Position numbers and translations under genes: made by a program
Shown here: positions 1-64,000 of the stretch, piece after piece
How the letters are laid out: each line of letters begins with the position of its first letter
Numbering within the stretch: the stretch's first letter is position 1
The notes under the pieces: generated by a model
What the model saw: the letters and a program-made list of their open reading frames with translations, nothing else
Told to the model about the DNA's origin: nothing
Database searches by the model: none
Source of the DNA: a virus
Taxonomy: Duplodnaviria > Caudoviricetes
Length of the DNA stretch: 64,000 bases
Reading direction: 5' to 3' (one strand)
Virus record (IMG/VR): IMGVR_UViG_3300044645_001661

Positions 1-10
1 AGAGTGGTCT

Positions 11-220
11 GTGATGACTTATAATAGTAGGAAACAAAGGAGAACTCAAATGACCCTTGTATCAATTCATTATCATCATTCTTACAATCTTCCTATTACT
101 GGGTTTAGTTCAAGCAAAGAAAGTTTTATCCGTGTTTGTGAAAAACTTCCAACGGACTGGGCACACCTTATAAATCAAGAAACTGGAGAAATCCTACACA
201 CTTGGAGGAAAGAAAAATGA
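11..220 (+). CDS. hypothetical protein
   Basis: ORF track; stop overlaps next ATG (ATGA at 217-220). Confidence 0.6.
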   Translation: MMTYNSRKQRRTQMTLVSIHYHHSYNLPITGFSSSKESFIRVCEKLPTDWAHLINQETGEILHTWRKEK

Positions 221-384
221 TTAAAATCAGTAAAACTTACCATCTTGCACTCACAGAAGACCAAGCACAAGAACTCTATCAACTTCTACGAACTGAAAGG
301 GATAGTGGATGTCTAACACCTGATAAAGAACTGGTGCTTGTTTATCACGAACTCAAAAACCTCTTTGATACTGGGATACGATGA
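217..384 (+). CDS. hypothetical protein (start moved to ATG 217)
   Basis: ATGA overlaps at both ends; same-strand chain. Confidence 0.7.
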   Translation: MIKISKTYHLALTEDQAQELYQLLRTERDSGCLTPDKELVLVYHELKNLFDTGIR

Positions 385-599
385 AACCACCAGATTGTTT
401 GGGTGTTGTTGGTAAATGCACCGATTGTGAAAATCCTGTGTTAGAATACCTGTGTAATCAATCTCTTTTGGAAGTGCGACCAGAAAGTAAAAACTTTGAC
501 TATTGGTTTTCTTGTAGTAATATTCTATGTAAAAATCATAGTGGTGGAGGTTCTTATGGATATTATTATGATGATTGGGTGGATGAGAAAAATGACTAA
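381..599 (+). CDS. small Cys-rich protein, possible Zn-binding (C-x2-C ... C-x4-C-x2-H)
   Basis: ORF track; CTDC and CSNILCKNH motifs. Confidence 0.7.
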   Translation: MKPPDCLGVVGKCTDCENPVLEYLCNQSLLEVRPESKNFDYWFSCSNILCKNHSGGGSYGYYYDDWVDEKND

Positions 600-795
600 A
601 CTATCAGCAGCAGACCTTATGGTAATTCATAATACTCTTTATAAAAGTTTGAGTGTCGTTGGAAATAGTATTTGGACACAAGAAACCAGAGAAAGAGTTA
701 TGGATAAGGTGTCTATTATTATGGAGAATATGAACGCAGAAGTTGTCTGTGGTGATGTAGAACCTATTGTAGTGAGTGGAGATTTGGGAGGATGA
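592..795 (+). CDS. hypothetical protein (start moved to ATG 592)
   Basis: aaaATGACT junction overlapping the previous gene end. Confidence 0.7.
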   Translation: MTKLSAADLMVIHNTLYKSLSVVGNSIWTQETRERVMDKVSIIMENMNAEVVCGDVEPIVVSGDLGG

Positions 796-889
796 CCCAC
801 CCATCTTATTGTTGCCCTAAATGCGGAGAACAGATAGGATGGACTGGAAGGCTCTTTCAGTTTCTTCGTATTCCATTACATCGGTGTAA

Positions 890-946
890 GGACAGTTGAA
901 GAACTGGCACAAGGACACTCCATAAACCCTCTGGATGCCTTATAAT
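890..946 (+). promoter_or_regulatory. promoter with box A (GGACAGTT-gaag-AACTGGCAC, 890-910) and -10 TATAAT (941-946)
   Basis: palindromic box ends 31 bp before -10, as at five other sites; no -35 consensus. Confidence 0.75.
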
Positions 947-969
947 ACTCTCATACACACAGATACCTT

Positions 970-1212
970 ATGACTGAACAAGAACTTATTGAACTCTGGG
1001 GTGATGGAACCCAGTTTGGAATGAATACTCTTGGTGCTGGTGTTATGACTGGTGCTATGAATAATGCCTTTCGTGAGGTTGCTGTAAAGTTTGCTCTTGT
1101 AGTTGCTGATAAAGCATATGGTATTGGTTATGATATTGGAGCAGGTGATGAGTATGATAGGGGATATGTTGATGGTGTGGAAAGTGTAAGGTCAGGTGTT
1201 CTTGGAGATTGA
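970..1212 (+). CDS. hypothetical protein
   Basis: ORF track; directly after the promoter at 941. Confidence 0.75.
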   Translation: MTEQELIELWGDGTQFGMNTLGAGVMTGAMNNAFREVAVKFALVVADKAYGIGYDIGAGDEYDRGYVDGVESVRSGVLGD

Positions 1213-1213
1213 A

Positions 1214-1537
1214 ATGACTGCCTTCACTTACAAAGGATACGGACGCATCTACACCAATCCAGAGAACATTCAAGATGTAGAACAAATCATTCAAGAACTT
1301 GATGAGTTTGAGTGGGGTTATTATACAGGAGGACTTGTAGCATCTTGGGATATGTATCCAAATGTTGAGTATGTTGGTAAGTTTGAACTGAATGAAGAAA
1401 AGTTCAAACAAATCTGTAAGGAACGAAACATTCCTGTTTTTGTCTTTAATGCTTATGATAATGACTATCCTCGTGGTTATGTCAAAACCTTGAATGTAGA
1501 AGAAATCAAAACACTTTCTTATGGAGAACTGAAATGA
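1214..1537 (+). CDS. hypothetical protein (start ATG 1214)
   Basis: ORF track; ATGA overlap with the next gene. Confidence 0.75.
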   Translation: MTAFTYKGYGRIYTNPENIQDVEQIIQELDEFEWGYYTGGLVASWDMYPNVEYVGKFELNEEKFKQICKERNIPVFVFNAYDNDYPRGYVKTLNVEEIKTLSYGELK

Positions 1538-1860
1538 CTATCAGAGAAACTGAACTTCTCAAACTTTTTGCCAAAGCAGATAAACTCCAACTGAATGTTG
1601 TGGTTCGTGAGGACAAAGATGGTGATTATGTAGTCCGTATCTATGAAATGTTCCGTCAAGAAGGATTTGATGAAAAAGTAGTCATCACTCAAAAAGGTGA
1701 GAGTGATTGGAATAAAGGAGCATATGGTTTTGATGCTATGATGGACATTCTTGATGAAATGTTGGAAGAAAAACGACAAGAGGAAATCAAAGCACAAAAA
1801 CGACAAGAACTTCTTGCTCGTTTGACTGATGAAGAAAAAAAACTTCTGGGGGTAAAATGA
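1534..1860 (+). CDS. hypothetical protein with C-terminal coiled coil
   Basis: ORF track; ATGA overlaps. Confidence 0.75.
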   Translation: MTIRETELLKLFAKADKLQLNVVVREDKDGDYVVRIYEMFRQEGFDEKVVITQKGESDWNKGAYGFDAMMDILDEMLEEKRQEEIKAQKRQELLARLTDEEKKLLGVK

Positions 1861-2084
1861 CTAACGAAGAAAAACTCACACTTCTCCTCAAGGTTCTCAA
1901 AGAAGTAGCAGAGGTAAAACACTGCTATGAAGGTCTATTTGGAGATGATTATACTCCAAGTGCTGGTAGTTATGATGATGCCTTTGAAGATGGTTGTGCT
2001 TATGGTGAGATTACCTTTGCCCGCACTATGTTAGAATGTATTGGTGAAAAGTTTGAGTATCCTTGTATGAAAGAAAATGACTGA
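1857..2084 (+). CDS. hypothetical protein
   Basis: ORF track; coupled junctions. Confidence 0.75.
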   Translation: MTNEEKLTLLLKVLKEVAEVKHCYEGLFGDDYTPSAGSYDDAFEDGCAYGEITFARTMLECIGEKFEYPCMKEND

Positions 2085-2262
2085 ACGAGTAAAATTCAAA
2101 AGTATCACACGAGTAATTGACCCAAAGACACGCATTCATTATCTTGATGCTGTTGATGAGAATGGATACCACTGGTCTGCACAAATGACACACCAAGAAG
2201 AACCTTGGATTATCTACAAAGAAATTTGGAAAAAAGACCCACAGCAACCTTACGATCTATGA
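2077..2262 (+). CDS. hypothetical protein
   Basis: ORF track; coupled junctions. Confidence 0.7.
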   Translation: MTERVKFKSITRVIDPKTRIHYLDAVDENGYHWSAQMTHQEEPWIIYKEIWKKDPQQPYDL

Positions 2263-2627
2263 CTTACAAATGCCCTCGTTGTTCCACCAGAGTAAAAGAT
2301 TGGTATGGTGATGACGCTAAATGTGGATTTGATGAGAATGGAAACTTTCTTGAACGCAACTGGATGTGTGCAACTCTAAATGCTCTCCGTGAGATGGGTG
2401 GAGAAGAAATTTGGTGTGATAACAATTATGTGAAAGTTGTAAGTTGTTGTGATGTTGGATTTGGTATTCTGACTTGGTATAAACATCGTGGGCAAACTGA
2501 TGACTTCCGTGATGGTTATTTTGATAGAGGAACTCTGCGTTATGCACAAGAACTTCTGGGTGATGTAGAAGTTGATTATAGTGATTGGGATAATGTAAAT
2601 CTTGACTGGGAGGATGATAAGGAATGA
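2259..2627 (+). CDS. Cys-containing hypothetical protein (CPRC ... NWMCAT), possible Zn-binding; start ATG 2259
   Basis: ATGA overlaps at both ends. Confidence 0.75.
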   Translation: MTYKCPRCSTRVKDWYGDDAKCGFDENGNFLERNWMCATLNALREMGGEEIWCDNNYVKVVSCCDVGFGILTWYKHRGQTDDFRDGYFDRGTLRYAQELLGDVEVDYSDWDNVNLDWEDDKE

Positions 2628-2893
2628 CCTTTGAAGAAATCCTAGAAGAATACGGACAGGAAGTATTGGACACATACTACGAACTGTTCCCAGATAAGAA
2701 TGTATCAAAGTTTGGTGATAGGTGTTGTGGATTTGTTGGTTCTTATGATGACTTTTTAGAAGATGTTTATCATTCAACGGGTAGTGATGAACTGGAAACA
2801 ATTGATGATTTTGCTAATGGAGTGTTTTTAGAGTATTATTACTATGATGAAGGCACAGGTGTTGGATTTGTATTTTATAATGAGGAACGATGA
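2624..2893 (+). CDS. acidic hypothetical protein
   Basis: ORF track; ATGA overlaps. Confidence 0.75.
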   Translation: MTFEEILEEYGQEVLDTYYELFPDKNVSKFGDRCCGFVGSYDDFLEDVYHSTGSDELETIDDFANGVFLEYYYYDEGTGVGFVFYNEER

Positions 2894-3072
2894 GGATTGA
2901 AATTAACCATATTCCTCAAGACGATCAATATTTTATGAAAATCTATGATGGTCCTGATGGTATTGATGAGGAAGACTTCTTGTGTTCCTCACTTGGAGAA
3001 TGCTTTGAAGAAGTTGTAATGTGGAGAACACTCAACGCACAAAGGTATGTTGGAGAAACTGAAAATGACTGA
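2890..3072 (+). CDS. hypothetical protein
   Basis: ORF track; coupled junctions. Confidence 0.7.
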   Translation: MRIEINHIPQDDQYFMKIYDGPDGIDEEDFLCSSLGECFEEVVMWRTLNAQRYVGETEND

Positions 3073-3775
3073 ATTTCAACCAAAACCACAAACACCAGAG
3101 CAAGTAGATGAAGGTCTGCGTAATGCTTTTAGACAAGCAATCAAAAATGGTGTGATGGATGCTACTCCTTATCTGAAACAAATGACTTTCAAATCTGATA
3201 TTGAAAAAACAGAAGCAGAAATCAAAGTGCTTCAAAAGAAACTGGAACTCCTCAAAGAGATTGAGACACATAAATCTCAACCTAAAATGGAGTTTAGTTT
3301 TGGTGGTAAGTTTGAGGTCGTCTCTTATAATGATGAGGTTTATTATCGTCTTGAATTTCCTGATGAATTTTATTGGTATAAAAAAAAGTATTCTGATGAA
3401 GGTTTGTTGATGGTTGCTATTACTGATGGTGAAACTTGTCGTTTGCTTGAAGGACTTTGGTTTAATGAGGTGAAGAAAGGGAAGTATGATGAACCAGAGT
3501 ATTATGATGAAGTAGAGTGGGATGAAAAAGATAATCCAAAACCTATGGATGAGGTTGTGAATAGGTTGGTGAAAAAATACCAAGCACAAAAACTTTTTAA
3601 TAGATTGGTAGATGAACTTGGTTATGATTTTGATACCTGTAATGAGATTGTAGAGACAGTTGAAGACTGGTTGCCGAGAGAACAATCAGCAGCAGGAAGT
3701 CAGAATGTAGATACTGAATTACTTGTTGATGGATTTAATCATTGTCTTGAAAAAATTAAGGGGATGCTACGATGA
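3065..3775 (+). CDS. hypothetical protein, apparently multi-module (start ATG 3065)
   Basis: ORF track; gaaaATGACT junction. Confidence 0.8.
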   Translation: MTEFQPKPQTPEQVDEGLRNAFRQAIKNGVMDATPYLKQMTFKSDIEKTEAEIKVLQKKLELLKEIETHKSQPKMEFSFGGKFEVVSYNDEVYYRLEFPDEFYWYKKKYSDEGLLMVAITDGETCRLLEGLWFNEVKKGKYDEPEYYDEVEWDEKDNPKPMDEVVNRLVKKYQAQKLFNRLVDELGYDFDTCNEIVETVEDWLPREQSAAGSQNVDTELLVDGFNHCLEKIKGMLR

Positions 3776-3963
3776 CTGAACGCAACTTTGCCAAAGAACT
3801 TTGCCATCACCGCTATATTGATATGGAGGATGGGAATGATACTGAAACTATTTGCTATCCTTCTTTGATTTGTATTATCACCGAGTTGTGTGATAGGATT
3901 GAGAAACTTGAAAGAAAGTTAGAACAGCAGGAAGAGTATGCTATGGAGCAAAATGAACGATGA
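3772..3963 (+). CDS. hypothetical protein
   Basis: ORF track; ATGA overlap. Confidence 0.7.
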   Translation: MTERNFAKELCHHRYIDMEDGNDTETICYPSLICIITELCDRIEKLERKLEQQEEYAMEQNER

Positions 3964-4369
3964 AATGCCTTGGGTCAATCTCACTCAAGAAGAAGTAGAA
4001 GAACTCCGCAACAAAAAACACGAACTCACTGAATACGGCAAAGAGAAACTGAGGAAACTTATGATGAATCAAGAACCATATCCAGACGAAATGTTTGAAG
4101 AGGCAGAACGTCGTGAGAAGAGTAATCGTGTTCTTCAACGATATAATGATTACTACAATATGGAATGTGCTGGACTTCCTCACGGCACACCAATCACCCC
4201 AGAACATCAACAAATGATTGCATTTCAATCTATGATTGATGCTTTGCGTTGTGAGAACCTCAATCGTGAGTATAATGAAATTGCCATCTCTGATATTGAG
4301 GATTTGATTGAACGATTGGATGAACAAGCAACTGCATTTCTTGAACGGGTGAGACAAAACAATGGATGA
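3953..4369 (+). CDS. hypothetical protein (start ATG 3953)
   Basis: ORF track; overlaps neighbours. Confidence 0.7.
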   Translation: MNDEMPWVNLTQEEVEELRNKKHELTEYGKEKLRKLMMNQEPYPDEMFEEAERREKSNRVLQRYNDYYNMECAGLPHGTPITPEHQQMIAFQSMIDALRCENLNREYNEIAISDIEDLIERLDEQATAFLERVRQNNG

Positions 4370-4664
4370 TAAACCGTTCTATCGTTTCTTTGCGATTGAT
4401 TACTGTGCCACTGGTGAAGGTCGTTCATTCTGGTTGAAAATCTGTCGCAACTATCAAAGAGTTGATGATAGAGACCGTGAATATGAAAAGTTTGCAAAGT
4501 TTGTTGATTGTGATCATTATATGCACGGATTTGATGAACTCACGGAGAGGGAGTTTCTGGACAAATACACAAGGTTCATTCCATATTTTGTTGCAGAAAT
4601 GATGCAAAGGAAGGACCAACCAGCATTTACTTGGGAAACGCATTTACACTTTAATTACTCATAA
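4362..4664 (+). CDS. hypothetical protein (DYCATGEGRS motif)
   Basis: ORF track. Confidence 0.75.
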   Translation: MDDKPFYRFFAIDYCATGEGRSFWLKICRNYQRVDDRDREYEKFAKFVDCDHYMHGFDELTEREFLDKYTRFIPYFVAEMMQRKDQPAFTWETHLHFNYS

Positions 4665-4834
4665 TGGAAGTCACTGAACATAATGTTGATGCTGGTTGGA
4701 ACCATCATGAAATTGAAGCATTGATGGCACTGGTCAAAGGTCAAATGTTACGGGATGACAACGATAAGTTTATTCATTTGTTTTATGCCAAAATCTATGG
4801 TAAACTGGTGGGAATAAAGCACGAGTTACTATGA
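4664..4834 (+). CDS. hypothetical protein, 56 aa (MEVTEHNV...), not in ORF track
   Basis: read from sequence; TAATG and ATGA overlaps fill the gap exactly. Confidence 0.7.
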   Translation: MEVTEHNVDAGWNHHEIEALMALVKGQMLRDDNDKFIHLFYAKIYGKLVGIKHELL

Positions 4835-5049
4835 CCAAACTCTGTAAAGATTGTAAGTGGTATCGTAAATCTTGGATAGAACATATCTTTTTTAGAACCA
4901 ATAGGTATGATATGTGTGCCTCTCCAAATACCACTGACGACCTTGTAACTGGTCGTAGACAACGATTTTGTGATATGTTGAGGTCAATCAGATGGGAGAT
5001 TCTTGATTATTCTTGTGGTCCTGATGGTAAGTTCTGGGAGGCAAAATGA
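4831..5049 (+). CDS. Cys-motif protein (CKDCKWY ... C ... C ... CGPDGKFWE)
   Basis: ORF track; Zn-finger-like Cys pattern. Confidence 0.75.
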   Translation: MTKLCKDCKWYRKSWIEHIFFRTNRYDMCASPNTTDDLVTGRRQRFCDMLRSIRWEILDYSCGPDGKFWEAK

Positions 5050-5216
5050 AAGCATTTAAGATATGTTTTGAGTTGTGGAAACAACTGATGACTTATGATG
5101 GTCGTGACCCTGAATGGGACTTTGAAGATTATCAAGGTATTTTTTGGGATTATCTAAACTACTCTTACATTAGAACAGAGTGGAGTATCATGAGTGAATG
5201 GAAGTGGAAAAAATGA
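5046..5216 (+). CDS. hypothetical protein, 56 aa (MKAFKICF...), not in ORF track
   Basis: read from sequence; ATGA overlaps at both ends. Confidence 0.65.
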   Translation: MKAFKICFELWKQLMTYDGRDPEWDFEDYQGIFWDYLNYSYIRTEWSIMSEWKWKK

Positions 5217-5410
5217 CTAAATTAGTAAATTGGACTGAAAACCCAGATGAGATTGTACTGGAAGAGGTGAAATTGTTTCATCTGGAAAGTATGAATGAAC
5301 GATCACTGTGGATTGGTGTTTATACACAAGATGATAAGATCTATCATTTGAATATTACTGGAGATCAATTAAAATACTACTGGAGTGATGAGACCTGTGA
5401 ACCTTCTTGA
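5213..5410 (+). CDS. hypothetical protein (start ATG 5213)
   Basis: ORF track; ATGA overlap. Confidence 0.7.
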   Translation: MTKLVNWTENPDEIVLEEVKLFHLESMNERSLWIGVYTQDDKIYHLNITGDQLKYYWSDETCEPS

Positions 5411-5678
5411 TCGTTACAAAAATTGGACTGATAAATCCTATAAAAAATATGTGGATTGGTATGAGTTCAAACCCCATTTCAAGTGGAATCCATTTGATAC
5501 TGAAAATCTTTGGGTATATGATAATAAGAAGTGGAGGGACTTTATCTGGGGTTGGCAGAGTGTAGGATATGCTTGGGAAGCATGGACTTATTGGATGAGA
5601 GATATGAAGTATGATTATAAACTTCCTAATGCTTTTTGGACAGAGTTGAGTGATGGTTGGATGGAAATGTATAAATGA
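5388..5678 (+). CDS. Trp/Tyr-rich hypothetical protein
   Basis: ORF track; start uncertain. Confidence 0.65.
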   Translation: MRPVNLLDRYKNWTDKSYKKYVDWYEFKPHFKWNPFDTENLWVYDNKKWRDFIWGWQSVGYAWEAWTYWMRDMKYDYKLPNAFWTELSDGWMEMYK

Positions 5679-5950
5679 TGAGACTTTTTTATTATTTTTA
5701 TCAAGAAGATTTTGGTCATGAACTTTATCTGAACATCTTTGCGTTTAGAAGGTTTAACATATTTCAATTAGAACTTATGTGGGATGATTTTCCTACTTGG
5801 ATTCCTTATCTTACATTGTCTTTTTTGGGACATTATGGTAGTCTTATTGGAGTTACATTTGGTTTTGGTAAGTTTAGATTTTCTTTTGACTTCCTTGCAT
5901 ATCAACCAAAGGATTTGAATTATCTTCGCAAATGTTATGGAAAGAATTAG
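5675..5950 (+). CDS. hydrophobic Phe-rich hypothetical protein
   Basis: ORF track; ATGA overlap. Confidence 0.7.
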   Translation: MMRLFYYFYQEDFGHELYLNIFAFRRFNIFQLELMWDDFPTWIPYLTLSFLGHYGSLIGVTFGFGKFRFSFDFLAYQPKDLNYLRKCYGKN

Positions 5951-6158
5951 ATATTGGATATACGAGTTGTGGTACAAGTACAAGTCATGGAGATTTGAAC
6001 GCAAATGTATCAAACATCTTGGTATGAAACCAACAAAGATGTATGTTTCAGAAGAAGCATATGATGCTTTATTGAAGGCAATCAATGCCCCACCAGATCC
6101 AGAAAAAATTAAGAGATTTAAAGAATTAATGCAAAGACCAGCTCCTTGGGATGAATAA
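5937..6158 (+). CDS. hypothetical protein
   Basis: ORF track. Confidence 0.7.
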   Translation: MERIRYWIYELWYKYKSWRFERKCIKHLGMKPTKMYVSEEAYDALLKAINAPPDPEKIKRFKELMQRPAPWDE

Positions 6159-6879
6159 TATGGAATCAAAATATGAATATGAATATACTGAACATATAAA
6201 TCCAGGAGTCCTCAGTTTTAAATTAACTGAGGACCATGTTGATTTAATTTGGAAATATATTAAACGATCTGCTTCTTTTTTTGAAGGGTGGACATTTGAT
6301 GATAAAAATAAAGTCTTAACAAGTGGTGAAGTTCAACAATGGACTTTATATGATACTACTAAAATATTTGAAAATGAGGTATTGATTCCTGCAGTAAATG
6401 CTTATGTTGATAAATGGGGATATCCCATGAATATTAAAACTACCCATTTACCAGTTCCTGAATTTAATAGATTTTGGGTTAGATTTTCAAATATTGGTGA
6501 TTATCACGCTTTACATGATCATCAAGCCATATGGAGTTTTGTAATTTGGTTAAATCTTCCAACATCATGGGAAGAAGAGCAAGAAACTAGAATGAGGGGA
6601 AAACATCCACACGCATCTGATTTTCAATTATGTTACACTGATTCTATAGGTAGAGTTAGAAAACAAGATTATAAGTTGGATAGAAAGGGTGAAAAAACAA
6701 TGTTACTTTATCCAAGTGATTTTCATCATCAAGTTTATCCTCATTTCACTTCAGACGAATTTAGAGTTGCTGTTGCGGGAGATATTTCTATTTGCAGCAG
6801 GTATCATTTAGAAGCACTACCTATTCATCTTGAAGCTGATATTGAATATAATAATTTTGTAAATGATGAAAATAATTAA
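6151..6879 (+). CDS. putative 2OG-Fe(II) oxygenase
   Basis: LHDH...WSFVIWL, distal YPSDFHHQVYP and C-terminal FRVAVAG match the cyanophage 2OG-Fe(II) oxygenase pattern. Confidence 0.8.
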   Translation: MNNMESKYEYEYTEHINPGVLSFKLTEDHVDLIWKYIKRSASFFEGWTFDDKNKVLTSGEVQQWTLYDTTKIFENEVLIPAVNAYVDKWGYPMNIKTTHLPVPEFNRFWVRFSNIGDYHALHDHQAIWSFVIWLNLPTSWEEEQETRMRGKHPHASDFQLCYTDSIGRVRKQDYKLDRKGEKTMLLYPSDFHHQVYPHFTSDEFRVAVAGDISICSRYHLEALPIHLEADIEYNNFVNDENN

Positions 6880-6921
6880 AGACTTAAAATATACAAGACT
6901 ATAAATTATTGTGAGGTAAAA

Positions 6922-7104
6922 ATGAATATTCCATCTAAATCTGAATTGATTCATTATAAAATTCAAGCAGCAATGAGAGAGAATACTTTTAGTGAAGATC
7001 AAATGAAGTATCTTGGTGAGCGTGATGGCACTCACTGGTATCTTATTGATGGTAAGCATGAAGTATCATCTGATCAATTTGAAGAGTTTGAGGTAGTAGA
7101 ATGA
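6922..7104 (+). CDS. hypothetical protein
   Basis: ORF track; GAGG SD and a late-promoter-like TATAAAT just upstream. Confidence 0.7.
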   Translation: MNIPSKSELIHYKIQAAMRENTFSEDQMKYLGERDGTHWYLIDGKHEVSSDQFEEFEVVE

Positions 7105-7201
7105 AACTTAGTTGATACATATAATGGATGTGATATAATTAAATGGCAAAATCCACATACAGAGAATATAAATTCTTTTTAGATTACTCAAACAAAAACC
7201 A

Positions 7202-7576
7202 ATGAATAATCAATACGACAGAGAAGAAGAACAAGTAGAATATGTTTTCAATGTCAACACTTTTGGGATGGTTGAAATTGAAACTGAGACAATTCCAACA
7301 ACAGAATCTGTTATTAATGATGCTGCAGAAAAAGCATCAAAAATTTTAAATGTTGATCTTAAAAATATTGATAAAATCAAATTTTTAAGAATGTATCTTG
7401 CACTTTATTCAATGTGTGGTTATCATCCTACAGATCGATCTGTAGGAGATAATATGATGCGTTGGTGGTTAAATACTGATAATAAGCATCTTGGATATAT
7501 ACCTGTAAATTATCTTCATCATCCATTACAATTAGATGAAATCATTCGTTATCTAGAATCATTTATTAATCATTAA
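7202..7576 (+). CDS. hypothetical protein
   Basis: ORF track. Confidence 0.65.
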   Translation: MNNQYDREEEQVEYVFNVNTFGMVEIETETIPTTESVINDAAEKASKILNVDLKNIDKIKFLRMYLALYSMCGYHPTDRSVGDNMMRWWLNTDNKHLGYIPVNYLHHPLQLDEIIRYLESFINH

Positions 7577-7583
7577 ATCTATT

Positions 7584-7904
7584 ATGCTCTCTACACAATA
7601 CCGTCTTAAACTTCAAGCAATTTGCGATAGAATTGTCAATCATCAATCTGTAGATTTACAGGATATGATTTGGGCAGAGAAACTTGCAAAAGTAAATCGC
7701 ACTGCATCAACAATGCTAAGACAAGCAAGAAGAACTGCAGAAAATCCAGACATGCAAGAAGGTGATTTGGATGACTTTTTGAATCAACTTGATATTGGTG
7801 GTATTGGTCATGAGCGTAAAGGTATTCGTAGATTTGATACTGTTGATGAAATCGTAGACTTTTTCACTGAGGATAAACCAGATGATTGGAGACAACGAGA
7901 CTGA
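7584..7904 (+). CDS. conserved cyanophage hypothetical protein (MLSTQYRL...MIWAEKLAK)
   Basis: N-terminus recognised as a family common in T4-like cyanophages. Confidence 0.8.
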   Translation: MLSTQYRLKLQAICDRIVNHQSVDLQDMIWAEKLAKVNRTASTMLRQARRTAENPDMQEGDLDDFLNQLDIGGIGHERKGIRRFDTVDEIVDFFTEDKPDDWRQRD

Positions 7905-7914
7905 TTGGGAATTA

Positions 7915-8121
7915 ATGAAGAAGGGAGATTCTGTAACTTTTATTAGTTGTAGCACAACCCAAATTCAATGGGGTAATAATGATGATCCATATCTAACTTT
8001 AGAGGAAGGTGAGATTTATACTGTTGAAGATGTAAAAATTCACAGTATGCATACAAAAATAAAGTTAATTGGTTATAATGGTTGGTACAATAGTGTTTGT
8101 TTTATAAGGAACGAATTATGA
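7915..8121 (+). CDS. hypothetical protein (QWGNNDDP...HTK...NSVCF), start ATG 7915
   Basis: ORF track; ATGA overlap with the next gene. Confidence 0.7.
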   Translation: MKKGDSVTFISCSTTQIQWGNNDDPYLTLEEGEIYTVEDVKIHSMHTKIKLIGYNGWYNSVCFIRNEL

Positions 8122-8348
8122 ATGCAATTTTATGGAATGGTACATTAGATAATCGCTATGAATGTACTGTAGAACACACATCTCAATACAAAGGGCAATT
8201 ACGCATCTTTGATAATCAAACTGATTCAGTTCTTTTAATTGAAGAAGTTGGTGTATCTTATGGTGCAACATTTGGTGCTGACATGGGTGATGTATCTGAT
8301 TGGCAGAATCGTTGTTCTGAATTCATTGATTCAATGGCATCAAATTAA
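8118..8348 (+). CDS. hypothetical protein (start ATG 8118)
   Basis: ORF track. Confidence 0.7.
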   Translation: MNAILWNGTLDNRYECTVEHTSQYKGQLRIFDNQTDSVLLIEEVGVSYGATFGADMGDVSDWQNRCSEFIDSMASN

Positions 8349-8370
8349 TTCAATTTAATAGGAATTTAAA

Positions 8371-8847
8371 ATGGATGATTTAACAAAGACTGCATTATGG
8401 ATCATCATGGATCCCTGGTATCCTACACCATACAAATGGGACTTAGACCAATATCCAAATATTGATGAACTGAATGAAGTTGTATTGAATCGAATTGTAG
8501 ATTATATTCCAAATTTAAATCATGTTTGCATCTCCTGCCCATTAACGATTATGGAGGATGATAAGGTTAAACAAGTCACACCACATCCAAAAGTATCTCA
8601 TTTGTATAACTTAGAGAACAGTATCTTTAAGTTATATTTTTATATGAAGAAGCATAATTTGAAGTCTATTGTGTATTGTGGATTTCACTATGGACGTTGT
8701 ATTCTAGATAAAGATGATGGGGCAATGAATACAACAAAACATTATGATGTATGGGTTAAAAAAGACTTTTGTGGATTGTATCCAGAAGATGATTGGGAAT
8801 CAACAGATGATCTTACACTTAAGTATGCAAAGATATACGATAGATAA
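8371..8847 (+). CDS. isochorismatase/cysteine-hydrolase-like protein
   Basis: ALWIIMDPW (beta1 Asp), IVYCGFHYGRCI (nucleophile loop), YDVWVKKDFC. Confidence 0.6.
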   Translation: MDDLTKTALWIIMDPWYPTPYKWDLDQYPNIDELNEVVLNRIVDYIPNLNHVCISCPLTIMEDDKVKQVTPHPKVSHLYNLENSIFKLYFYMKKHNLKSIVYCGFHYGRCILDKDDGAMNTTKHYDVWVKKDFCGLYPEDDWESTDDLTLKYAKIYDR

Positions 8848-8872
8848 TTATAACATCTAAGATCTTTTTTAA

Positions 8873-9835
8873 ATGGCAAAGTATTCAGAGCGAATGATTC
8901 GTGAAAACCAAAGACCAGGTGGATATAATGGTATTTGTTTTGGTCTTTTACATGATGAAGCAAGAAATAAGTTTTATGATGAATCACTCAAAAGGGCAAA
9001 AAATAAACGTGTTGTTGATGTTGGATCTGGTAGTGGATTGTTAGGGTTTTTAGCATTAAAACACGGGGCAAAGCATGTAACTTTTATTGAACAGAATCCA
9101 ACGTCTTATTGTCATATAAGAAAGGTATCTGAGATTATGGGAATTGATAAATCCCGTTATCGTATTATTAATGATGAGTTTGTTGCAAGTCGATGGGATG
9201 AATATCGATTAAACAATCCTGATATGATTGTACATGAATTAGTTGGTAGTTATATTTGGAATGATACAATTGGACAGGCATTTAATCAGTTCATACCTAA
9301 TGTAGAGATTATACCAAACTTATATGAATTAAAGTTTAGTATTGTTCCATTAAGTGAGTCTGGTTTTAATTATCTGCGTAAGTATCAAAATCAAGAGTCT
9401 ATTGAGAAGAGAACATTCTTGGATGTACGTGTTCCTATTGATAAGAAGTTTATTGCTTATTATGAGAACGTTTTAAATGATTATGATTATGAGATAGGTA
9501 TAGTACCTAGAGGAATGAGATCAATGCATGATGAATTGTTTGAGAGTTTATATTCATCTAAGATAGAGTATTATACACATGTATTTGATATTAATAAGGA
9601 GAAGGATTATAAGAGTAATACTATTGCATCGTTTAACTTACCTAAGACAGATAATCCTTATTTAATTTTTATTCATCCTTATCTTCACTCTAAGAAGAAT
9701 ACATTAGACTTTGTAGAGAGTACATCCTTTACTGGTCATCGTAGACCTATACTGATTCCTCCTCATGGTGAGTATAAGAAGTTAACGTATGATGTATTGA
9801 AGAATTATATGACGATTGATGATGTAAAAGTATAG
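8873..9835 (+). CDS. class I SAM-dependent methyltransferase, PRMT-like
   Basis: LLHDEARNKFY, VVDVGSGSGLL, TFIEQN, DMIVHELVGSYIWND. Confidence 0.85.
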   Translation: MAKYSERMIRENQRPGGYNGICFGLLHDEARNKFYDESLKRAKNKRVVDVGSGSGLLGFLALKHGAKHVTFIEQNPTSYCHIRKVSEIMGIDKSRYRIINDEFVASRWDEYRLNNPDMIVHELVGSYIWNDTIGQAFNQFIPNVEIIPNLYELKFSIVPLSESGFNYLRKYQNQESIEKRTFLDVRVPIDKKFIAYYENVLNDYDYEIGIVPRGMRSMHDELFESLYSSKIEYYTHVFDINKEKDYKSNTIASFNLPKTDNPYLIFIHPYLHSKKNTLDFVESTSFTGHRRPILIPPHGEYKKLTYDVLKNYMTIDDVKV

Positions 9836-10011
9836 TTTTTAATGTTTTTATATTAAAAAATGTATTAAAAAACATATAATAGTGTTTTTATTATCGTATT
9901 ACATTAGTGTTATATGGTAGTCTTATAGTGTTATTATCTCTTATAATAGTACTGAATCCTTTGGTTATTATACCTTTTATACCTCTGGATCCTTGTGATC
10001 TTAGACTGCGT

Positions 10012-10040
10012 ATTATAGCACAACCGCGAAAAAATGTCAA
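10012..10040 (-). promoter_or_regulatory. leftward sigma70-type promoter TTGACA-17-TATAAT with extended TG
   Basis: plus strand TGTCAA 10035-10040 and ATTATA 10012-10017; perfect consensus. Confidence 0.85.
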
Positions 10041-10071
10041 GCCCCCCGCCCAAAAAATATAAGGACGCGGC

Positions 10072-10100
10072 ATTTTATCACACACGCCCCCGTTTGTCAA
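10072..10100 (-). promoter_or_regulatory. leftward sigma70-type promoter TTGACA-17-TAAAAT with extended TG
   Basis: plus strand TGTCAA 10095-10100 and ATTTTA 10072-10077. Confidence 0.85.
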
Positions 10101-10108
10101 CTCCCAGG

Positions 10109-10329
10109 ATCTCGACGAGACTGCACGGTTATATCTCGACTAGATCACATAATCATATAACACTATCATTATATCATAAGATCTCGACGAGTCATATCAC
10201 AATATAACATCAGTATTATATCATACAATCTAGACGATATCATGTCACAGTATCATCACATAACATCATAATTAGTCACAATTATCTCGACGAGTATCAT
10301 ATATAACATCAATAAGATCTCGACGAGAT
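10109..10329. repeat. six copies of the 13-bp interrupted palindrome ATCTCG-A-CGAGAT
   Basis: starts at 10109, 10133, 10181, 10228, 10284, 10317; 0-2 mismatches; G-poor spacers. Confidence 0.9.
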
Positions 10330-10342
10330 CATGTGATGTCAC

Positions 10343-10371
10343 TTGACAAGACTTGCCGTATCATGTACACT
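10343..10371 (+). promoter_or_regulatory. sigma70-type promoter TTGACA-17-TACACT
   Basis: seen in sequence; perfect palindrome copy centred 43 bp upstream of the -10. Confidence 0.8.
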
Positions 10372-10395
10372 GTACACAGTTCGCACAAAGTTCTC

Positions 10396-10566
10396 ATGGG
10401 TAACACCGCATTCCTGGAAGCACAGAAGCACAAGTATCGCGTCACTCTAGAACTAGACGTTCTTGGAGATTTCGATCCTCATAATATCAACTGGGAGAAG
10501 TTGTTTGATCTTAATCCTGCAGAGAGTGTCAAATCTTATGTCGAAGACCTAGACTATCATTGGTAA
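10396..10566 (+). CDS. small conserved cyanophage-type protein (start ATG 10396)
   Basis: the longer ORF-track start overlaps the promoter; YRVTLELDV...INWEKLFDL. Confidence 0.75.
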   Translation: MGNTAFLEAQKHKYRVTLELDVLGDFDPHNINWEKLFDLNPAESVKSYVEDLDYHW

Positions 10567-10737
10567 CATAACATCATAGCATAAGGGATCCTGATGCGTC
10601 AAGTATGACGCACCCTTATGTGTATAAGTATTTCAAAGCTGGGGAAGTGGCGATGTATTGTCGTCCTCAGGGATACCTCTCCCCTCTTCTGGTTGTCTAC
10701 AAAAGATACATCAGAACGCCCGCAAAACCTGCATTGG

Positions 10738-10795
10738 GTGCCAGTTTGTGAACTGGTCACATGTGGCACAAGGTCCTAGGAGCAGCGGTTATAGT
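10738..10795 (+). promoter_or_regulatory. box A (GTGCCAGTT-tgtg-AACTGGTCAC) promoter, -10 TATAGT 10790-10795
   Basis: palindrome 10738-10760, ending 30 bp before the -10; no -35 consensus. Confidence 0.65.
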
Positions 10796-10819
10796 TGCTG
10801 GGCAAACGCAATTCGACCG

Positions 10820-11023
10820 ATGATTTTTTTGACATCTACCAATCATGGTTGTGTGTATACTCTGTCTCAAGAGGACGGTGATGAGTTGTACTTTGCACCC
10901 ATCTATGCAGACGGAACTGTTAACCTGGAGGAGTTCGCTCCTGTGGATATGAGTACTGTTGACATGGATGACATGGAGGTGTATGATATCCGTAACCGAC
11001 TGGTTGCCCTGTCCAATCTCTGA
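10820..11023 (+). CDS. hypothetical protein, 67 aa (start ATG 10820)
   Basis: downstream of the box A promoter; C-terminal part of ORF-track 10658..11023. Confidence 0.7.
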   Translation: MIFLTSTNHGCVYTLSQEDGDELYFAPIYADGTVNLEEFAPVDMSTVDMDDMEVYDIRNRLVALSNL

Positions 11024-11067
11024 ACTGGCACAAGGGGGTTGACAGGACCCCCACCATCGGTTAAATT
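11010..11067 (+). promoter_or_regulatory. box A (degenerate left half, AACTGGCAC 11023-11031) + TTGACA-17-TAAATT; GGGGG/CCCCC stem brackets the -35
   Basis: seen in sequence; box ends 31 bp before the -10. Confidence 0.8.
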
Positions 11068-11093
11068 TAAATCGTTCACCACTCAACCAAACA

Positions 11094-11558
11094 ATGGGAA
11101 CCCGCTCTCGCATCGGTTACGAACTTCCTGATCACTCTGTGGTTAGTGTTTACTGCCACTGGGATGGTTATGTAGAGAACAACGGTCGCATTCTGGTAGA
11201 GCACTATCAGAACCGCGATGATGTACAAGAACTCATCGATGGTGGTTCAATGTCAACTCTTCGTACCACTCACACCTGGGAGAGTGCTGCTCTTCGGGAT
11301 GAGAACGGCAAGATCATCGAAGATGATGCGGGCAGTTGGTCCTATTCCAACACTCGTGATCCTCAACCACTGTATCATTCTGAGCGTGGTGAGAATAACG
11401 AACCAGATGTCACTGACTTCGATATGTTTGTCTCTGGTAAAATGGGTGGCGAAGAGTATGCTTACCTGTATGATCTCAATGGTAACTGGAAAGCATACAA
11501 GATCGGTTGGGGACCTGTTGAACGTGTGGACATCCCCAACTACGTGACAGCAGCATAA
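11094..11558 (+). CDS. conserved phage protein (GTRSRIG...VYCHWDGY family)
   Basis: widely seen phage motif; function unknown. Confidence 0.85.
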   Translation: MGTRSRIGYELPDHSVVSVYCHWDGYVENNGRILVEHYQNRDDVQELIDGGSMSTLRTTHTWESAALRDENGKIIEDDAGSWSYSNTRDPQPLYHSERGENNEPDVTDFDMFVSGKMGGEEYAYLYDLNGNWKAYKIGWGPVERVDIPNYVTAA

Positions 11559-11601
11559 CTGTCACACTGGTCCTGGGCAAGACGCTAAACTGCCCTATAC
11601 T
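11544..11601 (+). promoter_or_regulatory. box A (GTGACAGCA-gcat-AACTGTCAC) promoter, -10 TATACT
   Basis: box ends 31 bp before the -10; GGGCA/TGCCC stem in the spacer; no -35 consensus. Confidence 0.75.
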
Positions 11602-11622
11602 TCATTCAGTTCAAACAAACCA

Positions 11623-11772
11623 ATGAACTTCACCATTAACGAACTCTCTGCTCTCTCTGATCTAATCTCCTTCCATGATGATTGGGATGAGGTAAGTGAG
11701 CGTGTTGGTTGCAATGTTTATGATCTTTATGAAAAGATCATGGGTGCAATGGATTCTGCAGGGGAGAGTTGA
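11623..11772 (+). CDS. acidic 49-aa protein, not in ORF track
   Basis: read from sequence; follows the promoter at 11596. Confidence 0.7.
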   Translation: MNFTINELSALSDLISFHDDWDEVSERVGCNVYDLYEKIMGAMDSAGES

Positions 11773-11774
11773 TC

Positions 11775-11996
11775 ATGTCACTCTCTAACAAATCAGTCAA
11801 CCGAATTGCTGCTGCACTTGTTGAAGAAGTTACTGAAGAACTTGTTGAGACTGGTGCATGGTTAGATTTCCTCCACACTAACATTGGTGGAATCATCACC
11901 GATAAACTTGGTGAAGTTGATGATGAAGTTCTAGCAGAACTGATTATGTGTGTCGCAGATCGAATTGGTATGAAACCATACACAGATCTCGACTAG
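11775..11996 (+). CDS. acidic hypothetical protein
   Basis: ORF track (first ATG used). Confidence 0.7.
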   Translation: MSLSNKSVNRIAAALVEEVTEELVETGAWLDFLHTNIGGIITDKLGEVDDEVLAELIMCVADRIGMKPYTDLD

Positions 11997-12086
11997 ATGC
12001 GTGTCACGTATCATATCAATCTCGACGAGATACGTGACGCATCACTTGACTAGATCAAATAATCATGTTATTATGATCTAGTCAAC
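11986..12086 (+). promoter_or_regulatory. two 13-bp palindrome copies (11986, 12019) and tRNA promoter TTGACT-17-TATTAT inside nested inverted repeats
   Basis: TTGACTAGATCA/TGATCTAGTCAA and GATGCGT..CACGTATC/GATACGTGACGCATC inverted repeats. Confidence 0.8.
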
Positions 12087-12091
12087 CACAA

Positions 12092-12175
12092 GGGGATGTG
12101 GTGGAATCGGTAGACACAACAGACTTAAAATCTGTCGGAGGCAACTCTGTGGGGGTTCAAGTCCCCCCGTCCCTA
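12092..12175 (+). tRNA. trnL: tRNA-Leu(UAA), no intron, CCA not encoded
   Basis: acceptor GGGGATG/CGTCCCT, anticodon arm ACAGA-CTTAAAA-TCTGT, long variable arm, T arm GGGGG-TTCAAGT-CCCCC. Confidence 0.95.
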
Positions 12176-12235
12176 TTACCTCTTCAATGGTATAATGTAC
12201 CATAAGAGGTCCAAACTCTCCTTCTAGAGGCACTC

Positions 12236-12376
12236 ATGCACGAATCCACGCTTGATATGTTCTGCTCTCATGACAACGACAATCTGGATATTGATGATGC
12301 TTTCCTATGTGCATTTGAGGAAGAAGCGGCTAAGTTAGAAATTACAGTAGATTATTATATGGCAGAGTTCCTGTAA
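12236..12376 (+). CDS. acidic 46-aa protein (EAAKLEITVDYYMAEF), not in ORF track
   Basis: read from sequence; GAGG upstream; motif familiar from cyanophage small genes. Confidence 0.7.
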   Translation: MHESTLDMFCSHDNDNLDIDDAFLCAFEEEAAKLEITVDYYMAEFL

Positions 12377-12458
12377 TATAATGGGGAAGGTGTTTGCCCT
12401 AAAAGTTACACTGTTACGCAGTTAATATTCTTTTAAATTAATGGGTGGATATGGTATC

Positions 12459-12489
12459 AAGACCTGGGGTGGTGCCCAGGTCTTTTTTT
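12459..12489 (+). terminator. intrinsic terminator
   Basis: AAGACCTGGG-gtggtg-CCCAGGTCTT followed by a T run. Confidence 0.85.
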
Positions 12490-12506
12490 ATGTTTTGTAA
12501 CAGACC

Positions 12507-12534
12507 TTGCCAGGGGGTGCTGGTGTGGTATGAT
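12507..12534 (+). promoter_or_regulatory. sigma70-type promoter TTGCCA-16-TG-g-TATGAT
   Basis: directly after the terminator, before ATG 12560. Confidence 0.65.
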
Positions 12535-12559
12535 TTGAAGGTCACCACGGGAGAACCCC

Positions 12560-12691
12560 ATGACTCTGGTTTGTGCCTCTGACATCGCCACCCGCCAACT
12601 GGTGTGGGTGAAGAACGCCACCGCCACTGGTGTGCCAGCTGCAGCACCGTCCCATGTTTGGGCAGATCTCGGTCGCCGTGGTATGATTTGA
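12560..12691 (+). CDS. 43-aa protein (MTLVCASDIATRQLVWV...), not in ORF track
   Basis: read from sequence; CCCC-ATG start context shared with neighbours. Confidence 0.6.
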   Translation: MTLVCASDIATRQLVWVKNATATGVPAAAPSHVWADLGRRGMI

Positions 12692-12712
12692 TTGTTCAAC
12701 ACCTGAACCACC

Positions 12713-12883
12713 ATGATCGCTGATCTCAACGGTTGCTTCCAACGTAATCCCGACATTCTCAAAGATGTTTGTGAGCACCGTGTTCAAATGGCAAACTTTG
12801 TATTAAGTTTTAACGAAAAGGATCCTGTTGAAAGTGCATGGTATCGTAGCGAAATCCGTCATTACAAACTCTATGATGTCTGA
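12713..12883 (+). CDS. 56-aa protein, not in ORF track
   Basis: read from sequence; TTCAACACCTGAACC leader. Confidence 0.6.
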   Translation: MIADLNGCFQRNPDILKDVCEHRVQMANFVLSFNEKDPVESAWYRSEIRHYKLYDV

Positions 12884-12937
12884 TCAGTAACGCTTATGGG
12901 TCAGGGGGTTGACTCCTGACCCACCCCATGCCAAACT
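12882..12937 (+). promoter_or_regulatory. box B (reverse orientation, GATCAG-N5-CTTATG) + TTGACT-17-TG-c-CAAACT; GGGTCAGG/CCTGACCC stem around the -35
   Basis: 12880-12902 is the reverse complement of 15139-15161 with 2 mismatches. Confidence 0.75.
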
Positions 12938-12961
12938 ACGTTTGTTCACCACTGAACCCCA

Positions 12962-13405
12962 ATGATTACCGAAACCGATCTGCAGTTCTTTGAGACCCAC
13001 TATCAAGCGGTTGAGAATCTTGGTATTCTCAATGTGTTTGAAGATCGTGAGGATCGTATTCGCTTCCGTGCCATCTCTAAGATGATGGAAGATCTTCTGG
13101 CACCTAAAAAAGAAAAGATCTCTCTCACTGAAGAAGAAATTCAACCCATCTTCCGCGAGTATCTTAACGCTTATACTTTTGACGGTAAGGTTAAAGTTTT
13201 TAACCGCAAGATTGCTGCTGAAGGTGTTCAATCCTTCCGCAAGAATCCTATTGCAACTGTCATGGGTATTCATGGGCAACTGGTGTATCATGACAACTGC
13301 AATCACAGCATTGTAAAGTCTTTTGATCGCACTGGTAAAACTCTGAAATCGATGATGTCTCAGTATAATGAACTGATCGGTTTTGAGCGGTTCAAGATCG
13401 ACTGA
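12962..13405 (+). CDS. hypothetical protein
   Basis: ORF track; own promoter and TTCACCACTGAAC leader. Confidence 0.8.
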   Translation: MITETDLQFFETHYQAVENLGILNVFEDREDRIRFRAISKMMEDLLAPKKEKISLTEEEIQPIFREYLNAYTFDGKVKVFNRKIAAEGVQSFRKNPIATVMGIHGQLVYHDNCNHSIVKSFDRTGKTLKSMMSQYNELIGFERFKID

Positions 13406-13459
13406 CACATTAAGAACTGTCACAGGGGGGCATCCGTGCCTCCCATCATGCCCTAAGAT
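13402..13459 (+). promoter_or_regulatory. box A (CTGACACAT-taag-AACTGTCAC) promoter, -10 TAAGAT
   Basis: box ends 31 bp before the -10; GGGGGGCA/TGCCTCCC stem; no -35 consensus. Confidence 0.75.
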
Positions 13460-13482
13460 TACTTCGTTCACCACTGAATCCC

Positions 13483-13620
13483 ATGCCTGAACTCTCCTGG
13501 ATTGATGATGTTCCGATGCCCGCAATGTCGGAAGAAGAGTATAATCAATCTGAAGAGCATTATGAAGATTCGGATTGGTGGAATGATCCCAACTGTGTAA
13601 TGTCCCGTCATCACTATTGA
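13483..13620 (+). CDS. acidic 45-aa protein (WNDPN..SRHHY), not in ORF track
   Basis: read from sequence. Confidence 0.7.
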   Translation: MPELSWIDDVPMPAMSEEEYNQSEEHYEDSDWWNDPNCVMSRHHY

Positions 13621-13623
13621 ATC

Positions 13624-13764
13624 ATGTTTGAACTTCTTGCTGCCGCTTACATGATCGGTCAGGTTCAAGTTGGACCTAACATGATCCAAACTAATTACAT
13701 CAACGAAGACAAACAAATCATCACTGTCACTGAAGTGATTCAAGAGGTTCCTAATGCAAATTGA
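13624..13764 (+). CDS. 46-aa protein, not in ORF track
   Basis: read from sequence; fills the gap. Confidence 0.6.
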   Translation: MFELLAAAYMIGQVQVGPNMIQTNYINEDKQIITVTEVIQEVPNAN

Positions 13765-13936
13765 TCGTGATTCTCTCATCGCTGATTATGCTCAGCAGAT
13801 CCTAGATGGGATGGACATGAAGACAATGGAGTGCTTCGTTTATGACACTCTGAAGGACAATCTTTCATCGTATTCTGATGAGGAATTGATTGAAGAAGTG
13901 ACAGAGTATAACCCCGAACTTCTAGAAAATGCCTAA
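13754..13936 (+). CDS. acidic hypothetical protein
   Basis: ORF track. Confidence 0.75.
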   Translation: MQIDRDSLIADYAQQILDGMDMKTMECFVYDTLKDNLSSYSDEELIEEVTEYNPELLENA

Positions 13937-14012
13937 AGTATAAATCATTACAGGATGGTTGGTATCTTGATTGTCATTGATACCATAAAACTCTACTGAG
14001 TGCTTCCCATCC

Positions 14013-14070
14013 TACCCAATTCTTGAACTGGCACATACCGCTTGACATGCTGCCAGGGATCGCTTAATCT
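14013..14070 (+). promoter_or_regulatory. box A (degenerate left half, AACTGGCAC 14026-14034) + TTGACA-17-TAATCT
   Basis: box ends 31 bp before the -10. Confidence 0.8.
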
Positions 14071-14141
14071 GTTATCAACAAGCGGGGGTGAAGCATCCCG
14101 CTCAAAACACTTCACTCAAACCCTTACATTGTGATTTAATT

Positions 14142-14369
14142 ATGTCTCAGTTCGCTTTTACCTCTTCTGCCATCGAAAGCATCTCTGATGTGAATGATGG
14201 TAAAGTGACCATCACCTTCAACGGTGGTCGTGAGTATACCTACGGTGTGCAAGATGTTGAGATGTTCGTGTCTCAACTGAGCACCGTGATTGCAGAACAG
14301 CAGTCGGTGGGTCGTTTTGTAAACAATGCTATCAAGACTGAGCAACTGCTTGCAGTGACCGCCGCCTGA
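14142..14369 (+). CDS. KTSC-domain protein (start ATG 14142)
   Basis: SSAIESI...VTITFNGGREYTY...SVGRFVNNAIK fits the KTSC pattern. Confidence 0.7.
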   Translation: MSQFAFTSSAIESISDVNDGKVTITFNGGREYTYGVQDVEMFVSQLSTVIAEQQSVGRFVNNAIKTEQLLAVTAA

Positions 14370-14424
14370 TAGTACAATACGGGAGGAGGCAACTCCTCCC
14401 ATTCCACAATCAACATAAAGAACC

Positions 14425-14583
14425 ATGGAACAATTTTTCGACACCGAAGAGTTCACCATCTTTGATCTTGTTGATGAATGCCAACCTCGTGAAGAATTAA
14501 CTTCTGAGGCAAAGCGTATGCTTAATGAAGTTGATGAGTATGATGACTATTCAGAAAGTTCAACCGATTTTGATTATGATTAA
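14425..14583 (+). CDS. very acidic 52-aa protein, not in ORF track
   Basis: read from sequence; GNRA-hairpin leader at 14381-14400. Confidence 0.65.
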   Translation: MEQFFDTEEFTIFDLVDECQPREELTSEAKRMLNEVDEYDDYSESSTDFDYD

Positions 14584-14641
14584 TCTCGACTAGTTAATCA
14601 TCATAATCTCGTCGAGTTATATCATAACATCTCGACGAGAT
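14583..14641. repeat. three 13-bp palindrome copies at 23-bp spacing
   Basis: ATCTCGACTAG 14583, ATCTCGTCGAG 14606, ATCTCGACGAGAT 14629. Confidence 0.85.
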
Positions 14642-14676
14642 ACACACAACACACCATTGAAATTCTTCTCTTTAAC

Positions 14677-14811
14677 ATGGAAACTCGTTCGCTTCTTCTC
14701 TCGCTCCTTCGTAAAGGTCAAACTGGTGAAGAAATTCTCCAGATTCTGGAAACTATCACTAGTGGCGATGATGATAGTGATGGTGCTACCTTGAACCCAA
14801 TCGATTTCTGA
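14677..14811 (+). CDS. 44-aa protein (LLRKGQTGEEILQILE), not in ORF track
   Basis: read from sequence. Confidence 0.65.
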   Translation: METRSLLLSLLRKGQTGEEILQILETITSGDDDSDGATLNPIDF

Positions 14812-14815
14812 TACA

Positions 14816-15004
14816 ATGGAAACCGCATTCGTGACGCCTGTATCTAAAAAAGCAAAGAACCGATTTGCTAATCTTATGGGTGGAATTGATGAATGTATTG
14901 TAGAGCAGCATAAAGGTGATAAAGTATTTCTTACAAGTGTGAATGGTAAAAATCACTTCTGGGTTAATATAAACAAAGATCCAGACTGGATCATAGAGTT
15001 CTAA
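14816..15004 (+). CDS. conserved small protein (AKNRFANLM...KVFLTSVNGKNHFWVN)
   Basis: ORF track; terminator follows. Confidence 0.75.
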   Translation: METAFVTPVSKKAKNRFANLMGGIDECIVEQHKGDKVFLTSVNGKNHFWVNINKDPDWIIEF

Positions 15005-15015
15005 GATCATACCAC

Positions 15016-15041
15016 ACCCCGCAACTAGCGGGGTTTTTTTT
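15016..15041 (+). terminator. intrinsic terminator
   Basis: ACCCCGC-aacta-GCGGGGT + T8. Confidence 0.9.
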
Positions 15042-15081
15042 ATACTTAAGTATTGTATGCTTCCCACCCCTCCCGCCCTCT

Positions 15082-15197
15082 AGCGTAGGGGCGGTGCCCC
15101 CTAAAAGTCAACCCCTGGCTTATAAGCATTTCTGATGCGACCCATAAGCGAGACTGATCAGAAAACCCGTTGCAGGGTGCCCCCGATGCTGTAGGAT
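15082..15197. promoter_or_regulatory. divergent promoter pair around two tandem box B sites (15121-15137, 15143-15159)
   Basis: leftward TTGACT (15106-11)-18-TACGCT (15082-87); rightward TTGCAG (15170-75)-16-TAGGAT (15192-97). Confidence 0.65.
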
Positions 15198-15220
15198 TCG
15201 ATCAACGCCAACCCACCCCC

Positions 15221-15835
15221 ATGGCACACACCGATTCGATCATCGCAATGTATTTCCAGAGCAACACTCTGGATCGGCAAACTGGTGCCCAATGGTATAA
15301 CAATGCCTATGGCATTTGTGTTACTTTGGGCGAAAAGTATGGTGTTCATTCTGACATCGTTGCAGGTGTTATCGCTGCACTTTCTCCTAACAACAAATGG
15401 GAGAGAAATGTAGAGGATGCTGAGGCAATGATCAAAGCATGGGCATACGAAATCTCCTATGATTCGGTTGCAGTTTGTTCCTACTCTGCCAACAAAGACA
15501 AGGCACAAACTATTCTCGATTTGCAACTTAATCGTGAGCAGATTGTTAAAGTTTTGCGTGGCAACAAAACTATTGCTTTCTTCCTTTGTATTGCTAACAA
15601 TGGTGATAGCGATTCTCCCTGCATTGATGGTCACGCTTACAACATTTGGAACGGAACTGTAACTAACCTGAAAGAGGTTCCTTCTATGTCAGACAAAACT
15701 TTCCGCATGATTCAAGATGCCTACCGTGACGCTGCTAAGTTAATCTCTGAGGTGTCGGGATCTTATCATTCAGCGGCACAGATTCAAGCGATCACCTGGG
15801 TTTCGTATCGCAGGATACACAAAGGTCTAGTGTGA
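15221..15835 (+). CDS. putative HhH-fold DNA glycosylase-like protein (start ATG 15221)
   Basis: GAQWY, AGVIAALSPNNKW, RGNKTIAFF, CIDGHAYNIW, AQIQAITWV. Confidence 0.6.
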   Translation: MAHTDSIIAMYFQSNTLDRQTGAQWYNNAYGICVTLGEKYGVHSDIVAGVIAALSPNNKWERNVEDAEAMIKAWAYEISYDSVAVCSYSANKDKAQTILDLQLNREQIVKVLRGNKTIAFFLCIANNGDSDSPCIDGHAYNIWNGTVTNLKEVPSMSDKTFRMIQDAYRDAAKLISEVSGSYHSAAQIQAITWVSYRRIHKGLV

Positions 15836-15892
15836 CGGATTGTTACGGGGCACCGCCAGCACCCACGGGTGCCCCATCCCATCCTGTAGAAT
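15831..15892 (+). promoter_or_regulatory. box C (TGTGA-N7-TTAC) + GGGGCACC/GGTGCCCC stem + -10 TAGAAT
   Basis: near-identical layout recurs at 16916-16967. Confidence 0.65.
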
Positions 15893-15917
15893 TTCAGAGT
15901 CAACACGAGAGAGACCC

Positions 15918-16103
15918 ATGCGGTTCTACATCCTCCCCGACCACACCGATTTCGTTCCTGCTGATCAGGAATGGTTCTACACTCAAGATGAGGCATACGA
16001 TGCCGCGTTTGATTGGAGTGCTGAACTCGGCGGAGTTCCTGTTAAGATTGGCACCTTCAATCTTGGCGGTCCTAGTTACACTGTGGCGGTTGTAACTGCC
16101 TGA
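15918..16103 (+). CDS. 61-aa protein (start ATG 15918)
   Basis: part of ORF-track 15840..16103 downstream of the promoter. Confidence 0.7.
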   Translation: MRFYILPDHTDFVPADQEWFYTQDEAYDAAFDWSAELGGVPVKIGTFNLGGPSYTVAVVTA

Positions 16104-16115
16104 GGGTAACAACAA

Positions 16116-16135
16116 CGGGGGGTGAAATTCCCCCC
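16116..16135 (+). repeat. 20-nt hairpin CGGGGGGTGAAATTCCCCCC, identical copy at 17147-17166
   Basis: exact duplicate; each lies ~25-30 nt before an ATG. Confidence 0.85.
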
Positions 16136-16163
16136 AATTCTTTACATTCAACCCCACAAGATC

Positions 16164-16325
16164 ATGGCAATCGGTATCACCATCCGTTACCAAACTCCCT
16201 ACAATCAGTGTGAGTGGAGAACGCAAACTTTCCCCACAATTGATGAGGCAAACCGCATGGTAGATTTCTATCGTTCCTGTGGTTCTCCTGCTGAGGTTGT
16301 TACTTTCCGTGAGGGGCAAAAATGA
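16164..16325 (+). CDS. 53-aa protein (IRYQTPYNQCEWR...RMVDFYRSCGSPA)
   Basis: start ATG 16164 after the hairpin. Confidence 0.7.
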   Translation: MAIGITIRYQTPYNQCEWRTQTFPTIDEANRMVDFYRSCGSPAEVVTFREGQK

Positions 16326-16432
16326 AAACATTTATGATCATTTTTGCAGTTGCGTTTCTATTCTCTCCAGCAGTTAGAAACACTACCGCGAACACTCTAC
16401 ACACCGCCGCCGCCATCATTTCTGCAGAATGA
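16322..16432 (+). CDS. 36-aa hydrophobic peptide, not in ORF track
   Basis: ATGA overlaps at both ends. Confidence 0.55.
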   Translation: MKTFMIIFAVAFLFSPAVRNTTANTLHTAAAIISAE

Positions 16433-16596
16433 CACACTATCCCTCCCGCCTTCGGTTTAAACTTCCCGCCGAAAGAATCACTGAACTTGTTGAAAAGAAT
16501 TGCACAATCCTAAGTGATGCTGAATGGATGCAATTTTTTGAAGAAATTAACACTATTTCCGATTGTAACGATTCGCCCGTTCTGGTCACGACCTGA
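16429..16596 (+). CDS. 55-aa protein, not in ORF track
   Basis: ATGA overlap. Confidence 0.5.
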   Translation: MTHYPSRLRFKLPAERITELVEKNCTILSDAEWMQFFEEINTISDCNDSPVLVTT

Positions 16597-16659
16597 CCGC
16601 CTGACCGTCTAGGATACTAACAAGCGAGGCAAGGGACCTCGCTCAACCCCAAACCGACT

Positions 16660-16920
16660 ATGTTCGCTTCGATCATCCGCACCGCCATCCGCTCCCACCT
16701 GATCCAGAACGGTCCCCAGACCTGCTCTGATCTTGTGCGGGCGATGGGTTTGGATCCCCGCCGCCATAAGGGCACCATTCACGCCCTTATGGTTGATCTT
16801 GAGACTGCAGGCACCCTGTCTGCCACCCGTGCTGATAATGGCAAGCGGGATCTGTGGTTTGTGAATTTCGATCAAATCCGCAAGCGGGATCGTATCATCG
16901 CTGCCCTCTCTGGAGTGTGA
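16660..16920 (+). CDS. winged helix-turn-helix DNA-binding protein
   Basis: IRSHLIQNGPQTCSDLVRAMGL...TIHALMVDLETAGTL...W: three helices plus a beta wing. Confidence 0.7.
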   Translation: MFASIIRTAIRSHLIQNGPQTCSDLVRAMGLDPRRHKGTIHALMVDLETAGTLSATRADNGKRDLWFVNFDQIRKRDRIIAALSGV

Positions 16921-16967
16921 ACGATTGTTACAGGGGCATCGCTAAGGGTGCCCCTACCCTCTAAGAT
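16916..16967 (+). promoter_or_regulatory. box C (TGTGA-N7-TTACA) + GGGGCATC/GGTGCCCC stem + -10 TAAGAT
   Basis: TTAC ends 31 bp before the -10. Confidence 0.7.
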
Positions 16968-17005
16968 ACATTCAAGCGGGACACACCCGCACTGCTCTAA
17001 ACATC

Positions 17006-17140
17006 ATGTTCGATCCCTTTGTTTGTGATCAGCAGATTGAAGAATACATCCCCACAGAGGATGATTGGCATTCAATCTACGATGATGATCAGGAACTGGA
17101 AATGTACTCTCTAGAGTGTTGCTTCGGTCCTGAGGAATGA
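17006..17140 (+). CDS. very acidic 44-aa protein, not in ORF track
   Basis: read from sequence. Confidence 0.65.
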   Translation: MFDPFVCDQQIEEYIPTEDDWHSIYDDDQELEMYSLECCFGPEE

Positions 17141-17191
17141 AACAATCGGGGGGTGAAATTCCCCCCTTCTCAAACTAACCCAATTCTCGCC

Positions 17192-17518
17192 ATGTTCCCC
17201 ACCGTTCTTCTCAACAATCCGATGATTGAAAAGTATAATGAACTGCGGCAGGAAGTTCTTTCTAACGAAACCCTGCAGCAGGTTCTTTATACTCTCGCCA
17301 CGGTTCTAGGTGTTATCGTAGGCGTTAGCGTTTGGTTCTACAATCGTGCCCGCCAATGGTATAACGAAGGTGGCAAAGATCTTTTCTACTTTGGTATCAA
17401 TACTAAGGCAGGAAAGGATGATGAACAGTTCGGCGTTGCTGTAGGCAAACTCTACGTGGGTTTGTATAACAATGTCGTTCACATTGGGCTCACCGATCAC
17501 AATGGGTGCCTGCCTTAA
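17192..17518 (+). CDS. membrane-anchored hypothetical protein (start ATG 17192 or 17221)
   Basis: hydrophobic VLYTLATVLGVIVGVSVWFY segment. Confidence 0.7.
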   Translation: MFPTVLLNNPMIEKYNELRQEVLSNETLQQVLYTLATVLGVIVGVSVWFYNRARQWYNEGGKDLFYFGINTKAGKDDEQFGVAVGKLYVGLYNNVVHIGLTDHNGCLP

Positions 17519-17916
17519 TTAACACTTATGGGGTGCTGAGTTCGTTATACTTAGCACCCCTACATTCGTGCGTAAGTGTAAATGTGACAGTCTGTGACAG
17601 ACAGTTGACGGTATAACGGTATCGTGATAGCGGCGGGCCGTGCCCCCTACCCCCCCTTAGCTAAAATCGATGACTCCCCTAACCTACAGAGGTGACAAAA
17701 CGAGTGAGTGATTTCATGTCCATAAGAAAAAAATTTACCAAAAATTTTCTGCCCCATAAGGTCATCAAAAACCCTCACATAAGTCTTTACGTGCAACTGG
17801 AGTATGTTATAATAAGTCTCCGAGAATCTCTATGGATTCTCATATCACACGCCCTCAAAGAATTTTCCGAGGGGGCAAAGAGGTGATATATAATGATGTA
17901 ATGAGAAAGTGAGGCG

Positions 17917-18081
17917 ATGGACAAAAAAATCTATCACATTTATGATAAAGAGAATCAGTGTGTATCTCCATGTTTATCTGAGGAAGAATTCAGTAATACT
18001 TGGAAAGAACTCACAGAAGATTCTTATGAATACGAAGAACTCGATGTTTCTTATTCAAAACAAGAAGAGGCATCTTATTGA
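17917..18081 (+). CDS. 54-aa conserved cyanophage-type protein (IYHIY...EEASY), not in ORF track
   Basis: GAGG SD; read from sequence. Confidence 0.7.
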   Translation: MDKKIYHIYDKENQCVSPCLSEEEFSNTWKELTEDSYEYEELDVSYSKQEEASY

Positions 18082-18106
18082 CAAATGCTAAGTAAACCGA
18101 TAAAAT
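18078..18106 (+). promoter_or_regulatory. sigma70-type promoter TTGACA-17-TAAAAT
   Basis: seen in sequence, upstream of the glycosyltransferase. Confidence 0.8.
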
Positions 18107-18129
18107 TGATCTGAAGGTACTTTAAACTT

Positions 18130-18912
18130 ATGGCAAAAGGATTCACAGTAAAGGCCACTGCCCCGACAAAACCAAAGGAGGAGTGGGACTATGATGCAAT
18201 TAAAGAGCGAATGAGGGGGAAGAGCATTGTATTTTGCCTCCCAGGTCGCGGATGCTCGTATACATTCCTGAAGAGCTTTGTACAACTCTGCTTTGATCTT
18301 GTACAAAACGGAATGGCAATTCAAATTTCTCAAGATTATTCTTCGATGGTAAACTTTGCACGTTGCAAAGTTCTTGGTGCAAATGTTCTCCGAGGTCCCA
18401 AGCAAATTCCTTGGGATGGTAAACTACAATATGATTATCAACTCTGGATTGATAATGACATTGTGTTTAACTCTGAAAAATTCTGGCAGATTTGTGATCT
18501 AGCACTTCCTGCAGAAGACGAAGAAGGTAATGTAGAAGAGAAAGAAATCGTTGCTGGATGGTATGCAACTGAAGATGGTCACACTACTTCCGTTGCTCAC
18601 TGGTTAGAAGAAGATGATTTCCGTCGTAATGGTGGAGTCATGAATCATGAAACCGTTGAATCGATTCAGAAGCGTCGTAAACCATTTACAGTCGATTACA
18701 CTGGATTTGGTTGGGTTCTGATTAAGAATGGTGTATTTGAGAATCTCGAATATCCTTGGTTTGCACCTAAGATGCAAGTCTTTGAGTCTGGTGCAGTACA
18801 AGACATGTGTGGCGAAGATGTCTCATTCTGTCTTGATGCTATTGACAAAGGATTCAAGATTTGGTGCGATCCTCGCGTAAGAGTCGGTCACGAAAAAACT
18901 CGCGTTATCTGA
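18130..18912 (+). CDS. GT-A fold (family 2-like) glycosyltransferase
   Basis: WIDNDIVF (DxD), YTGFGWVLIK, GEDVSFC. Confidence 0.8.
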   Translation: MAKGFTVKATAPTKPKEEWDYDAIKERMRGKSIVFCLPGRGCSYTFLKSFVQLCFDLVQNGMAIQISQDYSSMVNFARCKVLGANVLRGPKQIPWDGKLQYDYQLWIDNDIVFNSEKFWQICDLALPAEDEEGNVEEKEIVAGWYATEDGHTTSVAHWLEEDDFRRNGGVMNHETVESIQKRRKPFTVDYTGFGWVLIKNGVFENLEYPWFAPKMQVFESGAVQDMCGEDVSFCLDAIDKGFKIWCDPRVRVGHEKTRVI

Positions 18913-19067
18913 TGAAAAGATTTAATGTAATTTTTAGAGGTGAGGTGTTAGCAGAGAATCTTTCTTATGAAGATGCTGCTGACACTCTTCACGAACTTGC
19001 ATTAAAATACTTTGAGACTTATGATAACTTTAATCCTGAAGATATAACAATGGAGGAACTTGAATAA
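18912..19067 (+). CDS. 51-aa protein (start ATG 18912)
   Basis: TGATG and TAATG overlaps. Confidence 0.7.
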   Translation: MKRFNVIFRGEVLAENLSYEDAADTLHELALKYFETYDNFNPEDITMEELE

Positions 19068-19213
19068 TGGCTATTAGAAAATCTCTGAGTGGTAACAAGG
19101 TTGTAATCGAATCTAATCCTAAGAAAAGTAGGCAAGGAGATGGTAAACACACTAAGTACGCCGCTACGTCTCGCAATAAAGCTCGTAAAAAGTACAGGGG
19201 ACAGGGAAATTAA
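19067..19213 (+). CDS. 48-aa basic protein ending KKYRGQGN, not in ORF track
   Basis: read from sequence; TAATG overlap. Confidence 0.75.
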   Translation: MAIRKSLSGNKVVIESNPKKSRQGDGKHTKYAATSRNKARKKYRGQGN

Positions 19214-19216
19214 TCT

Positions 19217-19825
19217 ATGTACCTTTTAGACTCACAAGAAGAATGGAAGAATATTCACGATTCTGATCTGTGGGTCTATAATAAACTTTTTTTAAGTCGG
19301 ATACTGGGATATAACTGTGGACCTATTGGGGTTCCAGTTCCCAAGTCCGACTTTTATATTGTTCGCCCTTCTTTTAATCTATTAGGTATGGGGCGTTTCG
19401 CTCGAATAGAGTGGATAGATCAATATACAGACCATCTACATCCATCAGAGTTTTGGTGTGAAGTATTTGAAGGAGAACATATTAGTGTAGATTATAAGAA
19501 TAAACATCCAGAACTAACTGTACTTGGTACAAAAGATTTAAAAGATCCCTTATACAAATGGAGTAAATGGGAAAAGATCAATAGATTCATAGAGTTCCCA
19601 TCAGTTTTAAATGAACTCAAAGGGGACTATGAATATATTAATTGTGAATTCATAGGTAATAAATTAATTGAAGTTCATTTTAGAAGAAATCCAGATTTTA
19701 GATACGGGAATAATGTCGCAATTCCCATCTGGAATGATCAAGATATTGAAGAAGTAGACGATTATAACTATATTAGAGACGAAGATTACCGTCGAAAAGG
19801 TTTTTTGATTGATAACACGGGATAG
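19217..19825 (+). CDS. ATP-grasp-like protein
   Basis: YNKL...IVRPSFNLLGMG...FWCEVFEGEHISVDY...INCEFIGNKLIEVHFR. Confidence 0.65.
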   Translation: MYLLDSQEEWKNIHDSDLWVYNKLFLSRILGYNCGPIGVPVPKSDFYIVRPSFNLLGMGRFARIEWIDQYTDHLHPSEFWCEVFEGEHISVDYKNKHPELTVLGTKDLKDPLYKWSKWEKINRFIEFPSVLNELKGDYEYINCEFIGNKLIEVHFRRNPDFRYGNNVAIPIWNDQDIEEVDDYNYIRDEDYRRKGFLIDNTG

Positions 19826-19870
19826 CAACCCCGTAAAAAGTTCTGATTTTATCCAAAATCAGTAAGCACA

Positions 19871-20179
19871 ATGAACAAACAACCAGACCGAAACCAAGAT
19901 TATATGTATAGTATGTGGGGAACAGATCGCCTTTCAACAGATTACAATTCTATTGAGAGTTTAGAAGTTCCACCAAAAACTATGGAAGGATCTCATTTCT
20001 CACATGGAATAAGTCCATACCAAGAAAGAATGCTTCGTGAAATTGCAGAAGATGATATTGTACCAAGAAAACATAATTTTCAAGTTCAAAATGAGATTCA
20101 TGAAAAAATTAGGAATGATGAAGATTATGATGATTGGGGTTATGGTACAGAGCCAATTCCTTTAAGAGAATGGAGATAA
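19871..20179 (+). CDS. conserved cyanophage hypothetical protein
   Basis: ORF track; HEKIRNDEDYDDW motif. Confidence 0.8.
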   Translation: MNKQPDRNQDYMYSMWGTDRLSTDYNSIESLEVPPKTMEGSHFSHGISPYQERMLREIAEDDIVPRKHNFQVQNEIHEKIRNDEDYDDWGYGTEPIPLREWR

Positions 20180-20187
20180 AAAACCCT

Positions 20188-20195
20188 AATAAATA
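20188..20195 (+). promoter_or_regulatory. T4-type late promoter AATAAATA; further copies at 34173, 47410 (TATAAATA), 50868, 54316, 61702, 62681
   Basis: each lies just upstream of a structural gene start. Confidence 0.75.
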
Positions 20196-20217
20196 AATTA
20201 TAATTAAACAATAAGAA

Positions 20218-20619
20218 ATGCCTGTAGAGCGTGTCAGTCTTGGGTTTAAAGATATTAGTCTCTCGTTAAAGACCAATCCTTTAACGAGAGATATTATTGA
20301 TATTAAAAATGAAACTGCTATAGCACGTTCTGTTCAGAATTTAGTATTAACTATAAATGGAGAACGATTTTTTAATCCATTAGTTGGATCTGGAGTGAAT
20401 AGATTATTATTTGAAAATATAGATGAATTTGTTGCAGATTCTATAAAGACTCAGATTGAGATTAGTATCAATAATTATGAACCAAGAGTTGAACTAAAAA
20501 GTGTTGAAGTTACTCCAAATTATGATGAAAACAAATTTGATGTAGTAATTGTTTATACTATAGTTGGGATTGATGCTCTCCCACAACAATTATCATTCGC
20601 ATTACTGCCAACTAGATAA
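20218..20619 (+). CDS. g25: baseplate wedge subunit gp25
   Basis: FKDISLS...GERFFNP..GS...LLFE...YEPRV. Confidence 0.93.
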   Translation: MPVERVSLGFKDISLSLKTNPLTRDIIDIKNETAIARSVQNLVLTINGERFFNPLVGSGVNRLLFENIDEFVADSIKTQIEISINNYEPRVELKSVEVTPNYDENKFDVVIVYTIVGIDALPQQLSFALLPTR

Positions 20620-22536
20620 ATGTCACTAGTAAATTTCGCATCTTTAGATTTCGATCAAGTAAAGGAATCTATAAAAAGTTATCTAAGATCTAATTCAACC
20701 TTTACAGATTACGATTTTGAAGGATCTAATCTGTCTATTCTGATTGATGTATTAGCATATAACACATATATCTCTTCATATAATGCTAATATGCTATCCA
20801 ATGAGGTATTCTTGGATGGTGCAACACTCAGAGAGAACGTAGTATCTTTAGCAAGAAACGTTGGATATTTACCAAAATCCATAACAGCACCAAGGGCACT
20901 TATATCTTTTTATATTGATGTATCCGAATTTGAAAGTAATCCAGTATCCATAACTTTAAAGCAAGGTATTGTATGCACCACTTCTATTAATTTTGGCGAT
21001 AGAAGTTTTGTATTCTCAATTCCATCAGACATAACAGTTCCAGTAACTAATGGTTTTGCATTATTTGAAAATATTGAAATTTATGAAGGTGTTTATACCA
21101 TAAACAATTTTGCAGTTGATAGTTTTAATAAAAATCAAAAATTTATTTTAAATAATGCTAATATAGATACATCAACTGTTAGAGTTGCTGTAAGAGAAGA
21201 TAAGAATAGTTCAATATCTAGAGTATATAAATTTGTCGATAATATTACAACAGTAAAGAGTACTGATAATGTATTCTTCTTAAATGAAATTGAAGACCAA
21301 AGATATGAAATTATCTTTGGTGATGGAACTTTTGGTAGTAAATTAGAAAATAATAATTATATTGTTTCATCATATATTATAACCAGTGGTGAATTAGGAA
21401 ACGGTATTGAAGATTTTACATTCTCTGGTAGACTTTTTGATAATAATGGATCTCCAATTCTCTCTACAACTCCACCAGCAATATTAGTATCGCGTCCGTC
21501 TCAAGGTGGTTCTAGTATTGAGACAGTTTCCTCTATTAAAAAATATGCCCCTAGGGTATATGCATCACAAAATAGGGCAGTTACTGCAACAGATTATGAA
21601 GCATTGATACCTCAGATTTACCCAGAAACAGAATCCGTTTCTGTTTTTGGTGGAGAAGAACTAGATCCTCCAAAATATGGTAAGGTTTTTATTACAGTTA
21701 AACCAAAAAATGGTTCATATGTACCAAATAATGTAAAAGATAATTTAAAAATACAACTAAGAAATTATTCTGTGGCAGGAATAATTCCCGAATTTATTGA
21801 TTTAAAATATCTTTATATTGAATATGACGCTAGAGTTTATTATAACACCAATTTAGTTCAGAACAGTGAAGATGTTAGGACTTTGGTGACATCAAATATT
21901 ATTAAGTATTCAAAGTCTAGTGAATTAAACAAATATGGTTCTAGATTTAAGTACAGTAAATTTTTAAAGTTAATAGACGATTCTAGTGATGCTATAACAT
22001 CTAATATTACTAGAGTTTCAATGAGAAGAGATATGAAGATTCAAATTGGATCTTTTGCTGAATATGAAATATGTTTTGGTAATGAATTCCATATTAAAAA
22101 TAGATCTGGTTATAACATAAAATCTTCTGGATTTACTGTAAGTGGAATATCTGGAACTGTATATCTTGCGGATACTCCACCACAGAATGAATCTGAGACA
22201 ATCGGTAATATATTCTTATTCCGATTTGATGGACAATCAAAACCAGTTATTATAAGAAAATCTGTAGGAAATATTGATTATAAAAAAGGAGAGATTAGAA
22301 TTAACTCTATCAATATTATTGATACTGTTAAAAAATCATTTGGAGACAATATTGTTCAGTTCTCTGCAATACCAAGATCAAATGATATTATTGGAAAACA
22401 GGACCTTTATATCCAATTAGATGTAAATTCATCCACAGTCAATATGATTTCTGATGTCATTTCTTCTGGTATAGATATATCAGGATCACAATATATAGTA
22501 TCATCAAGTTATTTAAATGGAGATTTAGTAAGGTAG
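20620..22536 (+). CDS. g6: baseplate wedge subunit gp6
   Basis: LDFDQVK...DYDFEGSNLSILIDVLAYNT; SQNRAVTATDYE. Confidence 0.95.
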   Translation: MSLVNFASLDFDQVKESIKSYLRSNSTFTDYDFEGSNLSILIDVLAYNTYISSYNANMLSNEVFLDGATLRENVVSLARNVGYLPKSITAPRALISFYIDVSEFESNPVSITLKQGIVCTTSINFGDRSFVFSIPSDITVPVTNGFALFENIEIYEGVYTINNFAVDSFNKNQKFILNNANIDTSTVRVAVREDKNSSISRVYKFVDNITTVKSTDNVFFLNEIEDQRYEIIFGDGTFGSKLENNNYIVSSYIITSGELGNGIEDFTFSGRLFDNNGSPILSTTPPAILVSRPSQGGSSIETVSSIKKYAPRVYASQNRAVTATDYEALIPQIYPETESVSVFGGEELDPPKYGKVFITVKPKNGSYVPNNVKDNLKIQLRNYSVAGIIPEFIDLKYLYIEYDARVYYNTNLVQNSEDVRTLVTSNIIKYSKSSELNKYGSRFKYSKFLKLIDDSSDAITSNITRVSMRRDMKIQIGSFAEYEICFGNEFHIKNRSGYNIKSSGFTVSGISGTVYLADTPPQNESETIGNIFLFRFDGQSKPVIIRKSVGNIDYKKGEIRINSINIIDTVKKSFGDNIVQFSAIPRSNDIIGKQDLYIQLDVNSSTVNMISDVISSGIDISGSQYIVSSSYLNGDLVR

Positions 22537-22543
22537 TAATCAT

Positions 22544-25500
22544 ATGTTAAATTCCCGCGTAAAAATTAGAAATCTCGTAGAAGGTCAAATCCCAGAATTT
22601 CTAAGAGAGTCATATCCAGAATTTCAACAATTATTATCAGAATACTACAAATCTTCAGAGTCTCAAGGAGCACCTTTAGACTTACTCAATAATATTGATC
22701 AATATGTAAAATTAGATAATCTTGCAGAAATCACTTATTATTCTGAATTATCTGATGCTATTGGTGAAGACGACGATATAATAACAGTAGAAAGTACCGA
22801 TGGATTCCCATCCAACTATGGTCTTATACAAATAGATAATGAAGTTATTTTATATGAATCCAAGACAAATACAACTTTTGTAAATTGTTCTAGAGGATTT
22901 AGTGGAATTACTTCTTACAGAGATGTTGATAAAGATAGTTTAATTTTTTCCATCACTAACTCGGATTCACACTCTTCTGGATCTGTAGTATACAATTTAT
23001 CAAATTTCTTCCTGAGAGAACTATTCAAGAAATTTAAATCTCAATATACGCCAGGATTTGATAATATTGATTTTTATCCAGGTATAAATGAGAAGTTATT
23101 TATTTCAAGAATAAAAGATTTTTATTCTTCTAAAGGTGCCATAACATCATTTGAGATTTTATTTAAATCTTTATATGGAGAATTGGTTAAGGTTATTAAA
23201 CCAAAAGATTTTATTGTTCAACCATCTGACGCAGATTACAGAATTACAAGAGATCTTGTCGTAGAACAGTATGTTGGAAATCCAGAAAATTTATTGAACC
23301 TTACACTTTTCCAAGATCAAACTGATTTTATTACTAAGGCATCTGGAACAATAACAAAAATAGAAAAAATATATAGAAATTCAAAGGAATACTATCAACT
23401 TAGTTTAGACTATAACCCAGATACTGAGGAATTTGAATTTACAATCCACCCCAAAACTATAATTGTATCTGATGTAACTGAAAATCAAACATATATTGAT
23501 GTCGATTCAACATTAGGGTTTCCACCATCAGGAACACTATCAATAATAGTAGATGGATTAGAATATCTTGTAGATTATTCTGAAAAATCATCAACTCAAT
23601 TTTTAAATTGTAGTGGTCTTCCGTTTGTTCCTAGAGGAACTAAATTGGAAACATTAGATTATGCATATGCTAAAGATAGATTTGGTAATGAAGTTAGAGT
23701 TAAAATTACTGGAGTTATTTCATCTTTAGATTACGACTCAGAAAAAACTTATTATTACAGAGAAGATGACGAAATTCAATTAGTTTCTTTGGGTAAGTTG
23801 GGGAATACTCCTAAACATAATGAATGGGTATTTAATATTACTCCAACCTATGATGTTGTTAGTATCACACAATTAACAAATAAAATAAACGGTGCTGCTA
23901 GATTTAGATTAGTAACAAAAGATGAAAATATTTTTACTGTTGGTGATCCAGCAATTATCAAATCTAATACTGGTGTAGTTTTAGATGCTTTTGTAATTTC
24001 TGTTAGTGATAAAAATACAATTGATATCAATTTAACTGTAGATGTAGATAAGACTTTAAAATATACAATTACTAAAGATATATCAAAAGTAAACTGCATA
24101 AACTATTCTGAATTAAATACCGTATCATCAGATATTCAAAATGTCTATATTGATAAAGATGATGTTTATGTGACATCTCCTTCTTTACCAAATTATTATA
24201 ATGTTCCCCTAACATTAAAGGATTATTCTATAACATTTGGTGGTGAATTAAATGGTGAAGATTTAGTTTTAGGTGATCATCCTTTTTATACTGGTGATTC
24301 AATTTTCTATAAATCACAAGGACCTTTAAATAGACTCAACATTGAAGATGGTATTTACTATGTAAAAAAAATAAATGAAAATACTATTAAATTAGCATCT
24401 AGCAAATCAAACTTATACAACAATATCTTTATTTCACTATTTGGTACTATTAGTGATAATAAAATACAATTATCTAGATTTTATAATTTAAGACCAAAAT
24501 CTCAAAAATTGGTCAGAAAAATATCACCCACAGTAGATGAAGGAATCACCTATGAAACTGAATCTGGACAAATTGGTATTTTAAAGAATGGGGTTGAAAT
24601 TTTAAATTATAAATCTAATGATTTTGTTTATTATGGTGAAATAGAAGACTTAAAAGTGACCTCTTCTGGGGATTCAAATTATGATATAATTAATCCACCT
24701 ATTTTACACATAGAAGATTCTATTGGTTTTGGTGCAACTGGTGTATGTAATATTGTAGGATCTTTAAAAAAAATTAATATAATTGATGGTGGATATGGAT
24801 ACACAACTGAACCAAAGGTAACTATAATTGGTGGAAATGGATCAGGTGCTTCTGCTAAGGCAAATTTAATCTCGATTACAAATTCAGTAAAGTTTAATGC
24901 TGGAGACCAATATGATCAAGTAAATCTATCAAATAACACAATAGGATTTACAACAGATCATAGATTTTTTAATTCAGAAAGAATAGTATATAAATCTGGA
25001 ATTCAAACATCAATAGGTGGATTGATAAATGATTCAATTTATTATGTTGGAGTAATTGATAGATTTACAATTAAATTGTACTCAAATTTACGTGACTCTA
25101 TTAGTGGTGTAAACACAATATCTTTCGCCACATATGGTGATGGATTACATACAATAGACTCATTTGAAAAAAAGAAAAAGATATCTTCTATAGACATTTT
25201 ATCTCCTGGAAAGGATTATCAAAATAAAACTTTATTTTTTAGCCCATCTGATGTAAATATTTACTCCGATATTATTACAATAAAAAATCATAGTTATAAA
25301 GACAAAGAAATAGTAAATTATACTTCTACAAATAATTTAATTTCTGGACTTTCTTCTACTGCAGATTATTATGTAAAAGTTATTGATATTGATCATATTA
25401 AATTATCTTTAGTTGGTATTGGAACTTCTATTTCTGAGGACTTTTATTTTAGTAAAAATAGATTTGCAACTTTAGCAACGAAGGGATCTGGAACTCATAG

Positions 25501-28500
25501 ATTAGTATACAAACCCATATCTATCAGTATAGAATCTCCAGTAGGTGTATCTACATTCCCTGGACAAGATTTTAATGCAAAAGTACAACCAATATTCAGA
25601 GGAAGTATTGCTTCAATATCATTGAGTAATAGAGGAAGTAACTATGGTGATCAAGAAATTATAAACTACAATAGGCAACCATCAATTACACTATTAAACG
25701 GTGATTCTGCTTTAATTACACCCATTGTTTCAAACTCTGGGCAAATTATTGATGCAATTATTAATAATCGTGGTTTTTATTATAATAGTCCACCAGAATT
25801 AGTTGTAGATGGTGACGGTGTTGGTTGTATTTTAACACCAGTTATAAAAGATGGTAAAATAATTGAAGTAAAAATAATTAATACTGGTTTTGGTTATAAT
25901 AAAAATAATACTTTCATCAGAGTTTTATCTGCTGGATCTGGGGCAAAATTTGAAACCCAGATAAAAAACTGGAGAATAAACTTAGTAGAAAGACTAATAG
26001 ACACAAATCAAATAAGATTTGATGATGGACTTCTTTCTCTTGGAAAAAATGAGAGATATGGATTGCAATATTGCCATTCATATGTTCCTAGAGAGTTAAG
26101 AAGAAAGAGTTTATCAACATCTTTAGGTGAAGACGGAACAGTAATTTATAGAAATGACTTGCTAAATGATGATCTAACATTAAAATATCATTCCCCAATT
26201 ATAGGATGGGCATATGATGGTAATCCAATTTATGGTCCCTATGGTTATAGTGATAGAGAAGGTGGTATAGTAAAGAGGATGGTATCTGGATATGTACTTA
26301 GACCAAAGCCAGACAGACCAGCATCTTATCCAGTTGGTTTATTTGTTGAAGACTATGAATTTTCTGGAGAAGGAGATCTAGACATCTATAATGGAAGATA
26401 TTGTAAGACCCCAGAGTTTCCTAACGGTGTATATGCATATTTTTCAACTATAAATGCACAAAAAGATTCTTCTGGTATTTTTAATGGATTTTTAAAACCA
26501 GTATTTCCATATTTTATTGGAAATTATTACAAATCAACTCCAGTAAGATTTAATTTTGATCAATTATCAAATCAAGATATTATTGATATAAATCAAACAA
26601 AATGGTTAAGAAATACAACTCCATATTCAATACTTTTAAATAATAGTTACTATGATGGTGTAATTCAACCAGATAAATTTGTACAAAGTTATCCTATAGT
26701 TTCTTCTGCGGTTCCTGGATTTGTTAATGAATTAAAGGTTGTTAATTTTGGTGATAATTATTCCATTAATGATAATATTTTCTTCAACAATCAGGGAACC
26801 AGTGGTTCTGGTGCATATGCATCCATCAAAGAAATTTCTGGAAGATCTGTTCGTAATATAGTATACACATCTTCTAAAGTTGATAACGTTGAACTTATTC
26901 CATACAATAATAGTGGAACTTTTATTGGATTTGCAACAGCACCACACAATTTAACGGCATCGGATTTAATCAAAATACAGAATCTTTCAAATTTAAATAG
27001 TCAATTTGATGGAGTTTATAAGGTTGGTATATCCACAAATCAATTAACATTAACTGAAAATATTGCAGATTCCTCAATAACTGGAATAGTTACTTATATC
27101 AATGTTATTGGATCATTAACTATTCCTGATCTCAATATAAATGACATATTGGGAATTGGCACTGAGCAGGTTAAAGTATTATCAGTTGATACTAATAGTT
27201 CTAGAATAAAAATTAGAAGAGCATATAATTCAACAATTGGGGTAGCACATTCTCAAGGAATAGTTGTTAAAGAATTCCCAAGAAAGTTTTTTGTTAATGT
27301 TGGTCTCACTAATATAACAAATTACAAATTAAATAAAGAAATTTATTTTTATCCAGCAGAATCTATTTCAATTCCAAGTGAAAACATTTTAACATATTCA
27401 AATCCAGTAGATTTTTCTGCTTGGTCAACATATGTAGTAGGATCTGGAACTACAATCACAGTAAATTATTATGATCAACAAGCACCAAATAATACTTTTT
27501 CTGCAGCAAAAGTTCAAGTTGGTATTGTAACTGCAACAGAAATATCTGGTATATTAAATGGACCTGTAACTTTAGCTACAAATAATTATACAATATCAGC
27601 ATTTTTAAAGGGACAATTTGGTGGAGAAATAGTTTATTTGATTGTTGAAGATGGATCTAATTTTATCGCACAACAAATAGTATTAAGTAGTTCATGGAAA
27701 AGATATTCAGTATCTGGTTCAGCAAATGCAGGACCACATAATTTCTTTGTTGGTGGTTGGGGACCAGAAGGGTATACAATACCAGAGTCTACATTTTATG
27801 TTTGGGGGGCACAGATAGAATCGGGAACAGTATTAACTCCTCATATCAAAACTGAATCGTCTATTGTATTAAGATCCGCGAATGAAGTTGGAACAACTTA
27901 TTTTTCAAATCCAGGATTTGGTATTAAAGAAGTAATCATTCCACAAAATTCAATTTACTTACCTGGGCATAATTTGAATACTGGTGATACTTTAACTTAT
28001 AAAAATAACGGAAATAGTTCCATCCAGGTTTCATTTGCTACTACAACATTCCCGCTTCCAAATAATAGTGAAGTGTATGCAGTAAGATATTCGGATACCT
28101 TTATTGGAATATCCACTATAAAAGTTGGTCTAGGTACTACTGGATCTTATGTTGGAATTGGAACTACTGCACTAGGAAATATTTTAACATTTTCTGGATA
28201 TGGTACTGGTTTAGATCACAGTTTTGTTACAAATTACCAAGATACTATTTCTGGAGATATTTACAAAAAAGATGCCGTAGTAACTACAGATAGGGAACAT
28301 GGATTAAGGGTATCTGATATAGTTGACATTAATATAATTTCAGGAATTCAAACTACTGTTTATATCAGTTATGATGATTTAAACAGAAGAATGTTGGTAA
28401 ATCCAAGATCATTTACAGCATTAAATGTTGACTCTGTAGAAAACTTAATAACTATAGCAAATCATGGATTTGAATTGGGATCTAAAGTAATTCACAATTC

Positions 28501-31500
28501 ACAGACTCCATCTGGTGGATTAAATAACGCTCAAATATATTATGTGATTCCCATTAGCGAAAATTCTTTAAAATTATCAAATAATTATTATTCAACAATA
28601 TCATCTTCATCTGAAGTTGAATTTGTAAATATCACTTCGGCATCATTTGGAACATTAACTCCGATTAATCCAGAAATAAAAGCAATAGCAAATTCGACTG
28701 TTATATTTGATCTATCTGATCAATCATTATCAATTAATGGTGTGTCTTCTTTTGATTTCAATCTTTACACTGACAGTCAATTTAAAAATAAGTTTTTCAG
28801 TACTTTAAGCAATTTAGGGCAATTTAATGTCTCCAAATCAGGAACTATTGGAATTGAAGGGGGAAGAGTAACATTAATTATAGATGAAAATACTCCAAAA
28901 AATTTATATTATAACTTAACCCCAATTAACTATGACGGAGCATCTGCAGCAAAATTAGAATATCTTGCAGATAATTTTAATATAAAAAATAATAATAAAT
29001 TTAGTATTGTAAATAGTGAATTCAGTAAGAGGACCACTATTACTGGAGTAACCACTAATACATTTAGATATTCATTAATAAACACACCAGAAAAATCTGG
29101 ATATACTGTTTCTGAAGGTATTACGACATATTCTACAAATTCTTCATCTGCTATAGGTCCAGTATATACAACGAACCTCAGTTCTAAAGGAAGAGGATAT
29201 AGAAAATTACCAAGTGTTGCAAACATTAGTAGTGGATTGGGTACAAATGCTATCTTCTTACCAGCAAGTAAAACTCTAGGTAAAGTATCGGATGTTGAGA
29301 TAAGAGACATTGGATTTGATTATCCAGTTGACTATACTTTAAGACCATATGCAAAATTCCCAAATGTATTTAAAATTGAACCTTTATCGAAATTTAAAGA
29401 AATAAAAATAATTTCTCCAGGTGTAAATTATTTTGTTCCTCCTCAACTATTAGTTTTAGACGGATTTACTGGAAGAGTTAATGATGAAGTAGATTTGAGA
29501 TATGATATTGGTGATATTGAAGTAACTATTGTTAGAAATACCACAGGTTTATATAACGTAAAACCAGTAATTATCCCAATCAATAATCCAAATGGAACAA
29601 GAATAAGTAATATTACATATAATAGTACTAACAAACAAGTTACTGTTGGATTAGGTATTAGTTACACTTCAGAAGATCAATTCCCATTTATTGTTGGTGA
29701 AAAGGTTATTGTTGAAAATACTAATATTGATTTGGTAGAAGGTGGAAGAGGATTTAATTCGGCAAATTATGGATATGTATTATTTGAAATAATAGCGGCT
29801 GATGCAAATATTGGAGTTGAAGAAGATCCATATATTGTTTATAGTTTACAGAATTTACTAGGACCAAACCAAAGTCCTGGAATATATGATTCTTTTGAAT
29901 CATTTGGTGCTGTTACCCCAGAAAGATATTTCCCAAGTTTTGATATTAAATTAGAGAAAGATTCTTTTAGATCTGGAGAAATTGTTACTACAGATTCTGG
30001 TGCTATTGGCATTGTTCAAAATTATGATCAAGCAAATGAATATTTAAAAGTTAGAACAAAATATACTTTTAAAGTAAATGATTTGATTGTGGGATCTTCA
30101 TCTGGAAATAAAGGAGTTATATCATCTGTAGAAGGTGCTGAAGGAATATTTGATGTTAAATCAAATAGTATTACCAGAAAGGGATGGCAAAAAGAAACTG
30201 GTTATTTAAGCAATGGATTACAAAGAATTCATGATAATGATTACTACCAATATTTCTCTTATGCATTAAAGAGTCCAGTTAGTTATGAAGTATGGAATCC
30301 TTTAGTAAGTAATCTAAATCATACAGCAGGATTCAAAAAATTTGGTGAGTTGTCAATAGAATCATTTAATGTTGATGAAGTTGGAATAAGCACATCTCAA
30401 GACTTTGGTGCTTTGATTGCGATTTCGGATTTAGTTGAAGTCGTTGACCTAAATTGTGTTAAAGATTTTGACGTTGCTAGAGAAAAGAGTATTTTGATAG
30501 ATGAAACTTTAGTCTCAAATGAGATTATATTTAGACTACCATTCTTACAGAGATATCAAGAATTTATTGGTAATAGAGTATTAAAAATTGATGATATTAG
30601 TAGTCAATTTAATAATGACCAGCGTAGTTTTAATCTATACAGTAATAATTATCCAATATTCAAAGTAGAATTTAATGGTAGTGATCCAAATATTGTAGAT
30701 CTAGCAGATGCTAGCATTAATTTAATTAATCATTACTTTGTCTCTGGAGAAGAGATTGAATATATTCCACCAGATAATGATTTTAATAATGCAATAGAAA
30801 TAGTACCAACTGTAATAACTGGTATTGGAACTACTACTAAATTACCACCTTCAATTTATGTAATTAAAGTAGATAATCAAAGAATTAGATTTGCATCTTC
30901 TCCTGAAAATGCCCTACTATTCAACCCAGAATCTATTAATTTAACTTCTGTTGGTATTGGAAGTACTCATATATTCAAATCTAAGATTCAAAATACAAAG
31001 GCATTAATTACGATTAATGGTACTATACAAACACCAATAGTATCTACCGCAGTAACTTCTTCCTTAGCAAGTTCTGTGGGTATAGGTTCAACTATTATCA
31101 ATGTTTCTGGAATTTCATCCTTCTTTGGTGGTGATCTAATTCAAGTGAATGATGAGATTATGAAAATTTCTGCAGTGAGTTCAGCATCAACTACATTTAC
31201 GGTATTTAGATCATGGATGGGAACTGTAGAGTCTTCACATAATTCTAATGATCAGATAGTAAAATTATCTGGAACTTACAATATTATTGATAACACAATT
31301 AATTTTATTGAACCAATGTGGGGTAATCTTCCAATTGGATTTGGCACTACTGCATCATCTTCTGGTGAGGTGGACTATGCTGGATTAACAACAAGTAGTA
31401 GATTTAGTGGAAGAGTATTTATCAGATCTGCATTAAATCAAGCATTTACAACAAGCTTTGTAAGAGCATATGAAACCAATTATATTTTTGATGATTTATC

Positions 31501-34174
31501 GGACCAATTTAATGGAATTACTACACAATTCACTTTAAAGCAAAATAAATTAGATGTTGATGGATTGACTGCTGGTAATGCAATCATACTCATTGACGAT
31601 ATATTCCAAGGACCACAAAGACTTGGTAATGTTTTAACTAATATTCTCGGAGATTATAAGATTGAAGAATCTGCAGGAGTCTCAACTCTTGGTTTCACTG
31701 GAAATATTGCTGATTATGATTTAACTAGTGATATTAATGTTAATAGAGTTCCAAAAGGTGGTGTAATTGTTTCAGTTGGATCTAGTAATGGATTTGGATA
31801 CCAACCATTAGTATCTGCTGGCGGAACTGCTACAGTTTCAGTTGCTGGTACTATTCAATCAATATCCATAGGAAATTCTGGATCTGGATATAGAGTTGGA
31901 ATTCAAACATTAGTAAACATCGGAGTTCAAACTTATAGTTCTGGAATACCAAATATAACTTTTGTTGGATACGCAACAGTATTTAATGGTAATGTTATTG
32001 GTCCTGTTGTAATTACAAATCCAGGAAGTGGATTTACTTCATCAAACCCACCAGAGGTTATTTTTGATGATCCATTAAGTTATTCTAATATACCATTAAT
32101 TTATTCTTCAGATTCTCCACCAAATGGAATTGGAACTGGTGCTGTTGTCGATGTTGTAGTTGGACAGGGATCTAGTGTAATTAATTTTGAATTTAAGAAT
32201 TATGGATATGCTTATGGGCAAGGAGATATTTTAACAATCCCTGTAGGTGGTTTAACGGGAATACCATCATCTCCTGGATTACCATTTAATCAGTTTAAAG
32301 TATTGGTAGATTCTACATATAGATCTAAGTTTTCTGGATGGAATGTTGGTGATTTCCTAGTATTAGATAATATTGACCAATTCTTTAATGGAAGAAGAAG
32401 ATTATTCCCATTAAGTATTAATGGTGAAAGAATATCATTCTTCGCAAGACAAAACTCTGGCATCGATCTACAGTCTAATCTTTTAGTATTTGTAAATGAT
32501 ATTTTACAAACTCCTGGAGAAGGATATACCTTCACTGGGGGTAGCGTTTTAAGATTTAGTGAAGCACCTAGAGGGGGAGTTTCTGGAATTTCAACGAGAG
32601 GTGATAGATGTAAATTATTAATTTATACTGGAACACAAACTATTGACGTTAAACAGGTAGACGTTTTACCTACAGTTAAAATTGGTGATGAAGTTCAACT
32701 TTATAATGATACAGATGAAACTTTAAATCAAGATGAAAGATTAGTAATTGATATAAGTGCAGCAGATACAATTATTACTAACAACTATGCTGGTCAAGGT
32801 GTTGTATCTGATGAATTATATGAAAGACCAATCAGTTGGTGTAAACAAACAGTAGATAAAATAATTGACGAAAATGAAGTAGCAAAAGATAGAATTTATT
32901 ATGAACCTGCAATTATACCAACAACAAATATTTTACATAATGTTGGATTAGGATCAACTGCAATTTTTGTATCTTCACTAAGACCATTTTTTGATTATCC
33001 TCTAGAAGGTATAGCAATTGATGAGAAAACTACAATAGAGTTAGTCTCTCAAGAAGATTTGATTACTGCTACTGCAGAATCTATAATTTCTGTAGGAGGA
33101 ACTGTATCTTCAATATCAGTAACAAATCCTGGATTTGGATATACTATTGCACCAACAGTAACTATACAGTCTCCTGGATATGCTACATCAGTATCTTCGC
33201 CTGCTACTGGAATTGCATCAATTTCTCCTAGTGGAATAGTTACATCAATTCAAGTTAGTTTTGCTGGAACTGGATATGTTTATGGTCCAGTAGAAGCATT
33301 ATCAATTTCAGCACAAGGTCTAGGATTCCCAAGAATTGATGCTTTAACTAACAAGTTTATTAAAGCTAAATTAAAATCAAAAACTGGAATTGGTGTTAAT
33401 GCTACTGCTACCATCACTTTAAATCCATTTACTTATAATATTACGACACTAGAAATAACTGATGGTGGATATAATTATCAGCTTGGAGATCAATTATTTA
33501 TAGATACCTTTGATAATGTTGGATTGGCATCAACACAAAGAAAATATGCTTTGACCAATCCTATGGAATTTACGGTGTCTGCTATTAAACCTCCAGTTGT
33601 TTTAATATCACCTCCAGCTAGAAAAAATGAATCTATATTCTCAGTTACTTATTCTGGAGACTATGGAAATATAGTTGGTATTGGAACAACAAATGTTGGT
33701 ATTACTACAGGAGTACAATTTGATTTTTATATTCCACTAAATTCAGTTTTAAGAAGAGATTATTCTATATTTACTTCTGGTATTCAAACAGGACAATATT
33801 TTGTTGTTACAGATTCATCTATAGGGAATTCATCTGTATCTCTAACATCTTCAAATAATATATTGGGAATTGGTTCAACATGTTTAGATAATGTATATGA
33901 AGTTATATCAACATCTTTAGTTAATAGATACATTCCTTCTGATGGAATAACCACCAGTGTTGTTAGAGTAGTAACAAAAATTTCCAATTATAATGGTCTT
34001 ACTGGAATAGCTTCTACAGCATTCTATGGAAATTATAGTTGGGGTAGAATAGATACTCCAATTAGAACAAGACCAATTGAATTTAATACTCAAACAAATC
34101 AATTTGTTGGATTATCATCAAATCCAATAGTAAGAAGAGCATTCCCATTAAAATATCTTGGGTACATTGTTTAA
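22544..34174 (+). CDS. g7: baseplate wedge initiator gp7, very large (3876 aa), repeat-rich
   Basis: position between g6 and g8; IPEFLRESYP...IKDFYSSKG..SFEILF; IHDNDYYQYFSYALKS...NHTAGFKKF. Confidence 0.85.
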   Translation: MLNSRVKIRNLVEGQIPEFLRESYPEFQQLLSEYYKSSESQGAPLDLLNNIDQYVKLDNLAEITYYSELSDAIGEDDDIITVESTDGFPSNYGLIQIDNEVILYESKTNTTFVNCSRGFSGITSYRDVDKDSLIFSITNSDSHSSGSVVYNLSNFFLRELFKKFKSQYTPGFDNIDFYPGINEKLFISRIKDFYSSKGAITSFEILFKSLYGELVKVIKPKDFIVQPSDADYRITRDLVVEQYVGNPENLLNLTLFQDQTDFITKASGTITKIEKIYRNSKEYYQLSLDYNPDTEEFEFTIHPKTIIVSDVTENQTYIDVDSTLGFPPSGTLSIIVDGLEYLVDYSEKSSTQFLNCSGLPFVPRGTKLETLDYAYAKDRFGNEVRVKITGVISSLDYDSEKTYYYREDDEIQLVSLGKLGNTPKHNEWVFNITPTYDVVSITQLTNKINGAARFRLVTKDENIFTVGDPAIIKSNTGVVLDAFVISVSDKNTIDINLTVDVDKTLKYTITKDISKVNCINYSELNTVSSDIQNVYIDKDDVYVTSPSLPNYYNVPLTLKDYSITFGGELNGEDLVLGDHPFYTGDSIFYKSQGPLNRLNIEDGIYYVKKINENTIKLASSKSNLYNNIFISLFGTISDNKIQLSRFYNLRPKSQKLVRKISPTVDEGITYETESGQIGILKNGVEILNYKSNDFVYYGEIEDLKVTSSGDSNYDIINPPILHIEDSIGFGATGVCNIVGSLKKINIIDGGYGYTTEPKVTIIGGNGSGASAKANLISITNSVKFNAGDQYDQVNLSNNTIGFTTDHRFFNSERIVYKSGIQTSIGGLINDSIYYVGVIDRFTIKLYSNLRDSISGVNTISFATYGDGLHTIDSFEKKKKISSIDILSPGKDYQNKTLFFSPSDVNIYSDIITIKNHSYKDKEIVNYTSTNNLISGLSSTADYYVKVIDIDHIKLSLVGIGTSISEDFYFSKNRFATLATKGSGTHRLVYKPISISIESPVGVSTFPGQDFNAKVQPIFRGSIASISLSNRGSNYGDQEIINYNRQPSITLLNGDSALITPIVSNSGQIIDAIINNRGFYYNSPPELVVDGDGVGCILTPVIKDGKIIEVKIINTGFGYNKNNTFIRVLSAGSGAKFETQIKNWRINLVERLIDTNQIRFDDGLLSLGKNERYGLQYCHSYVPRELRRKSLSTSLGEDGTVIYRNDLLNDDLTLKYHSPIIGWAYDGNPIYGPYGYSDREGGIVKRMVSGYVLRPKPDRPASYPVGLFVEDYEFSGEGDLDIYNGRYCKTPEFPNGVYAYFSTINAQKDSSGIFNGFLKPVFPYFIGNYYKSTPVRFNFDQLSNQDIIDINQTKWLRNTTPYSILLNNSYYDGVIQPDKFVQSYPIVSSAVPGFVNELKVVNFGDNYSINDNIFFNNQGTSGSGAYASIKEISGRSVRNIVYTSSKVDNVELIPYNNSGTFIGFATAPHNLTASDLIKIQNLSNLNSQFDGVYKVGISTNQLTLTENIADSSITGIVTYINVIGSLTIPDLNINDILGIGTEQVKVLSVDTNSSRIKIRRAYNSTIGVAHSQGIVVKEFPRKFFVNVGLTNITNYKLNKEIYFYPAESISIPSENILTYSNPVDFSAWSTYVVGSGTTITVNYYDQQAPNNTFSAAKVQVGIVTATEISGILNGPVTLATNNYTISAFLKGQFGGEIVYLIVEDGSNFIAQQIVLSSSWKRYSVSGSANAGPHNFFVGGWGPEGYTIPESTFYVWGAQIESGTVLTPHIKTESSIVLRSANEVGTTYFSNPGFGIKEVIIPQNSIYLPGHNLNTGDTLTYKNNGNSSIQVSFATTTFPLPNNSEVYAVRYSDTFIGISTIKVGLGTTGSYVGIGTTALGNILTFSGYGTGLDHSFVTNYQDTISGDIYKKDAVVTTDREHGLRVSDIVDINIISGIQTTVYISYDDLNRRMLVNPRSFTALNVDSVENLITIANHGFELGSKVIHNSQTPSGGLNNAQIYYVIPISENSLKLSNNYYSTISSSSEVEFVNITSASFGTLTPINPEIKAIANSTVIFDLSDQSLSINGVSSFDFNLYTDSQFKNKFFSTLSNLGQFNVSKSGTIGIEGGRVTLIIDENTPKNLYYNLTPINYDGASAAKLEYLADNFNIKNNNKFSIVNSEFSKRTTITGVTTNTFRYSLINTPEKSGYTVSEGITTYSTNSSSAIGPVYTTNLSSKGRGYRKLPSVANISSGLGTNAIFLPASKTLGKVSDVEIRDIGFDYPVDYTLRPYAKFPNVFKIEPLSKFKEIKIISPGVNYFVPPQLLVLDGFTGRVNDEVDLRYDIGDIEVTIVRNTTGLYNVKPVIIPINNPNGTRISNITYNSTNKQVTVGLGISYTSEDQFPFIVGEKVIVENTNIDLVEGGRGFNSANYGYVLFEIIAADANIGVEEDPYIVYSLQNLLGPNQSPGIYDSFESFGAVTPERYFPSFDIKLEKDSFRSGEIVTTDSGAIGIVQNYDQANEYLKVRTKYTFKVNDLIVGSSSGNKGVISSVEGAEGIFDVKSNSITRKGWQKETGYLSNGLQRIHDNDYYQYFSYALKSPVSYEVWNPLVSNLNHTAGFKKFGELSIESFNVDEVGISTSQDFGALIAISDLVEVVDLNCVKDFDVAREKSILIDETLVSNEIIFRLPFLQRYQEFIGNRVLKIDDISSQFNNDQRSFNLYSNNYPIFKVEFNGSDPNIVDLADASINLINHYFVSGEEIEYIPPDNDFNNAIEIVPTVITGIGTTTKLPPSIYVIKVDNQRIRFASSPENALLFNPESINLTSVGIGSTHIFKSKIQNTKALITINGTIQTPIVSTAVTSSLASSVGIGSTIINVSGISSFFGGDLIQVNDEIMKISAVSSASTTFTVFRSWMGTVESSHNSNDQIVKLSGTYNIIDNTINFIEPMWGNLPIGFGTTASSSGEVDYAGLTTSSRFSGRVFIRSALNQAFTTSFVRAYETNYIFDDLSDQFNGITTQFTLKQNKLDVDGLTAGNAIILIDDIFQGPQRLGNVLTNILGDYKIEESAGVSTLGFTGNIADYDLTSDINVNRVPKGGVIVSVGSSNGFGYQPLVSAGGTATVSVAGTIQSISIGNSGSGYRVGIQTLVNIGVQTYSSGIPNITFVGYATVFNGNVIGPVVITNPGSGFTSSNPPEVIFDDPLSYSNIPLIYSSDSPPNGIGTGAVVDVVVGQGSSVINFEFKNYGYAYGQGDILTIPVGGLTGIPSSPGLPFNQFKVLVDSTYRSKFSGWNVGDFLVLDNIDQFFNGRRRLFPLSINGERISFFARQNSGIDLQSNLLVFVNDILQTPGEGYTFTGGSVLRFSEAPRGGVSGISTRGDRCKLLIYTGTQTIDVKQVDVLPTVKIGDEVQLYNDTDETLNQDERLVIDISAADTIITNNYAGQGVVSDELYERPISWCKQTVDKIIDENEVAKDRIYYEPAIIPTTNILHNVGLGSTAIFVSSLRPFFDYPLEGIAIDEKTTIELVSQEDLITATAESIISVGGTVSSISVTNPGFGYTIAPTVTIQSPGYATSVSSPATGIASISPSGIVTSIQVSFAGTGYVYGPVEALSISAQGLGFPRIDALTNKFIKAKLKSKTGIGVNATATITLNPFTYNITTLEITDGGYNYQLGDQLFIDTFDNVGLASTQRKYALTNPMEFTVSAIKPPVVLISPPARKNESIFSVTYSGDYGNIVGIGTTNVGITTGVQFDFYIPLNSVLRRDYSIFTSGIQTGQYFVVTDSSIGNSSVSLTSSNNILGIGSTCLDNVYEVISTSLVNRYIPSDGITTSVVRVVTKISNYNGLTGIASTAFYGNYSWGRIDTPIRTRPIEFNTQTNQFVGLSSNPIVRRAFPLKYLGYIV

Positions 34175-34202
34175 TAAATAGAACAAAATAAGCTAATAGG
34201 CA

Positions 34203-35786
34203 ATGTCTGCAATTATAACTGATCAATTGAGAATTAAAAATGCTAGATCATTTATAAATGAAATTAGATCTAGTGATAATTCATATTATACATTTATTGG
34301 TCTACCTAATGCGTCGGAAATAAGTTCTACTTGGGATTCATATCCACCACCACCAAAAGATAGTTTTAATGAACAAAATGACTATTGGGATAGTGTCATA
34401 GCATTAAAAAAAATTGGGGTCGATGATGTAAGGCCCGTTGTTAGAAGAATCCCTTGGGTTTCTGCTACAATTTATGATATGTATCGTCACGATATAACAA
34501 GAACTAATCTTTCTAGACCATCGAATAAAACTAGTTTATATTCTTCAAATTTTTATGTAGTTAATAGTGAATATAGAGTTTATATTTGTTTAAATAACGG
34601 AGTAGATCCAGAAAATCCAAATGGAAGACCTTCATTGGATGAGCCAAAATTTACAGATTTGGAACCAAGATCTGCTGGTATTAGTGGTGATGGTTATATT
34701 TGGAAATACTTATTTACAATTAGTCCAAGTGATGTAATTAAATTTGATTCTATTAATTTTATACCATTACCAGTAGACTGGGAATCAAATAGCGATTATG
34801 CTTCAGTAAGAAATAATGCTTTAAGTAGTGGTCAAATAAAAATTGCTACTATTACTAATAGAGGATTTTTAGTTGGACCCCCAAATACTACATATTCTAG
34901 AGTTCCTATAAAGGGAGATGGATTTGGTGCAGAAGCAACAATAGTAGTAAATAATGATTCTAAGGTAGAATCAATTACTATTACTAATGGTGGAACTGGA
35001 TATACTTATGGATCAGTTGATTTAATTGGTGGCAATGTTCCATTAGGCAATACTACTCCAACATTTGATGTCATTATTCCACCGAATAATGGCCATGGTT
35101 ATGATGTTTATAAAGAACTTGGATCTACAAATGTTTTAATCTATTCTAGAATAGAAAATAATGATCAAAATCCAGATTTTGTTACTGGAACTAAAATTGC
35201 TAGAATTGGTATAGTAGAAAATCCAAATTCATTTGAATCAAATACTATTTTATCTGACGATAGAGCCAGTAGTGTTTATGCTTTAATGTTAAAGGGATTA
35301 AGTCCAAACACTGATGACTATAAAATAACAACTTTTCAACCTAACGCTGTTATAACTCAAACAATTGGAACTGGTGTAACTGCTGTTGGAAAAGTTATAT
35401 CTTACGACCAAGCAACTGGTGTTTTGAGATATTGGCAAGATAGATCTATGGTTGGATTTAATACTGATGGAACCCAAAATCAGTCTCCAAGATATGGATT
35501 TCAAATAAATCGTTTTACTGCAAATGTTTCTGGTTCTGGGTCATTAAGAATTGTTGGTGGCAATAAAGATTTGTATATAGATTCTGGATTTGGATCAGAA
35601 AACAATCCTGGTATAAGTACTGTCATAAATAATAAAACATATTATTTGGGTCAAACTTTTATTGATGGGATATCAAATCCAGAGGTTCAAAAATATTCTG
35701 GAAATATTCTTTATGTTGACAATAGACCTTCCATAACAAGATCTATAAACCAAAGAGAAGATATTAAAGTAGTGTTGCAATTCTAA
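34203..35786 (+). CDS. g8: baseplate wedge subunit gp8
   Basis: IITDQLRIKNA...YDMYRHD...VYICLNNG...DGYIWKYLFTI...EDIKVVLQF. Confidence 0.93.
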   Translation: MSAIITDQLRIKNARSFINEIRSSDNSYYTFIGLPNASEISSTWDSYPPPPKDSFNEQNDYWDSVIALKKIGVDDVRPVVRRIPWVSATIYDMYRHDITRTNLSRPSNKTSLYSSNFYVVNSEYRVYICLNNGVDPENPNGRPSLDEPKFTDLEPRSAGISGDGYIWKYLFTISPSDVIKFDSINFIPLPVDWESNSDYASVRNNALSSGQIKIATITNRGFLVGPPNTTYSRVPIKGDGFGAEATIVVNNDSKVESITITNGGTGYTYGSVDLIGGNVPLGNTTPTFDVIIPPNNGHGYDVYKELGSTNVLIYSRIENNDQNPDFVTGTKIARIGIVENPNSFESNTILSDDRASSVYALMLKGLSPNTDDYKITTFQPNAVITQTIGTGVTAVGKVISYDQATGVLRYWQDRSMVGFNTDGTQNQSPRYGFQINRFTANVSGSGSLRIVGGNKDLYIDSGFGSENNPGISTVINNKTYYLGQTFIDGISNPEVQKYSGNILYVDNRPSITRSINQREDIKVVLQF

Positions 35787-35792
35787 CAGACC

Positions 35793-38700
35793 ATGCCAAA
35801 AGAAACTAATTTAAATGTATCTCCATATTTTGATGATTTTGATTTAGAAAAACAATATTATCAAGTTCTTTTTAAACCAGGATTACCTGTACAGGCAAGA
35901 GAATTAACATCTTTACAATCAGTATTACAAAATCAGATTGAACAGGTAGGTAATCATTTATTTAAAGAAGGGTCTGTTGTAATACCTGGTCAAATTAACT
36001 ATAATAATACTCTCTTTGCGGTAGAAGTTGAGTCGGAATATCTTGGTATTCCTTTTGCTAGTTATGCACAGCAATTACTAGGAAAAATAATAAAGGGTGA
36101 AAATTCTAACGTAAACGCAAAAATAATTTTAATATTAGGACCAGAATTTTCAGATAGAGGTTATCATACAATTTACATAAATTATCTCAGTGCTGGAACT
36201 GATGAAAAGCAGTCATTTGATAATGGAGAAACATTATTACTACAAGAAAATTTAGTATTAAATAATTTAAATTTCCAATCTGGTCAAGGATTTGCTATTG
36301 CTGCACCTACAGATTGTACTAGCACTGGATCTGCTGTATTTTTGTCAGAAGGAATTTATTTTCTTAGAGGTTCTTTCGTTAAAGTTAATGAACAAGTATT
36401 AGTATTAGATCCCCATGCAAACAATCCTTCATATAGAGTTGGATTTGAAATCTTAGAAGAAGTAGTAACCTCTTCACAAGATCAATCGCTGAATGATAAT
36501 GCTAAAGGATTTAATAACTATGCTGCACCAGGAGCAGATAGATTAAAGATAACGGCAACTTTAGCAAAAAAACCTTTAGATTCAGAGAAAAACGAAAATT
36601 TCATAGAAATTTTAATAGTAAGAAACGGATTTGTTTCTCATATTAATGAAACACCAGAATATAATGTAATAGTAGATGAACTTGCAAGAAGAACATTTGA
36701 TCAGTCTGGGGATTTTTATGTAAAACCATTTTCAATAGTTTCTAGAGAATCTTTAAATGATGGAAAAGGTAATAATGGTATTTTTAATTCCAATCAATTA
36801 ACTTATGGAAGTTTAACACCTAGTTCGAATTTAGGTGTTTATAAAATATCACCAGGAAAAGCATTTATTAAAGGTTACGAAGTAAACGTAAAAGGAGTTA
36901 CTTTTTTAGACTTTGAAAAAACAAGAACTACAAAAACTTTAGAAAATCAAAAAATAAACTTTATTACTGGACCAACTTTAACTTTAAATAGAGTTTTTGG
37001 AGCACCAAAGATTGGTTTTGGAACTGATACTACAATTAGTTTAAGAGATAGAAGGATAGGTGCTGCACATTCAATCTCTTCAGGTAAAGAGATTGGAGTT
37101 GCTAGAGTATATGATTATGCTTTAGAATCTGGTTCATATTCTTCAATTGATCAAAATTTAAATGAATGGGATATTGCACTTTATGATATACAAACTTATA
37201 CTGAAATTACATTAAATGAACCAATAACATTATCAACACCAACTTTCATTGAAGGAAAATCTAGTGGTGCTACCGCATATTTAAGATATAACACCACTAC
37301 TGGAATTGTAACTGCATATAATGGACAAGGTAACTTCATTTTTGGTGAAAAATTAGTATTTAATGGATTAGAGGGTAATAGAGTTGCAACCGCAATTACT
37401 GCGTATAGTATTGATGATGTAAAATCTTTATATTCTTTGGTTGGTTCTGGTGTAACTTTTAATTCTGATGTTAAACCACAATTAAAAGCTTCATATGGTC
37501 AAGTTATAATAACACCAAAATCTGGTACTGCACCAGGAATTTGTACAGTAACATCAAATGACTTGGTATTTTTAAATGTCGTGAAACCTGGAGACTTGGT
37601 TTCATTTACAAACCCAGGAATTAATAATTCACAATTAAAAACTTTTGCTAGAATTGAAAGTGTAATTGATGATTATAATATAATAATCTCTGGAATTACT
37701 ACAGTATCCAATATTTGTGATGGTGGATTACCAACATCCCAAATTACTCCTGTAGATTTTTCTATTTTAAAATCCAAATTCCAATCATCATCTGATAATA
37801 CATTATATACACCATTACCAAAAAAGTGGATATCTAATGTTAGTCTCACAAATTCTAATTTAACAATTAGAAAAGAATTTAATGTAACTATTACAGCAAA
37901 TACAACTAATACTATTCAAGCAGATGAGGACGAATTCTTCTTACCATTTGATGAAGAAAGATATGTTTTAGTTAATTCTTCTGGATATATTGAGCCATTG
38001 ACTCCAGATAAATTCAGATACACTAATGGAAATAGAGAAATTAGAATTTTTGGATTAAATGGTGTTGGATCAGCAAGACTAATAGCAACATTAGAAAAAA
38101 TAAACATCAAAAATAAAGTAAAAAATGTAAATAGAGTAAACTCTATAATTATTGATAAATCTAAATTTGCACAATCTGGAATTGGATCCACTACTTTAAA
38201 TGATGGTTTATCATATGGAAGTTATGGATATGGTCTACGTGTACAAGATAAAGAATTGTGCCTTTTAGTTCCAGATGTAACTAAAGTTTATGGTATTTTT
38301 GAATCATCTGATACTACAAATCCAAAGTTACCAAGAATATCATTATTCAATCTAAATGGTCCAACTGGAAGAGTTGATGACTTAATAGTTGGTGAAGAAT
38401 TTATTGGAAAGGAAAGTGGTGCTATTGGTATTTTTGTAAGTAAGTTTGATAGTTTAAACTTAGAATTCATTTATTTAAATGAATTAAGATTTAAATTAAA
38501 TGAATCAGTAGAGTTTAAAGAAACCAAAATTAGTGGTGTTATTAATGCATTTTTTGATGGAGACTCAAATATTACAAACCGTTATCTATTAGATAGTGGA
38601 CAAAAAGAAACTATTTGTGATTATTCAAAACTAATTAGACTTGCTGATAATAAAGAACCAAAGAAAAAAATAAGAATTATATTCGAATCTTCACAATATT

Positions 38701-41700
38701 CTTCTTCTGACAGTGGAGATTTAACCACAGTATCTTCATATGATCAAATTAATTATTGCGACTTGCCTCTTATTAATAATAATACTAGACTGACTGATAT
38801 TTTAGATATTCGTCCAAGAGTATTACCTTTTAATCCTTCTTCTAGTACTTCACCATTTGAATTTTTTGGTAGAACTTTTTCGGAAGCAAATAATTCATCT
38901 AAAAATATAATAGCATCAGATGAATCAATTACATTAACATATTCATTCTATCTACCAAGAATAGATAAAATTTATCTAAACAAAAATAGAAAGTTTCAAT
39001 TGATTAATGGAATTCCTTCAGAAAATCCATTACCTCCAATTCCAATTGATGATTCATTAGAAGTTGCTACCATAAATCTACCACCATATATCTGCAATGC
39101 CAACTCTCTAGATATATCATTAAAGCAGCATAAGCGTTATAGAATGCAAGATGTTGCTCAACTTGAAGATAGAATTAGAAATCTAGAATATTATACTGCA
39201 CTATCATTATTAGAAACAAATACTGAAAACTTATTTGTTCCAGATAGAAATGGATTGTCTAGATTTAAGTCTGGAATTTTTGTAGATAATTTCTCTACTA
39301 GAAATTCTCAGGTAAAAATAGGACCAGTAAAAAATAGTATAGACCCAGAAAATTTAGAGTTAAGACCATCACCTTTTACTACAGAAATTGATTTACAATT
39401 AGGGTCTAAGTCGTTAATTGGAATTGGAACTACAGCATCTCCAATTGCAGATACAAAATTTGTAAATGATTTAGTTGGTAATAATGTAAGAAGAACAGGT
39501 CAATTACTCACAATTGATTATGACGAAGTTGTAGAAATAAAACAACCTTTTGCAACAAGAGTTGAAAATGTAGTGCCTTATTTGGTGACTTCTTATAGAG
39601 GAACTATTGAATTATTCCCATCATCAGATATTTGGATAGACCAGGTAAGATTAGAACCACAAAGATTAGAACTGGATCTGTATACAGAATCTAGAGAAGA
39701 ATTAATACATTCTGGATTTGACCCACAAACAGGTTTAACCCCAGTAACTTGGGATGCTTGGGAAGCTACTTGGACTGGCAGTACATCAACTATTCAAAAC
39801 GCCGCAAACTTTGTAGGATCATCATCCCAACAAATTGGAAGAACAATAACTACAACAAATACATTCCAAAATGTTCAAACAACTACTGTAACAAGAACAG
39901 GTACTGAGACTAGATCTGGAACACAATTAAAGTTATCAGAACAAGTTGATGTTGTTAATGAAGGTGATAGAGTTGTTAGCACCTCAGTTATCCCATTCAT
40001 GAGGTCAAGAAACATTGAATTTACTGGTAAATCATTTAAACCTTTTACAAGAATATACACATTTTTTGATGGTGTAGATGTAAATAAGTTTGTTTTACCA
40101 AAACTTATTGAAATTCAAATGGTGACTGGCAAATTTAATGTCGGTGAACTTATAACTGGTAGAATGTCAACTGGATCTGAAACTGAAATCAATAGTTCTA
40201 CTCCATTTATTACATTTAGAGTTGCAAAATCAAATCATAAGTATGGTCCTATTGCAAATCCATTAGATACCTTTACAGTAAGTCCATATAATCAATCATA
40301 TACAATTCCAGAAGAATATTCTAGTTCTTCAATTTTACTTAATGTTGATACTGCTTCATTATCAGATATGACGCAAGGTTTGTATAGAGGATTTATACAA
40401 ACAGGTATGAGATTAAGGGGAGAACAAGGTGAAGCTATTGTAACAAATGTTCGTTTGTTTACTGATAATGTAGGTACAATTATTGGTTCATTCTTTATTC
40501 CAAACCCAAATATCATATCAAATCCATCTTTTGAAACTGGAATTAAGTTATTTAAACTAACAAGTAGTTCCACAAACAGTTCTGTTGGTGGAGTAGTTAG
40601 AACTGATGGAGAAGAGCAGTATTTTGCTCAAGGTACGATTAATAATCAACAAGAAACTATTAGAACAACTAGAAAACCCAGATTTGATGAAGAAACAGTA
40701 AGTGAATCTAGGGGTGCTACAGATGTTCAAACTAGCACTGCTGTATCCACATTTACAACTGTTACTACTATAACACTACCTCCACCTCCTCCACCCGCCC
40801 CACCATGGGGAGGAGACCCACTGGGGCAATCATTCTTTATTACTAATAGTACAGGAGTTTTTGTAACAGCACTAGATGTATTCTTCAATACTAAAGACGA
40901 TACTCTTCCAGTAACAGTTCAACTTAGACCTGTTGTTAATGGAGTTCCTTCTACAGACATATATCCTTTTAGTGAAGTTGTTATTGAAGCTAAAGATGTT
41001 ATTACATCTTCAGATGCATCATTACCAACTAAAGTAATATTCCCATCACCGATTTATTTAAATCCTAATTCAGAAAATGCTATTGTATTATTGTCACAAT
41101 CTTATGAATATACTGCATGGATTTCCAGAATGGGTGAAATTGATATCGGAACATTATCTCAACCAGAATCTAGACAAGTTTTAGTTTCTGCTCAACCAAT
41201 GCTTGGATCTCTATTCAAGTCTCAAAACGGATCTACTTGGACACCAAGCCAATATGAAGACTTGAAATTTAATTTATACTCTGCAAGATTTAAAGGACAA
41301 AATGGATCTATAACATTTTATAATCCAGACTTGTCAGAGGGTAATGCACAAATTGCAAAACTTTTAAAAGATTCTTTAGAATTTAATTCTAGAAAAATAA
41401 TTGTAACTTTAAATGATACTGTAGATGTTTCTGCAGTAGATTTAGGAAATACTGTAATACAATTGAACAACACCGCTACAGCAAATTATGTTGGTGCTGG
41501 TGGTTCTGCTTCTGGAAATCTTAAAATTGTCAATGCTGGTATAGGATATACCCCATCAAATGGATCATCATTTACATTTACAAATGTTCCATTAGTTTCT
41601 TCTACTGGAACTGGAAAAAATGCTACGGCAAATATTACAATTGGAACTGTTAGTGGTCTTAGTGGTGTTGCAATTGCTGCAACTATTTCAAATGGAGGAT

Positions 41701-43301
41701 CTGGATATCAAATTGGTGACATCTTAACTGCAGAGCAAATTGGAACACAATCTCTTGGTAGAAATTTACAATTATCACTGACAAATATTTCAGGAATAAA
41801 TGAATTAATTCTGGATCAAGTCCAAGGAGAGTTTAAAGTTAATGGTGCCATGCCAATTCAGTATGTTGATAGTGTTGCTGGAATTACAACTATATTAACA
41901 ACTTCTAGTTCAAATGCATTAATAACTGATGTTGAATTGTATTCTCTAGAGACTGATGGACTGCATATTAAAGTGAATCATAAAAATCATGGTATGCATT
42001 CTGAAATTAATAGGGTTCAAATTAGTAATATTGATACAGATATAATCCCAACAACATTAACTACAGACTATACAAATTCAGAAACTGGTAGTATTAGTAT
42101 TGCAAGCACAGTATCATTTACTACTTTTGAGAATGTTTCTGTTGCATCAACAAATCCTGGATATGTTTTAATCGATAATGAAGTAATTTCTTACACTGGT
42201 GTTGGTAATGGTCAATTAATAGGAATAACTAGAGGTATTGATCAGACAAGATCTTATAATTATTCATCAGGTTCAATAGTTAAAAAATATGAATTAAATG
42301 GAGTTTCATTAAGAAGAGTCAACAAAACTCATGATTTACAAGATGCTCTTGTTCAAAGACCAGTAGGATTAGATTATTATTATATTAAACTCGACATGTC
42401 TTCAAATGGAACTGATAGAAATAGTGGTTCTGGATTTGAAAAATTATATATTAATGACACCAAATCAACAGGAGGTAACTCTATAAGTGCTTCCCAAAAT
42501 ATACAATATGAAATAGCAAGACCAATAGTTCAAACATTAGTTTTATCTGAAACTAACATTCGTTCTTCCATTAAAACTACAACTGGAACTAGTATTGATG
42601 GTGGTGAAGTATCATTTATTGAATCCGAAATACTTCCATTAAATATATCAGAAAATACTTATTTTGATACTCCACGAATAGTAGCATCGAAGGTCAATGA
42701 ACTGGATAAATTAAATAGTTTACCAGGAAATAAATCATTAAGTGTAACTTTCAACCTATCAACTTTAAATAATACTGTTTCACCAGTAATCGATTTAGAT
42801 AGAGTTGGATTAATTTTAACAACAAATAGAGTAAATAATGCCATTGATGATTATATTAATGATAGTAGAACTTCTTCAATATTAGAAGATCCAACGGCAT
42901 TTATTTACACCAATAAACTAATTGGTCTTGAAAATTCTGCATCCTCTATTAAAATTTTATTATCTGGTTATGTAAATGTCTTTAGTGAAATTAGAGCATT
43001 CTACACTATTTCAAATACATTACAATCCAATCCAATTTACTATCCTTTCCCAGGATATAATAATTTGGACGTAAATGGAAACGTAATTGATATCTTTAAC
43101 AGTGATGGATTACCTAATAAATTAGTACCTAAAACAGATGTACTTGGATTTGGTAGTCGTGAAATAGTCTTTAAAGATTATGAATTCTTTATTGATGATT
43201 TACCAGAATTTAGATATTTTGGTATAAAGTTAATAGGAACGTCTACTAATCAGGCACATCCTCCAAGAATAAAAGACTTACGTGTAATTGCTTTAGCTTA
43301 A
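35793..43301 (+). CDS. large virion structural protein (DUF4815/VrlC-like), 2502 aa
   Basis: NLNVSPYFDDF...LFKPGLPVQARELT; RFKSGIFVDNF; DPLGQSF; PRIKDLRVIALA. Confidence 0.85.
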   Translation: MPKETNLNVSPYFDDFDLEKQYYQVLFKPGLPVQARELTSLQSVLQNQIEQVGNHLFKEGSVVIPGQINYNNTLFAVEVESEYLGIPFASYAQQLLGKIIKGENSNVNAKIILILGPEFSDRGYHTIYINYLSAGTDEKQSFDNGETLLLQENLVLNNLNFQSGQGFAIAAPTDCTSTGSAVFLSEGIYFLRGSFVKVNEQVLVLDPHANNPSYRVGFEILEEVVTSSQDQSLNDNAKGFNNYAAPGADRLKITATLAKKPLDSEKNENFIEILIVRNGFVSHINETPEYNVIVDELARRTFDQSGDFYVKPFSIVSRESLNDGKGNNGIFNSNQLTYGSLTPSSNLGVYKISPGKAFIKGYEVNVKGVTFLDFEKTRTTKTLENQKINFITGPTLTLNRVFGAPKIGFGTDTTISLRDRRIGAAHSISSGKEIGVARVYDYALESGSYSSIDQNLNEWDIALYDIQTYTEITLNEPITLSTPTFIEGKSSGATAYLRYNTTTGIVTAYNGQGNFIFGEKLVFNGLEGNRVATAITAYSIDDVKSLYSLVGSGVTFNSDVKPQLKASYGQVIITPKSGTAPGICTVTSNDLVFLNVVKPGDLVSFTNPGINNSQLKTFARIESVIDDYNIIISGITTVSNICDGGLPTSQITPVDFSILKSKFQSSSDNTLYTPLPKKWISNVSLTNSNLTIRKEFNVTITANTTNTIQADEDEFFLPFDEERYVLVNSSGYIEPLTPDKFRYTNGNREIRIFGLNGVGSARLIATLEKINIKNKVKNVNRVNSIIIDKSKFAQSGIGSTTLNDGLSYGSYGYGLRVQDKELCLLVPDVTKVYGIFESSDTTNPKLPRISLFNLNGPTGRVDDLIVGEEFIGKESGAIGIFVSKFDSLNLEFIYLNELRFKLNESVEFKETKISGVINAFFDGDSNITNRYLLDSGQKETICDYSKLIRLADNKEPKKKIRIIFESSQYSSSDSGDLTTVSSYDQINYCDLPLINNNTRLTDILDIRPRVLPFNPSSSTSPFEFFGRTFSEANNSSKNIIASDESITLTYSFYLPRIDKIYLNKNRKFQLINGIPSENPLPPIPIDDSLEVATINLPPYICNANSLDISLKQHKRYRMQDVAQLEDRIRNLEYYTALSLLETNTENLFVPDRNGLSRFKSGIFVDNFSTRNSQVKIGPVKNSIDPENLELRPSPFTTEIDLQLGSKSLIGIGTTASPIADTKFVNDLVGNNVRRTGQLLTIDYDEVVEIKQPFATRVENVVPYLVTSYRGTIELFPSSDIWIDQVRLEPQRLELDLYTESREELIHSGFDPQTGLTPVTWDAWEATWTGSTSTIQNAANFVGSSSQQIGRTITTTNTFQNVQTTTVTRTGTETRSGTQLKLSEQVDVVNEGDRVVSTSVIPFMRSRNIEFTGKSFKPFTRIYTFFDGVDVNKFVLPKLIEIQMVTGKFNVGELITGRMSTGSETEINSSTPFITFRVAKSNHKYGPIANPLDTFTVSPYNQSYTIPEEYSSSSILLNVDTASLSDMTQGLYRGFIQTGMRLRGEQGEAIVTNVRLFTDNVGTIIGSFFIPNPNIISNPSFETGIKLFKLTSSSTNSSVGGVVRTDGEEQYFAQGTINNQQETIRTTRKPRFDEETVSESRGATDVQTSTAVSTFTTVTTITLPPPPPPAPPWGGDPLGQSFFITNSTGVFVTALDVFFNTKDDTLPVTVQLRPVVNGVPSTDIYPFSEVVIEAKDVITSSDASLPTKVIFPSPIYLNPNSENAIVLLSQSYEYTAWISRMGEIDIGTLSQPESRQVLVSAQPMLGSLFKSQNGSTWTPSQYEDLKFNLYSARFKGQNGSITFYNPDLSEGNAQIAKLLKDSLEFNSRKIIVTLNDTVDVSAVDLGNTVIQLNNTATANYVGAGGSASGNLKIVNAGIGYTPSNGSSFTFTNVPLVSSTGTGKNATANITIGTVSGLSGVAIAATISNGGSGYQIGDILTAEQIGTQSLGRNLQLSLTNISGINELILDQVQGEFKVNGAMPIQYVDSVAGITTILTTSSSNALITDVELYSLETDGLHIKVNHKNHGMHSEINRVQISNIDTDIIPTTLTTDYTNSETGSISIASTVSFTTFENVSVASTNPGYVLIDNEVISYTGVGNGQLIGITRGIDQTRSYNYSSGSIVKKYELNGVSLRRVNKTHDLQDALVQRPVGLDYYYIKLDMSSNGTDRNSGSGFEKLYINDTKSTGGNSISASQNIQYEIARPIVQTLVLSETNIRSSIKTTTGTSIDGGEVSFIESEILPLNISENTYFDTPRIVASKVNELDKLNSLPGNKSLSVTFNLSTLNNTVSPVIDLDRVGLILTTNRVNNAIDDYINDSRTSSILEDPTAFIYTNKLIGLENSASSIKILLSGYVNVFSEIRAFYTISNTLQSNPIYYPFPGYNNLDVNGNVIDIFNSDGLPNKLVPKTDVLGFGSREIVFKDYEFFIDDLPEFRYFGIKLIGTSTNQAHPPRIKDLRVIALA

Positions 43302-43302
43302 A

Positions 43303-43533
43303 ATGAACAATCACTATTTAAAAGTTGAAGGTCATAATCATTTAGTTAGAGATGTGCAATCAAATGCCATAATAAACACAAATAAAGAAGGTTATCAATC
43401 CTACAAGTCTTTAAAAAATTCAAAAGAACGTGAGAAATGTAGGATTGATAACATTGAAAATGATTTAAATAGTCTAAAGTCAGATTTAGATGAAATTAAA
43501 TCATTATTGAGGGCAATTGCAAATGGATCCTGA
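43303..43533 (+). CDS. small conserved protein with C-terminal coiled coil
   Basis: LKVEGHNHLVRD..SNAIINTN; ORF track. Confidence 0.8.
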   Translation: MNNHYLKVEGHNHLVRDVQSNAIINTNKEGYQSYKSLKNSKEREKCRIDNIENDLNSLKSDLDEIKSLLRAIANGS

Positions 43534-43696
43534 CAAAATTTTTTTAACAGATTTTAACAAATCTTTTGAATATGAGAAAATATCTAGAGATATAGATAAT
43601 ATAGATGATATTGAGTATTTAAAAAAACTTGCAAAATCATATATTAAATTATACTTTCAACAACAAGAAGTTATAGTAAATTTGGGGCAGTTGTAA
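43523..43696 (+). CDS. 57-aa helical-hairpin protein, possibly NblA-like; not in ORF track
   Basis: read from sequence; fills the gap up to g13. Confidence 0.7.
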   Translation: MDPDKIFLTDFNKSFEYEKISRDIDNIDDIEYLKKLAKSYIKLYFQQQEVIVNLGQL

Positions 43697-43697
43697 A

Positions 43698-44537
43698 ATG
43701 GCACAACCAGCATCACGACAACAATTAATAGATTATTGCAAGAGAAAACTTGGTTACCCAGTTTTAGAAATTAATGTTGCAGATGAGCAAATTGATGATC
43801 TTGTTGATGATGCTATACAATTTTTTCAAGAGAGACATTTTGATGGTGTCTCTCAAATGTATTTAAAATATCAAGTAACCCAGGGAGACATTGATAGAGG
43901 TAGAGCAAAAATGGGTGGAGTTGGTATTGCAACAACTTCAGCAACTACAAATATTGCGGGGACTCCAACAACATTTAATTACTTTGAAAGCAGTAATTAT
44001 TTACAAGTTCCACCATCAATAATTGGAATTAATAAAATTTTCCACTTTGAAGGATCTAATAGTATTTCTAGTGGAATGTTTAGTATAAAATATCAATTAT
44101 TTTTAAATGATATTTACTATTGGGGGTCTACAGAACTTTTAACATATTCAATGGTTAAAAGATATCTTGAAGACATTGACTTTTTATTGACAACTCAAAA
44201 GCAAATAAGATTTAATCAAAGAATGGATAGATTATATCTAGACATTGATTGGGCAAGTTTAAAAGCAGGAGAATTTATAATAATTGATTGTTATAGGGCA
44301 TTAGATCCCAATGATTATAGTAGAGTATGGAATGATTCGTTCTTAAAACCATATTTAACATCACTTATCAAAAAGCAATGGGGTCAAAATTTAATTAAAT
44401 TCCAAGGTGTAAAATTACCAGGTGGAATAGAATTAAATGGAAGACAAATGTATGATGACGCTCAAAGAGAGATTGATGAGATTATGAATAAGATGTCATC
44501 TACATATGAATTACCACCACTAGACATGATCGGGTAA
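43698..44537 (+). CDS. g13: neck protein gp13
   Basis: LIDYCKRKLGYPVLEINV...KKQWGQNLIKF.GVKLPGG. Confidence 0.95.
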   Translation: MAQPASRQQLIDYCKRKLGYPVLEINVADEQIDDLVDDAIQFFQERHFDGVSQMYLKYQVTQGDIDRGRAKMGGVGIATTSATTNIAGTPTTFNYFESSNYLQVPPSIIGINKIFHFEGSNSISSGMFSIKYQLFLNDIYYWGSTELLTYSMVKRYLEDIDFLLTTQKQIRFNQRMDRLYLDIDWASLKAGEFIIIDCYRALDPNDYSRVWNDSFLKPYLTSLIKKQWGQNLIKFQGVKLPGGIELNGRQMYDDAQREIDEIMNKMSSTYELPPLDMIG

Positions 44538-44543
44538 ACCAAA

Positions 44544-45929
44544 ATGGCATTAAATCCATTCTTTCTCCATGGTTCTATAGGTGAAAAAAATCTTATTCAA
44601 GATTTGGTAAATGAACAATTAAGAATGTACGGTGTTGAAATTTATTATATACCGAGAAGTTATATTAATGAAAAAACTATTATAGAAGAAGTTTCAAAAT
44701 CTGAGTTTAAATATGCAGTTCCATTAGAAGCATATGTGGAAACTTATGAAGGATATAGTGGAGCTGGAACATTACTTTCAAAATTCGGAGTTCAAGAATT
44801 AGATGATCTTACGTTAACAATATCAAAAGAAAGATATGAATTGGCAGTAAAACCATTAATTCATGATAAAGAAAGTATGAAGTTGACGGATAGACCAAAA
44901 GAAGGTGATTTAATTTATTTTCCTCTTGGTGATAGATTATTTGAAATAAAATATGTTGAACACGAAAAACCATTTTATCAACTTCAAGGCAGTTATACTT
45001 ACGAATTGCGTTGTGAACTATTTGCATATAATAATGAATTGGTAGATACCAATATAGATTTTATTGATGATAATGTTGAATCAGAAGGTTATAATTTATT
45101 TTATCAAATGGTTGGATTTGGATCTACTGCATCCGCTATAACTTCTACAATTAATGGTGGAGTTACAAGAGTTAATTTATTAAATAGAGGATCTGGATAT
45201 ACTAATGTACCTTCAGTAGGATTTTCATCAGCACCAAATAATGGGTTAACTGCTGTTGGAATTGCATCTATGATTTCTGGTATTATAGATTTTTGTGAAC
45301 CAAATCCAGATTTATCTAGAGTACAAGCAGTTAATATTGTAAATCCTGGATATGGATATACAGTTGCTCCTCAAGTCTCATTTATTGGTGGTGGTGGATC
45401 TGGTGCTAGAGCAACATCAGTAATTGGAAATGGTGTAGTTGGAATAATTACCATAATGAATGGTGGATCTGGATATTTAAACCCACCAACTGTTACTTTT
45501 ACTGGAATTTCTACAATACAAGCATCAGCAAAAGCAGTTATAAATTCTAGTGGAACAGTAACACAAATTCTAATAACCAATGGTGGTTTAGGATATCAAT
45601 CAACACCAACAATTACAATTTCATCCCCAGAAAGTATAGTTGGATACGGAACATATATATTTAATGAGATTGTAGTTGGAAGTTCTAGTAGTATTACTGC
45701 CAGAGTAAAATCTTGGAATGGTATAACTAAAATTTTAGAATTATCTAAAATTACTGGATCATTTAATTCTGGTGAAAATTTAGTTGGGCAAGAATCTGGT
45801 GCAACATACAGAATTAAGTCACTAAATACTGATAATAGCAATGATGGATTTGCTCAAAATCAAGTTATTCAAGACGAAGCAAATCAAATAATAGATTTTA
45901 GTGAATCAAATCCATTTGGAACCCCATAA
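44544..45929 (+). CDS. g14: neck protein gp14 with inserted GSGY-repeat region
   Basis: MALNPFF...RPKEGDLIYFPL...FEIKYVEHEKPFYQL. Confidence 0.93.
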   Translation: MALNPFFLHGSIGEKNLIQDLVNEQLRMYGVEIYYIPRSYINEKTIIEEVSKSEFKYAVPLEAYVETYEGYSGAGTLLSKFGVQELDDLTLTISKERYELAVKPLIHDKESMKLTDRPKEGDLIYFPLGDRLFEIKYVEHEKPFYQLQGSYTYELRCELFAYNNELVDTNIDFIDDNVESEGYNLFYQMVGFGSTASAITSTINGGVTRVNLLNRGSGYTNVPSVGFSSAPNNGLTAVGIASMISGIIDFCEPNPDLSRVQAVNIVNPGYGYTVAPQVSFIGGGGSGARATSVIGNGVVGIITIMNGGSGYLNPPTVTFTGISTIQASAKAVINSSGTVTQILITNGGLGYQSTPTITISSPESIVGYGTYIFNEIVVGSSSSITARVKSWNGITKILELSKITGSFNSGENLVGQESGATYRIKSLNTDNSNDGFAQNQVIQDEANQIIDFSESNPFGTP

Positions 45930-45950
45930 TAAAATTTTTAAATTTCCAAT

Positions 45951-46958
45951 ATGTTTGATCACTTTTACCACGAAATTCTTAGAAAGACTATTGTAGCATT
46001 TGGTACGCTATTTAATGGTATAACTGTAGAAAGAAAGGATAATAATAACACTGTCGATTCGGTAATAGAAGTTCCTTTAGCTTATGGTCCAACTCAAAAG
46101 TTTTTGGCTCGCTTAGAACAAGAACCAAATTTGAACAAACCAGTTCAAATAACATTACCAAGAATGTCTTTTGAATTTGTTGGATTGCGTTATGATACTG
46201 CAAGAAAATTAGCACCAACACAATCATTTGTAGCAACAATAAGAACAGATAATACTGATTTAAGAAAGGCATATATGCCAGTTCCATATAATATGGATTT
46301 TGAGCTATCTATTATGACATTATTGAATGATGATATGCTTCAAATTGTAGAGCAAATATTGCCATATTTTCAACCTTCATACAATTTATCTATAGATTTA
46401 GTATCAAGTATTGGAGAAAAAAGAGATATTCCTATAACATTAGAAAATATTTCTATGCAGGATAATTATGAAGGTGATTATTCTGTGAGAAGATCTTTAA
46501 TTTATACTTTAAAGTTTACAGCAAAGACTTACCTTTTTGGTCCAATTTCTGGGTCAGAATCGGCAAAAGATATTATCAAAAAAGTTTCTCTTGGTCTTTC
46601 ATCTGGAGAATATGGAGACACTCCAAGAAGAAATGTTGTTTATACCGTTGAACCAAAGGCAACTAAAAATTATACAGGTGACATTGCAACAAATATTGTC
46701 GATAATATTAATGAAGAAGATACTATTATAAATGTTCAAGATAGTTCTGAAATTCCAGTCAATTCTTATATAACAATAAATAATGAAACATTATTTGTAA
46801 AATCAAATTCCAATAACACTTTAATTGTTGTTAGAGGATCTTATAATACTATTTCAACTGAACATGTATCTGGAAGTGCTGTCAAGTTGATAACATCTGA
46901 AGATAATTCATTAGTAAATAAGAATGATAATTTTGGATTTGATGGTTCTATTGATTAA
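45951..46958 (+). CDS. g15: tail sheath stabiliser/terminator gp15 with C-terminal extra domain
   Basis: FYHEILRKTIVAFGTLFN...VPLAYGP..KFLAR. Confidence 0.95.
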   Translation: MFDHFYHEILRKTIVAFGTLFNGITVERKDNNNTVDSVIEVPLAYGPTQKFLARLEQEPNLNKPVQITLPRMSFEFVGLRYDTARKLAPTQSFVATIRTDNTDLRKAYMPVPYNMDFELSIMTLLNDDMLQIVEQILPYFQPSYNLSIDLVSSIGEKRDIPITLENISMQDNYEGDYSVRRSLIYTLKFTAKTYLFGPISGSESAKDIIKKVSLGLSSGEYGDTPRRNVVYTVEPKATKNYTGDIATNIVDNINEEDTIINVQDSSEIPVNSYITINNETLFVKSNSNNTLIVVRGSYNTISTEHVSGSAVKLITSEDNSLVNKNDNFGFDGSID

Positions 46959-46966
46959 ATTTAAAA

Positions 46967-47404
46967 ATGGCAGAAAAATTTACCGACTTAGAAAGTGCTT
47001 TTGATGTAGAGACTGAGATTATTCACACAGAAAATACGTTAAAGGAAATAAAAAATATTGCAAAAGAAGTTGCAGAATTAAATAACGATGTCAGAAAAGA
47101 TTATGAATATACAAGAGGAAATCTTTATTCAATAATTGAAAAGGGTCAAGAAGCATTGAATAGTGCTTTAGAATTAGCTCAAGATGGTGGGCAACCTAGA
47201 GCATATGAAGTTGTTGGGCAACTAATAAAAAATGTATCGGATGCCACAGATAAATTATTGGATTTGCAAAAAAAATTAAAAGATATTGAAGATAATAGCC
47301 AAATAAAATCACAAACTAATGTGACTAATAATGCACTTTTTATTGGATCTACTGCAGAGTTATCTAAATTCTTAAAATCTAATAAAAACAACGAAAATAC
47401 TTAA
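46967..47404 (+). CDS. g16: terminase small subunit gp16
   Basis: DYEYTRGNL...PRAYEVVGQLIK...GSTAELSKFLK. Confidence 0.93.
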   Translation: MAEKFTDLESAFDVETEIIHTENTLKEIKNIAKEVAELNNDVRKDYEYTRGNLYSIIEKGQEALNSALELAQDGGQPRAYEVVGQLIKNVSDATDKLLDLQKKLKDIEDNSQIKSQTNVTNNALFIGSTAELSKFLKSNKNNENT

Positions 47405-47437
47405 TATTTTATAAATAAAGAAAAGTATCATCAAAAA

Positions 47438-49195
47438 ATGAAAAAGTTGTCTGAAGACCACAAAGAAATTGCAAGTGGTAAAAGAAAAGATGATGAAGGA
47501 TATATGGCTCGCAATGAAATGGATGCTATTGAGAGATCCATTAATAAATTAAGAAAGGTTATAAAAAAAAGCGATACTCAACTTCCAGCTTGGGTTCAAT
47601 CTAAAATTACTAAAGCGGCAGATTATATTGATACTGCTGCAGAATATCTCCAAAGTGATGAAAGTGTGGATGAAGAAGTAAGTGCAACAATTAATACACA
47701 AAAACATAAAGAAGCAAGAAAGCAAGAAAAAATTCGTGGTTTGGCAAAAAGTTCCAATCCAAATGAAGCACAAGTTGCAAAATCAAAATTAAGACCTTCT
47801 GCTTCCGTATCTTTGCCAAGTTTTAAAAAAGAAGAAATTTCTCTAGTACAAAAAATTCTTGGTGAAGAAAAATGTGGTAACGGGATGTATTGGTGTAACA
47901 CTGATAAAGTATGTAAACCCCTACCAGACGGGTTTAAAGTAAACGGTCAAAAGAAAAAACCAACAGAGGTTGGTATTGGTAAACCAGTTGCTGAGGCAAT
48001 GGGTTGTAATCACACCAAAAAAGGAAAATCATGTCCAGTTCATGGAAAAGATGACTGTGCAATGAAGGAAGAAATAGATCCAAAAGGTCCAGTTAAATCA
48101 TACAAATCACCAGAAGAAATTGCTAAAAAGCATGGGGTTTCACTTGAAACAATACAAAAACAACTTAAGATTGGAATTAAAGTAGAAGGTGAGCACACAT
48201 CAAATAAAACATCAGCAAGAATTACCGCATTACAACATTTAGATGAGGTTCCAGATTACTACACTAAACTTAAAAAAGTTGAAAAGAAATCTAATACAAA
48301 TGAAAGTGTTACAATTGAAGATATGTTCGGTAACACATTCGTTGAATTCATTGATTTAATTACACCCCAAGATGTTATAGATGAAGCAAAACTTCAATTT
48401 ACTCGTCGTGCTGCTGGAAGATTAGATGGTGTAAAAAAAACTGGTGAAGAAAAAGCATTAAACAAAGCAAATAGATTAAGCAATTCACAAAATCCTAAAG
48501 ACCGCCAGAGAGCAAATAAAATTCGCAAAACTGCAAAAACAGTTGCTGATAGAGATGCTGCACAAGCAGGTTCTGATGCAAGACAAGAATTATATCGTAG
48601 ACAGCAGAGAAGGGCAAATGATCTTGCTAAACAATTGATGCAAAAAGAGGATATTGAAGAAGCAGTCAGAATTCCATCACAAAATGGTCAGTTAATGGTA
48701 ATTATGTTTACTTGGAGAGGTAAATCTTATTCGTTAAGAATGTTCTTCCCTCAAATAAAAGTACCTTCAAGAAAGGAGGTTGAATATGAATTGCAAAAAG
48801 TTTACCCAGAAGCAAAAGTTCTACACGCTCAAATAACAGATTTGAGACCTGGTGGAGATCCTATTGTTCAAGTTCAAAATTCACCATCAAAAAATTATCT
48901 ATTAAATAACAAGACTATTGGTGAAGAATTAGAAGAAGATTGGCAGTCAGTAAATCGTAAAGATAAGACTGATGGATTAAGTCAAAAAGCAGTTGATGCA
49001 TATCGCAAAGAAAATCCAGGTTCAAAGTTACAAACTGCAGTAACTGAAAAAAAGCCTGAGGGCAAAAGGGCTGATCGCCGTAAGTCCTTTTGCCGCAGAA
49101 TGAAAGGTATGAAATCAAAATTGACTTCTGCCGAAACTTCAAGAGATCCAGATAGCAGAATAAACAAAGCATTAAGACGTTGGAATTGTAATTAA
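47438..49195 (+). CDS. multi-module late protein (DUF5661-like and DUF6321-like modules)
   Basis: QLKIGIKVEGEH...DYYTKL and RRKSFCRRMKGMK...SRINKALRRWNC; late promoter at 47410. Confidence 0.8.
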   Translation: MKKLSEDHKEIASGKRKDDEGYMARNEMDAIERSINKLRKVIKKSDTQLPAWVQSKITKAADYIDTAAEYLQSDESVDEEVSATINTQKHKEARKQEKIRGLAKSSNPNEAQVAKSKLRPSASVSLPSFKKEEISLVQKILGEEKCGNGMYWCNTDKVCKPLPDGFKVNGQKKKPTEVGIGKPVAEAMGCNHTKKGKSCPVHGKDDCAMKEEIDPKGPVKSYKSPEEIAKKHGVSLETIQKQLKIGIKVEGEHTSNKTSARITALQHLDEVPDYYTKLKKVEKKSNTNESVTIEDMFGNTFVEFIDLITPQDVIDEAKLQFTRRAAGRLDGVKKTGEEKALNKANRLSNSQNPKDRQRANKIRKTAKTVADRDAAQAGSDARQELYRRQQRRANDLAKQLMQKEDIEEAVRIPSQNGQLMVIMFTWRGKSYSLRMFFPQIKVPSRKEVEYELQKVYPEAKVLHAQITDLRPGGDPIVQVQNSPSKNYLLNNKTIGEELEEDWQSVNRKDKTDGLSQKAVDAYRKENPGSKLQTAVTEKKPEGKRADRRKSFCRRMKGMKSKLTSAETSRDPDSRINKALRRWNCN

Positions 49196-49209
49196 AAATA
49201 GGTTTTATT

Positions 49210-50856
49210 ATGGCTGATCATTATCTTGGTAATCCGCTTTTAAAAAAAGCGAATACTGCCCTCGAATTTACTCAAGATCAAATTATAGAATTTGCTCGTT
49301 GTCAAGACGATCCAATTTATTTTGCAAAAAATTATATTCAAATTGTTACTTTGGATTATGGTTTGCAACCGTTCAAACCATATCTATTTCAAGAAACAAT
49401 GATTGAAAGATTTCATAATCATAGATTTAATGTATGTAAACTACCAAGACAGTCTGGAAAATCTACAATTGTTGTATCTTATCTTTTACATTATGCAATT
49501 TTTAATGATAACGTAAATATAGCAATTCTTGCTAACAAAGCATCTACTGCTAAAGATCTTTTAGATCGTTTACAAACTGCTTATGAGAACCTCCCAAAGT
49601 GGTTACAGCAGGGAGTAATGACATGGAATAAAGCATCTTTGGAGTTAGAAAATGGATCAAAAATTATTGCTGCTTCTACATCAGCATCAGCAGTTCGTGG
49701 TGGATCATACAACATCATCTTCCTCGACGAATTTGCTTTTATTCCCAACCATATTGCTGATCAGTTTTTCAGTTCAGTTTATCCTACTATTTCTTCTGGT
49801 AAAAATACCAAGGTAATTATTGTTTCCACCCCTCACGGGATGAATCATTTTTATAAAATTTGGCATGATGCTGAACGTAAAAAGAATGAATATATTCCAA
49901 CAGAAGTTCATTGGAGTGAAGTTCCTGGTAGAGATGAAAAATGGAAAGAGCAAACTATTGCGAACACTAGTGAACAACAGTTTAAGGTCGAATTTGAATG
50001 TGAATTTTTAGGATCTGTTGATACGTTAATTTCACCAAATAAACTTCGTAATTTAGTTTATGAAGCACCAAGATTAAGAAGTGGTGGTTTGGATGTTTTT
50101 GAAGATTGTAAAGATGAACACAATTATGTAATTTCTGTTGACGTTGCCAGAGGTGTTGGTAGTGACTATTCTGCTTTTGTTGTTATAGACATAACACAAT
50201 TTCCACATAAGGTAGTAGCAAAATATAGAGACAATCAAATAAAACCAATGATATTTCCAAGTATAGTTCATGAAGTGGCAAAGAGTTATAATGATGCGTA
50301 TGTTTTATGTGAAGTTAATGATGTTGGAGATCAAGTAGCATCAATTCTTCATTATGATTTAGAGTATCAAAATGTTTTAATGTGCTCTATGAGAGGTAGG
50401 GCAGGTCAAATTGTTGGACAAGGATTTTCTGGGAAGAAAACTCAACTAGGCGTTAAAATGTCTAAAACTGTTAAAAAAGTTGGGTGTCTTAACTTAAAAA
50501 CACTGGTAGAGGAAGATAAACTATTCTTTAATGACTATGACATTATTAGTGAATTGACTACTTTCATTCAAAAATCAAATTCGTTTGAAGCGGAAGATGG
50601 ATGTAACGATGATTTGGCAATGTGTCTTGTAATTTATGCATGGTTAGTTGTACAAGACTACTTTAAAGAATTAACAGATCAGGATGTAAGAAAAAAATTA
50701 TACGATGAGCAAAAAAATCAAATAGAACAAGATATGGCACCCTTTGGGTTTATAGTTGATGGTATAAATGATCAATCATCATTTGTAGATAATACTGGAG
50801 ATAGATGGTATACCGATGAATATGGTGATATGTCACATATGTGGGACTATATGTAA
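49210..50856 (+). CDS. g17: terminase large subunit gp17
   Basis: Walker A PRQSGKST, Walker B IIFLDEF, nuclease VDVARG..DYS and NDDLAM. Confidence 0.97.
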   Translation: MADHYLGNPLLKKANTALEFTQDQIIEFARCQDDPIYFAKNYIQIVTLDYGLQPFKPYLFQETMIERFHNHRFNVCKLPRQSGKSTIVVSYLLHYAIFNDNVNIAILANKASTAKDLLDRLQTAYENLPKWLQQGVMTWNKASLELENGSKIIAASTSASAVRGGSYNIIFLDEFAFIPNHIADQFFSSVYPTISSGKNTKVIIVSTPHGMNHFYKIWHDAERKKNEYIPTEVHWSEVPGRDEKWKEQTIANTSEQQFKVEFECEFLGSVDTLISPNKLRNLVYEAPRLRSGGLDVFEDCKDEHNYVISVDVARGVGSDYSAFVVIDITQFPHKVVAKYRDNQIKPMIFPSIVHEVAKSYNDAYVLCEVNDVGDQVASILHYDLEYQNVLMCSMRGRAGQIVGQGFSGKKTQLGVKMSKTVKKVGCLNLKTLVEEDKLFFNDYDIISELTTFIQKSNSFEAEDGCNDDLAMCLVIYAWLVVQDYFKELTDQDVRKKLYDEQKNQIEQDMAPFGFIVDGINDQSSFVDNTGDRWYTDEYGDMSHMWDYM

Positions 50857-50910
50857 AGTAACAATTTAATAAATATTTTGTAGAGCAAAACTGAGATTAC
50901 GGAGAAAAAC

Positions 50911-53679
50911 ATGGCGACTCCTCAATTATCTCCTGGTATATTAGTCAGGGAAGTTGATTTAACTGTCGGGAGAGCTGAAAATGTATTAGATAATATTGGT
51001 GCTTTAGCTGGTCCTTTCGAAATTGGCCCAGTTAATGAACCAATCAATATCACTACAGAGCAAGAGTTACTTAATACTTTTGGTAAACCATCTAGTTCTG
51101 ATAACCAATATGAGTATTGGTTGTCCGCATCATCATTTTTATCCTATGGTGGTGTTTTAAAAGTAGTAAGAACCGATGGATCTACTTTAAGTAACGCTAA
51201 TGCTGGAGTTGCGGCATCAGTTACAACTACAAAAATTAAGAATTTCGACGACTATAATTCAAACTTTTTAGATGCTGCAAATAATTTTTATTTTGCAGCA
51301 AAAAATCCAGGTTCATGGGCAAATGGATTAAAAGTTTGTGTAGTAGACGATAAAGCAGACCAAATTGTTGGTATTGCAACTACAGTATTAGCAAATGTTA
51401 ATATTCAAGTTGGTTATGGTGTTACAGTAGATCTTAGTGGAGAAGTTCTTCCAGGAATTGGAACAACTTCAGTATTCCAAGGATATCTAAAAGGTATTAT
51501 TACTGACACCGTTGATAATATTAGGGGTGGATCAGTAATTTACGTTAAAATTATTTCTAGAGTCTCTACAGGCGGAACTGAATATCCAATTAGTTATGCA
51601 GAAAATAATGTATTGAATTCTATCGTAGAAGGAAGTAAATTGTCCATTGTGGACAACAACGGTGCGGTTGTATCAGATAAAGACTCTATAGGTGAGGTTG
51701 GTATAACCACGTTTACATCAATTAATGGACAACAGGATGAAGTTTATACTGGAGTAGGTGCTACCTCTTCAGGATCTGGAACTCAAGCAACATTTACCAT
51801 TACTAGAAACAGTAGTGATGGTGGTGTTCTTTCAGCTGCAGTTGTAAATCCTGGTGTTGGATATTCAACTGGAGATTCAGTAACCATTGCTGGAAGTGAT
51901 GTTGGTGGATTTAATCTAACTAATGGTGTTATAAGAACTGTCGGATTAACATCATCAACTACAGTTGTAGCAGCTTCAAACGCAACTTACACTGGAGTTG
52001 CTGGAGTAAGTACAGTAGGAACAGGCGTATCCTTCACAATTTATAGAAATGGTAGTGGTGGAATTGGGACAGTATTTGTTGCCAATCAAGGATCAGGATA
52101 TCAAGTTGGAACTGTAATTACTATTCCTGGAACTTCTGTCGGTGGAGTTGCACCAACTGATAACCTAACACTATCAGTTACTGCCCTTAGAGATGACAAA
52201 ATTGTTTTACAAGTATCTGAGGTAGCTTCTAGTATAGTTGCTGGTCTTACCGTTGATTGGTATAGCCAGCAAGTATTAAAATTAGATAATGGCATTGTAT
52301 TTTGGAATACTATTGCTCCTAAACCAGGAACATCACAATATGCATTGGAGAGAAATAGTAGATCAGATGAGATGCACGTTGTCGTTGTAGACGATTCTGG
52401 ATCTATAAGTGGTGTTAAAGGTAATATCTTAGAAAAGCATCTATTCTTATCAAAAGCAGTTGATGCAATTTCTTCTTCAAATTCTCCAACTAAAATTTGG
52501 TATAAGAATTATCTTGCAAACTTCTCAAGATACATCTATGCTGGAACTAACCCATCAAATGCTTATGATGGATATTGGTTAACAGATCCACAAGCTACAA
52601 TATTTACTTATGGTGCTAATTACACCTCAGACAATTTTGAAACTGATTTTGATCTCTATACCCTAGGTGAAACTGTTTGGGATAGACCAGCACAAGATGC
52701 AATCTTTAGTACAATTGGTCAAGTTACTTATACATTAGCAAATGGTGGTGACTACAGTGCTGGTGGTGGATTAAGATCAAGTCTCCCATATATTATGGAA
52801 TCTTACAATCTATTTGAAAATAGAGATGATATTGCAGTAGATTACTTAATCATGGGTCCAGGTGGAGAATCAATTTCTGAATCACAATCAAAAGCAAATA
52901 GATTAATATCTATTGCAGATTCAAGAAAAGATTGTGTTGCGGTAATATCACCACACAGAGCTGGTGTAGTTGGATTGTTGAATCCAAACGAACAAACAAA
53001 TAACATTATAGAATTCTTTGGTCCATTATCTTCCTCATCATATGCTATTTTTGATAGTGGATATAAGTACATGTATGATAGATTCAATAATGTGTTTAGA
53101 TATATACCATGCAATGGTGATGTAGCTGGTCTGATGTGCAGAACAAATATAGTTGCATATCCTTGGTATTCTCCTGCTGGACAGCAAAGAGGTGTTATTA
53201 AGAATGCAATTAAACTTTCATTCAATCCAAATAAATCACAAAGAGACGCCCTTTATTCTGCAAGAATTAATCCAGTTATTAATCAACCTGGAGTTGGCAT
53301 TATCTTGTTCGGTGATAAAACAGCATTATCTTATGCATCTGCCTTTGATAGAATTAATGTTCGCAGACTATTTTTAACAGTTGAACAGGCATTGGAAAAA
53401 GCTGCTCAGGCACAACTCTTCGAGTTTAACGATCAGATTACAAGAGCAAACTTTGTCAACATCGTTGAACCATACTTACGTGATATTCAGGCAAAGAGAG
53501 GTGTTTATGACTTCCTAGTAATTTGTGATGAAACTAACAACACACCTGATATTATTGATAATAATGAATTCAGAGCTGACATCTTCCTGAAACCAGCTAA
53601 ATCTATCAACTACATTACACTAACCTTTGTTGCTACTAGAACAGGGGTAAGTTTTGAAGAAGTGGCTGGTAGAGTTTGA
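50911..53679 (+). CDS. g18: tail sheath protein gp18 (922 aa, with insertions)
   Basis: LSPGILVREVDLT; AFDRINVRRLFL; IFLKPAKSINYI. Confidence 0.97.
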   Translation: MATPQLSPGILVREVDLTVGRAENVLDNIGALAGPFEIGPVNEPINITTEQELLNTFGKPSSSDNQYEYWLSASSFLSYGGVLKVVRTDGSTLSNANAGVAASVTTTKIKNFDDYNSNFLDAANNFYFAAKNPGSWANGLKVCVVDDKADQIVGIATTVLANVNIQVGYGVTVDLSGEVLPGIGTTSVFQGYLKGIITDTVDNIRGGSVIYVKIISRVSTGGTEYPISYAENNVLNSIVEGSKLSIVDNNGAVVSDKDSIGEVGITTFTSINGQQDEVYTGVGATSSGSGTQATFTITRNSSDGGVLSAAVVNPGVGYSTGDSVTIAGSDVGGFNLTNGVIRTVGLTSSTTVVAASNATYTGVAGVSTVGTGVSFTIYRNGSGGIGTVFVANQGSGYQVGTVITIPGTSVGGVAPTDNLTLSVTALRDDKIVLQVSEVASSIVAGLTVDWYSQQVLKLDNGIVFWNTIAPKPGTSQYALERNSRSDEMHVVVVDDSGSISGVKGNILEKHLFLSKAVDAISSSNSPTKIWYKNYLANFSRYIYAGTNPSNAYDGYWLTDPQATIFTYGANYTSDNFETDFDLYTLGETVWDRPAQDAIFSTIGQVTYTLANGGDYSAGGGLRSSLPYIMESYNLFENRDDIAVDYLIMGPGGESISESQSKANRLISIADSRKDCVAVISPHRAGVVGLLNPNEQTNNIIEFFGPLSSSSYAIFDSGYKYMYDRFNNVFRYIPCNGDVAGLMCRTNIVAYPWYSPAGQQRGVIKNAIKLSFNPNKSQRDALYSARINPVINQPGVGIILFGDKTALSYASAFDRINVRRLFLTVEQALEKAAQAQLFEFNDQITRANFVNIVEPYLRDIQAKRGVYDFLVICDETNNTPDIIDNNEFRADIFLKPAKSINYITLTFVATRTGVSFEEVAGRV

Positions 53680-53714
53680 TCTATATTATTTAATTAACGA
53701 AGGAGGATCCTACA

Positions 53715-54317
53715 ATGTCAACTAGAAACATCAGAACAATCACTGATTTTAAATCAAAACTACAAGGTGGAGCAGCCAGACCAAATCTATTTGAAGTATC
53801 TATCCCAACTTTTCCAGCCTCAGTAACTGGATGGGATGATGAAACATTCCAATTTATGTGCAAATCTGCTGCTCTACCAGCTTCTAACGTAGCACCTATC
53901 GATGTTCCATTTAGAGGTCGTATTTTAAAAGTTGCTGGAGACAGAACATTTGATACTTGGACCGTGACTATCATTAATGATGAAGACTTTAAACTAAGAA
54001 CTGCATTTGAGCAGTGGATGAATCAAATTAGTAAATTAGATAATGCTACTGGTGCTACGAGCCCAACATCATATATGGTAAATGCATTTGTCTATCAATT
54101 AGGTAGAGGTGCATCAAGATTTTCGGATGGAAATACCGACAATTTGACTAATACTGCATTAAGAACATATAAGTTCTATGATATCTTCCCAACTAATGTA
54201 TCTCAAATTGATCTTTCTTATGATACTTCAGATACAATTGAAGAATACACCGTAGAATTCCAAGTTCAATGGTGGCAAGCGGAAGGTACTGATCAAACCA
54301 ATACTGAAATTAGATAA
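53715..54317 (+). CDS. g19: tail tube protein gp19
   Basis: GGAARPNLFEV; FRGRILKVAGDRTFDTW; IEEYTVEFQVQWW. Confidence 0.97.
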   Translation: MSTRNIRTITDFKSKLQGGAARPNLFEVSIPTFPASVTGWDDETFQFMCKSAALPASNVAPIDVPFRGRILKVAGDRTFDTWTVTIINDEDFKLRTAFEQWMNQISKLDNATGATSPTSYMVNAFVYQLGRGASRFSDGNTDNLTNTALRTYKFYDIFPTNVSQIDLSYDTSDTIEEYTVEFQVQWWQAEGTDQTNTEIR

Positions 54318-54351
54318 TAAATAGTAACAGATTTAGAAGTTTATTTTAGTA

Positions 54352-56013
54352 ATGGCAAAATTATTTGGATTTTCTATAGAGAATAAGGAATCTATCTCAC
54401 CTTCTGTAGTATCCCCCGTCCCTCAAAACAATGAGGACGGGGTTGATCATTATTTAACAAGTGGTTTTTTTGGATCTTATGTAGATATAGAAGGTGTTTA
54501 TAGAACAGAATATGATTTAATTAAAAGATATAGAGAAATGTCACTTCACCCAGAAGTTGATAGTGCCATTGAAGATATTGTTAATGAAGCTATTGTTAGT
54601 GATAGTAACGATACTCCAGTACAAATTGAATTATCTAATTTAAATGCCAGTGATGGATTAAAAAAGAAAATAAGAGAAGAATTTAAAACAATTTTAGATT
54701 TATTAGATTTTGATAAAAAATCTCATGAAATTTATAGGAATTGGTACGTTGATGGAAGACTTTATTATCATAAAGTAATTGATCTAAAAAATCCTCACAA
54801 AGGTATCCAAGAATTAAGATATATTGACGCATTAAAAATGCGTTACATTAGACAATCTGTTAGTAAAAAGAAAAATAATGGTGGAGTTAGGATAAAAAAT
54901 TCTAACGATGAAAATCCAATGGATTATGATTTTCCAGAAATTGAAGAATATTTTGTGTATAATCCCACTGCACAATCTCCAATTGGGTCTATGAATGGAA
55001 GAAATTCCAGTCAAGCAAATTCTGGTATAAAAATTGCAAGGGATGCAATAACTTATTGTACTTCTGGATTAGTAGACAGAAATAAAGGAACTTGTTTATC
55101 TTACTTACATAAAGCAATCAAATCTCTCAATCAACTTCGCATGATTGAAGATAGTCTTGTTATCTACAGGTTATCTCGTGCCCCAGAACGTAGAATTTTT
55201 TATATCGACGTAGGTAATTTACCAAAAATTAAAGCAGAGCAATATTTACGTGACGTTATGATGCGTTATCGTAATAAACTTGTTTATGATGCTAGCACTG
55301 GTGAGATTAGAGATGATAAGAAGTTCATGAGTATGCTTGAGGACTTCTGGTTACCTCGCCGTGAAGGTGGTAGAGGAACTGAAATTACAACTCTTCCAGG
55401 TGGTCAAAACCTTGGTGAAATTACAGATATTAAATATTTCCAAAGTAAATTATATAAATCTTTGAATGTTCCCCCATCAAGAATAGAAGGTGAAGGTGGA
55501 TTTAATCTTGGAAGATCATCTGAAATTTTACGAGATGAACTTAAATTTACCAAATTTGTTGGTAGATTAAGAAGACGTTTTTCTAACATGTTTAATGACA
55601 TGTTAAAAACTCAATTAATACTAAAAAATATCGTAACTCCAGAAGATTGGGAGCAAATGAGTGAGCATATTCAATATGATTTCCTTTATGACAATCACTT
55701 CTCAGAATTAAAAGAAGCAGAATTAATGACTGAAAGGTTAAATATTGCGGCTACTGCTGAACCTTATATTGGTAAATATTATTCTCAAGATTATGTAAGA
55801 CGTAAAATTTTACGCCAAACTGATGAAGAAATTATTGAACAAGATCAACTTATTAAAAAAGAAATTAAATCTGGTATTATTCCAGATCCAAATGCACCAA
55901 TAGATCCAAATACTGGTATGCCTATGGATGCAAGTCAAAATAATATCGATGGTGCATCTGGAAAAGTTCCAATAGAACCAGGAATAAACGCATCAGATAC
56001 AGAAGTTAAGTAA
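54352..56013 (+). CDS. g20: portal protein gp20
   Basis: RAPERRIFYIDVGNLPK; EDFWLPRREGGRGTEITTLPGG. Confidence 0.98.
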   Translation: MAKLFGFSIENKESISPSVVSPVPQNNEDGVDHYLTSGFFGSYVDIEGVYRTEYDLIKRYREMSLHPEVDSAIEDIVNEAIVSDSNDTPVQIELSNLNASDGLKKKIREEFKTILDLLDFDKKSHEIYRNWYVDGRLYYHKVIDLKNPHKGIQELRYIDALKMRYIRQSVSKKKNNGGVRIKNSNDENPMDYDFPEIEEYFVYNPTAQSPIGSMNGRNSSQANSGIKIARDAITYCTSGLVDRNKGTCLSYLHKAIKSLNQLRMIEDSLVIYRLSRAPERRIFYIDVGNLPKIKAEQYLRDVMMRYRNKLVYDASTGEIRDDKKFMSMLEDFWLPRREGGRGTEITTLPGGQNLGEITDIKYFQSKLYKSLNVPPSRIEGEGGFNLGRSSEILRDELKFTKFVGRLRRRFSNMFNDMLKTQLILKNIVTPEDWEQMSEHIQYDFLYDNHFSELKEAELMTERLNIAATAEPYIGKYYSQDYVRRKILRQTDEEIIEQDQLIKKEIKSGIIPDPNAPIDPNTGMPMDASQNNIDGASGKVPIEPGINASDTEVK

Positions 56014-57799
56014 TTTTAATAAATTTATTTTTTAAAAGACCCTTTCTTCTTAAGATAAAAAGATTATTTTTATCATATCCTATAAAGTCATTATCGATTT
56101 TATAGGATATTTTATTTTTCTCCCAAGTTTCTATATTATATTTTGAGTTTAAAGTTAATGGATATTTTTGATTTTCATTAAAAATAAATTTTTTCTGAAT
56201 ATCAATAATTTCTGAGTCAATTTGTACAATATTTGAGCAATATAACTCAATAAATTCAAATAGTTTTGATTTATTTTTAAATAAGAATTCAAAACTACTA
56301 GCATGTAAAGAATGTCCAGTTTTGGCACCCTGTGTTATCTTCCCAGTCTTGATATAAGTAGAGACAATATTATATATTTCTTGATAATGAACTCCAATGA
56401 ATCCATCATCATTTTTTATACAGTCAAATAAATTATCATAAAATTTTCTATAACTTATATTTAAAATATTAAAGCAATACTTCGATAGCACTTGAGTATA
56501 TCCTGCTATATGCAATTGAACAATCAACCATCCGTACATATAACATTCAATTAATTCATCTGTGGTTAAAGTATCGGTTTTATTAATTAATTCTATACTT
56601 TCTTTTACTTCTGAGTAATCTTTTTCATTAGTGAATGAAACGTAATCCTCTGCTTTGATAGTTTCAATACCATATATTTTTCTAGATAATTCACTGTTCA
56701 ATTCACTGTTACCAAAAACTTGACAAAACCAAACATCAATAGATTCATGTTGCCCAAATTCTAATATTTTAGAGAATCCTTCCTTCCAAGAATCTATAGT
56801 TTCGTTTGGTAATCCTAAAATTAACTCGGTATAAGTTTTTACATCATGCTCTTTACTTTTTTCAATATGAGATGTAATGTTATTAATACTCATATTTTTT
56901 CTTTTAATTGCTTTAAGTGTTGGTTCATTCATACTTTGAACACTTATAGTTACACCTCTACTAATATCTCCAAGTATTTTTGCTATTTCAAAAACTACTT
57001 CTGTAGAATTTTTAGAATATTGCAAATTAACAGATTCTAATTTGCTATTATCAGCAACTTCTCTTATTAATTTTGCTATTTCTAAATCTCTTTCTTTATA
57101 CATTCCAAAATTTGCATCTGCACAAAATATAAATGCAACATTATTATTTTTAATCCATTCAAGATCATTTTTTACACGATCTAGATTAAACATTTTAACT
57201 TTACTATAGGTTAATCCACCCCAATCACAAAAAGTACATGAATGGGGGCACCCTCGATTAGTTTCAATAGTAGAAGCCCAAAGAGTATTTGGATTGTCTT
57301 TTACAATTTGATCAAATACTTTAGATTCATATGGACTTGGAAAGTCTAATTGCTCTATTCTACTTTTTTGATATATTTTTTCTATCGTTTTATTTTGAAT
57401 AATACTAGTTAATAAATCTAAGTAACTTTCTTCACCTTCACCAATTATTACACAATCTATAAATTCATTATCAAGAATTTTCAAAGTTGCTTGTGGTCCA
57501 CCAAATTGAATAATACAGTCTGGAAATTTTTCTTTTATTAGTTTTGATAAAAATAGACAATATTGCTCATTCCAAACGTAACAACTAAAACTGCACACTG
57601 TTGGATTGTCCAATCTTTCCAGTATTTTATCTGGATGCTCTCTTTTAAAGATAATATCTTTTAATACAAAATTGTTTTTTACTTCATCAAATTGATTACA
57701 ATAACTCCATAAACAACCAACACTGTAGGGAAGCCAATATGTGTCTTCATTTCTAATTTCTACAGAATATTGCGGTTGAAATAAATATATATTTTTCAT
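56006..57799 (-). CDS. B12-binding-domain radical SAM protein (class B methyltransferase-like), paralog 2
   Basis: FSCYVWN...FGGPQ...GEGE; ETNRGCPHSCTFCDWG (CxxxCxxC); DANFG; TELILGLP. Confidence 0.9.
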   Translation of the reverse strand: MKNIYLFQPQYSVEIRNEDTYWLPYSVGCLWSYCNQFDEVKNNFVLKDIIFKREHPDKILERLDNPTVCSFSCYVWNEQYCLFLSKLIKEKFPDCIIQFGGPQATLKILDNEFIDCVIIGEGEESYLDLLTSIIQNKTIEKIYQKSRIEQLDFPSPYESKVFDQIVKDNPNTLWASTIETNRGCPHSCTFCDWGGLTYSKVKMFNLDRVKNDLEWIKNNNVAFIFCADANFGMYKERDLEIAKLIREVADNSKLESVNLQYSKNSTEVVFEIAKILGDISRGVTISVQSMNEPTLKAIKRKNMSINNITSHIEKSKEHDVKTYTELILGLPNETIDSWKEGFSKILEFGQHESIDVWFCQVFGNSELNSELSRKIYGIETIKAEDYVSFTNEKDYSEVKESIELINKTDTLTTDELIECYMYGWLIVQLHIAGYTQVLSKYCFNILNISYRKFYDNLFDCIKNDDGFIGVHYQEIYNIVSTYIKTGKITQGAKTGHSLHASSFEFLFKNKSKLFEFIELYCSNIVQIDSEIIDIQKKFIFNENQKYPLTLNSKYNIETWEKNKISYKIDNDFIGYDKNNLFILRRKGLLKNKFIKIT

Positions 57800-59604
57800 T
57801 CATCAATTTTAGATACAGTATTTTTTAGTAATCCCTTTCTTCTTAAAACCCAAAAATCATTTCGTATTGACTCATCTCTTTTATTTGAAACCATTAAACT
57901 TGTTGGTTTATCTTCCCATGTTGTTGTATCAACAGAAGAAGGAATAGTAATAGGATAATCTACCTCAGAGTCATAAACAAAGTTTTTTTGAAGATCCCAA
58001 AATTCATTAGTTATACCACCAAATTTTACCAGAGATTTATCAATTAAGGCAAATACTTCATTCCTATTATTCATAAAAAATGAAAAATCATTAGGAGAAT
58101 TAAATTCTAATGAATGTCCACTTTTATTATCTGGTAAAATTCCCTCTGTTAAGTAATTTTTTACATCGAACTTTAATTTTTGAAAATATTTACCAATTAT
58201 TCCGTTGTCAGTTTGAACCTTTTCAAATATTTCATCATAAAACATCCTATAAGTTATATTTTTATTGTAAAAAAGATATTTTGCTATTAGTTGAGCATAT
58301 CCATTTATATGGAATTGTATTACTGTCCAAGCATACAAATAACTTTCAATTAATTCCGAAGTTGCCATTGAATTAGTTTTATTAACTATCTCAACAATTT
58401 CTTTGAATCCATGATATTCCTTAGGATTAGTGAATGAAATATAGTCATACGCCTTTACTGTTTCAATTCCGTGCATCTTTCTAGAGAATTCACTTCCCAA
58501 TTCACTATTACCAAATAATTGGCAGAACCAAACATCAATCGATTCGTGTTGACCACACTCCAAAACTTTAGATAATCCGTCTTTCCAAGTTTCTAAAGTT
58601 TCCTCGGGTAATGGCAAAATCAGTTCAGTATATGTTTTAACTCCATATTCTTGACTCATTCTCATATGATTAGTCAAATCATTTATATGAAGATTCTTTC
58701 TCTTAATAGCCTTCAAAGTTGGTTGATTCATACTTTGAACGCTAATTGTTATTCCCCTAAGACAATGTTCTTCAAGTATTTTTGCAATTTTAAATACTGC
58801 TTCTGTTGAATTCTTAGCAAATTGTAAAACAACGTCACCAACATTGGTTTCTTTTAATTTGTCTCTGATTATCTCTGCTATAAGTATATCTCGCTCCTTA
58901 TACATTCCAAAATTAGCATCAGCAACAAATAAGTATCCAATATTATTATTTTTTATCCAAGTAATATCATCTTCAACTCTTTTTATATCAAAGTGATCTA
59001 CTTTACTCATAGTAGTTCCACCCCAATCACAAAAAGTACATCTATGAGGGCAACCTCGATTTGTTTCTATAGTTGCAGCCCAAATTACATTTGGATTTTC
59101 CTCGATTATTTTACTAAAAATATTAGATTGATATGGACTAGGATAATCCAGTGTAGATAATCTAGTTCTTTCGTAATATTTTTTTATTTCTTTGTTTTCT
59201 GTAATAGATTTAAGTATATCTAAAAAGTTTTCTTCCCCCTCAGAAATTATTACAGTATCAATAAAATCATTCTCCTCTTGCATTTTTTTAGATGCTTGAG
59301 GTCCACCAAATTCAATAATGCAATTTGGAAATTTTTCTTTTACTAGTTTAGCTATTCCTAGACAATACTGTTCATTCCAAATATAACAACTAAATCCACA
59401 TAAAACAGGATTATCCAATCTTTCTAATATTTTATCTGGATGTTCTCTTTTAAAAATTATATCCTTTAAAATAAAATTATTTTTTACTTCATCAAATTGA
59501 TTACAATAACTCCAAATACATCCAACACTATATGGTATCCAATAATTTTCTTGTTTTCTAACTTCTACAGAATATTGTGGTTGAAATAAATATATGTTTT
59601 TCAT
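57796..59604 (-). CDS. B12-binding-domain radical SAM protein, paralog 1 (start moved to ATG 59604)
   Basis: ETNRGCPHRCTFCDWG; MKNIYLFQPQYSVE start identical to paralog 2; the upstream 11 codons contain the late promoter. Confidence 0.9.
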   Translation of the reverse strand: MKNIYLFQPQYSVEVRKQENYWIPYSVGCIWSYCNQFDEVKNNFILKDIIFKREHPDKILERLDNPVLCGFSCYIWNEQYCLGIAKLVKEKFPNCIIEFGGPQASKKMQEENDFIDTVIISEGEENFLDILKSITENKEIKKYYERTRLSTLDYPSPYQSNIFSKIIEENPNVIWAATIETNRGCPHRCTFCDWGGTTMSKVDHFDIKRVEDDITWIKNNNIGYLFVADANFGMYKERDILIAEIIRDKLKETNVGDVVLQFAKNSTEAVFKIAKILEEHCLRGITISVQSMNQPTLKAIKRKNLHINDLTNHMRMSQEYGVKTYTELILPLPEETLETWKDGLSKVLECGQHESIDVWFCQLFGNSELGSEFSRKMHGIETVKAYDYISFTNPKEYHGFKEIVEIVNKTNSMATSELIESYLYAWTVIQFHINGYAQLIAKYLFYNKNITYRMFYDEIFEKVQTDNGIIGKYFQKLKFDVKNYLTEGILPDNKSGHSLEFNSPNDFSFFMNNRNEVFALIDKSLVKFGGITNEFWDLQKNFVYDSEVDYPITIPSSVDTTTWEDKPTSLMVSNKRDESIRNDFWVLRRKGLLKNTVSKIDE

Positions 59605-59627
59605 TTCATTGAACTTTATGTATGTTG

Positions 59628-59642
59628 TATTTATCATAAATA
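59628..59642. promoter_or_regulatory. overlapping divergent late promoters TATTTAT-C-ATAAATA
   Basis: ATAAATA on both strands; genes start at 59604 (-) and 59666 (+). Confidence 0.7.
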
Positions 59643-59665
59643 TAACAGAATTAAATGATTAAAAA

Positions 59666-59824
59666 ATGGACGAACTTTTAGATATGATTATCTCTGATGA
59701 ATCGCCATCACAAGTCAGCGATAAAATTAAAGAACTTCTTTTTGCCAAATCTGCAGAAAGAATTGAGGCATTAAGACCTACAGCAGGAAATTCATTATTT
59801 GGGAATCAAGAAGAGGTAGGATGA
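59666..59824 (+). CDS. 52-aa conserved head-region protein (MDELLDMI...LFAKSAERIE), not in ORF track
   Basis: read from sequence; position equivalent to T4 g67/g68. Confidence 0.75.
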   Translation: MDELLDMIISDESPSQVSDKIKELLFAKSAERIEALRPTAGNSLFGNQEEVG

Positions 59825-59825
59825 T

Positions 59826-60146
59826 ATGAAATCATTCAAGCAATTTATATCTGAATCAGTTAATATTGCTGGTGATTTTACTGGAAATCTTTATATTAAT
59901 TCCGAAACAGAACAACCTCAGCAAGTAGGAGAAAACTATGTTGCTGATGTTATGTGGCAAGGAAACTTGTATAGATTGGAATTAGTAACCAAATCTGGAT
60001 TGCCCTCAAAACAGGATTTAGGTGAGCAACTTCAAAGACAATATCCTGGAGCAATTGTTCATCAGATTTATCCAGCAGAAGAAAAGAACTTTAACATTAA
60101 AAACGTACAAAGATATCACCCCTCAAAATTAGAATGGATTGATTGA
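59826..60146 (+). CDS. putative internal head protein with capsid-targeting-like N-terminus
   Basis: MKSFKQFISE resembles the T4 IP targeting peptide. Confidence 0.7.
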   Translation: MKSFKQFISESVNIAGDFTGNLYINSETEQPQQVGENYVADVMWQGNLYRLELVTKSGLPSKQDLGEQLQRQYPGAIVHQIYPAEEKNFNIKNVQRYHPSKLEWID

Positions 60147-61699
60147 TAATGGCTCAGTGGAATATACAAAATCAAGATTATCTAAATCAAGAGAGATCTT
60201 TATTTGAAGTTAATAATATTGCAACTAAAGATGGTCAACCAGTTAGTGTTGACAATCCATTTCCAGTATCTCTTGGAAGTTCTAGCATTACAATTAATGG
60301 TGATATTAGTATTCCTGGAATAGTAACTGTTACAAGTACACCAGAAAATCCAATTCATTCTCATCTAGTAGAAGTAGGAACCAGTAGCACATTAACAGTT
60401 CCATATCTCCCAGTCGGTATTTCAACATTACTGAATACTGTAAGTATTGGAACTACTGGGCAAGTATCAATCAACCTCAATAATTCACCAGTCAGCACCA
60501 CAAATCCATTTCCAGTAACAGCAACTTTTGGAAATCAAACAGATAGTAATAGATTAAAAGTTTCTCCTTTCCAAACAGTTTTCTTTAATACTTTCCAGTA
60601 TGGTAAAGAGACTGATGTTTGGGATGAAAGAATAGTTGGAGTTGGAACCGCAACCTGGAACCAATATTCCAGTAATGTGGTTATGCAAGTAGGTGTTACT
60701 ACTGGAAGTAAAGTTATCAGACAAACCAAGAATGTAATGAGATACATCCCTGGCAGAGGATCGACACTTGCATTTGCAGTTCGTCTTGATAATCCACAGG
60801 TAGGTATTCGTAGAAGATTTGGATTGTTTGATGATAATAATGGTGCTTATTTTGAGGATAATGGAGGAACATATTCGTATGTAATTCGCACCACTACAAC
60901 AGGTATCACCACAGAAATAAGAATTGGTAGAGAAGGTTGGAATGGTGATAAGTTTGATGGTAATGGACCATCTGGTGTAATTGCAGATCCAATCAAACAA
61001 CAGATGATTTCTATTGCTTATGAGTGGTATGGTGCAGGAACTGTAAATTTCGATTGGTTAATGGGTGGTAAGACTGTTAGGAGTCATTCCTTTATTAATT
61101 CAAACACCAATAATTTTGTTTGGTGTTCTACACCATTCCTCCCAATTCGTCTTGAGATTGAGAATATTACTGGTGTTGCAGGAACTCATTACCTTTATCA
61201 GGGTTCTAATTCACTTATTCAAGAGGGAGAGCCAGAAAAACTTGGAGCACTTGTAAGTCAGTCTAATACCATCACGGGAACTACGATGACACTTGCAGAT
61301 ACATTTTATCCCATCATAAGTTTGCGACTTAAACCAACCGCATTACAAGCAGTATTACTTTTGAGATCTTTACAAGCAGTAACGAATGATAATACTAATG
61401 TGTATTGGAAACTTTTAGAGAATGCAACATTAACTGGTGCAAACTGGATAAATCACGCAAATCCAGATTCATTTGCTCAGTATGATATTTCTGCAACTTC
61501 ATATTCTAACGGTAGAGATATTCTTTCTGGATTTACTATTTCTGGTGGTTCTTCTTTAACAGATATTGATAGACTTGCAGACTTACAACTTGGAAGGTCT
61601 GGTATTGGGACAATCAGTGACATTTACACTCTTGTTTGTGCAAGTCCTAATACTAACAAAAAAGCACTTGCAGTATTGAACTGGATTGAACAGAGATAA
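60143..61699 (+). CDS. hypothetical, probably structural beta-rich protein
   Basis: ORF track; Ser/Thr/Gly-rich; lies in the late module. Confidence 0.8.
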   Translation: MIMAQWNIQNQDYLNQERSLFEVNNIATKDGQPVSVDNPFPVSLGSSSITINGDISIPGIVTVTSTPENPIHSHLVEVGTSSTLTVPYLPVGISTLLNTVSIGTTGQVSINLNNSPVSTTNPFPVTATFGNQTDSNRLKVSPFQTVFFNTFQYGKETDVWDERIVGVGTATWNQYSSNVVMQVGVTTGSKVIRQTKNVMRYIPGRGSTLAFAVRLDNPQVGIRRRFGLFDDNNGAYFEDNGGTYSYVIRTTTTGITTEIRIGREGWNGDKFDGNGPSGVIADPIKQQMISIAYEWYGAGTVNFDWLMGGKTVRSHSFINSNTNNFVWCSTPFLPIRLEIENITGVAGTHYLYQGSNSLIQEGEPEKLGALVSQSNTITGTTMTLADTFYPIISLRLKPTALQAVLLLRSLQAVTNDNTNVYWKLLENATLTGANWINHANPDSFAQYDISATSYSNGRDILSGFTISGGSSLTDIDRLADLQLGRSGIGTISDIYTLVCASPNTNKKALAVLNWIEQR

Positions 61700-61735
61700 T
61701 TAATAAATAACTAATAAAGTCTTTATTATATAATA

Positions 61736-62005
61736 ATGCAAGTAACAAAACCACTTTCTATAGAAACTGATTTAGCAACTTCTTCTGGTGCTGGAACAAG
61801 TATACTTTCTGCAACATGCGTAAGATTATATAATGGAGCTGGTGCAGCAACTACAATTGCAATTTCAGCATCTGTTGGGGCGAGTGCATCTTATTCATTT
61901 ACTTTACCATCTGGTGCTGTTGAATTTATACAAAAATTACCCACTGATATTATCTGGGCTTCAGCATCATCTATAAAAGTAACAAAAGTAGGATTTACTA
62001 ACTAA
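61736..62005 (+). CDS. small probable virion protein
   Basis: late promoter at 61702; lies before g21. Confidence 0.75.
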   Translation: MQVTKPLSIETDLATSSGAGTSILSATCVRLYNGAGAATTIAISASVGASASYSFTLPSGAVEFIQKLPTDIIWASASSIKVTKVGFTN

Positions 62006-62010
62006 GAAAA

Positions 62011-62661
62011 ATGAAACTTATCAGAGAAGAAATCGAAAAGGTAGAACTTATCACCGAAGATGTTGGTGGTAAAAAACAAATGTATATCCAAGGTGTATTC
62101 CTCCAAAGCGAAACAGTTAATCGTAATGGTAGAATGTATCCTTTTTCGATTATGGAAAGAGAAGTAAATCGTTATAATGAAAATTATGTTAAAAAAGGTA
62201 GGGCATTAGGAGAACTTGGTCATCCAGATGGTCCTACAGTAAATCTCGATAGAGTTTCTCATAAAATTACTGAATTAAAGCAAAGTGGTAATAATTTTGT
62301 AGGTAAGGCACAAATCTTATCAACTCCAATGGGAAAAATTGCAGCATCTCTTCTTAAGGATGGGGTAACTCTTGGTGTTTCATCCCGTGGTATTGGTTCT
62401 CTAAGAGAAAACAATAAAGGATATAAAGAAGTTGGTGAAGACTTCATGCTTGCAACTGCAGCTGATATTGTTGCTGATCCTTCTGCACCTGATGCTTTTG
62501 TTCAAGGCATTATGGAAGGCAAAGAATGGATTTGGGATGGTGGAATTCTCCGCGAAAAACTCGCAGAAAACACCAGAAGAAAAATTAATAATTTGGTTGA
62601 ACAAAGAAGACTAGAAGAGAATAAAATTGAGTTATTTAATGAATTTTTAAATTCATTATAA
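62011..62661 (+). CDS. g21: prohead protease gp21
   Basis: NRNGRMYP; ALGELGHP...VSH; GVSSRGIGSL; DIVADPSAPDA. Confidence 0.97.
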   Translation: MKLIREEIEKVELITEDVGGKKQMYIQGVFLQSETVNRNGRMYPFSIMEREVNRYNENYVKKGRALGELGHPDGPTVNLDRVSHKITELKQSGNNFVGKAQILSTPMGKIAASLLKDGVTLGVSSRGIGSLRENNKGYKEVGEDFMLATAADIVADPSAPDAFVQGIMEGKEWIWDGGILREKLAENTRRKINNLVEQRRLEENKIELFNEFLNSL

Positions 62662-62728
62662 TATCTTAAATTTAGATTTTAATAAATAAATATAGATTAA
62701 ATTAATAAAGGTTAATCGGAGAGTTCAA

Positions 62729-63955
62729 ATGTCTCGTGGTAAAAATTTACAAGAAATGGAAGCAGGCACTAAGCAATCCAGAACCGCTGTCAATGCTGGT
62801 GCAAAGGCAGGGGATGCAATGCAGAAGCTAGCACCTGGAGCAGTTGCTGGCCAAACTGGCAGCTGGGAAGATCTTGGTGGTCCTACTCCAGAAAACTATC
62901 GTTCTGACGATAGCTCTGCAGAGTTAAAGACTCCAGGAAAAACTTTACAACAAGTAAAAAATATTGTAAATAAAGGTGCTAAGGCTGCTGATCCAATGAA
63001 GGGTCTTAAAAAAAGTGAAGCAGTAAAGGAAGATGAGGATCTAGAAGACGAAGATCTAATTGAAGAAGAAATTGAAGAAGATAATGAATTTGATGAAGAA
63101 ATTGAAGAAGAAGTAGTTTCTGAAGCTTCTAAAGAAGAAGAAGACGAAGAAGAGGAAGAGGAAGAAGAGGAAGATGATGAGGAAGAGGAAGAGGAAGACA
63201 AGAAAATGAAGAAAGAAGAGTTTGACATCGAAGAAGATGTCAATGCTCTTTTAAATACTGGCGATGAAGAAGAACTCTCCGAAGAGTTTAAAGAAAAAGC
63301 AAAAGTAGTTTTTGAATCTGCACTCAGATCAAAAGTCTCTGAAATCAAGGAAGAACTTGAAGTTCAATATGAGCAGAGACTTATTGAAGAAGTAGATGCT
63401 ATTAAGGCATCACTTGAGGAAAGAATTGATTCTTACCTTGAGTATGTTTCTGAAGAGTGGATTTCAGAAAACGAATTAGCAATTGAGCACGGTCTCAAGA
63501 CCGAAATGACCGAATCATTCCTTCAAGGAATGAGAGGTCTTTTTGAAGAACATTATGTATCAATCCCTGAAGATAAATATGATGTGTTAGAGAGCATGGT
63601 AGAAAAACTTGATGACATGGAGACAAAACTCAACGAGCAAATTGAGAAAAATATCCATCTAAACAATCGTCTCGCAGAGTCGGTTGCAAATGGAATCTTT
63701 GATGAAATTTCTGAAGGTCTAGCACTATCTCAGAAAGAGAAGCTCGCTTCACTTGCCGAAAGTGTTGAGTTTGAAGGTGACGCAGAATATCGTGAGAAAT
63801 TGGAGACTTTGAAGGAATCATACTTCCCTTCAAGATCTACATCTCCACAGGCAAAAACTGAAACACTTTCTGAAGGAGTAGACGTTGCAACTGAGTATCA
63901 CTCAGATTCGATGAATGCTTACCTGAGAACTCTTTCAGCAGTTGCTAAAAAGTGA
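62729..63955 (+). CDS. g22: prohead core scaffold protein gp22
   Basis: FKEKAKVVFESAL; IDSYLEYVSEEW; KLETLKESYF; acidic tract. Confidence 0.95.
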   Translation: MSRGKNLQEMEAGTKQSRTAVNAGAKAGDAMQKLAPGAVAGQTGSWEDLGGPTPENYRSDDSSAELKTPGKTLQQVKNIVNKGAKAADPMKGLKKSEAVKEDEDLEDEDLIEEEIEEDNEFDEEIEEEVVSEASKEEEDEEEEEEEEEDDEEEEEEDKKMKKEEFDIEEDVNALLNTGDEEELSEEFKEKAKVVFESALRSKVSEIKEELEVQYEQRLIEEVDAIKASLEERIDSYLEYVSEEWISENELAIEHGLKTEMTESFLQGMRGLFEEHYVSIPEDKYDVLESMVEKLDDMETKLNEQIEKNIHLNNRLAESVANGIFDEISEGLALSQKEKLASLAESVEFEGDAEYREKLETLKESYFPSRSTSPQAKTETLSEGVDVATEYHSDSMNAYLRTLSAVAKK

Positions 63956-64000
63956 ATTTAATATTATTCAAATAAAACACAATTACACTTAGAAAAAGGT

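Follow-up and report, generated by a model that had tools for sequence, protein, structure and literature searches.

We report a phage gene whose product, P0001, is a protein arginine methyltransferase (PRMT)-type protein, an assignment that is well supported by the predicted structure and by the conserved active-site residues: in the model, a Rossmann SAM domain at the N-terminus precedes a C-terminal beta-barrel that bears a helical arm. The gene is found in a viral DNA stretch of 64,000 nucleotides (the window, meaning the whole stretch that was analysed). We consider it probable (roughly 60%), by homology to characterized PRMTs, that P0001 is an active, SAM-dependent and homodimeric methyltransferase of PRMT fold, which most likely methylates the guanidino nitrogen of protein arginine (of the host or of the phage) during infection.

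Conserved motifs and sequence relatives

The positions of the gene, its motifs and its upstream neighbor are listed in Table 1. An initial annotation of the window had proposed a PRMT-like enzyme from six motif strings, and all six are present in the translation of P0001 in the order given; for example, VVDVGSGSGLL (motif I) spans residues 47–57, TFIEQN (post-I) residues 70–75, IIPNLYEL residues 146–153 and FTGHRRP residues 286–292.

Table 1. Features of the PRMT-fold methyltransferase gene, its product P0001 and the neighboring ORF in the window
Feature	Position	Strand	Basis or remark
PRMT-fold methyltransferase gene, product P0001 (320 aa)	8873..9835 (including stop codon)	+	ORF list and translation; homologues; PRMTs as best matches
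Pre-motif-I helix LLHDEARNKFY, residues 25–35 (equivalent of PRMT helix alpha-Y)	8945..8977	+	aligned to MMNDEERNNFY of TbPRMT7
Motif I VVDVGSGSG, residues 47–55 (putative SAM-binding glycine loop)	9011..9037	+	G51, G53 and G55 in 57/57 members
Post-I motif VTFIE, residues 69–73	9077..9091	+	E73 in 57/57 members; E or D in 133/133 distant relatives
[quoted passage not shown]
Motif III remnant NVEIIP, residues 143–148	9299..9316	+	P148 invariant; usual glycine missing
C-terminal beta-barrel domain, residues 145–320, arm included	9305..9832	+	predicted structure
Helical insert (predicted dimerization arm), residues 162–202 in the C-terminal domain	9356..9478	+	model helices 162–179 and 191–202; F193, Y196 and Y197 conserved
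THW-loop equivalent TSFTGH, residues 284–289	9722..9739	+	consensus [TS]-[SA]-F-[TSN]-G-[YH]
158-aa ORF, 25 bp upstream of the methyltransferase gene	8371..8847	+	same neighbor in L006–L012; different neighbors in L002 and L003

When the single sequence was searched against PDB with phmmer, PRMTs dominated the list from the top, with TbPRMT7 (4m36) first at 1.3e-6. We found 35 homologous clusters (proteins of about 320 aa) in a collection of 5.8 billion proteins, and 28 of these clusters were used to build a family profile, A1. Against PDB this profile reaches 3.7e-15, with PRMTs making up roughly the first 45 distinct sequences, and the aligned region takes in the double-E loop, where the family's HELvGsyiWnd falls on the TbPRMT7 segment given in Table 1. 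As judged from these sequence comparisons, the resemblance to PRMTs far exceeds chance. We also searched 1.84 billion cluster representatives exhaustively and obtained 450 relatives at E ≤ 0.001; many of them are 300–370 aa long, have an E-x8-E loop (EI.G..IW.E type) and carry a canonical [ST]HW some 35–45 residues before the C-terminus. The phage family is homologous to these canonical-motif relatives along its entire length (287 columns by hhalign, at a probability of 100% and E 7.8e-46).

Family databases gave partial matches. The Pfam family Cons_hypoth95 (the RsmD family) scores 30.7 bits (cut-off 24), over residues 28–103 only; PHROG 3820 ('DNA methyltransferase') is matched at E 0.0024; and the Pfam PRMT5 match is weak (E 0.031; 14.6 bits versus a cut-off of 22.9). 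The Pfam PRMT_C family does not match P0001, and a profile of the C-terminal half finds no meaningful match among PDB sequences. An identity as PrmA was considered and rejected: the Pfam match (18 bits versus a cut-off of 22) covers residues 42–73 only, and the NCBIfam prmA model scores 21.6 versus a cut-off of 183.

Conservation was counted in 57 full-length family members aligned to the family model with hmmalign, alongside 133 more distant relatives. Twelve residues are found in all 57 members (R31, Y35, G51, G53, G55, E73, H121, E122, G125, W129, P148 and Y197). They include R31 and Y35 of a helix of the MLxDxxRxxxY type, which bears the arginine for the SAM carboxylate; D28 of this helix is kept in 44 out of 57. 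The double-E loop of P0001, set against the PRMT pattern SExMGxxLxxE, reads H-E122-L-V-G125-S-Y-I128-W-N-D131, with the glycine and a hydrophobic residue at the correct offsets. Its E-x8-D spacing had been put forward in the initial annotation as equivalent to the two PRMT glutamates, and this is correct: E122 and D131 are nine apart and match the pair. The second acidic residue is Asp in the window's own copy; across the family, position 131 is always acidic (36 D and 21 E). Of the 133 distant relatives, 131 have E122; at position 131, 106 of them carry Glu and seven carry Asp.

A 2026 review (PMC12925635) defines a set of six PRMT motifs, including motif I (VLD/VGxGxG), post-I and motif III. 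Three of the six (motif I, motif II and the double-E loop) are present in P0001, the acidic residue of post-I is present, motif III is reduced to its proline, and THW is altered. By homology, E73 would be the acidic residue that holds the SAM ribose, as in PRMTs; the third position of the post-I motif is F or C in the family versus G or A in PRMTs. P148 is the invariant proline of the motif III pattern LK/xxGxxxP, but there is no glycine four residues earlier. The YFxxY motif of type I enzymes is absent from P0001, whose N-terminal helix carries Y4-S-E-R-M8 (family consensus YSxRM).

A canonical THW loop (THWxQ) is lacking in the P0001 family, with the histidine lost in either of two registers. 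The tryptophan of the [ST]HW relatives falls on F286 with hmmalign (T284-S285-F286), and their SHW falls on S285-F286-T287 with hhalign; from these alignments the register appears to be T-S-F or S-F-T, with an uncertainty of one residue. In the T-S-F register His is replaced by Ser or Ala (Ser in P0001) and Trp by Phe; in the S-F-T register His is replaced by Phe and Trp by Thr. Of the 57 members, 55 have Phe at position 286 itself and two have Trp. Neither program places THW at G288-H289-R290, the assignment made in the initial annotation, which is off by two to four residues. Position 28, which we take to correspond to the predicted partner of the THW histidine in PRMT1, is E, Q or N in 12 of the 57 members, a relaxation that fits the loss of that histidine. 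The loss may be tolerable, because PRMT5, an active enzyme, has Ser578-Trp579 in this part of its substrate site (Glu435 and Glu444 being its double E; PMC11650783). THW is also lost in a Leishmania PRMT3, for which activity is left open in the review (PMC12925635).

Predicted fold and dimer

The AlphaFold2 model of P0001 made with A1 has a pLDDT of 88.8 and a pTM of 0.84. All of the top 50 Foldseek matches in PDB are PRMTs (CARM1, PRMT3, PRMT1, PRMT6 and TbPRMT7), with E-values of about 1e-14 and about 330 aligned columns. VIA-align superimposes the model (residues 4–320) on PRMT6, PRMT3, CARM1 and PRMT1 with Z of 18.2–19.2 and rmsd of 3.6–5.1 over 256–288 residues. The nearest entries by shape in the ESM Atlas are viral clusters (TM 0.66–0.74) and eukaryotic type I PRMTs (TM 0.69–0.72, 271–292 residues).

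Since the C-terminal half is without a sequence match in PDB, the barrel claim rests on the predicted structure. Residues 143–320 folded alone give a pLDDT of 86.1. The top 50 Foldseek matches of this isolated domain are again all PRMTs, yet they are weak (E 1e-3 to 8e-3, probability 0.80–0.98, TM 0.32–0.41). In a VIA comparison with 48,161 representative chains, which is independent of Foldseek, the first nine places go to PRMT C-terminal domains (Z 5.2–7.0), and such domains take 14 out of the top 16 places (Z 4.5–7.0, 112–162 residues, in the correct region of the chain). The moderate Z values indicate that the C-terminal domain has diverged; it is the specificity of the match list that carries the assignment of the modeled domain as a PRMT barrel. 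A fold without this barrel, resembling small-molecule or DNA methyltransferases, is the outcome that the initial annotation had set against its own proposal, and the comparisons returned PRMTs. The choice of a PRMT-type enzyme over one of PrmA, RsmD or DNA-methylase type holds up as well, with a Z of about 19 for the full model and a C-terminal half that finds PRMT barrels first.

Prediction with two copies of P0001 gave an ipSAE of 0.69 (best control, 0.01), passing a dimer mark that is reached by 20 out of 30 proteins solved as pairs and by one out of 23 solved as single chains. At least 78% of the contacts are common to the runs, and the partner pLDDT is at least 87. In the predicted interface, residues 181–201 of the arm (including F193, Y196 and Y197) pack against residues 21–36, 54–63 and 81–89 of the other copy: a predicted head-to-tail homodimer with the arm on the SAM domain, as in PRMTs. 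As PRMT dimers are solved, the prediction may reproduce known structures, and the predicted dimer shows likeness only.

Compared with known enzymes, P0001 is closest in sequence to TbPRMT7 (4m36, 5eku; type III; 343 aa versus 320 aa): the alpha-Y helix, motif I, post-I and the double-E loop align residue by residue. The two differ in that identity is about 14% in the structural alignment, the THW loop is altered in the phage protein, and H121 and W129, which are specific to the phage family, are not known from TbPRMT7; in addition, TbPRMT7 is eukaryotic and its protein substrates are known. Type I PRMTs (PRMT1/Hmt1, PRMT3, PRMT6 and CARM1) are the best structural matches over the whole chain, with the same Rossmann domain, barrel and arm and the same predicted arm-to-SAM-domain dimer; the phage enzyme, however, is without YFxxY, the canonical THW and an extra N-terminal targeting domain, and its second acidic residue is often Asp. 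PRMT5 (type II) has the same double-E spacing and carries Ser in place of the THW histidine, a replacement that the phage loop shares in its T-S-F register. The N-terminal domain of PRMT5 is a TIM barrel, and the enzyme acts together with MEP50. PRMT-fold proteins of bacteria and viruses in metagenomes, the full-length homologues described above, keep [ST]HW, unlike the window's family, and we found no described function for them. PrmA (which methylates lysine of ribosomal protein L11) and RsmD (16S rRNA m2G966) share the class I Rossmann SAM domain with P0001, but they have neither the beta-barrel nor the double-E loop, and their matches are confined to about residues 28–103.

Phage setting and distribution

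The gene belongs to a phage, as the initial annotation had it: the window comes from a T4-like myovirus. PHROG matches include baseplate wedge, head-closure, adaptor, tail sheath stabilizer and large terminase proteins, and also tail sheath, portal, virion structural and scaffold proteins; the terminase-to-portal block has 71–74% DNA identity to Synechococcus phages S-SM2 and S-SCSM1. Contigs as long as 247 kb encode an identical P0001 protein, and the stretch is present in 24 lake-water metagenome runs, among which no RNA run is listed.

The methyltransferase gene is the last in a long run of small, low-GC genes on the same strand, followed by an AT-rich gap and then a block of higher GC. The 158-aa ORF immediately upstream is a possible partner. 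Searches of Pfam, PHROG and NCBIfam gave no match for it; an isochorismatase-like fold is a lead only. A fixed two-gene system was considered and rejected: the ORF is kept in the closest phages only, where it always lies ahead of the methyltransferase gene, and other neighbors are found in L002 and L003. No partner gene conserved across the family was found among the loci compared (including L002, L003 and L006–L012). More distant members lie in the same genome region beside other accessory genes, e.g. a ketoacyl synthase gene (L002) or glycosyltransferase-like genes (L003). Some sister phages carry two tandem methyltransferase copies (51% identical, both with intact motifs); the phage of the window has a single copy.

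Members of the family come from uncultured T4-like phages, in IMG/VR contigs and in metagenomes of lakes and oceans. Neither a tblastn search of P0001 against 50,697 GenBank phage records (at 1e-3) nor a megablast search of positions 8000–11000 against GenBank phages gave a match, and two distant relatives found nothing among GenBank phages, or only a match of 27% coverage to an Acinetobacter phage 'prmA'. A scan with A1 of one genome from each of 185,579 prokaryote species gave Rossmann-motif matches only, at 10 loci, and no close relative. One distant relative (L014) has the context of a bacterial chromosome, beside SMC and LolA genes; the contigs of distant relatives are mostly 1–3 kb long, and bacterial context was seen in L014 only. 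In another viral contig, we observed a more distant PRMT-like ORF (PRMTs are its best match) between ribonucleotide reductase-like genes.

Many Uroviricota clusters of PRMT-fold proteins are present in the ESM Atlas, where several viral clusters of 57–177 members have the same look. The statement in the initial annotation that PRMTs are mainly eukaryotic therefore needs softening, given hundreds of bacterial and viral PRMT-fold clusters in metagenomes. Public (JGI) annotations for the family read 'predicted RNA methylase' and 'tRNA G37 N-methylase Trm5', and the bacterial and viral PRMT-fold proteins of metagenomes are usually annotated as 'L11 methyltransferase'.

Proposed function and significance

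If P0001 methylates protein arginine, SAM would be seated in the Rossmann domain, by homology, and the substrate side chain would enter between the two domains, held by E122 and D131. The conserved aromatic residue F286 of the THW-equivalent loop would close the pocket, and the methyl group would be transferred to a terminal nitrogen of the arginine guanidino group, giving either monomethylarginine or asymmetric or symmetric dimethylarginine. The tandem copies of the closest phages could act as homo- or heterodimers. We favor arginine methylation because sequence, modeled fold and predicted dimer all resemble those of PRMTs, because the SAM-binding residues (G51/G53/G55, E73 and R31) are kept and because the acidic pair that grips the guanidinium in PRMTs is kept at the same spacing (E122 and D/E131). 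Against it we count the altered THW, the missing YFxxY, the motif III without its glycine, the F or C in post-I, the miss by PRMT_C, a barrel that is seen in predicted structure at moderate Z, and the fact that the loci compared share neither a partner gene nor a hint of a substrate. Arginine methylation is also rare in bacteria, and this is counted on the same side.

P0001 may instead combine the PRMT fold and acidic pocket with a physiological substrate other than protein arginine, which we judge less likely but regard as the main competing reading: a small molecule bearing a guanidino or amino group (arginine, agmatine or a polyamine), an amine-bearing modified nucleotide, or a different nucleophile on proteins (lysine, histidine or an N-terminus). 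The family as a whole has an altered form of the THW loop, which shapes the pocket for the substrate; we can name no substrate, of RGG type or other; and the gene sits among small accessory genes, with distant relatives beside ketoacyl synthase or glycosyltransferase-like genes and the PRMT-like gene of another phage between two ribonucleotide reductase genes. However, protein arginine is, to our knowledge, the substrate of all characterized enzymes that combine a double-E loop with this two-domain layout. P0001 also keeps the barrel, which forms the groove, and the dimer arm; in PRMTs these serve peptide binding and processivity. No biosynthetic partner gene is conserved alongside.

It is much less probable that P0001 methylates RNA or DNA in the manner of RsmD/Trm5 or phage DNA methylases, as its public annotations suggest. 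Cons_hypoth95 scores above its cut-off, and PHROG 3820 and the JGI names agree with such a function, but these matches cover only residues 28–103 or 41–79, i.e. the generic SAM half, and end before the catalytic motif. The NCBIfam RsmD model (TIGR00095) gives 29.6 bits versus a cut-off of 117.5. The (D/N)PP(Y/F) motif of amino-methylating nucleic-acid enzymes is absent, with HELVG in its place, and the full-length model matches PRMTs, including a 176-residue C-terminal domain without a counterpart in RsmD or Trm5.

Least probable of all is a PRMT-like scaffold without catalysis (a 'prozyme' or binding protein), whose sole role would be to bind arginine-rich partners or SAM: the THW loop is non-canonical, trypanosome PRMT3 is known as an inactive partner of PRMT1 (PMC12925635) and related phages have tandem paralogues, but the SAM-binding and double-E residues are kept in the 57 members (D or E at position 131) and in both tandem paralogues, the phage of the window cannot depend on an active paralogue because it has only one copy, and the known prozyme is without both the double-E and THW motifs (PMC12925635).

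With protein-arginine methylation as the preferred function, we raise tentatively the possibility that the phage uses this modification as a takeover or counter-defence tool. The targets would then be host arginines (e.g. of the transcription, translation or defence machinery) or the phage's own DNA-binding or virion proteins, and the tandem paralogues of the sister phages might pair as a heterodimer, like the trypanosome enzyme–prozyme pair. Arginine methylation has a central regulatory role in eukaryotes, and a different modification of host arginines, ADP-ribosylation, is known from phages (T4 Alt, ModA and ModB). We found no description of a phage PRMT or of phage arginine methylation in a full-text literature search; if the takeover role is true, P0001 would give the conflict between phages and bacteria its first described arginine-methylating enzyme.

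The analysis also points to an annotation error, in that compact 320-aa phage proteins of PRMT fold (predicted dimers) are filed as 'L11 methyltransferase' or 'RNA methylase'. If activity is shown, the family would represent a new type of phage–host modification and a minimal PRMT for studies of structure and mechanism, with a natural H-to-S, W-to-F variant of the loop, and it would bear on the history of PRMTs before eukaryotes.

The 158-aa ORF upstream of the methyltransferase

In the closest phages (L006-L012), the methyltransferase gene is invariably adjoined by the 158-aa ORF that precedes it in the window (see table). The protein has no match in Pfam, PHROG or NCBIfam, and the ESM Atlas clusters that contain it are viral-only. 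Its predicted structure (ESM Atlas model, pTM 0.92) appears similar to isochorismatase-like and nicotinamidase domains (TM 0.73-0.79). Two of its segments, ALWIIMDPW and IVYCGFHYGRCI, seem by eye to resemble the Asp and Cys motifs of this hydrolase family.

PRMT-like genes in other phages

The PRMT-like gene is present in two tandem copies in the sister phage L010 (8001-9942), and likewise in L011 and L012. These copies share 51% identity, and the SAM and double-E motifs are intact in both; of the two types, the window phage carries only the second. A more distant PRMT-like ORF, on another viral contig (L005), has PRMT1, Hmt1 and CARM1 as its top PDB matches, and is located between ORFs of 758 and 363 aa (from reading the sequences, these flanking ORFs look like the alpha and beta subunits, respectively, of a class I ribonucleotide reductase).

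Other features of the window

Features of the window and of contig L005
Feature	Position	Strand	Remark
124-aa ORF	7202-7576	+	
158-aa ORF	8371-8847	+	ends 25 bp 5' of the methyltransferase gene
Two strong sigma-70-like promoters (predicted)	10040-10012, 10100-10072	-	
Near-palindrome copies	10110-10328, 11987-12030, 14584-14640		
154-aa gene	11094-11558		in higher-GC block
tRNA-Leu (anticodon TAA)	12092-12175	+	in higher-GC block
Giant ORF, 3876 aa	22544-34174	+	in baseplate and tail module
Giant ORF, 2502 aa	35793-43301	+	in baseplate and tail module
ORFs of 597 and 613 aa	56006-59637	-	between portal gene and head genes
PRMT-like ORF (L005)	5845-6906		double-E loop HEIFGHNIFDE

At E 6e-4 and 20.2 bits, the 124-aa ORF weakly matches the Xre/MbcA/ParS antitoxin C-terminal toxin-binding domain, with a score that stays below the cut-off of 24.5. 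Both giant ORFs are flanked by baseplate-wedge genes. The 597- and 613-aa ORFs, without a match in the PHROG comparison, occupy the GC minimum of the window (26-29%), where GC skew is reversed.

The higher-GC block downstream of the methyltransferase

Directly 3' of the methyltransferase gene, GC content rises from about 30% to 44-47% (window 10001-18000). Both predicted minus-strand promoters are directed at the end of this gene. The near-palindrome TCTCGACGAG occurs 15 times against 0.58 expected (one mismatch allowed), and as every copy is intergenic and lies inside the higher-GC block, we consider it a candidate regulatory repeat. The 154-aa gene shares 95% identity with its counterpart in L002, a contig with a more distant family member, whereas between these two phages methyltransferase identity is only 40%; together with the GC jump, this contrast suggests that the block has had a different history or is under much stronger constraint.

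Follow-up and report, generated by a model that had tools for sequence, protein, structure and literature searches.

A conserved non-coding module of T4-like cyanophages as a candidate transcription-primed replication origin

The region at positions 9836-10371 of a 64,000-nt viral sequence (the window, meaning the whole stretch of DNA that was analysed) is the only copy there of a non-coding module conserved among T4-like cyanophages. The window comes from a new freshwater T4-like cyanomyovirus (Kyanoviridae), and the public sequencing runs that contained DNA of the region were lake metagenomes. We propose that the module may be an early replication origin, primed by transcription like T4 oriF, oriG, and oriE, and we put the probability of this reading at about 0.5. 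The module is the best available candidate for the start of replication in T4-like cyanophages. In lakes and oceans, few viruses are more abundant than these phages, and much of the host takeover is driven by their DNA synthesis. We found no mapped replication origin for any cyanomyovirus in the literature; the only origin statement found was the prediction of a single theta origin for Syn9, mentioned in PMC2984593. Neither the module nor DnaA boxes in cyanophages were described in the searchable literature.

A near-identity search of phage records with the region gave 0 matches. A more distant search with 211 nt returned AT-rich chance matches and short matches to the AT box described below, the latter in S-SCSM1, DSL-LC03, and P-TIM40 only. 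Among 37 loci of relatives that were anchored by genes, 32 contained the module, and it was also present in the cultured phages S-SM2 (at ~58.0-58.2 kb) and P-TIM68 (at ~57.8-58.3 kb). As a single-copy conserved element, it offers a concrete site that can be tested in these two phages. The gp25-gp6 baseplate genes lie downstream of the module, ~2.3 kb away in P-TIM68, ~3 kb in S-SM2, and ~10 kb in the window. A profile search of Syn9, S-PM2, and P-SSM2 did not find the conserved core of the module; inspection by eye showed only a degenerate form in Syn9 and S-PM2, beside clusters of DnaA boxes (52.55-52.76 kb in Syn9 and 19.2-19.35 kb in S-PM2). The leftward part of the module contains these features:

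9836-9900, no strand: AT-rich block, with the sequence-conserved AT box, a candidate unwinding element, as its core at 9850-9891
9836-10065, minus strand: predicted leftward non-coding transcript or transcripts of 170-230 nt, 48% A
9879-9891, 9896-9915, and 9925-9937, no strand: three lineage-specific TAGTGTTAT-type boxes (repeat families D3 and D7)
9938-9983, no strand: short clade-specific direct repeats of the CTCTTATAAT / GTTATTATAC type (family D5), between the boxes and the transcript start
9984-10049, minus strand: conserved core, made up of promoter P2 and the start-proximal box CCTTGTGATCTTAG at 9991-10004; profile match of 61.9 bits, E 2.5e-18
10040-10012, minus strand: leftward promoter P2, TTGACA-17-TATAAT with extended TG; -35 at 10040-10035, -10 at 10017-10012, predicted start ~10005
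10100-10072 (feature 10070-10108), minus strand: leftward promoter P1, TTGACA-17-TAAAAT with TG; -35 at 10100-10095, -10 at 10077-10072, predicted start ~10065

A reading made earlier from the sequence only had described two tandem leftward sigma70-type promoters that oppose the direction of the genes. Both promoters were confirmed, with 12/12 (P2) and 11/12 (P1) consensus matches and an extended -10 in each, and P2, a strong host-type promoter, points against every neighbouring gene. One perfect consensus promoter was found in the 64 kb where 0.17 would be expected, and at least one occurred in 15 of 100 shuffles. A perfect promoter is therefore unremarkable alone, and conservation is what counts. 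TTGAC, the 17-nt spacer length, and TAnnnT were kept in all 25 lineages compared and the extended TG in 21 of them, while the spacer sequence drifts. Compared with the relative L002, the core is 95% identical, the adjacent gene 86%, and the rest of the intergenic spacer 55-72%. A conserved box overlaps +5 to +20 of the predicted leftward transcript. The core gave one full profile match in the window and, apart from adjacent partial duplicates, one per contig in five contigs of 70-102 kb. In the 32 gene-anchored loci that contained it, the core occurred once per locus and always in the same orientation. The motif TTGTGAT occurs at 2.9 per kb in module-left regions, compared to 0.14 per kb elsewhere. 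Only the P2 half of the tandem arrangement is conserved across lineages. P1 matches positions 27-65 of the core model only (17.3 bits) and, outside the window, was found in the closest relative (L001/L002) alone; it is a lineage-specific, partial duplicate of the half of the core that holds the promoter.

The tract at 9836-9900 that had been described as almost pure A and T was confirmed, at 11% GC. It is the second to eighth least stable distinct site in the 64 kb, depending on whether 100-, 60-, or 40-mers are compared; in whole genomes, the AT box ranks 2nd to 16th in S-SM2 and 5th to 9th in P-TIM68. The 14-mer at the center of the AT box, AAATGTATTAAAAA, has 0-4 mismatches in 25 lineages; in the window it has 0 and is located 127 nt from the core. 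In all lineages, the AT box is 106-225 nt downstream of the leftward start. Between the two, positional comparison across loci showed that the TAGTGTTAT-type boxes take the slot that is held in relatives by three DnaA boxes or by TTGAGAAT-type boxes. The 11-bp inverted repeat noticed in the sequence-only reading (9905-9915 / 10155-10165) is exact and belongs to a larger set of TGTTATAT / ATATAACA boxes. Tandem copies of the CTCTTATAAT / GTTATTATAC units are also present in L002 and L013-L016.

The leftward RNA was predicted to be neither structured nor coding. Its folding z-score was -0.06, no better than shuffles, and an Rfam search over the region found no family, with a tRNA as the only match; a structured RNA was therefore rejected. 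The stretch had been called free of open reading frames. Mechanical frames of 42-69 aa do overlap it, but none has a family match or is kept in relatives. A small peptide from the 42-aa frame at 9875-9747 (minus strand) was rejected, as no PHROG family was found, and the frames at 9891-10100 (minus), 9907-10062 (plus), and 10034-10207 (plus) were rejected in the same way. The start or the frame of the overlapping ORFs is lost in L013 and L014. Four lake and wetland metatranscriptomes, available as contigs only, cover 10804-11278 and the tRNA region, and the module lies outside this coverage. One 216-nt RNA contig touches the module in short pieces, at 9983-10009 and 10154-10173 only, as if from a rearranged relative.

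If the module is an origin, host RNA polymerase would start near 10005 and 10065 just after infection, and an unstructured, A-rich RNA would extend 110-230 nt into the AT box. There, the RNA would open the duplex or stay hybridised, and from this primer the phage replisome could begin leading-strand synthesis in the leftward direction, as T4 does at oriF/oriG and oriE. The boxes may bind an accessory factor that aids melting or times firing, which in many relatives would be host DnaA. The R-loop origin proposed in the sequence-only reading gained from the conserved promoter, the downstream AT box, the single copy, and the initiator-type boxes; the palindromes, the change in composition, and P1, which had also been counted toward it, dropped out. 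Several observations speak against an origin. An A-rich transcript gives weak RNA:DNA hybrids, transcription toward the AT box places positive supercoils ahead of the polymerase, and T4-type phages are able to replicate largely by recombination. Also, motA and asiA are missing from cyanomyoviruses, as is T4 RNase H from most of them (PMC2984593), which makes an exact copy of the T4 mechanism impossible.

In relatives, the slot for boxes has the form TTTTCCACA N5 TGTGGAAAA N12 TGTGGAAAA, that is, three boxes, one forward and two reverse. This trio corresponds to the cyanobacterial DnaA-box consensus (PMC4674748), and in many relatives the boxes are perfect cyanobacterial (host) DnaA boxes. An independent scan for the trio found 80 viral loci; the core lay 38-150 nt rightward in canonical order in 20 of these, and the trio was on the other side of the promoter in 6. 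This DnaA-box geometry is absent from the window, which has TGTTATAT-type boxes instead. TTWTNCACA does not occur in the window's module (9836-10395), TTTTCCACA does not occur in the whole 64 kb, and TTWTNCACA was found 9 times window-wide compared to 12.8 expected. Since the module persists here without any DnaA box, the DnaA boxes are an exchangeable accessory and host DnaA cannot be an essential partner, leaving the promoter and the AT box as the invariant parts. Box types exchange between lineages. A search within 3 kb for genes that co-occur with a given box type found only clade-specific genes of the monophyletic clade that carries the palindromes, and nothing co-occurred with TTGAGAAT-type boxes. 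As all the hits came from one clade, the co-occurrence test is confounded by kinship. Tentatively, the lineages might share one cassette origin, with an invariant engine of leftward promoter and AT box and with initiator boxes that are swapped by lineage (host DnaA, TTGAGAAT-type, Fur-like palindromic, and here TGTTATAT); this is a possibility that we would not yet favor. If it is true, related phages couple the start of replication to different host or phage factors.

The closest known parallels are in T4. Its oriF (uvsY) and oriG (gene 34) are R-loop origins that consist of a promoter and a downstream unwinding element (Kreuzer and Brister 2010, PMC3016281), and the T4-like family shares the T4 replisome genes (PMC2984593). 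The module resembles them in its promoter with an AT-rich element downstream and in a transcript, predicted in our case, that is non-coding at the site. It differs in that the promoter is of the host sigma70 type with a TTGACA -35, whereas the T4 promoters are MotA-dependent and middle-mode. In T4, any unwinding element can substitute for the native one, whereas the AT box keeps its sequence, and repeats and protein boxes separate it from the promoter. There is one copy per genome compared to several origins in T4, and the module lies elsewhere than uvsY or gene 34. In the T4 record NC_000866, oriE is annotated 1.7 kb upstream of gene 6, as a primer RNA on the minus strand that runs against gene 5. 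Like oriE (NC_000866; Vaiskunaite 1999, as cited in PMC3016281), the module has an RNA, again only predicted, that runs opposite to the surrounding rightward genes, and it has direct repeats (iterons in T4) and a site upstream of the gene 6-7-8 baseplate block. Unlike the module, which is entirely non-coding and has unrelated repeats, oriE is located within gene 5, where its 12-nt iterons, set at a 24-nt pitch, form part of the coding sequence. The early leftward transcripts of T4 encode RepEA and RepEB, whereas the leftward RNA here has no ORF, and the distance to gp6 in the window is ~10 kb.

Other origins share single elements with the module. At the T7 primary origin, the tandem promoters phi1.1A and phi1.1B are followed by an AT-rich tract, so that both systems have two tandem promoters that read into AT-rich non-coding DNA. 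The T7 promoters are for the phage RNA polymerase, whereas those here are host-type, their doubling is lineage-specific, and the phage families are unrelated. DnaA boxes are found in bacterial oriC and in the iteron origins of plasmids and prophages such as P1 oriR, RK2 oriV, and pSC101. The likeness to these origins is limited to the relatives that have a cluster of perfect host DnaA boxes beside an AT-rich block and direct repeats. In the window, DnaA boxes are absent, the repeats have no recognised initiator gene next to them, and the promoter fires into the repeats and not away from them.

To the right of the leftward promoters, and at two further places, there are palindromes associated with rightward genes:

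10109, 10133, 10181, 10228, 10284, and 10317 (10109-10329), no strand: array A, six ATCTCGACGAGAT-type palindromes
10155, 10202, 10258, and 10301, no strand: four ATATAACA boxes interleaved with array A, inverted relative to the boxes on the left side
10343-10371, plus strand: rightward early promoter, TTGACA-17-TACACT; the last palindrome ends 13 nt before its -35
10396-10566, plus strand: conserved 56-aa gene (phrog_12516), served by the promoter at 10343-10371
11986 and 12019 (11986-12031), plus strand: palindrome cluster B, 14 nt before the next promoter
12046-12074, plus strand: promoter TTGACT-17-TATTAT, serving tRNA-Leu(TAA) at 12092-12175
14583-14641, no strand: palindrome cluster C, three copies with 23-nt spacing, after a stop codon and ahead of the ATG that starts a 44-aa gene at 14677-14811

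The rightward promoter expected beside the palindromes was found. The six palindrome copies held up as a count, which was reached by no shuffle, but only one copy is exact and the others have 1-2 mismatches. The degenerate copies retain the left half, ATCTCGAC, and lose the pairing of the hairpin, which has a 6-bp stem, a 3-nt loop, and no plus-strand T-run; it was flagged as terminator-like on the minus strand only. Array A occurs in L001 and L013-L016 only. Cluster B is syntenic in L001, and cluster C, which has no promoter, is syntenic in L001, L013, and L014. Since the palindromes recur at these two other intergenic clusters, syntenic in relatives, they do not act as the origin-specific organiser sites that had been proposed. 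They are putatively a separate, clade-specific protein site that accompanies early-promoter cassettes at three intergenic places, outside the conserved core. The neighbouring conserved 56-aa and 44-aa proteins have no assigned family, and their predicted models (pLDDT 79 and 64) yielded no DNA-binding fold. The 56-aa model had no fold match in the PDB, and a structure atlas gave unnamed clusters only. The ORFs at 10-18 kb, including 16660-16920, were considered as candidate binders and had no Pfam or PHROG function.

The same elements could instead form a transcription-control hub, in which divergent promoters and arrays of protein sites time the early genes and replication starts elsewhere. 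The leftward promoter would then compete with the rightward early promoters, insulate them, or supply them with supercoils, and through the boxes the phage would sense a factor of host or phage origin. Rightward early promoters directly adjoin the leftward one in the window and in relatives, two rightward -35 hexamers each follow the end of a palindrome by 13-14 nt, and the exchange of box types between lineages is expected of regulator sites. In addition, the conserved box at the start of the leftward transcript is in the position of an operator, and DnaA is a known transcription factor. We consider the hub rather unlikely, as it leaves unexplained both the conserved, minimally stable AT box downstream of the start in all lineages and the strict single copy in a genome with many early promoters. 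The spacing between palindrome and promoter also varies, from 3-10 nt in L001 to ~85 nt in L013-L016. Another explanation for a strongly conserved promoter, and for the conserved first ~25 transcribed nt, is a gene for a regulatory RNA of 170-350 nt whose 5' end (..CUAAGAUCACAAG..) is conserved and which contains repeated motifs. It would act in trans or, as in the alternative named in the sequence-only reading, antisense to the upstream block. As judged by eye, the unit is closed off in at least 13 relatives by a GC-rich terminator hairpin that is flanked by runs of A and T. A conserved promoter and 5' end, with a terminator in many relatives, also fit a small RNA gene. No terminator was detected in the window between the predicted RNA and the upstream gene; the RNA would therefore continue, as an antisense transcript, into the methyltransferase-like gene at 8873-9835, and the antisense alternative keeps some probability for this phage. 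Still, the upstream gene varies among close relatives while the module stays, which makes a specific antisense target unlikely. The RNA body is not conserved in sequence, it lacks excess folding and an Rfam family, and what is conserved in it is of the DNA type, namely the AT box and boxes for proteins, both inverted and direct, among them known DnaA boxes. An RNA gene is therefore quite unlikely.

It is also conceivable, though very unlikely, that the region is only a recombination junction, where promoter/stem-loop cassettes like the PeSLs (promoter-early stem-loops) of T4-type phages have piled up at a mosaic border and are kept for gene shuffling, with no function as an origin or RNA. GC content jumps sharply at 10 kb, from 0.29 to 0.43-0.50, and in the closest relative the left flank has been swapped for unrelated genes right up to the AT box. 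The units of a palindrome directly before a near-consensus sigma70 promoter, at 10317-10371 and 12019-12074, resemble the PeSLs of hyperplastic, mosaic T4-type regions (PMC2839356, PMC4122927). They are unlike PeSLs in their arrays of up to six palindromes, in the promoterless cluster at 14583-14641, and in degenerate copies that keep a half-site and not the pairing and have no T-run. The conserved leftward core is itself no PeSL. PeSLs are present in many copies and point in the direction of the genes, whereas the core occurs once, faces the opposite way, and has been retained in lineages that have no palindromes in common. Neither the AT box nor the three-box geometry has a PeSL counterpart.

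The change from G/T-rich on the left to A/C-rich on the right is real, but it stems from the inverted orientation of the boxes locally and from the GC jump at 10 kb. As an origin skew, its polarity would be the opposite of that expected (positive on the left and about zero on the right). The inflection that an origin was expected to produce did not appear; cumulative GC and AT skews are monotonic in the complete genomes of S-SM2 and P-TIM68, with none at the module. Since the skew is dominated by coding on one strand, it is uninformative rather than contrary. The methylation-type sites GATC (7 sites) and TCGA (5 sites) are enriched in 9984-10335, mostly because these sites belong to the palindromes.

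The non-coding module at about 9836-10371, which the sequence-only reading had proposed as an R-loop origin, showed the same five-part order in all lineages of T4-like cyanophages carrying it. Read rightward along the plus strand, the parts were:

Leftmost: end of the upstream gene, with a GC-rich terminator seen by eye in at least 13 lineages
Next: sequence-conserved AT box, core AAATGTATTAAAAA with 0-4 mismatches
Third: three boxes, one forward and two reverse
Fourth: direct repeats of 10-34 nt containing CTTGTGAT
Rightmost: conserved start-proximal box and leftward promoter

The promoters claimed for the window were found as follows:

10040-10012, minus strand: leftward promoter, 12/12 consensus, extended -10
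10100-10072, minus strand: second leftward promoter, 11/12 consensus, extended -10
10343-10371, plus strand: rightward promoter, right of the palindromes

At least one perfect promoter arose in 15 of 100 shuffles of the 64 kb, so the case rests on conservation, not on the consensus match. The leftward promoter kept TTGAC, a spacer of exactly 17 nt and TAnnnT in 25 of 25 non-redundant lineages and the extended TG in 21 of them, while the spacer sequence drifted. We see no other reading of this geometry than a promoter that would work on the minus strand. The tandem arrangement held only in part: both promoters are present, but the upstream one was confined to the window and its relative L001/L002. 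Its surroundings (10070-10108) matched the half of the core profile that contains the promoter, with 17.3 bits, the core being the conserved leftward promoter and start-proximal box (9984-10049), and by sequence it is a lineage-specific duplication. This relative, a viral contig of 80-87% identity, was found by an exact-word scan. Identity was 95% over the two promoters, 90% over the first three palindromes, 86% in the neighbouring small gene and 55-72% in the remaining spacer.

Further loci were obtained using the 56-aa gene right of the module (10396-10566, phrog_12516) as an anchor. The core profile matched 32 of these 37 loci, once each; every match lay 120-1500 nt upstream of the anchor gene and pointed away from it. 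Among the five match-less loci, one has just 49 nt of upstream sequence. Since the loci were chosen by a right-hand gene, their conserved right flank cannot count as independent evidence. The core does not depend on the anchor gene. It occurs once in the complete S-SM2 genome (58108-58173), once as a weak match in the complete P-TIM68 genome (57963-58010), where the anchor gene is 13 kb distant, and once per contig in five contigs of 70-102 kb, adjacent partial duplicates aside.

The AT-rich stretch that the leftward promoters read into had been called ORF-free. Mechanical ORFs do overlap the region, but they have no family match and in relatives either the start or the frame is lost; a coding reading was rejected. 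Database records place tiny ORFs or tRNA calls over the module in S-SM2 (L040, NC_015279; 57841-58355, SSM2_085 to 087), Syn9 (L154; gp86/gp87) and S-PM2 (L155; 19177-19333). These annotations are probably spurious, at least the ORFs overlapping the boxes and promoter. In P-TIM68 (L045), the module sits in an unannotated 645-nt gap (57650-58296).

The AT-rich tract at 9836-9900 was confirmed at 11% GC. Ranked by nearest-neighbour stability, this AT box was the 2nd (100-mers), 4th (60-mers) and 8th (40-mers) least stable distinct site of the window, which is itself AT-rich. Among the least stable sites of the complete genomes of about 190 kb, it ranked 2nd-16th in S-SM2 and 5th-9th in P-TIM68. 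The density of CTTGTGAT was 2.9 per kb in the direct-repeat region of the module and 0.14 per kb elsewhere.

The set of three boxes reads TTTTCCACA N5 TGTGGAAAA N12 TGTGGAAAA in many lineages, the DnaA-box consensus of cyanobacteria (PMC4674748). Viral contigs scanned separately for this trio had it in 80 loci. The core lay 38-150 nt to its right, in the canonical order, in 20 of the 80, and in six the trio was found across the promoter, the arrangement of P-TIM68. There, two perfect DnaA boxes form an inverted pair that lies to the right of the leftward promoter and is flanked by two rightward promoters. About 16 viral loci have a second fixed arrangement, in which a weak reverse-oriented core match follows the trio at exactly 316-318 nt (L047, L075, L080, L082, L086, L088, L089, L093, L103, L112, L117, L118, L122-L124). 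In S-PM2, about 180 nt of tandem AAGATTT/GAGATTT-type repeats (19440-19620) lie right of the trio, within a non-coding gap of about 440 nt (19197-19636).

Other lineages replace the DnaA boxes with TTCTCAAT/ATTGAGAA boxes in the same geometry. In two compared loci, L015 (~20-40) and L016 (~2510-2530), TGATAATCATTATCA stands at the box position left of the core; we take it to be a Fur-type box with a perfect 7-1-7 structure. In other lineages, the boxes TTGAGAAT/TTCTCAA resemble a one-base variant of its half-sites. The boxes of the window and L002 are of TGTTATAT type: three lie on the left, and the right side has four copies in inverted orientation. The exact 11-bp inverted repeat described earlier is present. 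No DnaA box was found in the window's module, and TTTTCCACA is absent from the whole 64 kb; the module reads as a DnaA-box-free variant. Given these differences between lineages, the box type is an exchangeable accessory, with the promoter and AT box as the invariant parts.

The palindromes beside the promoters had been offered as organiser sites of the origin. Six copies do lie at 10109-10329, one exact and five with 1-2 mismatches, but the same 13-mer clusters occur at two other places, so they are not origin-specific:

11986-12031: palindrome cluster, 14 nt before the promoter serving tRNA-Leu
14583-14641: palindrome cluster, between a stop codon and the next ATG

The three clusters are syntenic in L001, L013, L014 and L016 and were absent from all other module-bearing lineages. 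Degenerate copies keep the half-site ATCTCGAC and not hairpin pairing, a pattern that favours a protein site. Spacing to the next promoter varies: 13-14 nt in the window, about 85 nt in L013-L016 and 3-10 nt in L001. Among described elements, the PeSL promoter/stem-loop cassettes of T4-type phages (PMC4122927) come nearest. GATC and TCGA, suspected methylation-type sites, are enriched near the module, but mainly because both are parts of the palindrome.

The composition flip at the module had also been counted towards an origin. At an origin, the plus strand is expected to switch from C-rich to G-rich, and the polarity in the window is the opposite, with GC skew strongly positive left of the module and about zero inside a GC-rich block. 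Cumulative skew climbs without inflection at the module in S-SM2 and P-TIM68, as expected because nearly all their genes are on one strand. The flip therefore reflects a mosaic boundary combined with inverted box orientation and is no replication signal. GC rises from 0.29 to 0.43-0.50 at 10 kb and is back at about 0.30 near 19 kb. The block with near-zero skew (10000-18000, GC 0.41-0.50; rest of the genome, GC 0.27-0.36) holds many small ORFs without known function and one tRNA-Leu(TAA). It is common to L001 at 80-87% identity, and there the block at about 7100-9835 is swapped for unrelated genes. Lake and wetland metatranscriptome contigs cover 10804-11278 (ORFs 10658-11023 and 11094-11558) at 95-100% identity; therefore, this part occurs in RNA libraries.

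The closest protein matches of the window were to myoviruses of Synechococcus and Prochlorococcus, none above 58% amino-acid identity, which makes it a new T4-like cyanomyovirus. Gp6-type baseplate genes (20620-22536) are followed by giant structural ORFs, and the DNA is present in many lake-water metagenomes.

The layout, present once per genome, is a gene-less promoter that points across repeats and initiator-type boxes into a conserved AT box of minimal stability. If the module is a transcription-primed origin, to which we give a probability of roughly 0.5, a leftward transcript from the host-type promoter would run through the repeats and boxes into the AT box and prime replication. The promoter, boxes, AT box and their conservation are observed; leftward transcription, an R-loop, priming and factor binding are inferred. 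The same promoters and boxes could instead form a transcription-control hub, which seems unlikely beside the conserved AT box. Slightly less favoured is a leftward promoter that makes a regulatory RNA. The predicted RNA (170-230 nt, 48% A) folds no better than shuffles (z -0.06) and matched no Rfam family, and no terminator was detected between it and the methyltransferase-like gene at 8873-9835. The left-side genes of the window have no relationship to those of L001/L002 all the way to the AT tract, as at a mere recombination junction, a reading that we consider improbable for a layout kept across lineages.

For a transcription-primed origin, the closest layout is that of T4 oriF/oriG, with a promoter, a downstream unwinding element and an R-loop primer (PMC3016281). 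The module differs in its host-type promoter, since cyanomyoviruses lack motA (PMC2984593). T4 oriE is also close; the T4 genome record annotates it as a minus-strand primer RNA, opposed to gene 5 and 1.7 kb upstream of gene 6. The module's repeats differ in being non-coding and unrelated to T4 iterons. In further contrast to the T4 origins, most cyanomyoviruses lack T4 RNase H (PMC2984593). In the literature searched, the one cyanomyovirus origin mentioned is that of Syn9, predicted to be a single theta origin (PMC2984593), and neither the module nor cyanophage DnaA boxes are described.

The methyltransferase-like gene has weak Pfam matches to Cons_hypoth95 and MTS; L013 and L016 likewise have it as the module's left neighbour, whereas L002 and L014 do not. 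On the right, the ATG of the 56-aa gene is preceded by the leader ACAGTTCGCACAAAGTTCTC (10372-10398), which L013-L016 share unchanged and which lacks a purine run resembling a Shine-Dalgarno sequence. Directly after three palindromes, 14677-14811 encodes a 44-aa acidic protein with the motif G-N/Q-T-G-x-E-I-L-x-I-L. Its homologues are always near the module, immediately left in L023, L024, L033 and L034 and 0.8-3.4 kb right in L003, L005, L006, L008 and L014. Its predicted model is a low-confidence two-helix hairpin.

Follow-up and report, generated by a model that had tools for sequence, protein, structure and literature searches.

Conserved upstream boxes at promoter cassettes in a hyperplastic, presumably early region of a lake T4-like cyanomyovirus

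This work describes promoter cassettes in which, as sequence comparisons support, a conserved upstream box stands in for the −35 element. They lie in a 64,000-nucleotide viral sequence (the window) from a lake or freshwater T4-like cyanomyovirus, whose hyperplastic early-gene region spans 10.1 to 17.9 kb. By its distribution, one of these boxes, box A, is a general early-promoter dyad of T4-like cyanophages, present in every cyanomyovirus lineage tested. The reading that we favor, and consider somewhat probable, is that this region is built of cassettes resembling promoter-early stem-loop (PeSL) units, with box A read by a host PlmA-family regulator, boxes B and C serving as alternative sites, and box D forming an array.

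Composition and open reading frames delimit a GC-rich island (44 to 55%; 10100 to 17900, plus strand) of ~20 one- or two-gene cassettes, flanked by AT-rich early genes on one side and by a baseplate module on the other (gp25 at ~20219 and gp6 at 20620). Pfam matches were to gp6, gp8, and a neck protein. Synteny and the same GC step are found in the relatives L003, L004, L005, L009, and L012. Contigs from RNA libraries cover just patches of this phage. The island genes, ~20 of them tiny and arranged as small cassettes each with its own promoter, are presumably expressed early. In single-gene cassettes, the −10 hexamer is preceded by a conserved box centered ~41 to 44 bp upstream (Table 1).

Table 1. 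Box-containing promoters, box arrays, and a candidate regulator gene in the window
Feature	Position	Strand	Details
Box A promoter outside island	889..946	+	Dyad 889-910; −10 TATAAT 941-946; ATG 970
Box A promoter	10738..10795	+	GTGCCAGTT-tgtg-AACTGGTCAC 10738-10760; −10 TATAGT 10790-10795; ATG 10820
Box A promoter, degenerate left half	11010..11067	+	Right half 11023-11031; −10 TAAATT 11062-11067; ATG 11094 (phrog_1987 gene)
Box A promoter, no −35	11544..11601	+	GTGACAGCA-gcat-AACTGTCAC 11544-11565; −10 TATACT 11596-11601; ATG 11623
Box A promoter	13402..13459	+	Right half 13415-13423; GC hairpin 13425-13444 (−15 kcal/mol); −10 TAAGAT 13454-13459; ATG 13483
Box A promoter, degenerate left half	14013..14070	+	Right half 14026-14034; TTGACA 14042-14047; −10 TAATCT 14065-14070; ATG 14142
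Box B copy	10580..10596	+	CATAAG-N5-CTGATG in long imperfect hairpin (~10579-10620); no clear −10
Box B promoter, box reversed	12882..12937	+	Box 12882-12898; hairpin with TTGACT 12909-12914; weak −10 CAAACT 12932-12937; ATG 12962
Tandem box B promoter	15121..15197	+	Boxes 15121-15137 and 15143-15159; TTGCAG 15170-15175; extended −10 TGTAGGAT 15190-15197; ATG 15221 (DUF7178 gene)
Box C promoter	15830..15893	+	GTGTGACGGATTGTTAC 15830-15846 (includes stop codon of preceding gene); GC hairpin; extended −10 TGTAGAAT 15886-15893; ATG 15918
Half box C promoter	16556..16615	+	ATTGTAAC 16562-16569; −10 TAGGAT 16610-16615; ATG 16660
Box C promoter	16915..16967	+	GTGTGAACGATTGTTAC 16915-16931 (overlaps winged-helix gene stop codon); hairpin 16933-16955; −10 TAAGAT 16962-16967; ATG 17006
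Box D array 1	10109..10371	+	Six direct ATCTCGACGAG copies in AT-rich ATCAYATAACA-type sequence, then TTGACA 10343-10348 / TACACT 10366-10371; ATG 10396
Box D array 2	11986..12175	+	Two copies; promoter TTGACT 12046-12051 / TATTAT 12069-12074; tRNA-Leu(TAA) 12092-12175
Box D array 3	14583..14641	+	Three copies at 23-bp spacing; ATG 14677 downstream; −10 not convincing
86-aa winged-helix protein, candidate phage DNA-binding regulator	16660..16920	+	Homologs, AF2, Foldseek

The box A consensus, tgTGACAsTT-N4-AAsTGkCACA, was built from 194 sites in relatives. In the window, exact copies of the right half AACTGKCAC lie at 902, 11023, 11557, 13415, and 14026 on the plus strand and at 10738 on the minus strand, where the match constitutes the left half; the 10738 copy carries a 1-nucleotide insertion (AACTGGTCAC). 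A preliminary description of this DNA had placed box A at six sites with its final CAC 30 to 31 bp ahead of the −10, and reading of the sequence bears this out for all six copies, with the dyad center 41 to 41.5 bp upstream of the first −10 base. Its statement that TTGACA is confined to the copies at 11010 and 14013 also holds for the window. In the 11010 promoter, which has orthologous promoters in ~60 loci, TTGACA (11039 to 11044) is carried in the loop of a hairpin (11034 to 11052).

The motif scan of related cyanophages suggested in that description recovers box A above controls at a fixed offset to the −10. Of 502 distinct right-half sites in 82 related loci, 218 show TANNNT at an offset of 30 or 31, compared with ~5 sites per other offset. 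Whole-genome counts exceeded those of controls in S-SRM01 (26 + 13 versus 1 to 2), S-PM2 (12 + 10 versus 1), and Syn9 (7 versus 0), and the same comparison places box A in DSL-LC03, Bellamy, MED4-213, and S-SKS1; the sites in these genomes concentrate in small-gene regions, upstream of small genes. In the relatives, left halves are often degenerate but right halves persist, as does their distance to the −10, and among phages with unrelated spacers, the box and the −10 alone are conserved, at constant distance. TTGACA is matched at at least 4 of 6 positions in just 36 of the 194 box A promoters. The earlier proposal that TTGACA compensates for a degenerate left half fails beyond the window, with no significant correlation over the 194 sites (rho of +0.12). 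The spacers have an MFE of −8.8 kcal/mol versus −4.0 kcal/mol for shuffles (z < −2 in half), and their GC hairpin overlaps the −35 position.

That box A works at the RNA level, as a 3′-terminal hairpin of the upstream transcript that directs termination or processing, is highly improbable. The box is palindromic, overlaps upstream stop codons, and is followed by a GC hairpin in about half of the cases. However, its symmetric positions lack pairing-preserving covariation (the noncomplementary combination C/C is the commonest, at 86, and the complementary C/G is rare, at 6), right halves and the −10 distance persist where left halves have degenerated, and no T-run follows the box. Because the arms do not covary, box A is read as a DNA site rather than an RNA hairpin.

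While the boxes went unrecognized in the preliminary description, box A is not new but represents a pan-cyanomyovirus early-promoter type. Doron et al. reportedly described in 2016 an early-gene regulatory element of T4-like cyanophages (Syn9 and P-TIM40), and we take box A to be, very probably, the Syn9 element of that study. Like that element as reported, box A lies upstream of small early-region genes and is conserved across T4-like cyanophages, with box A-type sites in Syn9 and S-PM2; the window differs in adding boxes B, C, and D.

In T4 middle promoters, the −35 is replaced by a MotA box (TGCTT core) centered at approximately −30 and read by phage MotA/AsiA. The cassettes described here likewise pair a −10 with a specific upstream box instead of a −35, but their boxes lie near −53 (~41 bp before the −10) and differ in sequence. 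MotA-dependent middle promoters are excluded by box sequence, by position, and by the absence of motA and asiA from cyanomyoviruses (PMC2984593). PeSL cassettes, in turn, are documented in the T4-type phages RB49/phi1, T4/PST, and KVP40/nt-1 (PMC2839356 and PMC4122927). The comparison with PeSLs drawn earlier is apt, in that repeated promoter and stem-loop units occur between small hyperplastic-region genes, gene content there varies between relatives, and a GC hairpin of significant stability is present in approximately half of the box A spacers. The PeSL stem-loop, however, lies upstream of a near-consensus −35/−10 pair (N17), whereas here the hairpin occupies the −35 place, between box and −10. 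With TTGACA at the above-mentioned frequency of 36 in 194, the cassettes are not strict PeSLs with near-consensus −35 and −10 elements.

It is improbable, though less so than a role as RNA, that the boxes serve chiefly as recombination substrates for mobile promoter cassettes, shuffled in the manner of PeSLs, with their fixed position reflecting descent of a copied 70- to 90-bp unit that has no dedicated binder. Cassette content does vary between close relatives: alignment blocks with L003 to L012 stop at boxes and start codons (e.g., 12712 and 13415), a picture that faster intergenic drift would equally give, and L012 homology restarts exactly at the box A right half at 13415; homology also picks up again at start codons. 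Shared leaders (GTTCACCAC) and repeated stem-loops show copying of cassette parts, and the documented PeSLs provide a precedent. Set against this are the confinement of conservation to box and −10, at constant distance, across unrelated spacers, and the presence of the dyad geometry at host sRNA promoters, which within-phage copying cannot explain.

The exact box A dyad occurs in 32 of 301 genomes of the cyanobacterial phylum (control, 0). At ~50 host loci it is located 31 to 32 nt before a −10, and a conserved sRNA-like transcript comes next; three of these loci match Rfam Cyano-1, and Yfr2/Cyano-1-type sRNA genes are preceded by the dyad in many cyanobacteria. In picocyanobacteria, the head-to-head dyad is unenriched (5 of 121 genomes; control, ~20), and Cyano-1 promoters have the left half at the same place. 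An everted palindrome, ACTGkCAC-N1-2-GTGmCAGT, is found in 33 of 151 picocyanobacterial genomes (control, 7), with Cyano-1 following 51 to 52 nt downstream in 11 of 20 scanned loci and 16 nt downstream in a further 3. This palindrome appears to fit CGRE1, which Lambrecht et al. 2018 (PMC6191309) give as a 21/22-nt element with GTTG/GTTA flanks at −55 to −57 of picocyanobacterial yfr2 sRNA promoters. The CGRE1 sequence used here is a reconstruction from the wording of that study and from genome scans. In the same study, CGRE1 is described for host sRNA promoters only, and PMM1637, a GntR/PlmA-type protein, binds it in vitro in pull-down and EMSA experiments, with binding lost in an R50A mutant.

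Box A and the reconstructed CGRE1 share the 9-bp half-site GTGmCAGTT / AACTGkCAC. Where the reconstructed CGRE1 has its promoter-proximal half (approximately −65 to −55), box A has its promoter-distal half, and both kinds of promoter have a −10 without a clear −35. Box A half-sites are, however, head-to-head with N4, whereas those of the reconstructed element are tail-to-tail with N1-2; as such, one dimer need not bind both. Box A is not CGRE1 proper, being a 22- to 24-bp head-to-head dyad that ends ~43 nt before the presumed TSS, with just its distal half coinciding with the reconstruction. Given the common half-site and the binding of CGRE1 by PMM1637, box A is most likely read by a host PlmA-family regulator. 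A search of 5 complete cyanomyoviruses found no GntR gene.

Of the interchangeable boxes proposed earlier, at least three sequence classes (A, B, and C) share almost one register and recur in related phages, boxes B and C with fixed offsets. Approximately 12 promoters had been credited with one geometry; a center at 41 to 44 bp largely stands, with box C and the box D array as departures. Boxes B, C, and D each occur in just one of five complete phages tested, and boxes B and C are, on this sampling, restricted to the present lineage. Box B (CATAAG-N5-CTGAT[CG]) has 5 matches in the window versus 0.77 expected, and its sites are those first listed, including 10580, which lacks a clear −10. The others are 12882 (reversed), where the TGA of the box (12882 to 12898) serves as stop codon for the preceding gene, and the tandem pair 15121 and 15143, 22 bp apart, whose promoter is kept in L003, L005, L009, and L012. 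Box B centers lie 41 to 42 bp before the −10s at 12932 and 15192. A search for a host counterpart of box B found none.

Box C has the full form GTGTGAM-NN-WTTGTWAC at 15830 and 16915 and a half copy at 16562. Its TTAC end lies 31 bp (16962), 42 bp (15888), or 41 bp (16610) from the −10; the sites and spacings reported earlier largely hold, but not the shared 41- to 44-bp center, since box C is centered 38.5 and 49.5 bp upstream. By itself, the half motif shows no enrichment in the window (11 versus 8.5). RpaB activates from the −66 to −45 zone at HLR1 sites (bioRxiv 10.1101/443713), and box C, which lies within this zone, may be parsed as a pair of 8-nt direct repeats separated by 2 nt (6/8 and 7/8 matches, reverse orientation). 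It has TGTGA where HLR1 has TGTAA, however, and this exact variant is absent from 151 picocyanobacterial (host-family) genomes; we regard the likeness as resemblance only. Box D has 18 matches versus 0.8 expected, in three arrays (10109 to 10329, 11986 to 12031, and 14583 to 14641). The last copies are indeed centered 43 and 44 bp before the −10s at 10366 and 12069, but this distance is kept in this window only, and rather than the fixed-distance palindromic operator first envisaged, box D is better described as an arrayed direct repeat of the 11-mer ATCTCGACGAG.

The island also encodes an 86-aa winged-helix protein with 404 homologs and an AF2 model of mean pLDDT 80. Foldseek relates the model to MarR, ArsR, TFE-alpha, and Z-alpha winged-helix domains (TM, 0.56 to 0.69; E, ~1e-3 to 1e-2), making it a candidate phage-encoded DNA-binding regulator. 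Such regulators, or a virion-packaged protein, might read the boxes as delayed-early/middle marks or shut-off operators rather than host-factor sites, an explanation that we consider unlikely but the most serious of the alternatives. The gene is conserved inside the island with box C copies on both sides, it and box C occur together in 6 loci, and a MarR-type cyanophage factor is known in another case (PMC9692554). In addition, boxes B, C, and D are lineage restricted and without a host counterpart. Conversely, the gene occurs without box C in 20 loci and was not found in either DSL-LC03, a carrier of boxes B and C, or S-SRM01, a carrier of box D arrays; moreover, every cyanomyovirus lineage tested has box A, whose half-site matches a host element that a host protein is known to bind.

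Under the preferred host-regulator model, a cassette would consist of an upstream box, ~30 nt often holding a GC hairpin at the −35 place, a −10, a short leader, and a gene. With a good −10 and usually no −35, these promoters most likely depend on a box-bound protein, and we infer that the boxes activate. A protein centered ~41 bp before the −10 (near −53) would recruit host RNA polymerase much as class I activators do. At box A this would be the host PlmA-family regulator, present ahead of any phage protein; boxes B and C may be alternative sites for further factors in nearly the same register, and box D would be a directly repeated array adjoining some promoters. If the box A reader is a PlmA-type GntR protein, this host regulator would be a testable switch for early infection.

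As judged from its sequence, the window comes from an uncultured freshwater T4-like cyanomyovirus: it encodes T4-type baseplate and neck proteins (see the table below), its gp6 shares 58% identity with the homolog of Synechococcus myoviruses, a megablast search of GenBank phages found no near relative, and the stretch was recovered almost whole from 24 metagenome runs of lake water. A compositional island of small genes (44 to 55% GC, versus ~30% for the genome) is bordered by densely packed AT-rich small genes on one side and by the baseplate module on the other. Synteny over both borders, together with the same GC step, recurs in five independent IMG/VR contigs (L003, L004, L005, L009, and L012); these contigs and the 24 lake runs rule out an assembly chimera as the origin of the island. 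Compared with the related locus L004, the island DNA is 83 to 86% conserved and the baseplate genes 71%, which suggests either that the island was exchanged recently or that it is under another constraint, for example host-like codon usage in early infection.

Several further features mark this neighborhood. The GC step is present in all relatives (L001, L004, L005, L009, L012, and L013). In the window as in the related locus L012 (8000-8215), the first box D array is preceded by an AT-rich spacer full of repeats (TTATA and TATAAT-like runs) and by a conserved C-rich segment, which may represent a strong promoter or an origin-like sequence. Two giant ORFs flank gp8 in the baseplate module, 3' of gp6. 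The stem-loop GGGGGG-TGAAATT-CCCCCC occurs twice, each time after a stop codon and ~26 to 29 nt before the next ATG, with no recognizable promoter, as a different kind of intergenic cassette.

Features of the window, with positions and basis of annotation
Feature	Position	Basis or description
AT-rich repeat spacer	9836-10100	
GC-rich island	~10100-17900	
phrog_1987 gene	11094-11558	154 aa
tRNA-Leu(TAA) with its own box D-type sigma-70 promoter	12046-12175	predicted promoter, -10 at 12069
Box B copy with 3' arm	12882-12925	
GTTCACCACTGAAC-like leaders	11072-11086, 12693-12708, 12942-12956, 13464-13478	5-bp stem, 4-nt loop
Stem-loop copies	16117-16135, 17148-17166	
Winged-helix protein gene	16660-16920	86 aa, predicted fold
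Box A-like left halves, then GC-rich hairpin	17584-17612	right island edge
gp6	20620-22536	Pfam, T4-type baseplate
Giant ORF	22544-34174	3,876 aa
gp8	34203	Pfam, T4-type baseplate
Giant ORF	35793-43301	2,502 aa
gp13-type neck protein	44544	Pfam

Sequence reading and pattern searches of the window bore out the coordinates and distances of the preliminary description, which had placed a series of boxes at a fixed distance upstream of -10 hexamers, and the comparison with related loci gave the observation further weight. For box A (the dyad GTGMCAGTT-N4-AACTGKCAC), the right half occurs exactly six times, and in all six its CAC ends 30 to 31 bp before the -10 hexamer. The phrog_1987 island gene has homologs in 102 phage records, and its nearest homologs belong to S-SRM01 and DSL-LC03, both from fresh water. 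Both phages carry intergenic box A right halves 30 to 31 nt before TATAAT-like hexamers, with unrelated spacers. With 80 more loci from IMG/VR, the comparison set comprised 82 related loci. Upstream of the orthologous phrog_1987 gene in the IMG/VR loci, a recurring order was found: the dyad, ~30 nt often containing a GC hairpin, the -10 hexamer, and a GTTCACCAC or GTCAACC leader. Of the 502 distinct right-half sites across all loci, 218 have a TANNNT starting at offset 30 or 31, versus ~5 at other offsets. The consensus of 194 sites is tgTGACAsTT-N4-AAsTGkCACA, followed by aGGGG...CCCC.

Whole-genome scans, with the reversed pattern as a control, gave 26 forward and 13 reverse box A matches in S-SRM01 (1 to 2 in the control), clustered at 32 to 90 kb, and 12 plus 10 matches in S-PM2 (1 in the control), mostly in the "ORFanage." Bellamy, MED4-213, S-SKS1, DSL-LC03, and Syn9 showed a smaller excess over the control. 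Comparison across these genomes shows box A to be a promoter element conserved among cyanomyoviruses, of a known kind and not new. A novel element was reportedly found by Doron et al. in 2016 to control early genes of Syn9 and to be conserved among T4-like cyanophages; box A is probably that element, for which we know of no reader identified so far. At the right island edge, directly repeated box A-like left halves (GTGACAGTctGTGACAGACAGTTGAC) precede a GC-rich hairpin.

A dyad of this kind could act as an RNA hairpin or as a DNA site. At the s positions of the consensus, one in each arm, the noncomplementary combination C/C is the commonest (86 sites) and the complementary C/G is rare (6 sites). 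The arms thus lack pairing-preserving covariation, which argues against an RNA hairpin and for recognition of box A as double-stranded DNA. Since a TTGACA match of at least 4 of 6 positions at the proper spacing is found in only 36 of 194 box A promoters, the simplest model would be a protein that binds near -53 and helps RNA polymerase. The preliminary description had also noted TTGACA at the two box A promoters with degenerate left halves; compensation of a degenerate left half by TTGACA fits these two cases in the window but does not hold across the 194 sites. The spacers fold with a mean of -8.8 kcal/mol versus -4.0 kcal/mol for shuffled sequences, about half of them being far more stable than their shuffles. 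Box A cassettes therefore resemble the promoter-early stem-loop (PeSL) cassettes of T4-type phages (PMC4122927) as composites of promoter and stem-loop but differ in that their hairpin takes the place of the -35. Contigs from lake metatranscriptome libraries match 10804-11536 in patches at 99 to 100% identity; they show no transcription starts and may reflect DNA carry-over, so we infer the early timing and TSS positions of the island promoters.

Box B (CATAAG-N5-CTGAT[CG]) has five matches in the window versus 0.77 expected, and its center lies 41 to 42 bp before the -10 hexamers at 12932 and 15192. The related loci contain 27 distinct copies with the consensus (GTCAACCCCTGACC)CATAAG-N5-CTGATC(aGTCAGGGGGTTGAC), 11 of which have TANNNT 33 nt after CTGAT. 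The box is a quasi-palindrome (CATMAG-N5-CTKATG), which accounts for the reversed orientation at 12882. Of the five complete phages scanned, only DSL-LC03 has box B, and 151 cyanobacterial genomes showed no enrichment (11 matches versus 9 in the control). The box often lies between inverted repeats GTCAACCCCTGACC ... GGTCAGGGGGTTGAC, whose 3' arm provides the -35 TTGAC (L017, L050, L062, and other related loci); the copy at 12882 in the window keeps the 3' arm alone, next to an inverted box.

Box C (TGTGA-N7-TTAC) occurs three times in the window: TTAC ends 31 and 42 bp before the -10 in the two full copies and 41 bp before it in the single half copy. In the comparison, box C had 15 copies, every one of them on the coding strand, and the -10 lies at 29 to 31 nt in nine copies and at 39 nt in five; these two distances support the earlier proposal that some copies sit one helical turn further upstream. 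Box C resembles an HLR1 site in the zone of RpaB activation. Because the exact box C variant had no match in 151 picocyanobacterial (host-family) genomes, we regard the likeness as a resemblance only. The island also encodes a candidate phage regulator, the 86-aa protein with a predicted winged-helix fold. No copy was found in DSL-LC03 or S-SRM01, and the protein is often present without box C, which weakens its case as an obligatory reader of box B, C, or D.

Box D, a 13-bp palindrome, is best described as an array of directly repeated ATCTCGACGAG. The window holds 18 matches in three arrays (0.8 expected), and of 83 sequences (the window plus its 82 related loci), 49 have at least three copies, mostly spaced 24 to 33 bp apart; in S-SRM01, all 10 copies fall within 5.5 kb of the homologous island. 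In the two arrays that precede -10 hexamers, at 10366 and 12069, the last copy has its center 43 to 44 bp before the hexamer. The proposed fixed distance is thus seen in the window, but across the 83 sequences the TTGAC/-10 register was found in the window only. The hexamer at 12069 belongs to the predicted promoter of tRNA-Leu(TAA). Because scarcity of the host Leu-TAA tRNA confers resistance to Syn9 (PMC11726456), this early-region phage copy may matter for host range. Leaders resembling GTTCACCACTGAAC, just 5' of ATG, are common to promoters with different boxes, and in many relatives their place is taken by GTTCACCAC or GTCAACCAC.

The box A dyad has a parallel in the hosts. When one genome per prokaryotic species was scanned for the strict dyad, about 28 of 80 among the matches listed were cyanobacterial, and within the cyanobacterial phylum the dyad was found in 32 of 301 genomes (control, 0). 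At ~50 host loci, it stands 31 to 32 nt before a TATTCT or TATCCT -10, after which comes a short transcript that is conserved. This geometry, like the dyad itself, would serve Yfr2-type sRNA genes across cyanobacteria. At three host loci the transcript begins GTGTGAGGAG and belongs to the Rfam family Cyano-1 (Yfr2-type sRNA); a Cyano-1 search in two families, probably not picocyanobacteria, gave no match. The Nostocales transcript is a related AGGAG-containing sequence that matched no Rfam family and may be a divergent Yfr2-type sRNA. This transcript (tGCAAGGAGTGATACCACTTCAC...TGTTTGTTACAAG) is highly conserved after the dyad and -10 promoter (loci L091, L112, L114, L130, and L215-L237).

In the picocyanobacterial family, the head-to-head dyad was not enriched. 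Its Cyano-1 promoters nevertheless retain G(T)GnCAGTTG where box A has its left half; their right half is degenerate and ends ~32 nt before the -10. Everted half-sites (ACTGkCAC-N1-2-GTGmCAGT) occur in 33 of 151 picocyanobacterial genomes versus 7 in the control; of 20 loci scanned, 11 have this palindrome 51 to 52 nt upstream of Cyano-1, and another 3 have it at 16 nt. The text of the published account describes CGRE1 as a 21/22-nt palindrome with GTTG/GTTA flanks that starts 55 to 57 nt upstream of yfr2 and is linked to induction by nitrogen starvation and high light; pull-down and EMSA showed that PMM1637, a regulator of the GntR/PlmA type, binds it and that the R50A mutant does not (PMC6191309). 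The everted palindrome matches this description, from whose text, rather than the figures, the CGRE1 sequence was reconstructed. An earlier guess, GTTR-N3-GTG-NN-CAC-N3-YAAC, was dropped because its matches were only coding-like. One picocyanobacterial genome differs from its relatives in having two box A-type dyads 14 kb apart (G494, C1:114042-128316; L252 and L254), which may reflect DNA of phage origin or contamination by a phage contig.

Box A and CGRE1 thus appear to share a half-site, arranged head to head in the former and everted in the latter as described, and it is mainly this difference that calls for caution about the link to PlmA. With box A apparently built from the half-site of an element that PMM1637 binds, a PMM1637-type host regulator is a concrete, testable candidate reader of box A by sequence analogy. 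No GntR gene was found among the 10 neighboring genes scanned beside host dyad sites. Since GntR proteins were absent from five complete cyanomyovirus genomes, a reader of this type would be the host's.

T4-like cyanophages lack alt, modA/B, motA, and asiA (PMC2984593). Of the multi-input code put forward in the preliminary description, what stands is that boxes A, B, and C are distinct, conserved, and in nearly one register; box A, however, is of a known kind, and box D is an array. We tentatively propose, as a possible but somewhat improbable reading, that early transcription is plugged into host PlmA through rearranged CGRE1 half-sites, with swaps to box B or C, or box D arrays, as different inputs. 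PlmA, the protein that turns on the Yfr2 sRNAs in nitrogen starvation and high light, would read box A as a new arrangement of CGRE1 half-sites. In the freshwater lineage, some early cassettes would have exchanged box A for B or C or gained D arrays, and early genes with different boxes would respond to different inputs. If so, the onset of infection would depend on the host's physiological state. Most useful among the results is the apparent makeup of box A from the CGRE1 half-site, which renders a candidate regulator testable. That alternative boxes share a register suggests rewirable early cassettes, and such rewiring would bear on host range and on the effects of light and nutrients on infection in lakes and oceans.

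Follow-up and report, generated by a model that had tools for sequence, protein, structure and literature searches.

Why would a T4-like cyanophage carry, antisense to its head genes, two genes for B12-dependent radical methylases, and on what would their products act? Cobalamin-dependent radical SAM methylases catalyse some of the hardest methylations in biology; those studied so far are few and belong to antibiotic, pigment and methanogen pathways. The stretch of DNA analysed here (the window, 64 kb in length) is, as judged from its sequence, from an uncultured T4-like cyanophage, and it is predicted to encode two such enzymes. Our preferred explanation, to which as a whole we give a probability of about 45%, is that the two genes form a coupled, late-expressed operon for two TokK-type C-methylases acting on a sugar. 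Literature searches found no paper on cyanophage genes of the cobalamin-dependent radical SAM type; S-SCSM2R has a radical SAM gene that is annotated as a maturase (PMC12801897), and for that reason we did not count it as being of the same kind.

Two coupled genes inserted between g20 and the next head gene

The gene pair and its borders are as follows.

54352..56013, plus strand: portal gene g20 (identity from phrog_213, E 1e-228), the left border of the insertion
55865..55891, minus strand: weak terminator-like hairpin with a U tract, past the rSAM-A stop and within the 3′ end of g20
56006..57799, minus strand: rSAM-A, the copy nearer to the portal gene, 597 aa, predicted cobalamin-dependent radical SAM methylase like TokK and CysS
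56075..56110, plus strand: terminator-like hairpin with a U tract, 62 nt past the g20 stop and within the 3′ coding end of rSAM-A
57796..57799, minus strand: 4-nt ATGA overlap of the rSAM-B stop and the rSAM-A start, indicative of translational coupling
57796..59604, minus strand: rSAM-B, the paralog, 602 aa with the ATG at 59604 (the open frame extends to 59637, giving 613 aa)
59666..59824, plus strand: small head-module gene, 52 aa, the right border of the insertion

A sequence-only reading of this DNA had described two minus-strand paralogs of ~600 aa, each with a CxxxCxxC motif. Consistent with this, we found open reading frames of 597 aa and 613 aa whose products are 58% identical over their full length, and both contain CPHxCTFC. 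The open frame of rSAM-B extends to ATG 59637, which is the centre of a palindrome described below. Given that the paralog and all orthologs begin at the position corresponding to the in-frame ATG 59604 (MKNIYLF...), and that this codon lies 23 nt past a minus-strand promoter motif, GATAAATA, we place the likely start at 59604. The 4-nt overlap between rSAM-B and rSAM-A is also present in relatives. We conclude from the gene arrangement that the pair is a putative translationally coupled accessory operon, antisense to the head genes.

The proposal that the genes are an antisense insertion in the head module was borne out: the cassette separates g20 from precisely the small gene that comes next in cassette-free relatives. 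The 8-bp convergent overlap of rSAM-A with g20 that had been reported can be read from the sequence at 56006-56013. At the other border, homologs of the 52-aa gene were found in 36 related loci, directly following g20 in S-SM2 and S-SCSM1, and they occur in cassette-free phages too. The hairpin at 56075..56110 has a free energy of -17.4 kcal/mol (z -8.4) and, as inferred from its position, would block g20 transcripts from reading through antisense to the pair. The hairpin at 55865..55891 (-10.1 kcal/mol, z -2.2) is weak evidence for a terminator of the pair.

The pair resembles TokK, ThnK and CysS

The assignment of both proteins to the class B (cobalamin-type) radical SAM enzymes agrees with sequence and fold matches to TokK, ThnK and CysS. 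Both match Pfam Radical_SAM (PF04055; E 1e-14, 52-56 bits against a cutoff of 29.5), and the three cysteines of the CxxxCxxC motif that defines the superfamily (C184, C188 and C191) are present without exception in 30 representatives and every phage copy. An N-terminal B12-binding-type domain had also been claimed; there is a match in both proteins, but at 22-24 bits it falls below the Pfam gathering cutoff of 32.1, so we infer cobalamin binding from fold and motifs instead. The N-terminal region of the predicted model aligns with the cobalamin domain of TokK within a full-length Foldseek match (TM 0.88), and GGP and GEGE motifs are invariant.

In a phmmer search of the PDB, the best-matching structures were TokK (7kdx, E 7.7e-68, residues 21-483) and CysS (9n1b, E 3.5e-37). 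The AlphaFold model of rSAM-A (pLDDT 90.4) has the three-domain fold with a large C-terminal domain that characterises this group, and its residues 2-597 match TokK and ThnK with TM scores of 0.88 and 0.85, respectively; the TM score with CysS is 0.76. Among Swiss-Prot folds, ThnK and TokK were again closest (E 1e-46), whereas BchE, HpnP, HpnR and BchQ reached a TM of only ~0.5. The comparison with HpnP and BchE suggested by the sequence-only reading thus led to distant proteins, and on these fold scores we rejected an HpnP- or BchE-like function. The best NCBIfam model was that of the KedN5 family (NF033712), with 165 and 159 bits against a curated cutoff of 700, which places the pair outside that family as curated. 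No PHROGs family matched either protein.

A tryptophan beneath the cobalt of TokK (Trp76) and one in its active site (Trp215) are conserved in TokK, ThnK and CysS only (bioRxiv 10.1101/2021.07.10.451909; PMC12846815). W76 and W193 of the rSAM copies are invariant and align with these two residues. The phage enzymes share with TokK and ThnK, the methylases of the carbapenem C6 side chain (PDB 7kdx, 7kdy), a predicted three-domain architecture (putative Rossmann cobalamin domain, radical SAM barrel and C-terminal domain), CxxxCxxC, the tryptophan beneath the cobalt and an active-site tryptophan in a CDWG motif. They differ in that identity is only 22-24%, no carbapenem pathway surrounds the phage genes, and these genes occur in a virus, within a structural module, as a conserved pair. 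CysS, which builds the alkoxy groups of cystobactamid (PDB 9n1b-d), and the KedN5 family are iterative cobalamin-dependent C-methylases of this same clade; the phage enzymes keep equivalents of CysS Trp75, Trp188 and Trp206 without exception, whereas the CysS gate residue, Trp271, is not conserved. We conclude that the pair is very probably, by prediction, of the TokK/ThnK/CysS type of cobalamin-dependent radical SAM C-methyltransferases.

A palindrome provides late-promoter cores on both strands

Upstream of rSAM-B lie three overlapping elements.

59628..59642, no strand: 15-bp palindrome TATTTATCATAAATA, two divergent late-promoter cores
59635 to 59628, minus strand: late core GATAAATA, facing the rSAM operon
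59635-59642, plus strand: late core CATAAATA, facing the small head gene

The palindrome occurs once in the window, at 59628-59642, with no occurrence expected by chance. The published late promoter of cyanophages is NATAAATA (PMC2984593), which in late genes stands ~20-40 nt before the start codon, and the rSAM operon has this arrangement. The idea that the palindrome supplies a late-promoter core on both strands is supported by spacing and by conservation: the motif lies 21-41 nt from the start, matching g18, g20 and g22 in the window, and of 25 distinct related loci, ~20 keep it ahead of the operon. Only four minus-strand copies of the motif were found in the 64-kb window, and sigma-70-type promoters show no enrichment in the region (40 against an expected 33.6). 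Motif and spacing are thus those of the T4-type late promoters of cyanomyoviruses (PMC2984593); what differs is that two cores are fused here as one palindrome, predicted to be bidirectional, and that one of them is predicted to serve an antisense accessory operon. Judging from the motif, the rSAM operon is likely to be expressed late.

The cassette is gained and lost among close relatives

An antisense pair occupies the same site, from g20 to g21, in ~50 uncultured cyanomyovirus contigs of IMG/VR, and metagenome contigs as long as 128 kb carry the cassette too. The 80 closest portal relatives include 76 informative contigs, of which only 6 have it, and it is therefore not required for head assembly. 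We conclude that the cassette is an accessory element that comes and goes between close relatives. A megablast search with positions 55500-60200 returned nothing from 50,697 phage records, so that no cultured phage with the cassette was found there, and tblastn with rSAM-A returned only two gut phage contigs (22-25% identity).

A host-derived auxiliary metabolic gene would be expected to have a close homolog in the cyanobacterial host lineage. In a search of one genome for each species in GTDB, the best 80 loci were led by a gammaproteobacterial MAG (39% identity), and none was cyanobacterial. The surroundings of the closest cellular homolog, a transposase and ilv genes, are uninformative.

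The two copies are ancient and differ at the substrate gate

The similarity of the two 5′ ends had been taken to imply a recent duplication or gene conversion. In a tree of A and B copies from ~35 phages, the copies fall into two sister clades, with support of 99 and 93; rSAM-A is in the A clade (support 99) and rSAM-B in the B/C clade. Since A and B are sister clades, their duplication predates these lineages, and a recent duplication is ruled out. Nucleotide identity between the copies is ~0.8-0.9 over the first ~100 codons, short of the near-identity that had been described, and falls to 0.6-0.8 mid-gene and ~0.5 at the 3′ end. The exact 34-mer reported near 57676 and 59481 is present at both sites, with none expected by chance. 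The second of the two suggestions, local gene conversion in this lineage, is moderately supported and would be confined to the first ~100 codons.

Both copies are under strong purifying selection, with dN/dS mostly 0.04-0.13 in ortholog pairs. The gate residue of the A copies is Asn258, invariant in 31 of 31; in rSAM-B it is Val, and across B copies Val, Thr or Asp. Single-copy relatives share the A-type Asn at the substrate gate, and one relative has a lone A-like copy. Given that the copies are ancient, separately conserved and different at the gate, we reason that A and B probably carry out different steps, or methylate different positions, within one pathway.

Viral gene neighbours point to a possible sugar substrate

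In relatives, the operon is usually headed by a ~305-aa GT25-like gene that overlaps rSAM-B by 4 nt (30 loci). Its product has an EDDYD motif, clusters with Glyco_transf_25 in Atlas, and matches, as a model, the GT25 enzymes COLGALT1, mimivirus R655 and a bacterial beta-1,4-galactosyltransferase (E ~1e-6); the GT25 assignment rests on that model, which is of low confidence (pLDDT 57.5). Searches of Pfam gave nothing, and PDB profile searches nothing usable, for this gene or for a 220-aa neighbour in the same relatives. Both genes are absent across the whole 64-kb window, in which the pair stands alone.

More distant viral copies have comparable surroundings. Five single-copy viral homologs have an overlapping NAD-dependent sugar epimerase/dehydratase gene directly ahead of them, with a DegT fragment and a GT1 gene nearby, and in one metagenome cluster six such enzymes are interleaved with two GT2 genes and a DegT gene. 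Next to cellular homologs (27 examined, 25-33% identity) the genes are mixed and include those for short-chain dehydrogenases, other radical SAM enzymes, PhyH dioxygenases and methyltransferases; glycan genes are not enriched near them (two GT2 and two dehydratase genes among 101), and the case for a sugar therefore comes from viral contexts only. From these viral neighbours we propose, tentatively and as the best-supported guess, that the substrate is a sugar or glycan. Of the targets first listed (virion protein, glycan, DNA and lipid), a glycan would suit the gene neighbours best. There is chemical precedent in GenK and GenD1, class B radical SAM enzymes that C-methylate sugars in aminoglycoside pathways: they use cobalamin to methylate an unactivated sugar carbon by a radical route, as is proposed for the pair. 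The likeness drawn here is one of chemistry, and those enzymes serve actinomycete antibiotic pathways, not viruses.

The position of the genes within the head-assembly module, between the portal and prohead protease genes and with a late promoter, would also fit C-methylation of amino-acid side chains in a virion (head) protein or peptide, of the kind performed by the cobalamin-dependent radical SAM enzymes Mmp10 and MgmA on methyl-coenzyme M reductase and by others on RiPP peptides. Weaker NCBIfam matches to a RiPP C-methyltransferase (E 2.5e-11) and an MCR glutamine methylase (E 9e-09) point the same way, as does a fold match to MgmA (9ccb). However, the small-molecule enzymes TokK and CysS are far nearer (E 1e-45 versus 6e-13), relatives combine the pair with genes for sugar enzymes, and the great majority of the closest portal relatives (all but 6 of 76 informative contigs) do without the cassette. 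The 52-aa neighbour is rejected as a dedicated RiPP precursor peptide because of its presence in cassette-free phages. We consider a head-protein target unlikely.

All solved close relatives act on pantetheine-linked small molecules, not sugars, and the mixed surroundings of the cellular homologs, with their dehydrogenases, dioxygenases and methyltransferases, resemble those of natural-product genes. The substrate might accordingly be a small molecule or lipid of the infected cell, bound to pantetheine or to a carrier, which the pair would tailor as metabolic takeover and not as an activity directed at the virion. Yet no carrier protein, CoA ligase, or polyketide or NRPS gene was seen beside any viral copy, and TokK Arg280, which binds the C3 carboxylate of the substrate, is replaced by Asn258 in A copies and by Val, Thr or Asp in B copies, making such a substrate distinctly doubtful. 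Hypermodification of phage DNA bases, or of a DNA-attached sugar, ahead of packaging is improbable: late timing beside the portal gene would fit, and 7-deazaguanine pathway genes (QueC or GTP cyclohydrolase I) occur a few genes away from single-copy viral homologs, but the whole protein aligns to the three domains of TokK with no DNA-binding or base-flipping domain found, and the deazaguanine genes are missing from the cyanophage cassette and elsewhere are separated from the enzyme by other genes.

A proposed route to an alkyl-branched sugar

In the sugar reading that we favour, the operon would be transcribed antisense to the head genes from its late-type promoter, and the enzymes would therefore act during virion building. 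By analogy with characterised relatives, a first SAM would methylate cob(I)alamin to methylcobalamin, and a second would be cleaved at the 4Fe-4S cluster to give a 5′-deoxyadenosyl radical. This radical would abstract hydrogen from an unactivated sp3 carbon, and the resulting substrate radical would pick up the methyl group from methylcobalamin. The cobalamin would be supplied by the host, as pseudocobalamin. The substrate, the least certain step, would most likely be a nucleotide-sugar, or a glycan decorating a phage or cell-surface acceptor.

Solved relatives repeat the methylation on one carbon, taking methyl to ethyl and then to isopropyl. We therefore mention, as a speculative extension with long odds against it, that a group of lake and possibly marine cyanophages use the two late B12 enzymes to build, on a glycan of the virion or the infected cell, a sugar with an alkyl branch (C-methyl, ethyl or isopropyl).

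Implications for cyanophage biology

The pair represents a distinct and strongly conserved subfamily within the structural gene block of T4-like cyanophages, on ~50 uncultured contigs. Because the cassette is gained and lost among close relatives, these phages offer natural comparisons with and without it. If the enzymes are active, a virus would be running an oxygen-sensitive, B12-requiring reaction in an oxygen-evolving cell, and infection would be tied to the supply of pseudocobalamin by the host; the product would likely be a new modified sugar, or another methylated target, with a bearing on host recognition or defence evasion. To our knowledge, cobS is carried by all cyanomyoviruses and its role has long been unexplained. 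If the alkyl-branched sugar reading is true, part of phage fitness would depend on host pseudocobalamin, and the pair would be the first concrete client for cyanomyovirus cobS.

An antisense radical SAM pair in the structural module

The window spans structural genes of a T4-like cyanomyovirus, whose nearest cultured relatives by portal sequence are Synechococcus phages S-SCSM1 and S-SM2 (78–79% identity). Two long minus-strand ORFs, A (portal-proximal) and B (distal), form a cassette between portal gene g20 and a 52-aa gene at 59666–59824 (+).

Features of the structural block
In the window, + strand: baseplate wedge, neck, sheath-stabiliser and terminase genes
50911–53679, + strand: sheath
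53715–54317, + strand: tube
54352–56013, + strand: portal g20
56006–57799, − strand: A, 597 aa, long ORF between g20 and g21
57796–59637, − strand: B, 613-aa open frame between g20 and g21
62011–62661, + strand: prohead protease g21
In the window, + strand: scaffold g22

As a sequence-only reading had described, the two ORFs encode paralogs of about 600 aa, and there is an 8-bp convergent overlap between A and the end of g20. The paralogs share 58% identity over their full length. A 4-nt overlap (ATGA) joins A and B, whose G+C content is 0.22–0.31, versus 0.33–0.37 in the flanks.

Elsewhere in the block, a 106-aa gene (phrog_1742) and a 518-aa virion structural gene (phrog_1645) occupy 59826–61699, an arrangement between g20 and g21 also seen in ~25 related contigs. 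The S-SCSM1 homolog of the 106-aa gene sits upstream of the terminase gene, and hence this block has moved. The baseplate/tail region holds two giant ORFs on the plus strand, one of 3,876 aa at 22544–34174 and one of 2,502 aa at 35793–43301. Separately, an ORF at 6151–6879 matches a 2OG-Fe(II) oxygenase PHROG (phrog_81, E 1e-13); genes of this type are typical accessory genes of cyanophages.

The cassette is accessory and widespread in uncultured cyanomyoviruses

Of the 80 IMG/VR contigs closest in portal gene, 76 span the junction and only six of these carry a radical SAM gene there; the cassette is accessory. In the nearest cassette-free relative, locus L147 (portal identity 86%), g20, the 52-aa gene, the 106-aa gene and the 518-aa gene follow one another exactly as in the window, and the 52-aa gene has its late promoter immediately after the g20 stop. 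The 52-aa gene is, moreover, homologous to the gene after g20 in S-SM2 and S-SCSM1. We conclude that the insertion point is the junction of g20 and the 52-aa gene. In another near relative (portal identity 87%; L146), the only copy is A-like and 556 aa long.

An IMG/VR scan with protein A returned 54 loci. About 50 are cyanomyovirus contigs with the layout of the window: g17, g18, g19, g20, two antisense radical SAM genes, a ~52-aa gene, g21, g22 and g23. Five contigs match the window at 99% identity. One family protein is indexed in 88 metagenome-collection blocks; its contigs, up to 128 kb long, clearly belong to T4-like phages. The genes were not found in cultured phage records, no PHROG family covers them, and a search with each prokaryotic species represented by one genome gave a gammaproteobacterial MAG as its top hit (39% identity) and no cyanobacterial homolog among the best 80.

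Gene content varies around the pair. A third gene of ~305 aa heads the antisense operon in 30 loci. In 29 loci g20 is followed by a 220-aa gene, absent from the window, that lies on the structural strand (for example L008:6603–7265) and whose HxD...H pattern is invariant; a possible assignment as 2OG/Fe(II) oxygenase has an Atlas score of 0.89 as its sole support. In two loci there are three radical SAM copies, the third of which (525 aa; L021:3851–5428 and L039:3739–5316) lies upstream of the GT25-like ~305-aa gene; in the tree, the window's B falls with these third copies.

Predicted late-promoter wiring of the pair

The motif NATAAATA is the late-promoter motif of cyanomyoviruses (PMC2984593), and it lies 21–41 nt upstream of the starts of the gene at 47438, g18, g20, an 89-aa gene, g22 and the 52-aa gene. 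The 15-bp palindrome proposed to supply a late-promoter core on both strands occurs once, at 59628–59642. Its centre is ATG 59637, the first codon of the open frame of B; the in-frame ATG at 59604 begins MKNIYLF..., as do A and every ortholog, and we therefore took 59604 as the true start (602 aa). Only four minus-strand copies of NATAAATA exist in the 64 kb, one of which (59635 to 59628) is 23 nt before this ATG. The motif is kept in ~20 of 25 distinct related upstream regions, no more than ~25 nt (mostly 13–24 nt) upstream of the first gene of the antisense operon. Late transcription of the pair is a prediction well supported by sequence.

A strong hairpin with a U tract lies at 56075–56110, 62 nt past the g20 stop and inside the coding end of A (15-bp perfect stem, −17.4 kcal/mol, z −8.4). 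It is likely a terminator for the convergent g20, which would block late antisense read-through of the pair; these bases would then appear to serve two purposes, coding and termination. A second, weaker hairpin lies past the A stop, within g20.

A and B resemble the TokK/CysS C-methylases

Both proteins have a clear Radical_SAM domain with the motif CPHxCTFC, bearing out the CxxxCxxC assignment, whereas the N-terminal B12-binding-type domain reported with it is matched in both only below threshold. The top PDB sequence matches are the cobalamin-dependent radical SAM C-methylases TokK (7kdx, E 7.7e-68, residues 21–483) and CysS (9n1b, E 3.5e-37). An AlphaFold model built from 30 family members (mean pLDDT 90.4) superposes on full-length TokK (TM 0.88) and on CysS (TM 0.76), with far weaker fold matches to OxsB, MgmA, TsrM and MiaB. 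HpnP and BchE, which had been suggested for comparison, proved distant: against Swiss-Prot, ThnK and TokK (E 1e-46) are well separated from BchE, HpnP, HpnR and BchQ (TM ~0.5).

W76, W193 and the cysteine triad are invariant across the family and all phage copies. The two Trp positions correspond to Trp76 of TokK, beneath the cobalt, and to its active-site Trp215, a pair kept only in TokK, ThnK and CysS (bioRxiv 10.1101/2021.07.10.451909); the lower-axial Trp has been confirmed for CysS (PMC12846815). Thus A and B have the diagnostic residues and fold of the clade of TokK, ThnK and CysS. Their top NCBIfam model, the curated KedN5 family (methylcobalamin-dependent C-methyltransferases), has a membership cutoff of 700 bits, far above their 159–165 bits, and they lack the substrate anchor of TokK: Arg280 of TokK and the gate residue Trp271 of CysS share one alignment column, which is not conserved in A and B. 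With the diagnostic residues kept but this column changed, the chemistry is probably shared with TokK and CysS but the substrate is not.

An ancient duplication and a probable local gene conversion

A tree of 88 sequences places all portal-proximal copies in one clade (support 99) and all distal copies in its sister (support 93), with the window's A basal in the former and its B inside the latter. The duplication is therefore older than these phage lineages, which contradicts the recent duplication proposed earlier. Both copies are under strong purifying selection (dN/dS 0.04–0.13 in most ortholog pairs).

The exact 34-mer reported near 57676 and 59481 is present at both places. Codon-level identity is by itself not decisive in such AT-rich, codon-biased DNA. 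Over the first 105 residues, identity between the window's two copies is 82%, higher than that of either copy to its own orthologs, versus 0.52–0.74 in other phages, and in a tree of these residues alone they pair (SH-aLRT 91). Gene conversion, offered earlier as the alternative to recent duplication, thus has moderate support as a local event of ~300 nt at the 5′ end in the window's lineage.

In two other loci (L009 and L028), the distal copies are near-identical (dS 0.12) and the proximal copies highly diverged (dS 1.85), which implies recombination within the cassette between phage lineages.

Functional divergence and candidate substrates

At the gate/anchor position, Asn is found in all 31 distinct A copies and in four of four single-copy viral homologs, and Val, Thr or Asp in B copies. 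The C-terminal domain, which contributes to the substrate pocket in TokK and CysS (bioRxiv 10.1101/2021.07.10.451909; PMC12846815), is the most divergent region between A and B (38% identity). We infer that A retains the ancestral specificity and that B works on another step or position. Fused double enzymes of ~1,280 aa among more distant relatives suggest, as a lead only, that paired action is common.

A sugar or glycan ranks first as the substrate, at a probability of roughly 0.4, on the basis of viral gene contexts. The ~305-aa gene shares 4 nt with the gene after it, carries an EDDYD motif that is invariant, and is grouped in the Atlas with viral clusters that are partly Glyco_transf_25 (score 0.98; 11–29% of members). 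Its model, of no more than moderate confidence (pLDDT 57.5, higher over the first 110 residues), best matches the GT25 enzymes COLGALT1, mimivirus R655 and a bacterial beta-1,4-galactosyltransferase (E ~1e-6). In five non-cyanophage viral loci (L043, L045, L046, L049 and L144), a single homolog directly follows an overlapping NAD-dependent sugar epimerase/dehydratase as a conserved pair; a DegT fragment and a GT1 enzyme lie near such homologs, with QueC or GTP cyclohydrolase I a few genes off. On an ENA metagenome contig of 59.9 kb (L142), a cluster at 1–13501 has six B12-type radical SAM genes interspersed with genes for two GT2 glycosyltransferases and one DegT aminotransferase; one of the six encodes a fused double enzyme (1,283 aa).

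Three facts count against a sugar: the window's 64 kb holds no glycosyltransferase gene, the solved relatives use pantetheine-linked molecules, and the neighbours of cellular homologs are heterogeneous. A virion protein, ranked second, is an unlikely target, and a carrier-bound small molecule or lipid somewhat less likely still. DNA, the fourth candidate, is improbable.

Implications for cyanophage biology

We found no paper on cobalamin-dependent radical SAM enzymes in cyanophages. The enzyme chemistry is already known; what is new is that the subfamily is viral and uncharacterised, that the pair is ancient and conserved, and that it sits in the structural module with predicted late-promoter wiring. 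More than 95% of cyanobacteria can make pseudocobalamin only. A cobS gene of unexplained role is common to all cyanomyoviruses (PMC2984593). A phage enzyme that requires cobalamin would make the link to cobS and pseudocobalamin testable.
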